Shown: one piece after another, positions 1-32,000 of the stretch
Position numbering within the stretch: the stretch's first letter is position 1
Layout of the letters: the number at the start of each line of letters is the position of its first letter
Assembly (NCBI RefSeq): GCF_000170855.1
Contig: NZ_ABCQ01000035.1
Coordinates: forward strand, 1-32,000
DNA: 32,000 nucleotides
Direction of reading: 5' to 3'
From: Moritella sp. PE36
GTDB lineage: Bacteria > Pseudomonadota > Gammaproteobacteria > Enterobacterales > Moritellaceae
Translations under genes and position numbers: made by a program
The notes under the pieces: model-generated
Told to the model about the DNA's origin: nothing
Seen by the model: only the letters and a program-made list of their open reading frames with translations
The model's database searches: none

Positions 1-249
1 AATATCTAAATGACTGAATATATTATAGTTTACATGTTTCAGTTTGTTATTGAAATGTTATCTGTATGAGCGGGTGAATATTGTTTTTTCTAATCTTTAT
101 CACATAAATACCTCTTTATTTCCATGTTTATGTCGTTTTGCTCATATTTATTGAATACGACATATTTACCCTATTTTATATATGTAATAGTCTGCTCAAA
201 TGAGACCGTGTGTTCAGATTTTAAATATATGGATAAATAAGGTATTGCA

Positions 250-774
250 ATGGAATCGCCCCGCAAAGAAGTCATGTTCGAATACGTGCCGACAGCACAA
301 GAAGTAGAAACCCTGTTACAGCACACTCCAGATGCTAAAATTAATATTGCTAATACTAAGCAAGCTTTTTATATTAGTCAGATCAAACACCTAACACATT
401 ATGGTCATTGTATTAATGGCATTAATATCGAGATTGATCTGTGTGACGAATCAGAGATTGAGCCGCTATGGTCATTTCTTGAGTTGGATTTTTTAAGAGT
501 TAGTTTTGCCAGTGATGAAGTGCTTGAAGACGATTTTAAAGGGTTTCTGACATGGCTAGAAAACGCCGACAAACTCGAAGCCTTATCGGTAGAAATGCAG
601 CCGTTACACCAAGAAGATGGATTACAACTACTGTCGATTTATTTTGCATCCTCAAAACAATTTCCGGTTTCTTTGTTTCTCAAAACCAATGCGAACACAG
701 TGACAATTCCATCACTGCCATCTTTGCAGGTATTTAACCATGTAAATGTTGAGATGAGCATCCGTCGCTTTTAA
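250..774 (+). CDS. hypothetical protein (no family recognised)
   Basis: 174-aa ORF from the track; acidic, no motif I can place. Alternative start at Met9 (274). AT-rich promoter-like DNA lies upstream. Confidence 0.4.
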   Translation: MESPRKEVMFEYVPTAQEVETLLQHTPDAKINIANTKQAFYISQIKHLTHYGHCINGINIEIDLCDESEIEPLWSFLELDFLRVSFASDEVLEDDFKGFLTWLENADKLEALSVEMQPLHQEDGLQLLSIYFASSKQFPVSLFLKTNANTVTIPSLPSLQVFNHVNVEMSIRRF

Positions 775-837
775 GTCACTATTATAACGATTAGTCTGAT
801 AGCACTGATCATCGGTGATCATAATAGGGCCGGTGCA

Positions 838-1332
838 TTAGTTTGTGGACTTATTGTTCGCTAACACCCGCTGCATCATAGAATCGAGTTGTTGCAGCTC
901 ATCTGCCGATAATACACTTAATCCATTTCTTTCTTGTTGGTGTAACTCAGGCATGACAGTCTCTATTAATTGCTTACCCTTGCTTGTGAGCAGTACCAGT
1001 TTACTGCGCTTATCTTCAGGGTTATCAATTCTTTCAATTAACGCCGCTTGGCTTAAACGATTCAATACCTTAGTCAGTCCGCCCGAACTAAATATCATCG
1101 ACTGGTATAGCACTGTTGGGGATAGACAGTAGGGAGCAGGGCTGCGTCTTAACGTACTTAATACGCTGAACTCTGCACGTTGTAGATCATAGCTAGCGAC
1201 CAGTGCTTCCATCTGATTGTGAAATAGATTGCTGACCTGCAGCAAGCGTAATAAAGCAGGTGATACGCCGTCAGCACAGTCAGGCCAGTTATCATCCATT
1301 GCTTGTAGTATTTCGTTAATGTTATTGGTCAT
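838..1332 (-). CDS. MarR family transcriptional regulator
   Basis: 164 aa. Winged-helix MarR pattern (...FSVLSTLRR...LSPTVLYQSMIFSSGGLTKVLNRLSQAALIERIDNPEDKRSKLVLLTSKG...). Divergent from an MFS efflux gene, the classic MarR arrangement. Confidence 0.85.
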   Translation of the reverse strand: MTNNINEILQAMDDNWPDCADGVSPALLRLLQVSNLFHNQMEALVASYDLQRAEFSVLSTLRRSPAPYCLSPTVLYQSMIFSSGGLTKVLNRLSQAALIERIDNPEDKRSKLVLLTSKGKQLIETVMPELHQQERNGLSVLSADELQQLDSMMQRVLANNKSTN

Positions 1333-1378
1333 GATCTATTCCCTATCTATGTATGCTGGTTTAACAATGCCAATAATA

Positions 1379-1427
1379 TATCTTGCCAGAAAGCTAAAGT
1401 CCAGTTATTATCTTTCCAGAAAGATAA
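1379..1427. promoter_or_regulatory. two related operator-like sites in the MarR/MFS divergent intergenic region
   Basis: 1408-1427 TTATCTTTC-CA-GAAAGATAA is a perfect 9-bp-arm palindrome. 1379-1396 TATCTTGCCAGAAAGCTA is a degenerate copy sharing the core TCTTnCCAGAAAG. Both lie between the MarR start (1332) and the MFS start (1441), just upstream of the MFS SD GGAGG (1430-1434). Confidence 0.5.
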
Positions 1428-1440
1428 TTGGAGGCGTAAA

Positions 1441-2703
1441 ATGACAGCGAATAATACATCCTCAATCATAATGAATGAGGTAAACATAGATAATACAGAT
1501 ACAGCCGGAAAAATGAGTAAGACGTTAATACTGACGCTGGCTGCAGTATTTGCTTTAACCCCATTTACGATTGATAGTTACCTACCTGCGATGCCAACGA
1601 TGGCAAAAGCAATGGGTGTTGATATCTCTTTGATGTCAGTGACAGTAAGTTTATATATTTTTGGTCTTGCGATAGGACAACTCATCGGCGGGCCTTTGTC
1701 CGATAAAAAAGGCCGTGGTTATGCCATGATTGCTGGTTTAATTGTATTTGCAATTGCCAGTATATTGTTGACGACAGCAACAGAAATTGAAGTGTTATGG
1801 TTATGGCGCGTGGTGCAAGCTATTGGTGGCGGTATGGCGGTTGTTGGAGTACCAGCAACTATTCGTGATACCACAAGTGGTAAAGAAGCGGCTAAGCTGT
1901 TCTCACTAATTGCGCTTATTATGATGATAGCCCCCTCAATCGCGCCGACTGTGGGGACGATTATCATGTCGGTAGCTGATTGGCGTTGGATCTTTTATAC
2001 ATTGGCAATCATGGCTGTGTTGGTGGCGATTCTGGTGATGCGCTATATGCCGAAACCAGTTAAGAAGACGATAGCTGAAGATAAGTCGGATGAGATTAAA
2101 CCAAAGCTTGGTTTATTGTCGGTGTTCAGTGAGAAACGAGCGTTAGGTTTCATGGTTGCCCAAGCATTTGCTTACTCGGTAATGATGATCTTTTTAACCA
2201 ATGCGTCGATGATGTATATGGAAGTCTTTGATCAAACGGCGCAACAGTTTTCAATGTTATTTTTTGCAAATATTTGCGGTTTGGTTGTAGTCAATCGTGC
2301 TAACACATTTTTATTGGCGAAATTTGAGCCCGAGACATTGCTAAAAGCCTTCTTAAGCTTGCAAGTACTCGGTGGCATAATATTAGTGACTGCATCTGTG
2401 ATGGTTCCTGACGCTTTGTATGTGACTGTCGCAGGGTTTGTTATTGCGATCTCAGCCAATGGCGCGGTTATCTCAAATGCCAGTGCTTGTTTTATGAAAC
2501 GATTTGGCCGAAATGCCGGTTCTGCTTCTGCGGTATTAGGGGCAACTCAATACACCGTCGGTGGAACGGTGAGTGCGTTATCCGCATTTATCAGTATGGG
2601 ATCAGTGCAACCTGTGGTTATCATCATGCTAGTTTCATCTGTCACCGCACTGCTGGGAGCAACGATTGCTGCTCGCTATTCACGTCAATATACAGCAGGT
2701 TAA
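1441..2703 (+). CDS. MFS transporter, DHA1 Bcr/CflA-type drug efflux family
   Basis: 420 aa with about 12 hydrophobic segments. MFS motif A-like GQLIGGPLSDKKGR. GGAGG SD 6 nt upstream of the ATG. Paired with MarR. Confidence 0.85.
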   Translation: MTANNTSSIIMNEVNIDNTDTAGKMSKTLILTLAAVFALTPFTIDSYLPAMPTMAKAMGVDISLMSVTVSLYIFGLAIGQLIGGPLSDKKGRGYAMIAGLIVFAIASILLTTATEIEVLWLWRVVQAIGGGMAVVGVPATIRDTTSGKEAAKLFSLIALIMMIAPSIAPTVGTIIMSVADWRWIFYTLAIMAVLVAILVMRYMPKPVKKTIAEDKSDEIKPKLGLLSVFSEKRALGFMVAQAFAYSVMMIFLTNASMMYMEVFDQTAQQFSMLFFANICGLVVVNRANTFLLAKFEPETLLKAFLSLQVLGGIILVTASVMVPDALYVTVAGFVIAISANGAVISNASACFMKRFGRNAGSASAVLGATQYTVGGTVSALSAFISMGSVQPVVIIMLVSSVTALLGATIAARYSRQYTAG

Positions 2704-2720
2704 AATATCAATGTGGTTCA

Positions 2721-2746
2721 TAGGCTGATGAAGGATCATCAGCCTA
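2721..2746. terminator. hairpin between convergent MFS and CBS genes
   Basis: TAGGCTGATGA-AGGA-TCATCAGCCTA: 11-bp perfect stem with a 4-nt loop, between stop codons at 2703 (+) and 2770 (-). No strong U-tract on either side, so terminator function is inferred from position only. Confidence 0.45.
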
Positions 2747-2769
2747 CTATTAAATACGAATAGCAGCTG

Positions 2770-3189
2770 TTATTTATTCAGTAAGTGCGCGCATAATTTA
2801 ACAAAATCAGATGAAGTAACGATACCAATCACCTTATTTTCATTATCAATAACGGGTAGGCAACCCAGTTTATTATCAATGAAATATTCAACAACAATTT
2901 TCAGTGGCTCATCTTCTGTTAGTTTTTGAAAATCTGTCGCCATCAAATCTTCGATTAACTGACCGCGTTCTTTTCTCGCTAGTGCATCAGTACCGTATTT
3001 GTTGATCATTGTCATGACCGCACTGATCATTTTTTTATGTGTCAGAACCCCAATCAAGGTACCATCATTTTCGGAGATAACAGGTAAGTGACGTACCCCA
3101 CGCGTTTGCATTAATTCATGTGCGTCTTTTAAAGTGGCTTTATGGCTAATACAAATAACATTGTTTGCCATTATATCTCTTACTTTCAT
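2770..3189 (-). CDS. CBS domain pair protein
   Basis: 139 aa with two CBS repeats (...VRHLPVISENDGTLIGVLTHKKM... and ...LGCLPVIDNENKVIGIVTSSDF...). GGAG SD about 8 nt upstream. Confidence 0.85.
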   Translation of the reverse strand: MKVRDIMANNVICISHKATLKDAHELMQTRGVRHLPVISENDGTLIGVLTHKKMISAVMTMINKYGTDALARKERGQLIEDLMATDFQKLTEDEPLKIVVEYFIDNKLGCLPVIDNENKVIGIVTSSDFVKLCAHLLNK

Positions 3190-3395
3190 ACACTAACTCC
3201 GTGTTATATAATATTTACTTTCCAGTATACCCCATTATATATAGAATGCGATGTTGAGGCTCAACAAAATAATACAGTTGGATATTTAATTGTTTATTTA
3301 TTTTTGTATCGTGATGTAACCAGCTGTCATTTTAGTGTGATTGTTTATAATTGTGTGATAATTTAGCTACTTATATATTATGGATGGAGTTTGTT

Positions 3396-3830
3396 ATGAA
3401 GGGATCGGTCCTTGAATTCAATATTGGAAGTAAAGAAGGGATTATTTCTGATGAGGATGGATGTCATTATACATTTAATATGAATCAGTGGATGCATAAG
3501 GGCACTCCTCGGGTTGGTAGTAAAGTTAATTTCACTATAAAGTCAGGAATACTTGCCTCCGCCACCATGGTGACTGTGGGTAAATCCAAGAAAACCGGGG
3601 CGGTATTGTTGTCGTTTTTCTTTGGTGCACTCGGTGCTCATAAATTCTATTTAGGCTATAACAAACAGGGCCTATGCATGTTGGTATTGTTTGTATTCGG
3701 TTATTTTTTACTCGGTTTGCCTTCGACGGTTATTGCCATCATTGCCTTGGTGGAATTTGTGATTTATTTGTGTAAATCAGAAGTCGAATTTGAACAAGAT
3801 TATGTGTTAGAAAACCGTCCTTGGTTTTAG
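3396..3830 (+). CDS. TM2 domain-containing membrane protein
   Basis: The C-terminal half matches the TM2 domain pattern (GAVLLSFFFGALGAHKFYLGYNKQG...LLGLPSTVIAIIALVEFVIYL). I prefer the ATG at 3396 (MKGSVLEF...), preceded by GGAG, over the track start at 3351. Confidence 0.7.
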   Translation: MKGSVLEFNIGSKEGIISDEDGCHYTFNMNQWMHKGTPRVGSKVNFTIKSGILASATMVTVGKSKKTGAVLLSFFFGALGAHKFYLGYNKQGLCMLVLFVFGYFLLGLPSTVIAIIALVEFVIYLCKSEVEFEQDYVLENRPWF

Positions 3831-3840
3831 TGTTACTTGT

Positions 3841-4707
3841 TTAAGCCATTACTTTCTCAATTGTTTTACCCGAAAAAGTCCCTAACACAACATTCTTACG
3901 TTTATCTGAGCGCTGCTTGCGCATGTGAGATGCAATAAAGTCAGCGACTTCATGCGTTTCGAGTGGTTCTTTTTGTACTACGATTATCGGTAATGGGGCT
4001 GTGACTGTTTTTAACCCTGTGACCTTCACAATATTTGCCGCTGGTTGAACCTTAACTGGCCTGCGCACACGTAACTGATGCTCTGCTGTCGTCGCTATTT
4101 GTTGATGAAGCTGTGTTAGTGCCAGCTGATTATCAGGCGTGGCTCTCTCTTTTTCTGCGGTAATTTCCCCTAATAATTTTATCTTGTCAGGTTGGTGTAA
4201 TGAATCTTTACGCTGCCAACTGAAACGTACCGATTTAACATATTCATTTTCCAAGCAATGAATCTTGCGATACAAGTGCACTGTCATTACACCGGGACAA
4301 TTATCATGGATCGCACTGAAACGTGCTTGACGAGATTCATTTTCGCTGACTACCGCATGTTCGATTGCGCCTTTGATAGTATTAATGTCTTCAATTGAAG
4401 TGACGATCTTCGCGCTATTCTGGTTCTCTGGGTGTAAATGAATAATACCTACGTAGCGCCGGGCCGATTTTTGCGAGAAGGGGTGTTTAATATGAATGTC
4501 TTTAAAGGCTTCAGCAGCTAACTTCATCGCTAGCATGTCGGTGACTAACTCGGGCATGATTTGGTTTATGACTGCCTGTTCCTGACCTTTTAGCACAGCG
4601 GGGATCCGGCTGACCAATGCTTGCACTGGTTGTGTGGTCGCTAATAATTTTTCTAATTGTTGCAATTTAGTCGTGAGTTGCTCAAATAAGTTTTTAATAT
4701 CAGTCAT
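3841..4707 (-). CDS. tus: DNA replication terminus site-binding protein Tus homologue
   Basis: Colinear matches to E. coli Tus recalled from memory: [12 protein letters not shown] vs [37 protein letters not shown] vs [33 protein letters not shown] vs [23 protein letters not shown] vs IQHINKLKTTFEHIV. Start placed at the internal ATG 4707 ([10 protein letters not shown]...); the 38 upstream codons of the track ORF look like non-coding read-through. Confidence 0.8.
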   Translation of the reverse strand: [288 protein letters not shown]

Positions 4708-4715
4708 TTTTAATC

Positions 4716-4749
4716 CTAGTATCAATGAAAACTTGGTATTGATAACTAG
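4716..4749. promoter_or_regulatory. inverted repeat immediately upstream of the tus start
   Basis: CTAGTATCAAT (4716-4726) and ATTGATAACTAG (4738-4749) are reverse complements apart from one bulged T, with an 11-nt spacer. They sit 9-42 nt upstream of the tus ATG. Function is inferred. Confidence 0.35.
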
Positions 4750-4944
4750 CATAGTAACGAGTAGACCATCATGCAATAGGGGGCGGGGTTGGGTGATCGT
4801 TATGTGATCATCGCTGATCATTCGTTGATCGATATTGTGGTTTAAATGGCATTGTCATATCGCAACAGCTCATACAAACACTATTGCGAGCGCAATTTTG
4901 CTGCGTAGCTCCACTTACCGATTAATTATCGCCCCCAATACTTC

Positions 4945-5535
4945 TTATGCGCCAATAGGTGGTGCTGTTTGGGCAAAAATATCAAAGCTGCGAGCCGCTT
5001 TTAACAGCGCCTGAAGGTTATCTAAACCGTCGATATTGATGCGGTTGCGGAATAAACCCCAGTCTAAGAAACAGGCTAAGCGTAATTCACCATCGGTGAA
5101 CGGCGCTTGGCTGCTATAAGAACTTTCATTCATGTGAAGTAAGGCACTTTCAACACGATCTCTATGGCGGGTCAAATAGCTGCTTTGCTCAGGCGTAATC
5201 TTATCAAACTTTTCAAGAAAGAATAGGTTTACCGCAGCATCCAATACCGTATTTACATTACAAAATAAATTAAAGTCTTGAGCATCTTTTAAAAATGATT
5301 TCCCTGACTGCTCACGCAAATACATTAAAATACTAGCAGAGTCTGTTAAACCAATATCTTTACCTGCTTTCTGATCCTGAAGAAATGGAACTTTTTTCGT
5401 AGGAGACAGTTTCGCACTACTATCAGCATCGGTTTCAATGAATTCACACGCTAAATTGCCATTTAGTTGGCCTTCCAATAACGCAATGCGGCAATGACGA
5501 ACAAATGGAGAAGTGTAGCTTCCGTATAATTTCAT
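4945..5535 (-). CDS. glutathione S-transferase family protein
   Basis: The N-terminus MKLYGSYTSPFVRHCRIALLE... is a typical GST thioredoxin-like fold start. Length of about 196 aa fits. Start at ATG 5535 with AAGGA upstream; the track start 5553 adds 6 aa. Confidence 0.75.
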   Translation of the reverse strand: MKLYGSYTSPFVRHCRIALLEGQLNGNLACEFIETDADSSAKLSPTKKVPFLQDQKAGKDIGLTDSASILMYLREQSGKSFLKDAQDFNLFCNVNTVLDAAVNLFFLEKFDKITPEQSSYLTRHRDRVESALLHMNESSYSSQAPFTDGELRLACFLDWGLFRNRINIDGLDNLQALLKAARSFDIFAQTAPPIGA

Positions 5536-5998
5536 AATAATTCCTTGAGTCACTTTTGGTCAAAACCGTTATTGGCAATTTGGCCTATGCATAAATCCTT
5601 TATCGTATTGGGAATGAGTGTGACATTAAAGGCCTTTAAAGCACAAGGGTAATTTCTTCGAATCTATGTGTATGCTTTAACAATATAAAGTACGTAGACT
5701 TGCAGTTTAGTGCAATAACGTTAAGCTTAATTTTCCTCTTTCCTTATATGGACTTTCTTTGTAAACGAGGCCTTCATTAAGTAATTTATTTATATATTTC
5801 GTCATTATTTGTACGGTTCTGCATAAATAACATGATTTTATATATCTAAATAAGATGGAATATAAGCTCAATGCTAGATATGGTGTAATTTATTGTTATT
5901 AAACAGAAAATTAATCATTTAACGTTAGTGATTTTTTAGGTATTATACGAAATTCCGTAAATACCTTGTTACATTCAATCTTAAAACTAGGAAGTCAA

Positions 5999-6415
5999 AT
6001 GAAGTCGATAATATTAAGTCTATTACTAATGAGTTTTTCATCTATTTCATTAGCATATGATGGTGCTCCCACCAAACAAGTTGAGATGTTTTTTAAAGAT
6101 CAATCAAATAGGAAGGTAAGTGAATCTATAGATAATCTTTATTCAAATAATCCTGCTATGCAGCAAAAAGTTCAAGCATTAACTTTTTTAAAGCAGCAGC
6201 TTGCATCGGTATCAGTCTTATATGGAAATCTTATTGGCAATGAAAATATATCCAAGGAAGAGCTATCTCCATCATTAGTCAGAATCGTACAAGTTGCCAA
6301 ATATGATATTCATCCAGTTGTTTGGGAATTTTATTTCTACAAACCTAAAGACAAGTGGATCGTAAGTCAGGCAATGTTTGTTGACCAATTCCAAGTAGTG
6401 GGTTCTAAAAAGTAA
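5999..6415 (+). CDS. secreted hypothetical protein
   Basis: MKSIILSLLLMSFSSISLA/YDG looks like a Sec signal peptide. ATG at 5999 is preceded by GGAAG. No family recognised. Confidence 0.5.
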   Translation: MKSIILSLLLMSFSSISLAYDGAPTKQVEMFFKDQSNRKVSESIDNLYSNNPAMQQKVQALTFLKQQLASVSVLYGNLIGNENISKEELSPSLVRIVQVAKYDIHPVVWEFYFYKPKDKWIVSQAMFVDQFQVVGSKK

Positions 6416-6507
6416 ATGTAATAAATAGCAGTAACGGACTTGTCAAACCGCCACTTAAACTACTGCGTAATAACAAGCCGCTGCGCTAGCCGCGAATCTA
6501 AAATTCA

Positions 6508-6529
6508 CCATACTTTCTGTAATGCAAAC
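6508..6529 (+). repeat. 22-bp repeat core CCATACTTTCTGTAATGCAAAC (copy 1)
   Basis: Matches 16560-16581 at 21/22 positions in the same orientation. Weaker similarity continues about 40 nt downstream to a CTAAGCC motif (6551-6558). Confidence 0.7.
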
Positions 6530-6663
6530 TTTGCCATTTAAAGCTCAATATCTAAGCCACTGTTGTCCAGATCTAAGTCCTGTACCTCTATCATCCTACA
6601 ATCATCATGACCATTATCAGCAATAGGAGGTAATGATGGTTATAAAGAACTCACATCACGGAC

Positions 6664-6908
6664 ATGGAGCTAAGAAGCCATTTAGACTCGAAGATTATCA
6701 AGTCAGGGGCGCTAAGCTTAGGGCTGGATAATAACTTATATGGTACGCATTCGATGAGACGAACAAAAGCTACGCTGATATATGCTCGGACTAAAAATAT
6801 ACGTGCAGTGCAACTGCTTTTAGGGCATACAAAAGTAGATAACACAATTCGATACTTGGCATTGAGATTGAAGATGCCCTGAAGTTATCTGAGGAAACGG
6901 ATAGTTAA
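6664..6908 (+). pseudogene. 3' fragment of a tyrosine recombinase/integrase, frameshifted
   Basis: ...GTHSMRRTKATLIYARTKNIRAVQLLLGHTKVDNTIRYL carries the catalytic HxxR...GH...Y C-terminal box. Only about 70 C-terminal residues remain. The usual ending (RYLGIEIEDALKLSEETDS*) is recovered only by adding 1 nt near 6859. Confidence 0.7.
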
Positions 6909-6992
6909 TTTTAGTTCTGGTCTTCAACCACTATAGTTGAAGACCAAACATACCCCAAAGTGGCTTAGAGTCGTAACTCAGACTCGATATTC

Positions 6993-8186
6993 TCACCTTC
7001 TATTTCTTTTTTTAACCTTTTTTTTGACTTTTTTAGGCACTTTTGAAAACTCTTTATGGAAAGGCTGTTCTGTAGCAACAGGAATGGCTTTCCCTATGCT
7101 TTTTTCAATACTATTTAATAACGTTATATCATTTTCTACAGCAAATGAAATGGCTATTCCACTTTTCCCGGCACGAGCAGTTCGTCCTATACGGTGTATG
7201 TAGTTTCTTGGATCTTCAGGAAGGTTATAGTTAATGACTAAAGTAATATTATCAACATCAATGCCACGAGCAGCAACATCAGTTGCAACTAATACGCTTA
7301 AATTAGAATCTTTAAAGTTTTGTAACGCTTCTTCCCTAACTGCTTGTGTTTTACCACTGTGAAGGCTAGCGGCAGTGATTGATGCTTCTTCTAGAGCTTC
7401 AACAATGATGTCAGCGCCAGGCTTTGTTTTACAAAAAATGAGCACTTTTTTATAGTGAGATTTTTCAAGGATATTAAGTAGCAAAGGCACTTTATTCGAT
7501 TTTTCAAGATGGTATACACTTTGATTAATCCGCTCGATAGTAACCGTTTCCGCCGTAATTTGAATTTTTGTCGGGTCCGTTAATATTGCGTCTGCAAGTA
7601 TCTCGATTTCAGCAGGCATAGTGGCTGAAAACAAGAGTGTTTGTCGGTTCTTTGGCAGCTTAGATATGATGCGTTGAACATCCTTAAAGAACCCCATATC
7701 AAGCATTGTATCTGCTTCATCTAACACAAATACTTCTAACGCCTTAAAGTTTATATCGTCGGTTTTAATTAAATCCAATAACCTGCCGGGTGTGGCCACT
7801 AAAATATCAAGTCCAAGTGCGATAGAGTCAACTTGATTTTGTCTTCCTACTCCACCATAAACCACCTTAGTTTTAAGCCCTAAACCATCAGCGTAGTCAT
7901 CAATGTTTTGCATTATTTGCGAGGCAAGCTCTCTCGTGGGCGTTAGTATGAGCGAACGCGTGCTCTTAGCGTTGATATCTATTTTATTTCGCCCAAAATT
8001 ATTGATAATAGGCAATGAAAAGGCCGCAGTTTTTCCTGTTCCCGTTTGCGCTATACCAAGAAGATCATTCCCATTAATAAGAGCTGGGATACATTCTTTT
8101 TGGATTGGTGTGGGCTGTTTATAGCCTTTAAGACTAACGCGGTCAATAATTGACTCTAAAAGTGAAAATTCTTTAAACTCGGACAT
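6993..8186 (-). CDS. ATP-dependent DEAD-box RNA helicase (RhlE-like)
   Basis: Q motif (GYKQPTPIQ), motif I AQTGTGKT, PTRELA, DEAD (VLDEAD), SAT, HRIGRTARAG, and a Lys-rich tail. Start at ATG 8186 (MSEFKEF...) with GAGG upstream. Confidence 0.9.
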   Translation of the reverse strand: MSEFKEFSLLESIIDRVSLKGYKQPTPIQKECIPALINGNDLLGIAQTGTGKTAAFSLPIINNFGRNKIDINAKSTRSLILTPTRELASQIMQNIDDYADGLGLKTKVVYGGVGRQNQVDSIALGLDILVATPGRLLDLIKTDDINFKALEVFVLDEADTMLDMGFFKDVQRIISKLPKNRQTLLFSATMPAEIEILADAILTDPTKIQITAETVTIERINQSVYHLEKSNKVPLLLNILEKSHYKKVLIFCKTKPGADIIVEALEEASITAASLHSGKTQAVREEALQNFKDSNLSVLVATDVAARGIDVDNITLVINYNLPEDPRNYIHRIGRTARAGKSGIAISFAVENDITLLNSIEKSIGKAIPVATEQPFHKEFSKVPKKVKKKVKKRNRR

Positions 8187-8502
8187 GCTGCCTCGGTATT
8201 CTTTAATCAATAGCCTATTATTCTAACAGAATGCTTTAACATATTTAAGACGTATTCAAGGTGACTTTTTCTGACAAATCCTCACAAAAACAGTTCAGTA
8301 ATTAAGTGTTCTGAGCCTTATAGAACAAAGCATGTAGATTGGATTTACGTTCGGCCTTAGGTCAGCCCAGACTGTAATGGTTATGTATTTTATGATTGAG
8401 AATGTTGCTCCTTTTCTCAATGGAGTTAGTGTAACTAAACCAATTGTAATGTTACTTTTGCAGTTGGTATTTACAATTTGTTTTCCAAAATATTATCGAG
8501 TA

Positions 8503-8511
8503 GGGGGGGGG
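8503..8511 (+). repeat. G9 homopolymer in intergenic DNA
   Basis: tagGGGGGGGGGaaatg; same length as the tract that breaks the adhesin frame at 14995-15003. Confidence 0.9.
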
Positions 8512-8525
8512 AAATGAAGTCAGCG

Positions 8526-8583
8526 CTCTAACACGGTTTTGTCCATCAATGGCTTAGGGTGATAGCTCTAAGCCGAAACTGAC
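8526..8583 (-). repeat. GGCTTAG/CTAAGCC hairpin module (inverted copy)
   Basis: CTCTAAC-N18-GGCTTAGGGTGATAGCTCTAAGCC-GAAACTG aligns with the reverse complement of 16618-16670 (CTCTAAC-N15-GGCTTAGCGCTATTGCTCTAAGCC-GAAGTTG). Both contain a 24-nt hairpin of the same geometry. Confidence 0.65.
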
Positions 8584-8849
8584 CCTTTCTGCGTTAAAGA
8601 AGTTACTCACTTATAATATATTCATATCGATTTGTCATATATTTTCTCATGCATTATTTATAAGGTATCCACCTGCACTTAAACGCTTAATAAATTAAAC
8701 TGACAAAACTACCGTTTTATCCAAAAAAACATACGATTTTTCAATTGCACATTTAATTGTGTCCCCCAGTGTTATTTGATAATAGTATTCTCGTTTTGCC
8801 AGTTAATTCAGCTCGGTTTAAAATGAAAAAAGAAATGCTGCCACTATAA

Positions 8850-9861
8850 TAATCATGGATGTAAGGCATACAGAATCGGTAGTAACCTCCCTAAAAACGG
8901 GGGGGACATTCCAGAAATCACGTAACTAACCTCATCATAGAAACGATCAATGACCAAATTAAAAACATCTCTAAAATTGAGCATTATCGCCATCGAAGCT
9001 TGCATGGTGTTATGTTGAACTTGCTGGTTGGTCCGGTTGCGTATTGCCTAAAACCGATCTGATGTTGAGTATTAACAGCATGACATATATCCTTGATCGC
9101 CCCATCATTCGTCCCCAGTGTTGTGCTGAAGTATTTGCATAATGCATAATGCAATATGTACTTTGTTATATCGCATTGCAAATTGCGAATTATACATTTC
9201 AAACTACGATTTTATTGTTTCTTGAGAACACTTCTAAGTTAGCCCATCATCATTCTACATTACCAATCATCGTGCTACCTCTGATAACCGAGATCCTTTA
9301 ACTACATTGAAGTTCATATAGATAGGATATTCTTCTTCATTCGTTGAAACTAATGCTATGAAAAGGGTCTTATTTTCGGAGCCTCGCACTCGCTTCCCAC
9401 CATGACGTTCACTGTCATAATAAACATCATCTACTTGAATGACACCAGATAGTAGTCGCTTGTCATCCCGCTATTTCATGATCTGCATGGTTTTTTGCTT
9501 AATTCTTCAAGCTGAATTGTAAGAGGCACCAATTTGATGTTTAAGTGATAATGCTTATATGCCAATTTAAACTTGAATGCTTAATAAACACTTATAAAAC
9601 AATTCATTACAGGTCATGTTGAATATTTGGACATTGTGTTAGTGATAACAGACGTTTGGTGGTGACTGCGATTACATTGATAAATATTTCTTGATTTTAA
9701 TGAGCAATAGCGATGAGAAGAGCATGCAAGACAGATAAAACCATCAGGCCATTTCCAGTTGAACAGAGCCTCAATACATTGTTCTTCTGAGGCATAATCT
9801 TTGAATAGTTCCAGTAAACTATACCCTTGGTGCTGCTGAGTTTACTTTTTCTCGTAGCCAT
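8850..9861 (-). mobile_element. degraded IS1595-family (ISXO2-like) transposase pseudogene
   Basis: Minus-strand translation across several frames gives MATRKSKLSSTKG.., ELFKDYASEEQCIEALFNWKWPDGFICLACSSHRYCSLKSRNIYQCNRSHHQTSVITNT (zinc-ribbon N-terminus), IGASYNSA.RIKQKTMQI, RDDKRLLSGVIQVDDVYYDSERHGGKRVRGSENKTLFIALVSTNEEEYPIYMNFNVVKGSR, and PPRF.GGYYRF (cf. LPRYLAEFCYRFNRR). Many stops and frameshifts. The lower boundary is approximate. Confidence 0.65.
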
Positions 9862-10169
9862 AATCTTCACAACGTATCACTATAAATATAGTTTTTTTGA
9901 GTTAATAGTGGTTGAGTTAAGTGGGTAACCAGGAAGTCTTATTCATTAAAATTTTCCAGTTGGCGTAAACATTGCTTCTTTTAGAATTGAAGATCGGTTT
10001 TCGTGAAGCTATAAACCGCGCTTTGCCAAAAGGATATCGAGCCATCGGTAATCTCAATCGATTAATTATAGTAATGTATTTTTACCACTAATTCACTAGC
10101 TTTTGTATGATTATTGTAACAATTAACATTTATTTTTTATGCATCTAATCTATAAACATAAAGCTAACC

Positions 10170-13100
10170 ATGCCGAATGATAATAAATTGATTTTAAAGG
10201 GGTTAATAGTGAATTCAATACTAAAGAATTGGCTTTTTGTTCTGCTTTCGTTTGCATTGTTTGGTTGTAATGATCCAAATGGTAGCACAATGAAACGTGT
10301 TATTTATGTCGACGAAAATTCACAAGTTGAATTAACATCAGCTTATGTAGCAACCTCCAATACTGACCATATTGAATGGCGACAAATTAGTGGTAAATCG
10401 ATTGAATTGTCGGATGTTAATAGTTCTACGTTAGTGTTCTTCTCACCAACGACAGAGACTAAATTAACATTGGAGTTTGAGTCTACGGTACTTAGCTCTG
10501 TAGGTAATATGGTTACGGAAATTGTGACAGTGGTGGTGGTTCCTTACATCACAGGATTAGTGATAGATGACCCTCTTATTGGTGCAACAGTTCGCTTATT
10601 ATCATTCGACAGTTCAACAGAACATGCAAGTACAATTACAGATGAAAATGGACGTTACCGCTTTTCCAATACTCTAAATCTAAACAGATATAAGCTAGTG
10701 GTTGATGCTCAGACTGGTTTCATGTCTGATGGCTCTGTGTTTGAAGCCGAAATGAAGGCTGTATGTATTAATAGTACTGAACGTCATGATTGTAACATTA
10801 CACCTATTAGTACCTTTATTGCACACCACCTTGAGCAAACAGCCGATATGGAATCGAAAGAAGAGGCTGTAGTTCAAATAGAGCTGGCATGGAATATAGA
10901 CTTATCTCTAGACCCTTTTGTCCATGAAATACCTGAGATAAATACGGGCAGTACATTTAAGGCGGATGATATTCGCATATTTTTGGATAATGGTCGACAG
11001 ATTTCTACATGGCTAGACAATATGTCTGCTCATGTTACCCAAATTATTGAACAAGAGGAAATTCTCCCAGCAGAACAAGATGATATTAATAGCTGGATTG
11101 ATTTCAAGCGTGAAGCTGGTATCCCACTCATCGCTGGGCCTACAGTTAATAAATCTGTGGGTGATATGGGATATCGACAAGAGGCAACCGCAGGGAATGG
11201 AGGTGCAATAACCTATACTTCATCCGATCACGCGGTAGCTATGGTTGATAGCAGTGGTAATGTAACAGTCTTAGATGCGGGTACTGCAACAATCACAGCG
11301 ATAGAAGCACAAAGTATGAAATACCTAAGCCAAAACGATGCATACACCTTAATCGTAGCACGAGGTGATGGCACTCTATTGAGTGCAGGGACTGACATCA
11401 GTAAAACCACCGATGATGGATCCTTTACTCAAGTAGCTTCTGGCGGCAACGGGGGCGCTATTACCTACGCTTCATCCGATACGGCTGTTGCCACTGTGAA
11501 CGATAGCGGCGTGGTCACGCTTGTTGGCGCGGGCGAAACCACTGTTACTGCCAGCGAAGCACAAACCGCGAGTTACCTGACTCAAAACGACGCATACACC
11601 TTAACCGTAACACGAGGTGATGGTACGCTATTGAGAGCTGGGACTGACATCAGTAAAACCACCGATGATGGATCCTTTACTCAAGCCGCTTCTGGCGGCA
11701 ACGGGGGCGCTATTACCTACGCGTCATCCGATACAGCTGTTGCCACGGTGAACGATATCGGCGTGGTCACGCTGGTTGGCGCGGGTGAAACTACTGTGAC
11801 TGCCAGTGAAGCGCAAACCGTTAATTACCTGACTCAAAGCGATGCGTACACCTTAACCGTAGCTCGCGGTGATGGCACTGGATTAAATGCAGGCGTGGAC
11901 ATGAATAAAACCACCGATGATGCATCCTTTACTCAAGCCGCTTCTGGCGGCAACGGGGGCGCTATTACCTACGCGTCATCCGATATGGCTGTTGCCATGG
12001 TGAACGATACCGGCGTCGTCACGCTGGTTAGCGCGGGTGAAACCTCTATTACTGCCAGCGAAGCGCAAACCGCGAATTACCAGACTCAAAACGACGCATA
12101 TACCTTAACCGTAACACGAGGTGATGGCTCGCTATTGAGTGCAGGGACTGACATCAGTAAAACCACCGATGATGGATCATTTACTCAAGCAGCTTCTGGC
12201 GGCAACGGGGGCGCTATTACCTACGCGTCATCTGATACGGCTGTTGCCACGGTAAACGATACCGGCGTCGTCACGCTGGTTGGCGCGGGCGAAACCACTG
12301 TTACTGCCAGCGAAGCACAAACCGCGAATTACCTGACTCAAAACGATGCATACACCTTAACCGTAGTACGAGGTGATGGCACTGGATTAAATGCAGGCGT
12401 GGACATGAATAAAACCACCGATGATGCATCCTTTACTCAAGCCGCTTCTGGCGGCAACGGGGGCGCTATTACCTACGCTTCATCCGATACGGCTGTTGCC
12501 ACTGTGAACGATAGCGGCGTGGTCACGCTTGTTGGCGCGGGCGAAACCACTGTTACTGCCAGCGAAGCACAAACCGCGAGTTACCTGACTCAAAACGACG
12601 CATATACCTTAACCGTAACACGAGGTGATGGTACGCTATTGAGAGCTGGGACTGACATCAGTAAAACCACCGATGATGGATCCTTTACTCAAGCCGCTTC
12701 TGGCGGCAACGGGGGCGCTATTACCTACGCGTCATCCGATATGGCTGTTGCCATGGTGAACGATACCGGCGTCGTCACGCTGGTTAGCGCGGGTGAAACC
12801 TCTATTACTGCCAGCGAAGCGCAAACCGCGAATTACCAGACTCAAAACGACGCATATACCTTAACCGTAACACGAGGTGATGGCTCGCTATTGAGTGCAG
12901 GGACTGACATCAGTAAAACCACCGATGATGGATCCTTTACTCAAGCAGCTTCTGGCGGCAACGGGGGCGCTATTACCTACGCGTCATCTGATACGGCTGT
13001 TGCCACGGTGAACGATATCGGCGTCGTCACGCTGGTTGGCGCGGGCGAAACCACTGTTACTGCCAGCGAAGCACAAACCGCGAATTACCAGACTCAACAC

Positions 13101-15032
13101 GACGCATATACCTTAACCGTAACACGAGGTGATGGCTCGCTATTGAGTGCAGGGACTGACATCAGTAAAACCACCGATGATGCATCCTTTACTCAAGCCG
13201 CTTCTGGCGGCAACGGGGGCGCTGTTACCTACGCTTCATCCGATACGGCTGTTGCCACGGTAAACGATACCGGCGTGGTCACGCTGGTTGGCGCGGGTGA
13301 AACTACTGTGACTGCCAGTGAAGCGCAAACCGTTAATTACCTGACTCAAAACGATGCATACACCTTAATCGTAGCACGCGGTGATGGCACTCTATTGAGT
13401 GCAGGGACTGACATCAGTAAAACCACCGATGATGCATCCTTTACTCAAGTAGCTTCTGGCGGCAACGGGGGCGCTATTACCTACGCTTCATCTGATACGG
13501 CTGTCGCCACGGTGAACGATATCGGCGTGGTCACGCTGGTTGGCGCGGGCGAAACCACTGTTACTGCCAGTGAAGCGCAAACCGTTAATTACCTGACTCA
13601 AAACGATGCGTACACCTTAACCGTAGCTCGCGGTGATGGCACTGGATTAAATGCAGGCGTGGACATGAATAAAACCACCGATGATGGATCCTTTACTCAA
13701 GCAGCTTCTGGCGGTAACGGGGGCGCTATTACCTACGCGTCATCTGATATGGCTGTTGCCACTGTGAACGATATCGGCGTCGTCACGCTGGTTGGCGCGG
13801 GCGAAACCACTGTTACTGCCAGCGAAGCACAAACCGCGAGTTACCTGACTCAACACGACGCATATACCTTAACCGTAGTACGAGGTGATGGCTCGCTATT
13901 GAGTGCAGGGACTGACATCAGTAAAACCACCGATGATGGATCCTTTACTCAAGCCGCTTCTGGCGGCAACGGGGGCGCTATTACCTACGCTTCATCCGAT
14001 ACGGCTGTTGCCACGGTAAACGATAGCGGCGTCGTCACGCTGGTTGGCGCGGGTGAAACTACTGTGACTGCCAGTGAAGCGCAAACCGTTAATTACCTGA
14101 CTCAAAACGATGCATACACCTTAATCGTAGCACGCGGTGATGGCACTCTATTGAGTGCAGGGACTGACATCAGTAAAACCACCGATGATGCATCCTTTAC
14201 TCAAGTAGCTTCTGGCGGTAACGGGGGCGCTATTACCTACGCGTCATCTGATACGGCTGTCGCCACGGTGAACGATATCGGCGTTGTCACGCTGGTTAGC
14301 GCGGGTGAAACCACTGTTACTGCCAGCGAAGCACAAACCGCGAACTACCTGACTCAAAACGACGCATACACCTTGATAGTGACTCAAGCATCACAAAGAG
14401 TGGAAAGCATTAACTCGAATTTATTTGCTTTTGCCGCACTGCATTCCGACGGATCAGTGACCACCTGGGGGAGTAGCTCCAATGGTGGCGATAGCACGAG
14501 TGTGAGCGACAAGCTTGATGGCAGCAAGCCAGTCGTCAAGGTTGACTCGAATCGCTTTGCTTTTGCCGCACTGCATTCCGACGGTTCAGTGACAACCTGG
14601 GGTGGTGGCTCTTTCGGTGGCGACAGCTCGAGCGTGAGTGACAAGCTTGATGGCAGCAAGCAAGTCGTCAAGGTTGACTCGAATTTCTTTGCTTTTGCCG
14701 CACTATATTCCGACGGTTCAGTGATAACCTGGGGGAATGGCTCTCACGGTGGCGATAGCAGCAGTGTGAGCGACAAGCTTGATGGCAGCAAGCCAGTCGT
14801 CAAAGTTGACTCTACTACCTTTGCTTTTGCCGCACTGCATTCCGACGGTTCAGTGACAACCTGGGGGAATGGCGCTTACGGTGGCGATAGTACGAGTGTG
14901 AGTGACAAGCTTGATGGCAGCAAGCCAGTCGTTAAGGTTGACTCGACTGAGGGCGGTTTTGCCGCACTGTACTCCGACGGTTCAGTGACCACCTGGGGGG
15001 GGGCTCTTACGGTGGCGATAGCACGAGTGTGA
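10170..15032 (+). CDS. giant repeat surface lipoprotein/adhesin, upstream reading frame (1,620 aa as read)
   Basis: Signal and lipobox-like ...WLFVLLSFALFGC/NDP. An alternative GTG start at 10209 has AAAGGGG upstream. Carboxypeptidase-regulatory-like segment (GLVIDDPLIGATVRLL...TDENGRYRF). 13 Ig-like (Big_2-type) units, then WG/GGD 44-aa units. The frame ends at TGA 15030-15032, just after the G9 run. Confidence 0.8.
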   Translation: MPNDNKLILKGLIVNSILKNWLFVLLSFALFGCNDPNGSTMKRVIYVDENSQVELTSAYVATSNTDHIEWRQISGKSIELSDVNSSTLVFFSPTTETKLTLEFESTVLSSVGNMVTEIVTVVVVPYITGLVIDDPLIGATVRLLSFDSSTEHASTITDENGRYRFSNTLNLNRYKLVVDAQTGFMSDGSVFEAEMKAVCINSTERHDCNITPISTFIAHHLEQTADMESKEEAVVQIELAWNIDLSLDPFVHEIPEINTGSTFKADDIRIFLDNGRQISTWLDNMSAHVTQIIEQEEILPAEQDDINSWIDFKREAGIPLIAGPTVNKSVGDMGYRQEATAGNGGAITYTSSDHAVAMVDSSGNVTVLDAGTATITAIEAQSMKYLSQNDAYTLIVARGDGTLLSAGTDISKTTDDGSFTQVASGGNGGAITYASSDTAVATVNDSGVVTLVGAGETTVTASEAQTASYLTQNDAYTLTVTRGDGTLLRAGTDISKTTDDGSFTQAASGGNGGAITYASSDTAVATVNDIGVVTLVGAGETTVTASEAQTVNYLTQSDAYTLTVARGDGTGLNAGVDMNKTTDDASFTQAASGGNGGAITYASSDMAVAMVNDTGVVTLVSAGETSITASEAQTANYQTQNDAYTLTVTRGDGSLLSAGTDISKTTDDGSFTQAASGGNGGAITYASSDTAVATVNDTGVVTLVGAGETTVTASEAQTANYLTQNDAYTLTVVRGDGTGLNAGVDMNKTTDDASFTQAASGGNGGAITYASSDTAVATVNDSGVVTLVGAGETTVTASEAQTASYLTQNDAYTLTVTRGDGTLLRAGTDISKTTDDGSFTQAASGGNGGAITYASSDMAVAMVNDTGVVTLVSAGETSITASEAQTANYQTQNDAYTLTVTRGDGSLLSAGTDISKTTDDGSFTQAASGGNGGAITYASSDTAVATVNDIGVVTLVGAGETTVTASEAQTANYQTQHDAYTLTVTRGDGSLLSAGTDISKTTDDASFTQAASGGNGGAVTYASSDTAVATVNDTGVVTLVGAGETTVTASEAQTVNYLTQNDAYTLIVARGDGTLLSAGTDISKTTDDASFTQVASGGNGGAITYASSDTAVATVNDIGVVTLVGAGETTVTASEAQTVNYLTQNDAYTLTVARGDGTGLNAGVDMNKTTDDGSFTQAASGGNGGAITYASSDMAVATVNDIGVVTLVGAGETTVTASEAQTASYLTQHDAYTLTVVRGDGSLLSAGTDISKTTDDGSFTQAASGGNGGAITYASSDTAVATVNDSGVVTLVGAGETTVTASEAQTVNYLTQNDAYTLIVARGDGTLLSAGTDISKTTDDASFTQVASGGNGGAITYASSDTAVATVNDIGVVTLVSAGETTVTASEAQTANYLTQNDAYTLIVTQASQRVESINSNLFAFAALHSDGSVTTWGSSSNGGDSTSVSDKLDGSKPVVKVDSNRFAFAALHSDGSVTTWGGGSFGGDSSSVSDKLDGSKQVVKVDSNFFAFAALYSDGSVITWGNGSHGGDSSSVSDKLDGSKPVVKVDSTTFAFAALHSDGSVTTWGNGAYGGDSTSVSDKLDGSKPVVKVDSTEGGFAALYSDGSVTTWGGALTVAIARV
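11115..14388 (+). repeat. 13 tandem in-frame 252-bp (84-aa) units: Big_2-like Ig domain plus linker
   Basis: Unit: GDG(T/S)LLSAGTDISKTTDD(G/A)SFTQ(A/V)ASGGNGGAITYASSDTAVATVND.GVVTLVGAGETTVTASEAQT..YLTQNDAYTLTV.R. GGTGATGG phase markers at 11364, 11616 and 11868 give a period of exactly 252 bp. Array boundaries are approximate. Confidence 0.9.
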
Positions 15033-15715
15033 GCGACAAGCTTGATGGTAGCAATCCAGTCGTTAAGGTTGACTCGACTGACAGAGGTTTTGCCGCACTG
15101 CATTCCGACGGTTCAGTGACCACCTGGGGGGATGGCTCTGACGGTGGTGATAGCAGCAGTGTGAGCGACATGCTTGATGGCAGCAAGCCTGTCGTCAAGC
15201 TTGACTCGACTGGTTATGCTTTTGCCGCACTGCACTCTGACGGTTCAGTGACCACCTGGGGGTTTAACTCTGGCGGTGGTGATAGCAGCAGTGTGAGCGA
15301 CATGCTTGATGGCAGCAAGCCAGTCGTCAAGGTTGACTCGACTCGCTATGCTTTTGCCGCACTGCACTCTGACGGTTCAGTGACCACCTGGGGGGATGAA
15401 AGGTACGGTGGCGATAGCAGCAGTGTGAGCGACAAGCTTGATGGCAGCAAGCCAGTCGTCAAAGTTGACTCTACTAGCTATGCTTTTGCCGCACTGCATT
15501 CCGACGGTTCAGTGACAACCTGGGGGCATAGTTCTTACGGTGGCGATAGCAGCAGTGTGAGCGACAAGCTTGATGGCAGTAAGTCAGTTGTTAAGGTTGA
15601 CTCGACTGGCTATGCTTTTGCCGCACTGCACTCCGACGGTTCAGTGACCACCTGGGGGTATGGAACTTTCGGTGGCGATAGCACTAGCGTGAACGCAAAA
15701 TTAACAGGCACGTTA
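14415..15715 (+). repeat. 10 tandem 132-bp (44-aa) WG/GGD units (RCC1-like/beta-propeller-like by inference)
   Basis: Unit: S..(F/Y)AFAALHSDGSVTTWG....GGDS(S/T)SVSDKLDGSKPVVKVD. TTTGCTTTTGCC at 14424 and 14556 gives a period of 132 bp. The array runs straight across the frame break at 14995-15003. Confidence 0.85.
14995..15003 (+). repeat. G9 homopolymer at the frameshift point of the adhesin gene
   Basis: ACC ACC TGG GGG GGG GCT CTT ACG... Paralogous units read TGG GGG nnn GGC TCT TAC GGT GGC GAT. G10 would restore ...TTWGGGSYGGDSTSVSDKL... in frame. Confidence 0.95.
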
Positions 15716-16009
15716 AGCGATTACTATGATTACCACGACACTGATAGAGACGGCATACCAAATATCGATGAATTAGGTACATGTAGTGTGCCATATTCCA
15801 TAGCATCAGAAGACTTAGGTCACCCCCCTTGCCAAAGCGCTGGGGAGCCAGATTCGGATGGAGATGGCGTTTGGGATAACGTTGAAGGCACGAATGGCTC
15901 GAATCCATTGAAAGCATCGTATCAGGACTCAAATAATGATGCCAACGGAGATGGTTCACCAGATAGTTGGATATTGCCTGATGATGGCCTGAATGTACCA
16001 ATTCTATAG
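15029..16009 (+). CDS. downstream reading frame of the same adhesin gene (326 aa from the track; frame is open from the G9 run)
   Basis: Continues the 44-aa units in register, then a Ca-binding tail with thrombospondin-type-3-like DxDxDG motifs (DTDRDGIPNIDE, DSDGDGVWDNVE, DANGDGSPD). The track 'start' is an internal GTG with no independent SD. Confidence 0.75.
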   Translation: MSDKLDGSNPVVKVDSTDRGFAALHSDGSVTTWGDGSDGGDSSSVSDMLDGSKPVVKLDSTGYAFAALHSDGSVTTWGFNSGGGDSSSVSDMLDGSKPVVKVDSTRYAFAALHSDGSVTTWGDERYGGDSSSVSDKLDGSKPVVKVDSTSYAFAALHSDGSVTTWGHSSYGGDSSSVSDKLDGSKSVVKVDSTGYAFAALHSDGSVTTWGYGTFGGDSTSVNAKLTGTLSDYYDYHDTDRDGIPNIDELGTCSVPYSIASEDLGHPPCQSAGEPDSDGDGVWDNVEGTNGSNPLKASYQDSNNDANGDGSPDSWILPDDGLNVPIL

Positions 16010-16031
16010 AGTGACAATAATTAATCCGATG

Positions 16032-16079
16032 TTAGAGTCAAAGATACCTATCAGCCTGACTCTAATATCGGTGTTTTTT
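16032..16079 (+). terminator. possible terminator hairpin after the adhesin gene
   Basis: TTAGAGTCA (16032-16040) / TGACTCTAA (16057-16065): 9-bp stem with a 16-nt loop; T6 at 16074-16079 but 8 nt from the stem. Non-canonical. Confidence 0.3.
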
Positions 16080-16427
16080 AAGACAGTTGGCACTCATTTA
16101 GCTAATTTTTATACCGCTTCTTTCATCAGTTTATCTGAAACTGAATTTACTGCTGACATATCCTTTAAAACTATCGCTGCGCTACATTATGTAAGCAATT
16201 ACGGGAGCTATTTTGAGATAGCTAGAGATATTGACATGGATAGCATGAATAGTAGGGGGGTGACTTGTCGGAGAGCGTTTCCACACAGTACTCAGGAAAA
16301 ATAAACGTTTCATTTGAGGAGTTACAATCTATCGAAACCATTGAACCTATAATGCAGAACTTAATTGATGGCGACCAGTATCAATCGTGTTAGATATTGA
16401 TATGGCAACAATAGTCGAAACTGTTGC

Positions 16428-16553
16428 ATAATAAAAGCATTTAAGAGGGATTTAAAACGCGTGGCATTCGCGATTTGAATCCACTTTTGTGTTTACGGTG
16501 GTCAAATTCAGTTTTGGGGTAGGCATTTTCCACCCCTTAATGCGGCGTTGGTA
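16428..16553 (+). other. attC-like integron recombination site, VCR-like, ~126 bp
   Basis: ATAATAAAAGCATTTAAGAGGGATTTAAAACGCGTGGCATTCGCGATTTGAATCCAC...CCACCCCTTAATGCGGCGTTGGTAA. The 5' arm (GCATTTAAGAGGG) pairs imperfectly with the 3' arm (CCCCTTAATGC). Length and both ends resemble the Vibrio cholerae repeat as I recall it (..AACAAACGCCTCAAGAGGGACTGTCAACGCGTGGCGTTTCC...CCCCTTAGGCGGGCGTTA). Confidence 0.6.
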
Positions 16554-16559
16554 ATTTGC

Positions 16560-16581
16560 CCATACTTTCTGTAATGCGAAC
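16560..16581 (+). repeat. 22-bp repeat core CCATACTTTCTGTAATGCGAAC (copy 2)
   Basis: 21/22 identical to 6508-6529. It starts 7 nt after the GTTGGTA end of the attC-like site. Confidence 0.7.
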
Positions 16582-16601
16582 CGTGTGCTTTGAAGTTTAT
16601 A

Positions 16602-16670
16602 CTCTAAGCCATTTTTTCCAACTTCGGCTTAGAGCAATAGCGCTAAGCCGTTTCTGCCCATCACGTTAGA
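16602..16670 (+). repeat. GGCTTAG/CTAAGCC hairpin module (three interlocking arms)
   Basis: CTCTAAGCC (16602-16610), GGCTTAGAG (16626-16634) and CGCTAAGCC (16641-16649): the middle arm can pair with either flank. Followed by ...CACGTTAGAG. Homologous in inverse orientation to 8526-8583. Confidence 0.65.
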
Positions 16671-16972
16671 GTGATAACTCATTCACAGGCTGTTAATGCT
16701 ACTTTTCGATACCCGAATTTATGCGAGGTGAAGAGTGTTGCTAAGTGTCAGCTAAGCTCCGTTTCTCCCAAAACCGAGCTTTGCGCAAGACTTGCTGGTT
16801 TTTGAACTGCCGCTATTTCAGGTTCGCTTTCGGTGAACGTGTACTTTAGAAGCTATCTCGCTTTCGCCTCAAAATCGACTTAGAAATCGATTTTGGAAGA
16901 GCCTACATTAATGATTGCTTACCACCCCCTTCGGCAGCCCATTGGTCGCTAACGGACCCGAAGCGGACACTG

Positions 16973-18181
16973 TTATTTTTTAACTAGTGAGGGGACTATT
17001 TTTATGAGATCTGTTCCTCGGATTTGGATGCCGTCTTCAGTCACCGCTGTAAGCTCGACAGTGTATTCTCCTTGTTCAATCATAAATTTCGAGGTTTCAA
17101 TGCCGCAAACCAAATCCATAAAACCATCACGGTTGACATCTCTTTCTTGGCACATATAATTCCTGCCAGCAAGCCTTACGTTAGCTCCCGACAGCCATAT
17201 AGTTTCCTCATCGATTGTTAGCGCATCAAAGGTTTGGGAACTCAGAATAGCGAGGTGGGTCACCCCAGCCGAATTGAGGTTGATCGTATTTTTCCTATTG
17301 CCGGGCTTCAGATCTATCGTCACTTTAATTGCTGTGGGAATTTGTAACGCGATCCCCCACGGTGTATCTAATCCGCTGGTAACGAGATCTTCTATTAAGG
17401 TACCATCAAAATTTGCCCTTTGAATCTTGTTATCGTTATTGTTGGTCCAGTAAATTTTTCTGTCCTTAAGGTCGAGTGCAATTCCAATCGCTCCACTGAA
17501 CTGAAACTCCGGATTAGCATCTGTACCGTCTAACTTAGCACTCCAAATCCAGTTACCTTGTGCCTAATACATCCTTCCGCGCGGTACATCCAGAGCGATA
17601 CCTTGCGGAAAACTTTGCCCTGAAACAAGGTCTTCTAACTCTGAACCGTCCAAATTGGCACGCTGTATCTTATCCGTAAGCGTGTCCGTCCAGTAAATTT
17701 TTCCAGCATTAATATTGATGGCAAGTCCACGCGGGTCTCCCAAGCCAGTAACTATATCTTCAATGTTCGAGCCATCTAGATTTGATCGCTGAATTTTGTT
17801 CGTGACTCCATCAGTCCAGTAGATCTTTCCAGCCATAAGATTCAAAGCAATACCCGAAGGACCCGGTAGTCCATGGACCAGGCTGTTCTCGACATTACTC
17901 CCATCAAGGTTCGCGCGACGGATACTTCCGATGTCGGTCCAGTATACCTTGCCTCCTGCGATGTCCAGTGCAATATAACGAGGATTTAGGCTTGGTGGAG
18001 TGACTAGAAGTTTGACGTTACTGCCGTCCAAATTGGCTCGTAGAACTTTCGCTACCGCATTTCCTGAATTATTAGAATCAGAGAAATATATCTTTCCAGT
18101 TGAAGCCGAAAATGTAAATCCGCTTATTAAAGTGCTAACCAAAATAAGTGTCGGAAGTATACCTAACGCTTTCATTTTCAT
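16973..18181 (-). pseudogene. secreted six-bladed YWTD (LDL-receptor class B-like) beta-propeller protein, interrupted by one in-frame TAG
   Basis: Signal peptide MKMKALGILPTLILVSTLISGFTFSA. Blade motifs YFSD, YWTD, YWTD, YWTD, Y*AQ, YWTN, each followed by (I/K)(Q/R)RANLDGS. ORFs 17564..18181 and 16973..17323 are in the same frame, and 17324-17563 is open in that frame. The only stop is TAG at 17564-17566, at the Trp position of blade 5. Confidence 0.8.
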
Positions 18182-18753
18182 GGTGAAACCCTCTAGTGCA
18201 TGTGTGTTTTACTTATACACTACAAGTAAAGTGTATAAGTAAAATCGGCCTCGGATTTACATTCAGTCCAATATGCTTTTTCAGCTTGCTATGGACTGAG
18301 TATCTATCAAATGATAGTTCATACACACATTTATATTATGGTTATCAGCAAGGTTTAATAGTTCCGGAAATAATTAGAAAAGATAGGCATCTAAAAAGCA
18401 TGAGTTAAGTCGTCGGGCGAAATGTGACGCTTATTAAAGATAACTGTGGGGACTCTCGTGTTATTCGCTCAGATCAAGATTACGAAATATTGATACTGCC
18501 AAATAGTCTTTGTTTCAAGCCTAGATGTAACTTAGTTAATTGAAAATAAACAATTTAATTTTTATGTGTCTATTTACACGGGTTACACGGGTCCGTATAA
18601 ATAGGGTTCTTGTTTACGTTCTGATTTTATTTGATAGAGACCCATTATTTTTCCATATCCATTTGTAATTAATGATAAATTTGATAGTGTTGATGGTAAT
18701 TAAATTGAAACGGAATTCCGTGTAATTAAACTTTATACCTCTGGGGGTAATTC

Positions 18754-19173
18754 GTGACGCAAATTGAACATTTAAATATCACTGTTCCAAATATAGATGA
18801 AGCGATAAAGTTCATTCAGATAGTCGCTCCGGATTTCAAGGTAAGAAAGGATGAAAAACCACTTTCCAGTTATCGTTGGGCTCATATAGGTAATGATGAA
18901 TATTATTTTGCTCTTCAAGAACCACATATAGGCTCAGAAGCAGATAAGCCACGAAAAACATATAAGAATTATGGTGTTAACCATATTGCTCTTGTCGTTG
19001 ATGATATTTCAAAAATTGAAAATGAGTTAGTAAAAGCTGGATATAAACGGAGTATTGAAACTCCTACAGAGAAATACCGTAAGAGATTGTATTTCTTTGA
19101 TAATTTCGGCTTCGAGTGGGAATTGGTTGAATACACCTCCGAGAATCCTAGCGAAAAATATTTATATGAATAA
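18754..19173 (+). CDS. VOC family (glyoxalase/bleomycin-resistance/dioxygenase fold) protein; cassette-like
   Basis: 139 aa. IEHLNITVPNIDEAIKF... and GVNHIALVVDDISKIENELVKAGY...YFFDNFGFEWELVEY are typical VOC half-domains. GTG start. An attC-like site begins 3 nt after the stop. Confidence 0.75.
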   Translation: MTQIEHLNITVPNIDEAIKFIQIVAPDFKVRKDEKPLSSYRWAHIGNDEYYFALQEPHIGSEADKPRKTYKNYGVNHIALVVDDISKIENELVKAGYKRSIETPTEKYRKRLYFFDNFGFEWELVEYTSENPSEKYLYE

Positions 19174-19175
19174 AA

Positions 19176-19227
19176 ATATAGCAAGCGCCTGTAATCTGAC
19201 TTCCGTCAGTTGAGGCGGACGTTATAA
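19176..19227 (+). other. short attC-like site (~52 bp)
   Basis: ATATAGCAAGCGCCTGTAATCTGAC-TTCC-GTCAGTTGAGGCGGACGTTATAA. The arms pair imperfectly (ATAgCaagCGCCTgtaatCTGAC vs the reverse complement ATAaCgtcCGCCTcaaCTGAC). It ends in the canonical core GTTATAA (19221-19227); the inverse core is ATATAGC versus an ideal TTATAAC. Confidence 0.5.
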
Positions 19228-19239
19228 CTTTCGCATTTA

Positions 19240-19539
19240 ATGGCGTTTACGAAATGGATATTCAATCAATTCACAAAGCGTCATGTCATTGTTGCTTCAA
19301 TACCACTTGATGGTATAAAAGTTATTAAAGGCTCTGAATTGTTGAGCTTGTATCAATTTAATACGAAAACAGCGAAACACTATTTTTGTTCTAAATGTGG
19401 CATTTACACTCATCATCAAAGGCGTTCAAACCCACAACAATATGGTTTTAATGTCGCTTGCTTAGAAGGTGTTAATCCCTTAACGCTAGAAAATGTTCCA
19501 ACATATGACGGTGTTAACCACCCAGTAGATCGTATGTAA
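19240..19539 (+). CDS. GFA (glutathione-dependent formaldehyde-activating/CENP-V-like) family protein, apparently N-terminally truncated
   Basis: LSLYQFNTKTAKHYFCSKCGIYTHH...YGFNVACLEGVNP...PTYDGVNHP matches the C-terminal two-thirds of GFA-family proteins. The N-terminal Cys-rich zinc-ligand region (CxC...CxCxxC) is absent. An in-frame TAA at 19225-19227 inside the upstream attC-like core prevents extension. Confidence 0.65.
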   Translation: MAFTKWIFNQFTKRHVIVASIPLDGIKVIKGSELLSLYQFNTKTAKHYFCSKCGIYTHHQRRSNPQQYGFNVACLEGVNPLTLENVPTYDGVNHPVDRM

Positions 19540-19542
19540 AAG

Positions 19543-19644
19543 TTATAACCAGGCGTTTAAACGGCACAAAACAGTTGACTCTTTCCCGCTTCGCTACACC
19601 GTTATAGCCAACAATTATCTGCCGCTTAAACGGATGCGTTACTT
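19543..19644 (+). other. attC-like site (~102 bp)
   Basis: Inverse core TTATAAC (19543-19549), 4 nt after the GFA stop. The 5' arm AACCAGGCGTTTAAACGGCA pairs with the 3' arm TGCCGCTTAAACGGATGCGTT. Ends GTTACTT (19638-19644). Confidence 0.6.
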
Positions 19645-19791
19645 AGCTCTTGGAACGTTACGTCGAATAAAACTCGGTCTATTCAGGGATTTAATGACAT
19701 TACCGCAGGTGTAGAACGATTTAACTAACTTAACAGGGCATAAATACGCTAAAATAGCCGGCTATTATCTTATTTTGAGCTCTATATATTA

Positions 19792-21066
19792 ATGACCACT
19801 GTAACAGCACCTGCAAACTTTACTGAACTTGGCCTTATTTCACCTTTATTAACTCGATTGACTGAGATGGAATATCTGCAGCCAACGCCAATTCAAGCAC
19901 AAGCTATCCCAAGTGTATTAGCGGGACGTGACTTAATTGCAGGGGCTAATACCGGCTCGGGTAAAACAGCTGCATTTGCACTGCCATTATTGCAGCAACT
20001 ACATACTGAAAAACAATTGAGTGACACCAGCAGCAAAGGTAACTATGTTACTGGACTAATTTTGGTGCCTACCCGTGAACTCGCTATACAAGTTGCTGAC
20101 AGCATTAAATCTTACGCAGCACATTTAAACGGCGCGATTAAAACGCTTGCTGTTTTTGGTGGTGTATCTGCGAATACGCAAATGCTCGCATTACGCGGCG
20201 GCACAGATATTTTGGTTGCAACGCCTGGTCGATTACTCGATTTGATTTCAAGCAATGCGATTAAGCTCGATAGAGTTAAAACCTTAGTGCTAGATGAAGC
20301 CGATCGCATGTTAAGCCTCGGTTTTACTGAAGAGCTATCTGCGCTATTGGCATTAACGCCAAAGCAAAAACAAATTTTATTATTTTCAGCAACTTTTCCT
20401 GAGCAAGTTCAAGCTTTAACTCAAGAATTGCTAAATGACCCTGTTGAAATTCAATTGCAAAGTGCAGATGCCAGTACCTTAGTACAGCGCGTATTTACTG
20501 TTACTAAAGGCGAGAAAACAGCCTTGTTAGCGCATTTGATCAAACGACATGAATGGCGACAAGTGCTTATTTTTGTTAATTCTAAACACAGCTGTAATCA
20601 CTTAGCGGACAAACTTGCTAAACGTGGCATTACCTCGCAAGTGTTTCATGGCGATAAAGGTCAGAGCGCTCGTATTCGTACACTTGACGGCTTTAAAGCT
20701 GGCCAGGTTCACGTACTAATCGCAACCGATATTGCTGCACGTGGTATCGATATTGAAAAACTACCTGTCGTGATCAACTTTGACTTACCAAGAAGCCCAT
20801 CAGACTACATGCACCGTATTGGTCGAAGTGGCCGTGCTGGTGAAGTTGGCTTGGCGTTATCGCTTATCGATCATGAAGATTATCATCATTTCAGCACCAT
20901 CGAAAAGAAGAACAAGATCCGACTTGAGCGTGAGCAAGAAGTAGGGTTTGAAGTCGATGACGCTGTCGAAGCATATATACCGATGGCGCCACCTGAAGGC
21001 AGCGGTAAGAAAAAGCGTAAAAATAAAGCGCCTGTGAATGCTGATATCTGGTTGAATAAATCTTGA
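19792..21066 (+). CDS. ATP-dependent DEAD-box RNA helicase (RhlE-like)
   Basis: 424 aa. YLQPTPIQ, ANTGSGKT, PTRELA, VLDEAD, SAT, ARGIDI, HRIGRSGRAG, and a Lys-rich tail. Confidence 0.9.
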   Translation: MTTVTAPANFTELGLISPLLTRLTEMEYLQPTPIQAQAIPSVLAGRDLIAGANTGSGKTAAFALPLLQQLHTEKQLSDTSSKGNYVTGLILVPTRELAIQVADSIKSYAAHLNGAIKTLAVFGGVSANTQMLALRGGTDILVATPGRLLDLISSNAIKLDRVKTLVLDEADRMLSLGFTEELSALLALTPKQKQILLFSATFPEQVQALTQELLNDPVEIQLQSADASTLVQRVFTVTKGEKTALLAHLIKRHEWRQVLIFVNSKHSCNHLADKLAKRGITSQVFHGDKGQSARIRTLDGFKAGQVHVLIATDIAARGIDIEKLPVVINFDLPRSPSDYMHRIGRSGRAGEVGLALSLIDHEDYHHFSTIEKKNKIRLEREQEVGFEVDDAVEAYIPMAPPEGSGKKKRKNKAPVNADIWLNKS

Positions 21067-21177
21067 TAGCAATCAGAATAAATAGATAATCACTCTTTCT
21101 GGTTTAAACCTGAATAAAAGATAAATCTACCCTTATAAAAAGTGGGTGTTGAGAAGTTCGACCTCACTATTTACTAT

Positions 21178-21212
21178 AAAAAAACCACCGAGCATAGCAG
21201 GGTGGTTTTTTT
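21178..21212. terminator. bidirectional rho-independent terminator (helicase / glgA convergent)
   Basis: AAAAAAA-CCACC-GAGCATAGCAG-GGTGG-TTTTTTT: an A7 run on one side and a T7 run on the other, between the 21066 (+) and 21246 (-) gene ends. Confidence 0.75.
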
Positions 21213-21245
21213 ATATAATCAGCCTAGTCGTGTTTATATAACCGT

Positions 21246-22814
21246 CTAAGCAGGTGTATATAATAAGTCTAGATACTGTTTGGTGCTTTCGTGCCAGCTA
21301 AAACGGGCTGATTTTGCATTGTCTGCAATTTTGGCCCATGTCTTCGGTTTTTTCGCATGCAGTTTAATTGCATCGTTAAAAGCGGTAATCAAATTATCAC
21401 TTTGTTCTGGTAACGATGAACCGTTAAAGCTAAAGCCATTCTCTAAATGCTGAACCGTATCTTTTAAACCGCCAACTGCATGCACTAAACAAGGTTGCCC
21501 ATCACGCATTGCTAGCATTTGGCTAATACCGCAAGGTTCAAATGAACTTGGCATTAAGAATAGATCGCCATGTAGATATATTTGATCGGATAACGCTTGG
21601 CCATAACCGTTCAAGAATAAGAAATTGTCATGACTTGCCATTAACTGCATGAATTCAAATTCGATTTGCGTATCACCAGAACCAAGAATAATCATCCGAC
21701 CATTCACTCTCGCAAGATCATCAAGTAATACCGCCAGTACCGTTTTACCCTGATAAGGCTGACGTAATAATAGTGCTTTTTGATCGGTTAAACGGCCAAT
21801 GCTGGTTACTAAGAAATCAGTAAATGGTGCCTGGCTATGCCAGTTATTGATCTGTTCATTAGCTAGGTAATGTACTGTTTTCAATTGCGCCGATTGTGCT
21901 AACCAACGTTTTACTTGTTGTTGTGCAGGTACCAAAAAATTACTCAGTGCTGGTGTTTTAGTGCGTTTATTTGATACTGACTCTGTGTATTCACAGCCAT
22001 TTAAAATACCGACTAAGCGACCTTGCTGTTTTGCTGCTGCTAAGTCTTTCTCTAGACCTTCGCCACCAAAGAAACCGTTATGCGCATCGCTGGCATGTAA
22101 TACTTCGTCTGCATATGTTGGTGATACTACATGGACTTTGTTACAAAGATTAATACCAGCACGCATCGGGTTATAACAATGAGTATAACGCGGGTCGGCA
22201 ATAACACTCTGATCAAAGTTAAGGGTAGGGAACCAGTGGCGTAAACTTGATTCATCGTCTGCAATCGGGCGGATACCTTGCAAGGCAATGTTATGCACAG
22301 TGTAGACTGAGTGAATGTTAGCAAGTTCTTTATATTGCGGCGCGTATTGGTTTAGTACCGCGATTGTTGCACTGTGCCAGTCGTGTAAATGTAATACATC
22401 AGGCCGGGTTAATTCTGACTCGATAAGAAGTTGGCATACGGCAAGGTTGAATAAAGCGTATTTGGTTGCGTCAGTGGCAAAAGGGCGATTACCTTCATCG
22501 TGACTATAAACATGACCACCTTGACCAAATAGCGGATGTTGTACTACAAATTGGCGGACTTTATTTGGCGTTTCAGGAAAGAACAGTTCGAACAAAGTAA
22601 CTGTTTCTGTTTGGCCGGCAAACTCAACATTGACTCTGGCCAGTTGACGAGACTCAAACTTTGTCGCGTACTGACCATAATCAGGGATCACAACATCAAC
22701 ACTTACATCATGGTGAGGTAAGGCTTTTGGTAAATCCCGAACGACGTCAGCAACGCCACCAACTTTAGCACCTGGTATCGCATCATTTTCGGCTGCTATC
22801 ATTAAAACGTGCAT
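21246..22814 (-). CDS. glgA: glycogen synthase (GT5, ADP-glucose type)
   Basis: MHVLMIAAENDAIPGAKVGGVADVV carries the KVGG(L/V)ADVV signature. C-terminal ...PSSFEPCGISQMLAMRDGQPCLVHAVGGLKDTV. Start at ATG 22814 with AAGGA upstream; the track start 22898 adds 28 low-complexity codons. Confidence 0.9.
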   Translation of the reverse strand: MHVLMIAAENDAIPGAKVGGVADVVRDLPKALPHHDVSVDVVIPDYGQYATKFESRQLARVNVEFAGQTETVTLFELFFPETPNKVRQFVVQHPLFGQGGHVYSHDEGNRPFATDATKYALFNLAVCQLLIESELTRPDVLHLHDWHSATIAVLNQYAPQYKELANIHSVYTVHNIALQGIRPIADDESSLRHWFPTLNFDQSVIADPRYTHCYNPMRAGINLCNKVHVVSPTYADEVLHASDAHNGFFGGEGLEKDLAAAKQQGRLVGILNGCEYTESVSNKRTKTPALSNFLVPAQQQVKRWLAQSAQLKTVHYLANEQINNWHSQAPFTDFLVTSIGRLTDQKALLLRQPYQGKTVLAVLLDDLARVNGRMIILGSGDTQIEFEFMQLMASHDNFLFLNGYGQALSDQIYLHGDLFLMPSSFEPCGISQMLAMRDGQPCLVHAVGGLKDTVQHLENGFSFNGSSLPEQSDNLITAFNDAIKLHAKKPKTWAKIADNAKSARFSWHESTKQYLDLLYTPA

Positions 22815-22879
22815 GAATAAATTGTCCTTAAAGCAGAATATTAAAGTTGTGTTATTAGAAATAGTTGTGAAATTAAAGT

Positions 22880-22926
22880 TATAAAACAAAAATAGCAATA
22901 AGTCACTTAGTTAAGTGACTTATTGC
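22880..22926 (-). terminator. intrinsic terminator-like hairpin between glgC and glgA
   Basis: On the minus strand: GCAATAAGTCACTTA-AC-TAAGTGACTTATTGC (15-bp perfect arms, 22895-22926) followed directly by TATTTTTGTTTTAT. It lies 42 nt after the glgC stop and about 66 nt before the glgA ATG. Confidence 0.6.
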
Positions 22927-22967
22927 TTTAGATTATTATTGATAGATCACAGTTTATCAGTTATCGA

Positions 22968-24284
22968 TTAAACGAGTTCTGCAGTTTGTTTAGCGGCTTT
23001 TTCTAGTGCTGCTTTAGCGTCTTTTTCTGCCATTCTCTTCAGCATATCCGATGTTACCAATGTGATACCTTTTGGCGAAACTCGGAAACCATTAGCTAGA
23101 TCTTGTGCTTTATCGTGACCGACGATTAAACCAGCTGGTATGACACATTTGCTGTCAACGATAGTACGACGTAATTGACAATGTTCACCGATATCGGCCC
23201 CCGGTAATATTACCGACTCTTCAATTGTTGAGTATGAATGAACATGTACGTTCGAAAATAGCAGAGATTTACGGATTGTAGAACCAGAAATAATACAACC
23301 ACCAGAAACGGTCGAATCAACAGCCATGCCGCGACGTTCATCATTGTCAAAAACAAATTTAGCGGGTGGTAGTTGCTCTTGGTATGTCCAAATCGGCCAG
23401 TTTGAATCATAAAGGTTAAGCTGTGGTTCTGGTGTCACTAATTCCATATTCGCTTCCCAGAATGAATCCAGCGTACCTACATCGCGCCAGTACGGTTGTT
23501 GATCACTATCTGGATCGCTGAATGGGAATGCAAATACTTGATGATCTTCAATGATGGCAGGAATGATGTCATTACCAAAATCACGGTCTGATGTGGTACG
23601 TGTCGCATCTTTTTCTAGTTGATCAAATAAGAACTCAGTATTAAATACATAGTTGCCCATTGATGCTAAACACTGTCCTGGTTTACCTGGGATCTCATTT
23701 GGTTGTGCTGGTTTTTCGTCGAAACGTTTAACACGGTTATCTTGGTCTACTGTCATTACCCCAAACTGACCAGCCGCTTCTTCTGTCGGCACTTCGATAC
23801 AACATACCGTCATGTCAGCACCATTTTCTACGTGTTTAGCAAGCAGATCACCGTAATCCATACGATATACGTGATCACCAGACAAGATCATCACGTATTT
23901 TGGCATTTCCGCACGGATGATATCGATGTTTTGGAATACTGCATCTGCCGTACCTGAATACCAATCGTTACCGTAACGTTGTGATGCCGGTAAGATCTCG
24001 ACAGACTCAGACAATTCTTTCTTGAAGTGTCCCCAACCACGGTTTACGTGACGAATTAGTGAATGTGATTTGTACTGCGTTGCAATACCCACGCGGCGGA
24101 TCCCAGAGTTAATGCAATTAGATAATGGGAAATCGATAATGCGGAATTTACCACCGAAAAATACAGCTGGTTTTGCGCGCCAATCAGTTAACTCATGTAA
24201 ACGACTACCTCTGCCACCTGCAAGAATCAGGGCATAAGTATCTTTAGTTAAGTTACTAATATAACGATGTGTACCTTTTGACAT
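22968..24284 (-). CDS. glgC: glucose-1-phosphate adenylyltransferase
   Basis: 438 aa. [44 protein letters not shown] and later ...WYSGTADAV..., [11 protein letters not shown]: canonical ADP-glucose pyrophosphorylase. GGAG SD. Confidence 0.92.
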
Positions 24285-24461
24285 ATTACTTCTCCATAAG
24301 CTTTTGTCGAAATTCGGTTTAATTATTTACCCTTGAAATGAATTAATGCTTTATCAGCAAGTAAGCGTAATCAAGGGCCTAAATAAATGGTTAACATTAT
24401 TTTTATAAAACATCTGTCTTACAAACACTTTGTGATAAATACTCTGTTATAAATAACAGCA

Positions 24462-26960
24462 TCAAGCATTAAGTGGCATTAGCTTCCAAATATCTTGATT
24501 GTATTCATTAATTGTTCGGTCACTTGAGAACGAGCCACTTGCTGCGGTATTCAAAATACTTAATCGTGTCCAAGCTTCTTTATCTTGATAGGTGAGGGCT
24601 GCGACTTGTTGTGCTTCGCAATAGCTCGCGAAATCGTGTGCAACTAACCATTGATCATATGGATTCAAAATAGCGTCGATTAACGGTTGGAATAGCCCAC
24701 CCTCAAACAAGTTGAAATGTCCGCTGCGAAGTAATTTCATTACGTTATTTAGCTTGCTGTCATTAGCAATGATGTGTGCAGGATCATAGTGTGCACGGAT
24801 ATCTGCTACTTGCTCGCTGCGAGCGCCAAATAAGAAGAAATTATCAGCACCTACGGCATCTCTGATCTCGACATTGGCACCGTCTAACGTCCCGATAGTG
24901 GCAGCGCCATTCATCATGAACTTCATGTTGCCTGTACCCGATGCTTCTTTACCTGCCGTTGATATCTGTTCTGATAAATCCGTTGCTGCGCAGATTGTTT
25001 CCATTGCAGTGACGTTGTAATTTGGCAAGAAGGCCACACGTAACCAAGGCTGTGCTAGCGGATCGGCATTAATTGTTGCTGCAACGTTGTTGATTAATTT
25101 GATTGTTAACTTAGCAATGAAGTAACCCGGCGCAGCTTTACCACCAATTAATACACAACGTGGTGTCATACCTTCGGTATCACCGCGACGGATGCGATCA
25201 TAAAGATGGATAACATGCAGAATATTAAGTAATTGACGTTTGTATTCGTGCATACGCTTAACTTGTACGTCAAACATCATGTTGGTATCGAATTCAACAC
25301 CACATGCTTGTTTTACTAAGTCGGCAAGTTGCTGTTTGTTTTGCTGCTTAACGTCTTGCCATTTAGCATGGAATTTGGTGTTGTCGTAATAGCGACGCAG
25401 CTTGCTTATTTCACTTAGATCACGCGTCCAATTATTACCAATTTTATCGCTAATTAGTTCACTCAGTTTTGGATTGCAATGTGCTAACCAACGACGAGGC
25501 GTTACACCGTTGGTTTTGTTGTTAAATTTGTTTGGCGTCAACTGATAGAAGTCATTGAATAAACCCGCGCTTAATAACTGGGTATGCAATGCCGCCACAC
25601 CATTAACCGAGAAGCTACCCACAATGGCGAGATAAGCCATGCGTACTTGTGGCTCGTCACCTTCTTCGATAATGGATAAAGCGCGTTGCTTATCAACATC
25701 ACCTGGCCAATGACACGCAACTTCCGTTAAGAATCGCGCGTTGATTTCATAAATGATCTCAAGTAGGCGAGGTAATAGGTGTGCGAATAAACGTACCGAC
25801 CATTTTTCCAATGCTTCTGGCAATAAGGTATGGTTGGTGTAAGCCATCGTAGATGTGGTGATCTGCCAGGCAAAGTCCCAATCCAGATCATGTTCATCGA
25901 GTAATAAACGCATTAACTCAGCAACCGCCACACTTGGGTGGGTATCGTTAAGTTGGAATACGTGGTACTTAGCAAAATCAGTAAAATCACTGCCGTGTAC
26001 TTTTACCCATTCAGCCAGAATGTCTTGTAAGCTGGCAGACGTCAGAAAGTATTGCTGACGTAAACGTAGCTCTTTACCATTTTCACTGGCGTCATTTGGG
26101 TAAAGTACCATGGTAATTTGTTCAGCTAAGTTTTTACGGGCAACGGCTTCGGTATAACTACCGGCGTTGAATTCACCGAGATCAAACTCGTCTGTCGCCG
26201 CTGATTTCCACAGACGTAACGTATTAACGATATCATTTTGATACCCTGGAACGGGTACATCATATGGCACAGCAAGTACATCTTCGGTACCTATCCACTG
26301 GTGATGGGTGCGGCCTTCTTTATCTTGATAAGTATCAACATGACCAAAGAATTTAACTCTGCGGTTATGCTCAGGTGCAGCAACTTCCCACGGGTGACCA
26401 TCACGTAACCAGTTATCTGGATGTTCGACTTGATGACCATTTTCGATGCTTTGATTAAACATACCGTATTCATAACGAATACCATAACCAGTGACAGGTA
26501 ATGCTAAGCTAGCACAACTATCAAGGAAGCAAGCCGCCAGTCGACCCAGACCACCATTGCCTAAACCCGCATCGTGTTCTGACTCGGCGATTGATTCTAA
26601 TTCACAGCTGTAATGGTTCAGGCCTTTACGTACACTGTCTTCTAAATCAAGGTTTAGAACTGCATTACCCAAAGCGCGACCCATCAAGAATTCTAATGAA
26701 AGATAAGCGGCACGGCGAGTCGGTTGCTTCTGCTGTTGTTTCTTCGTTGCACGTGATTTTTCCATCAAACGGTCACGGATTGTTAATGCCAGTGCGTGAT
26801 ATAAATATTGTGGGGATTCACCGACTTCATCGCGGCCAAGGGTATAATGGAAATGACGCTTTAAATCATCAGGCAAGGTGCTGGCATTAACCACTGGCCC
26901 ATTGTTTGTCGCTAACGTGCAAACTTTGTTTGCTTTAGACTTTTGTTTCTTTAATGACAT
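24462..26960 (-). CDS. glgP: glycogen/maltodextrin phosphorylase (GT35)
   Basis: 832 aa. AYLSLEFLMGRAL, GLGNGGLGRLAACFLDS, and the PLP-site region EISTAGKEASGTGNMKFMMNGA. AAGGA SD. Confidence 0.92.
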   Translation of the reverse strand: MSLKKQKSKANKVCTLATNNGPVVNASTLPDDLKRHFHYTLGRDEVGESPQYLYHALALTIRDRLMEKSRATKKQQQKQPTRRAAYLSLEFLMGRALGNAVLNLDLEDSVRKGLNHYSCELESIAESEHDAGLGNGGLGRLAACFLDSCASLALPVTGYGIRYEYGMFNQSIENGHQVEHPDNWLRDGHPWEVAAPEHNRRVKFFGHVDTYQDKEGRTHHQWIGTEDVLAVPYDVPVPGYQNDIVNTLRLWKSAATDEFDLGEFNAGSYTEAVARKNLAEQITMVLYPNDASENGKELRLRQQYFLTSASLQDILAEWVKVHGSDFTDFAKYHVFQLNDTHPSVAVAELMRLLLDEHDLDWDFAWQITTSTMAYTNHTLLPEALEKWSVRLFAHLLPRLLEIIYEINARFLTEVACHWPGDVDKQRALSIIEEGDEPQVRMAYLAIVGSFSVNGVAALHTQLLSAGLFNDFYQLTPNKFNNKTNGVTPRRWLAHCNPKLSELISDKIGNNWTRDLSEISKLRRYYDNTKFHAKWQDVKQQNKQQLADLVKQACGVEFDTNMMFDVQVKRMHEYKRQLLNILHVIHLYDRIRRGDTEGMTPRCVLIGGKAAPGYFIAKLTIKLINNVAATINADPLAQPWLRVAFLPNYNVTAMETICAATDLSEQISTAGKEASGTGNMKFMMNGAATIGTLDGANVEIRDAVGADNFFLFGARSEQVADIRAHYDPAHIIANDSKLNNVMKLLRSGHFNLFEGGLFQPLIDAILNPYDQWLVAHDFASYCEAQQVAALTYQDKEAWTRLSILNTAASGSFSSDRTINEYNQDIWKLMPLNA

Positions 26961-26990
26961 ATAACGTCCTTTATTATGACATTTGGGCTA

Positions 26991-27012
26991 CAACCGAGCC
27001 GCAACTCGGTTG
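26991..27012 (-). other. intercistronic hairpin between glgB and glgP
   Basis: CAACCGAG-CCGCAA-CTCGGTTG: 8-bp stem with no U-tract. Sits in the 62-nt glgB-glgP spacer. Confidence 0.35.
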
Positions 27013-27022
27013 CCTATTTATG

Positions 27023-29284
27023 CTATTTGGTGTTTCGTGCACAGCTATTTGTTTTGGGTACTAAGTACACGGTTGATAACGGCGGCAGGGCGATACAAAT
27101 ACTTTGGGTAAAACCTTGCCATTCAACGTACTCTGCGATGTAACTTGTCTGGGTTGCAAAACCACTGCCGCCAAATTGCGTATCATCGGTATTAACGAGC
27201 ACGTCATAGTCACCAAGACTTGGGACACCAATGCGGTAATTTGACTGGCATGCAGGGGTCATATTCGATACCACGACAACATGTTCATCTTTGGCTTTGT
27301 TATAACGTAAGAAACTAAACACAGACTGTTCGGCGTTACTGGCGTCAATCCAATCAAAACCTTGGTGATCAGTGTCTAACTCAAATAAGGCAGTTTGATG
27401 ACAGTAACTGTTATTTAATGCTTTTATGAGAGCTTGCACACCTTGATGCTCAGATTGCGCAAGTAAATGCCAGTCCAGCGATTGGTTATGATTCCATTCT
27501 GCACGTTGAGCAAATTCACAGCCCATAAACAGCAACTTTTTACCTGGGTGTGCCCACATGAAACCGTAATAAGCACGTAAATTAGCAAATTTTTGCCAAT
27601 CATCACCGGGCATCTTCTCGAGCAGTGAACCTTTGCCGTGTACCACTTCGTCGTGACTTAGCGGCAAGATAAAGTTTTCACTAAATGCGTATGCTAATGA
27701 GAAGGTCATCTCGTGATGATGATGTTGGCGATAGAGTGGGTCACAACTCATGTATTCTAAGCTGTCGTTCATCCAACCCATATTCCATTTGTAACCAAAA
27801 CCCAGACCGCCTTGGTCGGTAAAATTGGTCACACCTGGCCAAGCGGTTGATTCTTCTGCGACCATCATGATGCCAGGGTGGTTTTTGTAGCAGCGTTGAT
27901 TCACTTGTTTGAGTAATTCAATCGCCCCTAGGTTTTCTCTGCCGCCATATTTGTTCGGGATCCATTCACCTTCTTTGCGGCTGTAATCGAGATACAACAT
28001 AGAGGCCACAGCATCAACACGCAGACCATCAATGGCAAAGTTATCAAACCAAGCCAGCGCATTTGAAATTAAAAAGCTTCGTACTTCAGCGCGATCATAA
28101 TTAAATATGTGGGTTTTCCAATCGGGATGAAAGCCTTGGCGTTTATCTGCGTGTTCAAACAGGTGTGAGCCATCAAACTGTGCTAAACCATGGGCATCTG
28201 CAGGGAAGTGTCCTGGCACCCAATCGATTAATAAGCCGATGTTGGCCTCGTGACAAGCATCAACAAAAAATTGGAAATCAGTCAAACTACCAAAACGACT
28301 GGTTGGTGCGAATAAACCAACAGGTTGATAACCCCACGAACCATCAAATGGAAACTCACTGATTGGCATTAATTGAATATGGGTAAAACCAAGTTCTTTT
28401 ACATAAGGCACAAGCTGTTCAGACATGGCTTGGTAGCTTAAGAAATGGTTGTTCTCATCACGTTTCCATGAACCTGCATGCACTTCATAAATACTTATTG
28501 GAGCATTGGTCGCATTGCGTTCTGCACGCTGTGCCCACGCTTGTGCTGGAGATTGTTGCCATACTGCAGATCGTGCTTTGGTTGGTACGCATGACGCTGT
28601 TTGTGGCGGTAGTTGCATTGATGATGCGAACGGATCCGCTTTTTCTAAACGCTCACCATTTTCGGTAATAATGCTAAATTTATAATTGTTATCGTGTTCA
28701 GAGTCTGCGATATCAGCAATAAAGATTTCCCAAATACCGGCACCAGGGTGCTTACGCATCGGATGACGTGTTGTATTCCAATGGTTAAAGTTACCAATTA
28801 AGCTTACTGAAGCCGCGTTAGGAGCCCAAACTGTAAAGCGTACGCCTTCAACATTATTCGTGATCGTCCAATGCGCACCTAGATGACGTTGTGCTTGCTC
28901 TAACGTACCTTCGTTAAATAAGTAAACGGCGTTGGCATCAAGTGTCGATGAGAATTTATAAGGGTCTTGCTCGACAAGCGTTGCAAATGGATAGGCGATC
29001 GTTAATTGATAATCTGCATTGTATTGCTTGGTTGTTAGGCTAAGGACAAACAGATCACTGGTACCGATACGTTGATAACGTAACTGCTGGTTTTTGTCTT
29101 GATAAAAAACTTGCTGTGCACCGGGGATGAATACTTTGAGTTCGTACTCATCTTCACTTACTTGGTGTGGACCTAAAAAAGCAAACGGGTCATAGAGTTT
29201 ACCTTGGTTAAGGGCATCTATTTCATGGTTAAAGCGATGTTCAAAACGAGTCGCTATTGCTGGTGTAGTCGAAATGTCACTCAT
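27023..29284 (-). CDS. glgB: 1,4-alpha-glucan branching enzyme
   Basis: 753 aa. GH13 motifs (DWVPGHF, GLRVDAVASMLY, MVAEESTAWPG, LPLSHDEVVHGK) and an N-terminal CBM48-like region. Confidence 0.92.
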   Translation of the reverse strand: MSDISTTPAIATRFEHRFNHEIDALNQGKLYDPFAFLGPHQVSEDEYELKVFIPGAQQVFYQDKNQQLRYQRIGTSDLFVLSLTTKQYNADYQLTIAYPFATLVEQDPYKFSSTLDANAVYLFNEGTLEQAQRHLGAHWTITNNVEGVRFTVWAPNAASVSLIGNFNHWNTTRHPMRKHPGAGIWEIFIADIADSEHDNNYKFSIITENGERLEKADPFASSMQLPPQTASCVPTKARSAVWQQSPAQAWAQRAERNATNAPISIYEVHAGSWKRDENNHFLSYQAMSEQLVPYVKELGFTHIQLMPISEFPFDGSWGYQPVGLFAPTSRFGSLTDFQFFVDACHEANIGLLIDWVPGHFPADAHGLAQFDGSHLFEHADKRQGFHPDWKTHIFNYDRAEVRSFLISNALAWFDNFAIDGLRVDAVASMLYLDYSRKEGEWIPNKYGGRENLGAIELLKQVNQRCYKNHPGIMMVAEESTAWPGVTNFTDQGGLGFGYKWNMGWMNDSLEYMSCDPLYRQHHHHEMTFSLAYAFSENFILPLSHDEVVHGKGSLLEKMPGDDWQKFANLRAYYGFMWAHPGKKLLFMGCEFAQRAEWNHNQSLDWHLLAQSEHQGVQALIKALNNSYCHQTALFELDTDHQGFDWIDASNAEQSVFSFLRYNKAKDEHVVVVSNMTPACQSNYRIGVPSLGDYDVLVNTDDTQFGGSGFATQTSYIAEYVEWQGFTQSICIALPPLSTVYLVPKTNSCARNTK

Positions 29285-29317
29285 GATCCATCCTGGATTA
29301 AACGTATTGTTAGCTAT

Positions 29318-29638
29318 TTATGCAGTACGTAATGTAGATACAACGCTGTTATCAGTACCGAAAGAATTGGGTAAGTATAAGTCTGCTTTATGATCGTTAT
29401 GCCACTCGTTACTGTTAATTAAGTAGCGGAAGTGAAACTGTTTGTTTTCTGGCAAACGAACCTTAGTGCGAAAGACTTTCTCTTTTTTGATGTATTTCAT
29501 TGGTAAGGCCTGCCAATCATTAAAATCAGCAAACAACTCAACGGTATCGTCACTCATTAACGCGTTATTCGTGTCGCAGGCGAGTTCAAACGTGATATCG
29601 GCTTCGGCTTTGGTTTTAAAAAAACGCTTTTTTAACAT
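29318..29638 (-). CDS. stand-alone CBM48 / AMPK-beta-like glycogen-binding (early-set) domain protein
   Basis: 106 aa. VELFADFNDWQALPMKYIKKEKVFRTKVRLPENKQFHFRYLINSNEWHNDHKADLYLPNSFGTDNSVV follows the CBM48 pattern (GxFNxW...M...F...L..G.Y.YKF.VDG.W..D......N.FG..NSV). AGGAAG SD. 33 nt upstream of glgB on the same strand. Confidence 0.7.
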   Translation of the reverse strand: MLKKRFFKTKAEADITFELACDTNNALMSDDTVELFADFNDWQALPMKYIKKEKVFRTKVRLPENKQFHFRYLINSNEWHNDHKADLYLPNSFGTDNSVVSTLRTA

Positions 29639-30151
29639 TGTATCTTCCTTGTTATATGTCGTAGCTCTAATAACTTAAGCCAAGTTTCGTTTACGTACCA
29701 AAATTTAGATTCACTATCTAAATGGGTATTCATATGTAGGTATTATCGTCGGTTTTGGAGCTTGTTTAAAGTGTTTAAAAGATGCTTTGCGATCGGCGTC
29801 ACACTTGATGTCTTTCATTCGTAACTAATGGTCGTTTCTTATGTATGGGTAACGATTTCTATTTATTCTAATTTAAAATTAACCAATTAGTAATACTTTT
29901 TGTCTGGACGGATGAGTAAAATACTTGCCGCTACAACCTAATATCATCGTAGATTTAGTTCTAAGTAGCATAGTTTTTAACCACTAGGATCATGTGGCCA
30001 ATATATGCGGTCATTTATTTAATGGTTTATAAAATAACGGATAAATCGGTGTCGATTGGTCTTTATTTCTATAACCTAATATGCGGAGTGCTATTTAAAG
30101 GTTATTCTATCGCGAAGTTTAATAAGAATTTTATTTATGGGTTGGCAAGGC

Positions 30152-32000
30152 ATGCGTACGGTTTCATTTCGCTGGTATATCTCAGGTATATTTCTTTCTA
30201 TTGCATCCTTACTCAGTGCTGTTCTTATTTATGTCAGCGTACAACATTCCCAAGCTGTTTCAGTGTCGTTATCCAAAGACATTGTCAAAAATTATTCTAA
30301 TGAACTGAAAGTTGAATTAGATGAATTATCCAAGCCACTCATTACCATGCTTAACACTTTGGCCATTTCAGGTTTTACTGCCGCTGAATTTTATGAGCCG
30401 TCGGTCCATTGGCTTGAGATGCTGGACATGTTGTTAGCTAAAAATAAACACATTGCTTCGTTTTATTTTGGTGCTAACAATGGTAATTCTTATTTTGTCC
30501 GCGCTATGTACAAGCAAGATATAAAAACACGTTATTCTGCCCCTGATACGACGGTTCTTATGTTGGAGATTAACCGTAATAATGGCCAGCAGCAGCAACT
30601 GTTCTTTGATCACAAAATGCGACGTATTGGCTCGAAACGATCACATAGTGCCTATTATGATCCGCGTACCCGCCCTTGGTTTAAAAACGCCAGCGCTGAT
30701 ATGAATATTCATATGGCAGAACCTTACGCATTTTATTTCTCGCGTAAAATTGGTATTACATTTTCGAGAATGATGAAAAATAAGCAAGGTGTGATCGCCG
30801 TTGATTTTACTTTAGATTCACTCACGCAAATAATTAAAAAAATGGAGTATTCCAACAACTCTAAAGTATTATTATTAACTGAATCAAAACGTATTATTTC
30901 CAGTAATCAAGATTTAGCGCTCATCAATGGCGAACGGCTATTCACCGCGGAAGAACTGGAGATCGCAGATTTTTTACCTGATTTTAATCACATTAAACTA
31001 GAGCAAACCTTATTTAGTACCATATTTTGGCAAGACCAAGATTGGGAACTGGTGGTGACGCCACTCGAAATTAGCAGTAAAGATGTGTTGTACTTAGTTA
31101 ATTTTGTGGCTTATAAAGATCTATTATATAGATCGTCAATATTACGTGATGAACTGATTATTATTTCTTTAATTACGGTGATTATCGCTTTTCTTATTAT
31201 CCTGATAATGACAGGCAAGATAGCGAAGCCATTGACTTATTTAACTCAGTCAGTTGAAAACATTCAACGTTTTAGTTTTAAGCGTAAGGCCTATAAAAAA
31301 TCAAATATCAGTGATGTGAATGAACTGAATGAAGCCATGAATCTGATGGAAAATGCGTTAGTTGATTTCTTCCAAAACCTCAGAGATATCGCGCGTACTT
31401 CAGAGCCTGAACAGCTATCAACATCTATCGTCACGCAGGTAAAACAAATCCTTGCTTGTGACGCATGCCAATTATTTGTTAATACACCTTCTGACCGCCA
31501 ATTATTTAAGATGACTGCTAACTCAGAAGCGGGTGACAGCTTTAACATACAAGCACTTTATAATCACCACCACGCTATTTTGACTGAATCAATCTATGAG
31601 CTAAAACGAAAAGACAGCAAAATATTGTTTGCTGATACGCACTGTAAAACCGGGTTTATTATACCTTTATTGAATCGTGCTGATATACACATTGGCGTGT
31701 TAGTTATTGGCTTTGCAGCTGGTATCAAAGATTATTCACGTAACCGCATACACTTTGTTAGAGAGTTTTTAGCTTTTAATGAAATTGTTCTCGAACAACT
31801 TGAACAAGAGCATGAGCAGCGTGCGTTATTTCATTCATTTGTGGAAATGATGGCAACGTCTGTAGATATCAAGTCACCTTATACAGGAGCCCATTGCCAG
31901 CGTGTGCCTAAAATTACTAAAATGATCGCAAAAGCGGCTGAGCAAGATACCCAAGCATTCAATGAGTTTTCATTAACTGAGGATGGTTGGGAGGAGTTAT
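30152..32000 (+). CDS. membrane sensor: dCache-HAMP-GAF-HD(-GYP)-type signalling protein, 3' partial
   Basis: Not in the ORF track because no stop is reached. My own translation: MRTVSFRWYISGIFLSIASLLSAVLIYV (TM1); periplasmic Cache-like region with YDPRTRPWFKNA; TM2 IIISLITVIIAFLIILIM; HAMP-like IAKPLTYLTQSVENIQ; GAF-like region; then ALFHSFVEMMATSVDIKSPYTGAHCQRVPKITKMIA, typical of the start of HD-GYP/HD domains. An alternative in-frame ATG lies at 30137. Confidence 0.75.
   Translation, partial: MRTVSFRWYISGIFLSIASLLSAVLIYVSVQHSQAVSVSLSKDIVKNYSNELKVELDELSKPLITMLNTLAISGFTAAEFYEPSVHWLEMLDMLLAKNKHIASFYFGANNGNSYFVRAMYKQDIKTRYSAPDTTVLMLEINRNNGQQQQLFFDHKMRRIGSKRSHSAYYDPRTRPWFKNASADMNIHMAEPYAFYFSRKIGITFSRMMKNKQGVIAVDFTLDSLTQIIKKMEYSNNSKVLLLTESKRIISSNQDLALINGERLFTAEELEIADFLPDFNHIKLEQTLFSTIFWQDQDWELVVTPLEISSKDVLYLVNFVAYKDLLYRSSILRDELIIISLITVIIAFLIILIMTGKIAKPLTYLTQSVENIQRFSFKRKAYKKSNISDVNELNEAMNLMENALVDFFQNLRDIARTSEPEQLSTSIVTQVKQILACDACQLFVNTPSDRQLFKMTANSEAGDSFNIQALYNHHHAILTESIYELKRKDSKILFADTHCKTGFIIPLLNRADIHIGVLVIGFAAGIKDYSRNRIHFVREFLAFNEIVLEQLEQEHEQRALFHSFVEMMATSVDIKSPYTGAHCQRVPKITKMIAKAAEQDTQAFNEFSLTEDGWEEL

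Follow-up and report, generated by a model that had tools for sequence, protein, structure and literature searches.

A large lipoprotein gene of Moritella sp. PE36 broken at a nine-guanine tract: a reading as incidental slippage frameshift

A long gene of Moritella sp. PE36 loses its reading frame exactly at a run of nine G residues, and the same protein repeat carries on beyond the break in the next frame. The locus lies in the first 32,000 nucleotides of contig NZ_ABCQ01000035.1 (assembly GCF_000170855.1), the stretch of DNA analysed here and referred to below as the window. The original prediction took the run to be a slipped-strand ON/OFF switch of an adhesin gene. The question is whether the run is such a switch, an error of the draft consensus, a site of recoding, or an accident of the repeat in which it is embedded. 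The break comprises the following features:

14995..15003, + strand: G9 tract within the codons for W-G-G-G of repeat unit 5; the intact reading is TGG GGG GGG GGC (G10)
10170..15032, + strand: ORF1 as assembled with G9, encoding a 1,620-aa truncated lipoprotein (EDM66020.1 / PE36_10518)
15030..15032, + strand: premature TGA met in the shifted frame, 27 nt past the G9
14951..16009, + strand: open -1 frame covering what remains of unit 5, then units 6-10 and the tail, with no further stop or indel

The spacing from TGG to TGG between units is 132 nt throughout and 131 nt solely across the G tract. Addition of one G in silico yielded a single ORF of 1,946 aa, whose junction T-W-G-G-G-S-Y-G-G-D-S-T-S-V-S-D-K-L is the unit consensus. 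Across tract lengths, G7 gives 1,945 aa and G10 gives 1,946 aa, while G8, G9, G11 and G12 all give products of 1,616-1,621 aa. These results bear out the original prediction on several points: the positions of the G9 and of the stop 27 nt later, the continuation of the 44-aa repeat in register in the -1 frame, and the healing of the gene by a tenth G with the expected junction peptide. The same truncated product stands in the deposited PE36 records; RefSeq WP_157517801.1 differs in its start, a GTG at codon 14, and has 1,607 aa. The G9 product ends within unit 5, about 60% of which is missing, and has neither units 6-10 nor the TSP3-like tail; the RCC1-like head is thereby cut by half and the tail of Ca-binding type lost, as had been claimed. 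The tract occupies codons 1609-1612 of 1,946, that is, 83% into the ORF, and an OFF state therefore still costs the cell 1,620 aa. The 326 codons past the break are open and retain the full unit consensus, which suggests that the lesion is young.

The reconstructed product is a lipoprotein: its lipobox is followed by about 13 Ig-like domains of the Big_2 type, by ten blades resembling RCC1 and, at the C-terminus, by a TSP3-like tail. These parts are encoded as follows:

10257..10268, + strand: lipobox L-F-G-C, aa 30-33, following a hydrophobic h-region, read by eye
10548..10712, + strand: CarboxypepD_reg-like beta-sandwich, aa 127-181, at 28.4 bits, under the Pfam cut-off of 32.3
11331..14374, + strand: array of a 252-nt unit, 12.1 copies with 89% matches, encoding the 84-aa Big_2 stalk domains
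14418..15737, + strand: ten 132-nt (44-aa) RCC1-like units, the array being broken in unit 5
15701..16009, + strand: C-terminal tail with three Asp-rich TSP3-like loops and two conserved Cys
15737-15772, 15851-15886 and 15932-15967, + strand: the Asp-rich TSP3-like loops of the tail

The N-terminal hydrophobic segment ends, as judged by eye, in a match to the lipobox pattern [LVI][ASTVIF][GAS]C. TRF places the RCC1-like array at 14426-15692 with 87% matches. Pfam RCC1_2 (PF13540) matched six stretches with 115.9 bits against a cut-off of 22, and WD40_RLD (PF25390) reached 136.9, below its cut-off of 150. An AF2 model of the head has pLDDT above 90 at residues 20-450 and consists of ten repeated modules of strands and a helix. 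Its top matches in the PDB are UVR8, the HERC2 RLD and RCC1, with TM of merely 0.33/0.45 and an rmsd of 8-9 Å. The head thus shares the blade motif with eukaryotic RCC1-like domains, which are also the best structural matches of the predicted fold, but it has ten blades of 44 aa where those domains have seven of about 51 aa. The Asp-rich loops of the tail match TSP3_bac weakly, at 19 bits with a cut-off of 25.

With its very large size, its long tandem Ig-like stalk and its distal region of Ca-binding type, the protein resembles the giant RTX/T1SS adhesins LapA, SiiE and MpIBP. Unlike these, it has an N-terminal lipoprotein signal; neither the first 483 aa nor the last 554 aa matched the RTX nonapeptide PF00353, and nothing recognisable as a T1SS C-terminal signal was seen, which sets it apart from the RTX/type I-secreted adhesins. 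The product was originally annotated as a 'calcium-binding outer membrane-like protein', and the domain architecture suggests a location at the surface and a role as an adhesin. The adjacent genes include no secretion or regulatory partner.

Intact homologues with a lipobox, Big_2 domains, RCC1-like units and the tail occur in Psychrosphaera (WP_299266532.1, 776 aa) and in a Bermanella MAG. These two proteins and a third from a Pseudomonadales MAG have the lipobox, Big_2 and a Cys-containing tail in common with PE36 and likewise carry about ten 44-aa RCC1_2 units; lipoboxes among the homologues read LLFGC or VAGC. Over the C-terminal 554 aa identity to the PE36 protein reaches 55%, and the tails of PE36 and Psychrosphaera are 63% identical. 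Since the Psychrosphaera and Bermanella genes are intact and keep the tail, the unbroken gene is the ancestral state, and the view that a single gene with this type of tail has been broken at the G tract holds. PE36 differs from these homologues in having about 13 Big_2 repeats instead of 1-2 and an extra N-terminal region of 330 aa that contains the CarboxypepD_reg-like domain, and in being frame-broken. The longest G run at the motif among the homologues is a G7 (Psychrosphaera, TGGGGGGGAGGT), the others having none, so the tract itself is not conserved among them. A Motiliproteus homologue is decaying, with an in-frame TAA and split frames, which indicates that the protein family is at times simply lost. 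The gene of Moritella sp. PE36 is best explained as lineage-specific.

How unexpected is a run of this length at this place? The original prediction had set the G9 in AT-rich DNA and put its chance expectation at about 0.03 occurrences in 64 kb of both strands, but the repeat region has 52-54% GC and 27% G, and when the reconstructed gene was subjected to synonymous-codon shuffles, a run of at least ten G arose in 4-5% of trials. The estimate was thus overstated. As predicted, the paralogous units read TGGGGG (nine of the ten carry this hexamer), so that only the hypervariable codon has to become GGG for the tract to form. Given the W-G-G-G motif, then, the tract is only mildly unexpected. The peptide nevertheless does not force it, since unit 2 writes an identical W-G-G-G-S as TGG GGT GGT GGC. 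Apart from the conserved W-GGG codon, GGG codons in the RCC1 part are found in the tract only; this confinement, together with the 4-5% of shuffles, leaves some room for selection.

Two further G runs in the window had been overlooked in the first reading of the sequence, one of nine G at 8503-8511 and one of seven at 8899-8905. There are thus two G9 and one G7 poly-G loci within 7 kb, and under an iid model 0.009 occurrences of a second G9 and 0.2 of the G7 are expected. In a MAG of 98.4% identity the G9 at 8503 is a G8, the G7 at 8899 is G7NN and one T7 is a T8. Along 3.2 kb that begin upstream and run into the gene, only 8-9 substitutions separate PE36 from the MAG, and differences in G tracts amid so few substitutions rank homopolymer length among the fastest-changing characters in this lineage. 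Long G tracts of this kind are therefore unstable in the lineage of PE36.

The same data bear on the quality of the assembly. PE36 and the MAG differ by no indel in coding regions over 8.7 kb, and the MAG contig ends inside the Big_2 array. An independent Logan contig, SRR9429784_491, is 100% identical to window positions 15550-22059 (6,510 bp), A7 and T7 runs included; its near end lies 547 nt away from the tract. When a de Bruijn graph with k=31 was built from the window, it reproduced the end of the Logan contig exactly and predicted a tract-bearing unitig at 14838-15040.

None of the protein, genome and metagenome collections searched yielded the tract region a second time. Exact-product look-ups of the 1,620-aa and 1,607-aa proteins returned no record, nor, though this carries no information, did that of the 64-aa product of the predicted tract unitig, and a 397-aa helicase call had no look-up match. 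Seven candidate separate C-terminal ORFs, including a 152-aa fragment from Logan, are absent from the protein collection. Queries of 181 aa and 554 aa spanning the break retrieved no near-identical fragment, the top match being 55% identical (Psychrosphaera), in a search that, to judge by match lengths, favours proteins near the query length. In JGI metagenomes a flanked DNA pattern with a variable gap gave 0 matches and the tail protein 0 relatives, and a scan of genome contigs with the tail yielded other genera only, with neither PE36 itself nor any Moritella copy among the matches listed. Papers on PE36 mention neither the gene nor pseudogenes nor phase variation.

If the assembled G9 were wrong, the true PE36 sequence would be G10, the gene an ordinary 1,946-aa ORF, and the break a base-calling or consensus error confined to the draft assembly of 2007. 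A single base in a homopolymer of 9-10 nt inside a repeat array is the commonest site of such errors, the downstream frame has stayed free of decay for 326 codons, and neither annotation pipeline calls a separate C-terminal protein, among the forms looked up. The PE36 genome moreover exists only as a contig-level draft (PMC8477399 Table 1). In single-base deficit, in having the rest of the gene intact in the next frame and in this draft status, the locus looks like the homopolymer-frameshifted pseudogenes of draft genomes; it departs from them in showing no further decay and in adjoining sequence that matches independent data exactly. The assembly is in fact clean wherever it can be checked, by the Logan identity and by the lack of coding indels against the MAG. 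The reads of the PE36 genome project presumably came from Sanger shotgun sequencing, a method far more dependable on runs of 9-10 G than pyrosequencing or nanopore, which speaks against a miscall. A real slip at such a tract is, besides, a priori at least as likely as a miscall, and we consider an error unlikely, if far from negligible.

Recoding would allow a stable G9 to be productive, either through -1 ribosomal frameshifting on G_GGG_GGG or through RNA polymerase slippage that inserts an extra G into the mRNA; the 1,620-aa and 1,946-aa proteins would then be made in a constant proportion, the longer one with the trans-frame junction peptide TTWGGGSYGGDSTSVSDK. ORF2, the downstream frame, does lie in the -1 frame relative to ORF1, the ORF1 frame contains a slippery heptamer of the form X_XXY_YYZ, and the zero-frame (TG)G GGG GGG would let both tRNAs re-pair perfectly, the product being exactly W-G-G-G-S-Y. 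Productive transcriptional slippage, for its part, is known on runs of A or T, and the homologues encode the protein in a single frame, both of which weigh against such a mechanism. When the ten units were compared, no site-specific stimulatory RNA structure was found 3' of the tract. The downstream RNA of unit 5 (MFE -12.0, -23.3 and -36.8 kcal/mol for 57, 87 and 127 nt) lies at the weak end of the ten, which range from -9.7 to -20.7 kcal/mol at 57 nt. GGN heptamers also shift less well than AAN or UUN in E. coli (PMC4066793). With so weak a downstream structure and so poor a heptamer, programmed frameshifting is unlikely, and recoding as a whole we hold to be very improbable. Translational coupling at the GTGA overlap (GTG at 15029, TGA at 15030-15032) was rejected too: AGT GTG AGC occurs in every unit, making the overlap incidental, and the downstream product would be without a signal peptide.

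The claim of an evolved switch has fared unevenly. That a G10 restores the ORF and that long G tracts vary in length between close Moritella strains stand. The ON/OFF switch itself is not supported: the tract lies late in the ORF, is not conserved in the homologues and is only mildly unexpected, and no second copy of it turned up in the collections searched. In such a contingency locus, selection would keep the G tract so that the head domain switches ON and OFF within the population, possibly driven by escape from phages or grazers or by a toggle between particle-attached and free-living life. Poly-G/C contingency loci are established in Neisseria, Haemophilus, Campylobacter and Bordetella (pilC, opc, lgtA and the C. 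jejuni poly-G genes), and large surface proteins are typical targets of phase variation. The PE36 gene has the formal design in common with them, a run of at least nine G inside a surface-protein ORF whose one-base changes toggle full-length translation, and its neighbouring G tracts, the second G9 and the G7, differ or are ambiguous in the near-identical MAG. The use of GGG GGG in a gene that elsewhere writes Gly as GGT or GGC, with unit 2 tract-free, and the shuffle p of about 0.04-0.05 also fit selection. Unlike the classic switches, most of which are placed close to the 5' end or in promoters, the tract lies so late that the OFF state still yields a protein of 170 kDa. It can be explained as an accident of the W-G-G-G motif, in which one hypervariable codon turning into GGG suffices, it is known here from one sequence, and its host is a free-living or particle-associated deep-sea piezophile and not a host-restricted pathogen. 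Homologues with G7 at most, the decay seen in Motiliproteus and the lack of any report of SSR phase variation in Moritella in the literature searched point the same way, and we judge a selected switch to be about as doubtful as an error of the consensus. More tentative again is its specific form, in which a free-living, pressure-adapted deep-sea bacterium would switch nothing but the distal, ligand-binding head of the protein (blades 5-10 with the Ca-binding tail) at one of several poly-G loci that diversify Moritella on sinking particles. Equally speculative is the corollary that the OFF state would then be a 'head-swap' and not a null, the anchor and the Ig stalk still being made.

We favour instead a genuine frameshift that arose recently by slippage, can revert and lies at a hypermutable tract present only incidentally; to this reading we give a probability of about 0.55, slightly better than even odds. 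In this sequence of events, the W-G-G-G of unit 5 would happen to use GGG codons and so form a G10 run, from which, in the clone that was sequenced, slipped-strand mispairing would have taken a single G (G10 to G9). The shifted frame would then run into the stop nine codons on and leave a tailless protein of 1,620 aa that has only 4.4 blades, in which the head would most likely be non-functional and the anchor and stalk intact. A run of G9 or G10 is intrinsically hypermutable, so that the lesion can revert, and populations should contain both ON (G7, G10) and OFF (G8, G9, G11) alleles. We infer that the G9 is genuine rather than a consensus error, that it arose by slippage and that it reverts, while the G9 could alternatively derive from loss of the interrupting base in a G7-N-G2, not from slippage. 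The tract is accordingly regarded as a by-product of the repeat motif rather than as a switch maintained by selection.

Should the G9 be real and switching, homopolymer phase variation would extend from host-restricted pathogens to a piezophilic marine heterotroph, and through the tract attachment to sinking particles would become easy to approach genetically, with a single amplicon and locked-ON and locked-OFF alleles. Should it be a consensus error, the practical effect would be small yet concrete: EDM66020.1 and WP_157517801.1 would each lack 326 residues, and re-annotation of the gene would be called for. Either way, the reconstructed 1,946-aa protein shows in full how a family of bacterial surface proteins that has received little study is built: a lipobox, a stalk of Big_2 domains, ten blades of the RCC1-like kind and a TSP3-like tail.

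A run of nine G residues occupies positions 14995–15003, and the ORF that contains it (10170–15032, 1,620 aa) closes at a TGA stop at 15030–15032, 27 nt past the run. The -1 frame has no stops from 14951 to 16009; it carries on the 44-aa unit in register and finishes in an Asp-rich tail. Addition of one G to the tract produces a single 1,946-aa ORF with the junction peptide TTWGGGSYGGDSTSVSDKL. The spacing of the unit TGG codons across the ten units is 132 nt throughout and 131 nt only across the tract, and the missing base was therefore placed there. When the tract length was varied in silico, G10 gave the full-length 1,946 aa and G7 gave 1,945 aa, while G8, G9, G11 and G12 gave 1,616–1,621 aa. 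ORF analysis, codon spacing and in silico insertion thus agree with the original prediction in its sequence statements, all of which are correct: the G9 at the break, the stop after 1,620 aa, the -1 frame in register and the repair by a tenth G.

EDM66020.1 (PE36_10518), annotated in Moritella sp. PE36 as 'calcium-binding outer membrane-like protein', has exactly the sequence of the 1,620-aa ORF; the strain is a piezophile isolated at a depth of 3,584 m, and its genome exists only as a contig-level draft (PMC8477399). RefSeq WP_157517801.1 gives this protein a start at codon 14. Both public annotations hold the truncated product, and several start variants of a separate C-terminal ORF product were looked up in the protein collection without a record being found. 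The protein and its reconstructed continuation are arranged as follows.

aa 30–33, N-terminus: lipobox L-F-G-C, with a hydrophobic leader
region of ~300 aa after the lipobox: weak CarboxypepD_reg-like match
array of 252-nt units, 12.1 copies: Big_2 Ig-like domains
ten 132-nt units: RCC1-like head, RCC1_2 match of 115.9 bits (cut-off 22)
C-terminal tail: three Asp-rich loops, one weak TSP3_bac match

Profile matches to the N-terminal 483 aa and the C-terminal 554 aa included no RTX repeats. The C-terminal 554 aa of the reconstructed protein were modelled with AlphaFold2 on a 14-sequence alignment; pLDDT was above 90 for residues 20–450, and the model displayed ten equivalent modules, each of three strands and a short helix, while the tail was of low confidence. 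The closest PDB structures were UVR8, the HERC2 RLDs and RCC1, with TM-scores of just 0.33/0.45. The matches to the model are consistent with blades of the RCC1 type arranged in ten units, where the PDB structures have seven. Truncated at G9, the product still has the anchor, the stalk and 4.4 of the blades but lacks the other 5.6 and the Asp-rich tail, and its incomplete propeller would be unlikely to fold. The architecture points to a surface location and a role as an adhesin. Another beta-propeller-type fragment, a 205-aa protein with three LDL-receptor class B (YWTD) repeats, is encoded 1.5 kb downstream (17564–18181, minus strand); nothing was found that connects it with the adhesin gene.

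The nearest homologues, a 776-aa Psychrosphaera protein (WP_299266532.1) with 55% identity across the C-terminal 554 aa and a protein of a Bermanella sea-ice MAG (8618–10405), are each encoded by one intact ORF. Both have an LLFGC lipobox, one or two Big_2 domains, about ten RCC1-like units and the tail, which is 63–65% identical to that of PE36, both Cys residues included. Since these homologues of the same plan are intact single ORFs, the unbroken gene is the ancestral design. The long G tract itself, judged from the same sequences, is not conserved in the family, because the W-G-G-G-S-F codons in Psychrosphaera are TGGGGGGGAGGT (G7) and the longest G run in the Bermanella homologue is G6. 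The Psychrosphaera contig (NZ_CANMSK010000006.1) holds two paralogues ~6 kb apart (1–846 and ~7000–9300), one of which has an in-frame G7 at its W-G-G-G motif (8504–8510). A homologue in a Motiliproteus MAG (JBALTG010000055.1, 638–4392) has an in-frame TAA at 3988–3990 where the unit consensus has Glu, and its lipobox-bearing N-terminal part is divided among three frames; either the copy is decaying or the MAG consensus is poor. Members of the family may at times simply decay.

Ribosomal frameshifting could in principle make the full-length protein from G9: ORF2 lies in the -1 frame, (TG)G GGG GGG in formal terms fits the X_XXY_YYZ heptamer pattern perfectly, and the shifted product would equal the consensus peptide. 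However, GGN motifs, to which this heptamer belongs, shift poorly in E. coli (PMC4066793). The RNA 3' of the unit 5 tract is at the weak end among the ten paralogous segments, and the homologues need no such event, which leaves recoding very improbable. The overlap of a GTG at 15029 with the TGA was discarded as incidental, as AGT GTG AGC is present in every unit. A miscalled G9 in the assembly is a more serious alternative, to which we give roughly one chance in five. The PE36 assembly is not riddled with frameshift errors, because all nine indels against a Moritella MAG (GCA_002733565.1) are intergenic and a Logan contig from an independent public sequencing run, SRR9429784 (SRR9429784_491), has zero differences over 6.5 kb. 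That contig matches 15550–22059 at 100% identity and ends 547 nt past the tract; the MAG matches 386–11421 at 98.4%, with the N-terminal 377 aa identical, and its contig ends inside the Big_2 array, before the tract. In a k=31 de Bruijn graph computed from the window, the Logan contig end was reproduced exactly and the tract was predicted to lie in a 203-nt unitig (14838–15040), the 64-aa product of which was not on record by exact look-up. Two protein searches, two metagenome scans and the genome-scan matches listed contained no further Moritella copy of the region.

Homopolymer behavior elsewhere bears on both miscalling and slippage. A second G9 (8503–8511) and a G7 (8899–8905), both overlooked in the original prediction, lie 400 nt apart in a gene-less stretch upstream of the adhesin gene, the G9 ~300 nt upstream of a DEAD-box helicase start on the opposite strand; an iid model expects 0.009 G9 and 0.2 G7 runs outside the adhesin gene. 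Over 8216–11421, PE36 and the Moritella MAG differ by only 8–9 substitutions, yet within this interval the MAG reads G8 for the G9 at 8503, G7NN for the G7 at 8899 and T8 for the T7 at 9892; four further A or T runs of 7–8 nt are the same in both. Either the length of long G runs is thus among the fastest-changing characters of this lineage, or such runs are difficult to call in the two data sets alike. These differences support hypermutability of this class of tract and are silent on selection.

The gene-less stretch (8211–10169, ~2 kb) has no ORF of at least 100 aa. The MAG annotation places a 66-aa Zn_ribbon_IS1595 fragment (MAG contig positions 9305–9505) in its counterpart, and a decayed insertion sequence may therefore adjoin the adhesin gene promoter; the 57-aa ORF of the window itself had no Pfam match. 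Compared with PE36, the MAG has a second TAACAAT copy and 11 inserted nt, CTAACACAACA, just upstream of the adhesin ATG (~10116 and ~10163), likely within the promoter or 5' UTR. Divergence is mosaic over 2698–11421: of 83 mismatches, ~50 lie within the helicase gene (7023–7941), others cluster at 4438–4738, and only 8–9 are in 8216–11421, a pattern suggestive of recombination or of recent sharing of the adhesin segment.

Selection might instead keep the tract for ON/OFF switching, a reading we consider about as doubtful as the assembly error. Its case had rested partly on a chance estimate for AT-rich DNA, for which the model was not the appropriate one: the window averages ~42% GC, and the repeat region is 52–54% GC with 27% G. 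TGGGGG is already present in nine of the ten units, four or five of which go on as nnn-GGC or nnn-GGA, so that G10 needs only GGG at the hypervariable codon. When synonymous codons were shuffled inside the reconstructed gene, with its protein sequence and codon pool both kept constant, runs of at least 10 G arose in 5.0% of whole-gene and 4.1% of RCC1-part shuffles; the tract is mildly, not wildly, unexpected. Nor is it forced by the peptide, since unit 2 writes W-G-G-G-S as TGG GGT GGT GGC and GGG codons in the RCC1 part, besides the conserved W-GGG codon, occur only in the tract. The repeat part (11000–16000) is 50–54% GC against 35–44% in the flanks and 36% at the gene's own 5' end, probably from its Gly/Ala/Thr/Ser/Asp-rich composition. 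Besides this ease of origin by chance, the position of the tract at 83% of the ORF, the absence of a long tract from homologues and the lack of documented tract polymorphism speak against a selected switch; phase variation in Moritella was not described in the literature searched.

The gene anatomy is real and the gene was formerly whole. Most likely, slippage deleted one base: the W-G-G-G motif would by accident have created a G10 in unit 5, from which a single G would then have been lost to leave G9. Such a deletion would be recent, since the reading frame stays open, with the unit consensus intact, for all 326 codons after it. In principle it could also revert, and PE36 populations should therefore hold both alleles. 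The broken gene at the G tract is a fresh case of a well-known kind of feature.

Follow-up and report, generated by a model that had tools for sequence, protein, structure and literature searches.

A probable integron cassette array without an integrase, short and partly decayed, in the tus-glg segment of a Moritella-like chromosome

The DNA analyzed here, a stretch of 32,000 nucleotides from Moritella sp. PE36 (termed the window), very probably carries a short and partly decayed integron cassette array that lacks an integrase (CALIN) and that appears to be fixed in the hypervariable tus-glg segment of a Moritella-like chromosome. CALINs are defined by two or more attC sites that are spaced by less than 4 kb and have no intI in their vicinity (PMC4889954); in the window, three sites on the + strand begin at 16426, 19176, and 19543 with gaps of 2.6 kb and 0.3 kb, and no integron integrase lies within 4 kb of them, so that the locus is a CALIN by the published definition. 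A preliminary description of this DNA had read it as a CALIN-like cluster of two sites, and that reading is borne out by the attC models, by boundaries at G/TT, by the occurrence of both cargoes as cassettes beside integron integrases elsewhere, and by the want of an intI. Its two sites have both been recovered, but the count was too low, a third site lying upstream of them (Table 1).

Table 1. Coordinates of the array features, counted from the first nucleotide of the window
Feature	Coordinates	Strand	Length	Remarks
Third attC, Vibrio VCR-like	16426–16554	+	~129 nt	Top match of all three models
Conserved non-coding leader	18585–18732	+		Directly upstream of the VOC cassette; attI-like in position
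VOC cassette	18733–19221	+	489 nt	ORF 18754–19173 plus its own attC
Element 1, short attC	19176–19228	+	~53 nt	2 bases past the VOC stop codon
GFA cassette	19222–19638	+	417 nt	
Element 2, long attC	19543–19644	+	~102 nt	3 bases past the end of the GFA ORF

Structure of the attC sites and their recovery by covariance models

An integron integrase recombines the folded bottom strand of an attC site with attI or attC at G/TT (the slash marking the point of recombination), and each unit of the window, a promoterless ORF with its downstream attC, would first have been captured by such an enzyme. Recombination at G/TT would explain why the VOC unit starts with TTATAC.. and the GFA unit with TTATAAC.., and why each of them stops at the G of the GTT that follows. 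The first ORF, whose stop codon occupies 19171–19173, encodes a protein of the VOC/glyoxalase fold (Pfam PF00903/PF13669), and the second, ending at 19539, is placed by Pfam in the GFA family; both cargo assignments of the preliminary description are thereby confirmed, as is the layout that it gave for the two ORFs and their elements, including the coordinates and the GTT and TTATAAC ends.

An attC site was taken to consist of an inverse core R'' (RYYYAAC) and a core R' (GTTRRRY) that are able to pair, and its fold was taken to comprise an L''/L' stem, unpaired central spacers of 5 and 6 nt, and extrahelical bases on the bottom strand. In element 2, R'' (TTATAAC, 19543–19549) is followed by a 5-nt spacer (CAGGC), the L'' arm GTTTAAACGGCA (19555–19566), a central region, the L' arm TGCCGCTTAAAC (19620–19631), a 6-nt spacer (GGATGC), and R' (GTTACTT, 19638–19644). 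Both AAC and GTT are present at the ends of this element, R'' and R' pairing at four Watson-Crick positions and one wobble position out of seven, and its L stem runs through 13 contiguous pairs without an extrahelical (bulged) base; a stem of this kind is atypical for active attC sites. Element 1 has ATATAGC as R'', in which AGC replaces AAC, and GTTATAA as R' (19221–19227), and its stem is formed by GCGCCTGTAATCTGAC and GTCAGTTGAGGC, with two extra bases on the 5' arm, the canonical side. The boxes and unpaired bases that had been ascribed to both elements are accordingly present in part: the cores and spacers of element 2 and the extra bases of element 1 conform to the attC layout, but the AGC of element 1 and the unbulged L stem of element 2 depart from it. 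The third site lies on the same strand as the VOC/GFA cluster, 2.2 kb upstream, and is preceded by small or degenerate ORFs only (15993–16304 and fragments); its R'' is degenerate (GCATAAT, with AAT for AAC), its R' reads GTTGGTA (16547–16553), and by blastn it resembles the attC sites of Vibrio arrays (L044, L043, L033, and L029).

Folding of the bottom strand as DNA gives hairpins that are moderately better than those of shuffled sequences for element 1 (z −2.3) and for element 2 (−17 kcal/mol, z −2.2 to −2.5), in keeping with the palindromes noted earlier. The minimum-energy fold of the third site contains no long-range hairpin (z −0.9), for which reason this site is probably decayed. Four copies of the palindromic octamer GTTATAAC are present in the window, where 0.67 would be expected, and two of them are located at the two cassette junctions. 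A search of the window against Rfam, a collection without any attC family, matched no family.

The attC covariance models were home-made and trained solely on attC sites of complete integrons, with every Moritella, Psychromonas, and window sequence excluded from training. The seed was the integron of Vibrio amylolyticus (L029), in which an integrase of 460 bits on TIGR02249 (cut-off 265) is followed by attI and five cassettes, and 80 metagenomic intI loci were gathered with an alignment of IntI proteins; the five Vibrio sites gave model R1, the 17 sites that it led to in the metagenomic loci gave R2, and a further round with 53 sites gave R3. R2 was run unfiltered on both strands of the entire window, and the three best attC matches all lie on the + strand, each shortly 3' of an ORF, namely the third site (36.8 bits, E = 7.5e-7), element 1 at 19176–19228 (25.6 bits, E = 4e-4, rank 2), and element 2 at 19543–19645 (17.1 bits, E = 0.049, rank 3, marginal by score alone); the fourth match in the window drops to 12 bits (E = 0.9). 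With R3, the same three sites remain on top (24.1 bits for the third site and 21.5 bits for element 1), and the copy of element 1 in the homologous locus L001 scores 27.8 bits. The narrower R1 gives the third site 53.9 bits (E = 1.8e-8) and, being too narrow, leaves elements 1 and 2 unseen. The E-values of such home-made models are rough, those of element 2 being 0.049 and 0.19. All three sites are recovered in this manner, element 2 marginally, and the attC identity proposed for the two elements is upheld by models derived from independent complete integrons.

R2 behaved as a detector of attC: in the metagenomic loci, 45 of its 47 matches are on the other strand from intI, and over 1.11 Mb of other loci all of its matches, with E up to 10, fall in Vibrio arrays or in the M. 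viscosa attC. When 14 family and window sites were aligned to R2, 87% of the cells were paired and 12 of 18 pairs were double-changed, the alignment itself being fitted to the R2 model; among the controls, the observed covariation score and percentage of pairing were matched by no shuffle, the double-change count was matched by 4 of 500, and slid registers paired at 27–52%. A rule-based attC finder using AAC/GTT anchors and arm pairing was set aside as non-discriminating, since it returned about 15 matches per strand in identical lists for both strands and missed element 2, and a regular expression for VCR-like sites found the array in L029 only.

Homologous cassettes in other genera

For the identity of the attC sites and cassettes, the comparative evidence is stronger than the model scores, and element 2 is identified mainly through its homology to attC sites of real cassettes. 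In the marine contigs L167–L170, a GFA homologue (P0144, 80% identical) occupies the first cassette position next to an integron integrase, and the integrase of L167 reaches 466 bits on TIGR02249 against the cut-off of 265. The attC of the GFA cassette in L167 scores 46.1 bits with R2 and is homologous to element 2, the two having in common AAGTTATAAC.AG.., ACAGTTG.C...GCCAAC.AT, and CTTAA..G.GCGTTA. The 5' boundary of the GFA cassette, G/TTATAACTTTC, is common to the window (between 19221 and 19222), Agarivorans (L166), and L167, and the DNA upstream of the G is unrelated among the three. In an nhmmer search with a profile of the element 2 family, element 2 obtains 90.9 bits, but it is one of the four sequences from which the profile was built, two of the four being attC sites after VOC homologues in Psychromonas (L006 and L007); independent support is provided by the additional members of the family that lie on the + strand in arrays of Psychromonas (L007 and L011) and Psychrobacter (L008).

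Similarly, the complete integron of V. amylolyticus (L029) includes a VOC homologue among its cassettes, and VOC homologues in Psychromonas, Psychrobacter, Amphritea, and Marinobacterium lie within a few kb of same-strand attC matches with no nearby intI. In the latter genera, the 5' flank of the VOC gene reads ..GAC/GTTATACC..GGAG, which is matched by TTATACC..GG.G in the window. The G/TTATACC start of the VOC cassette recurs in five genera, and at the corresponding junction of the window, T/TTATACC (between 18732 and 18733), the G has been lost. Homology across genera starts and stops at G/TT, as cassette boundaries do.

The 139-aa VOC protein is 60–80% identical across Gammaproteobacteria, Bacteroidota (Polaribacter and other Flavobacteriaceae), a cyanobacterium, and a Fibrobacterota MAG (loci L006–L085). 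No attC matches were found at the non-proteobacterial VOC copies among these loci; hence, the VOC gene seems to circulate both as a cassette and as an ordinary gene.

Genomic setting, related loci, and decay of the array

The array is located between tus (3841–4821) and the glgA-glgC-glgP-glgB genes, and since tus encodes the Ter-binding protein, the locus is near the replication terminus. Two RhlE-like DEAD-box helicase paralogues (6993–8210 and 19792–21066) bracket the variable region, and neither is present at this locus in M. viscosa; the helicase gene at 19792, which the preliminary description had taken for a core gene, is therefore not syntenic core. Locus L001 is 96–99% identical to the window over the common segments and has the same order of leader, VOC, element 1, GFA, element 2, and helicase.

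The two GFA genes are in different states. The gene is intact in L001 (125 aa, the length found also in homologues); in the window, it has lost 79 nt after 19284, and with them the N-terminal Cys cluster. The native start codon lies at 19254, and the ORF listed at 19240–19539 is a frame-fused pseudogene, an upstream ATG having been joined in frame; the GFA family and the cassette nature proposed for this unit hold, but its ORF is an inactivated deletion pseudogene, and the inactivation appears to be very recent. The deletion lies between short GTCATTGT-like repeats, and the L001 GFA protein is 97% identical to the window ORF over the aligned part.

Mutations of cores and junctions comprise the AGC in R'' of element 1, the AAT of the third site, and the lost G of the first junction, and both element 1 and the first cassette junction look as if they had received inactivating substitutions. 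At the same time, the VOC gene is intact, with a dN/dS of 0.08 against M. viscosa, and is under purifying selection. The dS of VOC is 1.07 versus 1.00 for glgP, values that approach saturation, and the distance of VOC to a Psychromonas copy is about the same, so that the case for vertical inheritance is made by synteny and the common leader and not by divergence. Taken in this way, the array seems to be old, vertically carried, and decaying rather than active.

A segment of 10,064 nt in the window (8521–18584) is missing from L001; it splits the cluster, holds the third attC, and is bounded by ACACGG(G)TT repeats. The corresponding position of L001 is taken by an attC of the element 2 family that is truncated at its 5' end. 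The segment includes a GC-rich block (0.52–0.54 versus about 0.39) that encodes a 1620-aa Big_2-repeat protein and an RCC1-repeat protein, and it also carries two minus-strand ORFs, one of which encodes LDL-receptor class B repeats. The whole segment appears to be an island gained by horizontal transfer and inserted within or beside the array.

The leader that precedes the first cassette has a counterpart of 99% identity in L001, and its part from 18627 to 18706 is 81% identical to the M. viscosa sequence just upstream of a different first cassette (GNAT), the similarity ending near TAATTAA(A/G)/TT. A direct repeat, GTAATTAAA (18696–18704 and 18722–18730), flanks a perfect 12-nt palindrome, ACGGAATTCCGT (18710–18721), and a 27-nt stretch of this repeat and palindrome just before the VOC cassette junction is missing from the M. 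viscosa leader; T18732 sits where the G of the G/TT junction belongs. A promoter scan gave promoter-like matches at chance level, and the VOC gene is presumably transcribed from this conserved leader. By its position, the leader may have an attI-like role. It is nevertheless improbable that it serves as a functional attI-like landing pad kept without an integrase, that is, as a terminus-proximal platform of Moritella at which cassettes are inserted and removed by a trans-acting integrase that is encoded elsewhere or arrives on a mobile element. In L001, the truncated attC of the element 2 family (~9386–9455, ..AGTTGGCTG...CCCTTAAGTGGGCG/TTAATC) is found upstream of the leader, behind a poly-G run; given this remnant, the leader may itself be part of an older array, perhaps as a cassette that has no ORF.

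The interval from tus to glgA in M. viscosa (L004) has only two islands in common with the window, the leader (81%) and the VOC cassette (18734–19174, 82.5%). In that species, the leader is followed by the GNAT cassette and then by genes for LysE, a tautomerase, and VOC. A single attC is still recognized there by the model, that of the GNAT cassette, which belongs to the element 2 type (26.7 bits with R2); an element between the tautomerase and VOC genes is 78% identical to element 1. The M. viscosa array differs from that of the window and is more decayed. A group II intron (Rfam RF02005, 83.5 bits) occupies 6897–8760 of L004, starting 3 nt past the G/TT of the GNAT attC, and its RT ORF is seemingly truncated (297 aa). 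IIC-attC introns lie in the bottom strand, opposite the cassettes (PMC3001079); the M. viscosa intron is co-oriented with the cassettes, and membership of that class is consequently not claimed.

Integrase, origin of the array, and related systems

As had been stated in the preliminary description, the window contains no recognizable intI, none being found by Pfam scans of 20 ORFs or by tblastn with three IntI proteins, and the same three queries detected none in the homologous loci L001 and L004. The flanks examined extend to 9.5 kb on the left of L001, through the DEAD-box helicase gene, a GST gene, and tus, and to 10 kb on either side in M. viscosa, and they are likewise free of intI. A complete integron, recognized by TIGR02249 or intI_Cterm beside attI and an array, is found neither in the window nor in L001 or L004, the positive controls L029 and L167 giving 460 and 466 bits. 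The array is most likely the remnant of a larger one whose intI was lost or separated in an ancestor of these Moritella lineages, and not a fresh insertion. With no integrase nearby, the cassettes would now be effectively ordinary chromosomal genes, the GFA gene apparently being lost and the attC sites drifting, and cassettes could be mobilized only by an integrase supplied in trans.

Another, rather unlikely origin is an integrase-mediated insertion at a non-canonical secondary site of the attG type by an integrase located elsewhere in the genome or on a transient element, the locus never having had its own intI. Most CALINs are without a nearby intI pseudogene, and small CALINs can arise by this route (PMC4889954; bioRxiv 10.1101/2022.09.11.507474); the missing intI remnant, the AT-rich leader, and the junctions ..AAG/TT in M. 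viscosa and ..ACT/TT in the window would be compatible with it. However, a stretch of ~3 kb in the window and in L001 accommodates several attC families and remnants, one remnant being upstream of the leader in L001, and in the sister species this spot is occupied by an array of multiple cassettes, so that a fragmenting array fits better than one or two independent insertions; loss of intI is preferred over secondary-site insertion for the same reasons. It is highly improbable that a sedentary chromosomal integron is still complete here, with its intI beyond the limits of the window and the cluster as its distal part, split off by the 10-kb GC-rich insertion or by another rearrangement. The flanks of L001 and M. 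viscosa without intI speak against such an integron, and the mutated attC sites and junctions argue against ongoing integrase activity, even if the cluster is indeed split by the segment missing from L001 and the window covers 32 kb of a 50-kb contig.

The interpretation of the palindromes as ordinary transcription terminators, which had been named earlier as the alternative, or as generic repetitive extragenic hairpins resembling attC is effectively refuted. A terminator scan found neither a T-tract nor a terminator-pattern match at element 1 or element 2, the elements are recovered by attC models trained elsewhere, homologues sit in integron contexts behind cassettes beside intI (L167 and L029), the homology breakpoints fall exactly at G/TT, and the paired arms covary; against this stand the location of the hairpins directly after stop codons and their modest fold z-scores.

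The remnant array resembles the sedentary chromosomal integrons of Vibrionaceae and their relatives, which are arrays of the VCR type, in its chromosomal location, in its small promoterless cassettes (VOC, GFA, GNAT, and tautomerase), and in having attC sites of 100–130 nt from lineage-typical families, the third site being VCR-like and the family of element 2 being common to Psychromonas arrays and a marine intI locus. Unlike those integrons, it has no intI or demonstrable attI, only two or three cassettes, three attC types instead of one homogeneous family, and core mutations. Chromosomal integrons of Xanthomonas occupy a fixed locus with frequent decay of the integrase and cassettes. In a recent preprint, these integrons are described as products of ancient co-evolution present in 93% of genomes (bioRxiv 10.1101/2025.06.18.660453), and the long evolutionary retention of a chromosomal integron is a shared trait; in Xanthomonas, intI or its pseudogene stays beside the array, whereas no trace of intI was found here. 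The cassettes are also comparable to SALIN/attG insertions (bioRxiv 10.1101/2022.09.11.507474) in that they lie outside an integron platform and their left junction is not a canonical attI/attC junction, but they are clustered with attC remnants behind a leader common to two species, and attG insertions are typically single.

With CALINs (PMC4889954), the locus has in common at least two same-strand attC sites less than 4 kb apart with no nearby intI, non-resistance cassette genes of unknown role, a small array, and no intI pseudogene. Nothing essential sets it apart from them, except that here the same locus can be traced in a sister species and one cassette gene has been freshly inactivated. 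CALINs are common, 2961 having been counted in 21,105 genomes and 1362 of the 2961 containing two cassettes (bioRxiv 10.1101/2022.09.11.507474), and 95% of CALINs are without a recognizable intI pseudogene (PMC4889954). The locus is one more among the thousands catalogued and has small general importance; its modest value resides in an array that is traceable in two or three related genomes and that would illustrate how, after the disappearance of the integrase, cassettes may be domesticated (selection on VOC), lost (deletion in GFA), or immobilized (mutations of the attC cores). The attC architecture, moreover, proved to be correctly recognizable from raw sequence alone.

The sole recombinase trace in the window is a 72-aa C-terminal fragment of a tyrosine recombinase, covering the HxxR...H...Y region, which is encoded at 6664–6882, 9.5 kb from the nearest attC. 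It was rejected as an intI pseudogene, since its identity is 73–80% to plasmid recombinases outside integrons (Pseudoalteromonas, Shewanella, and Vibrio) versus 31–40% to IntI, and it points to an earlier insertion of a mobile element into this variable region.
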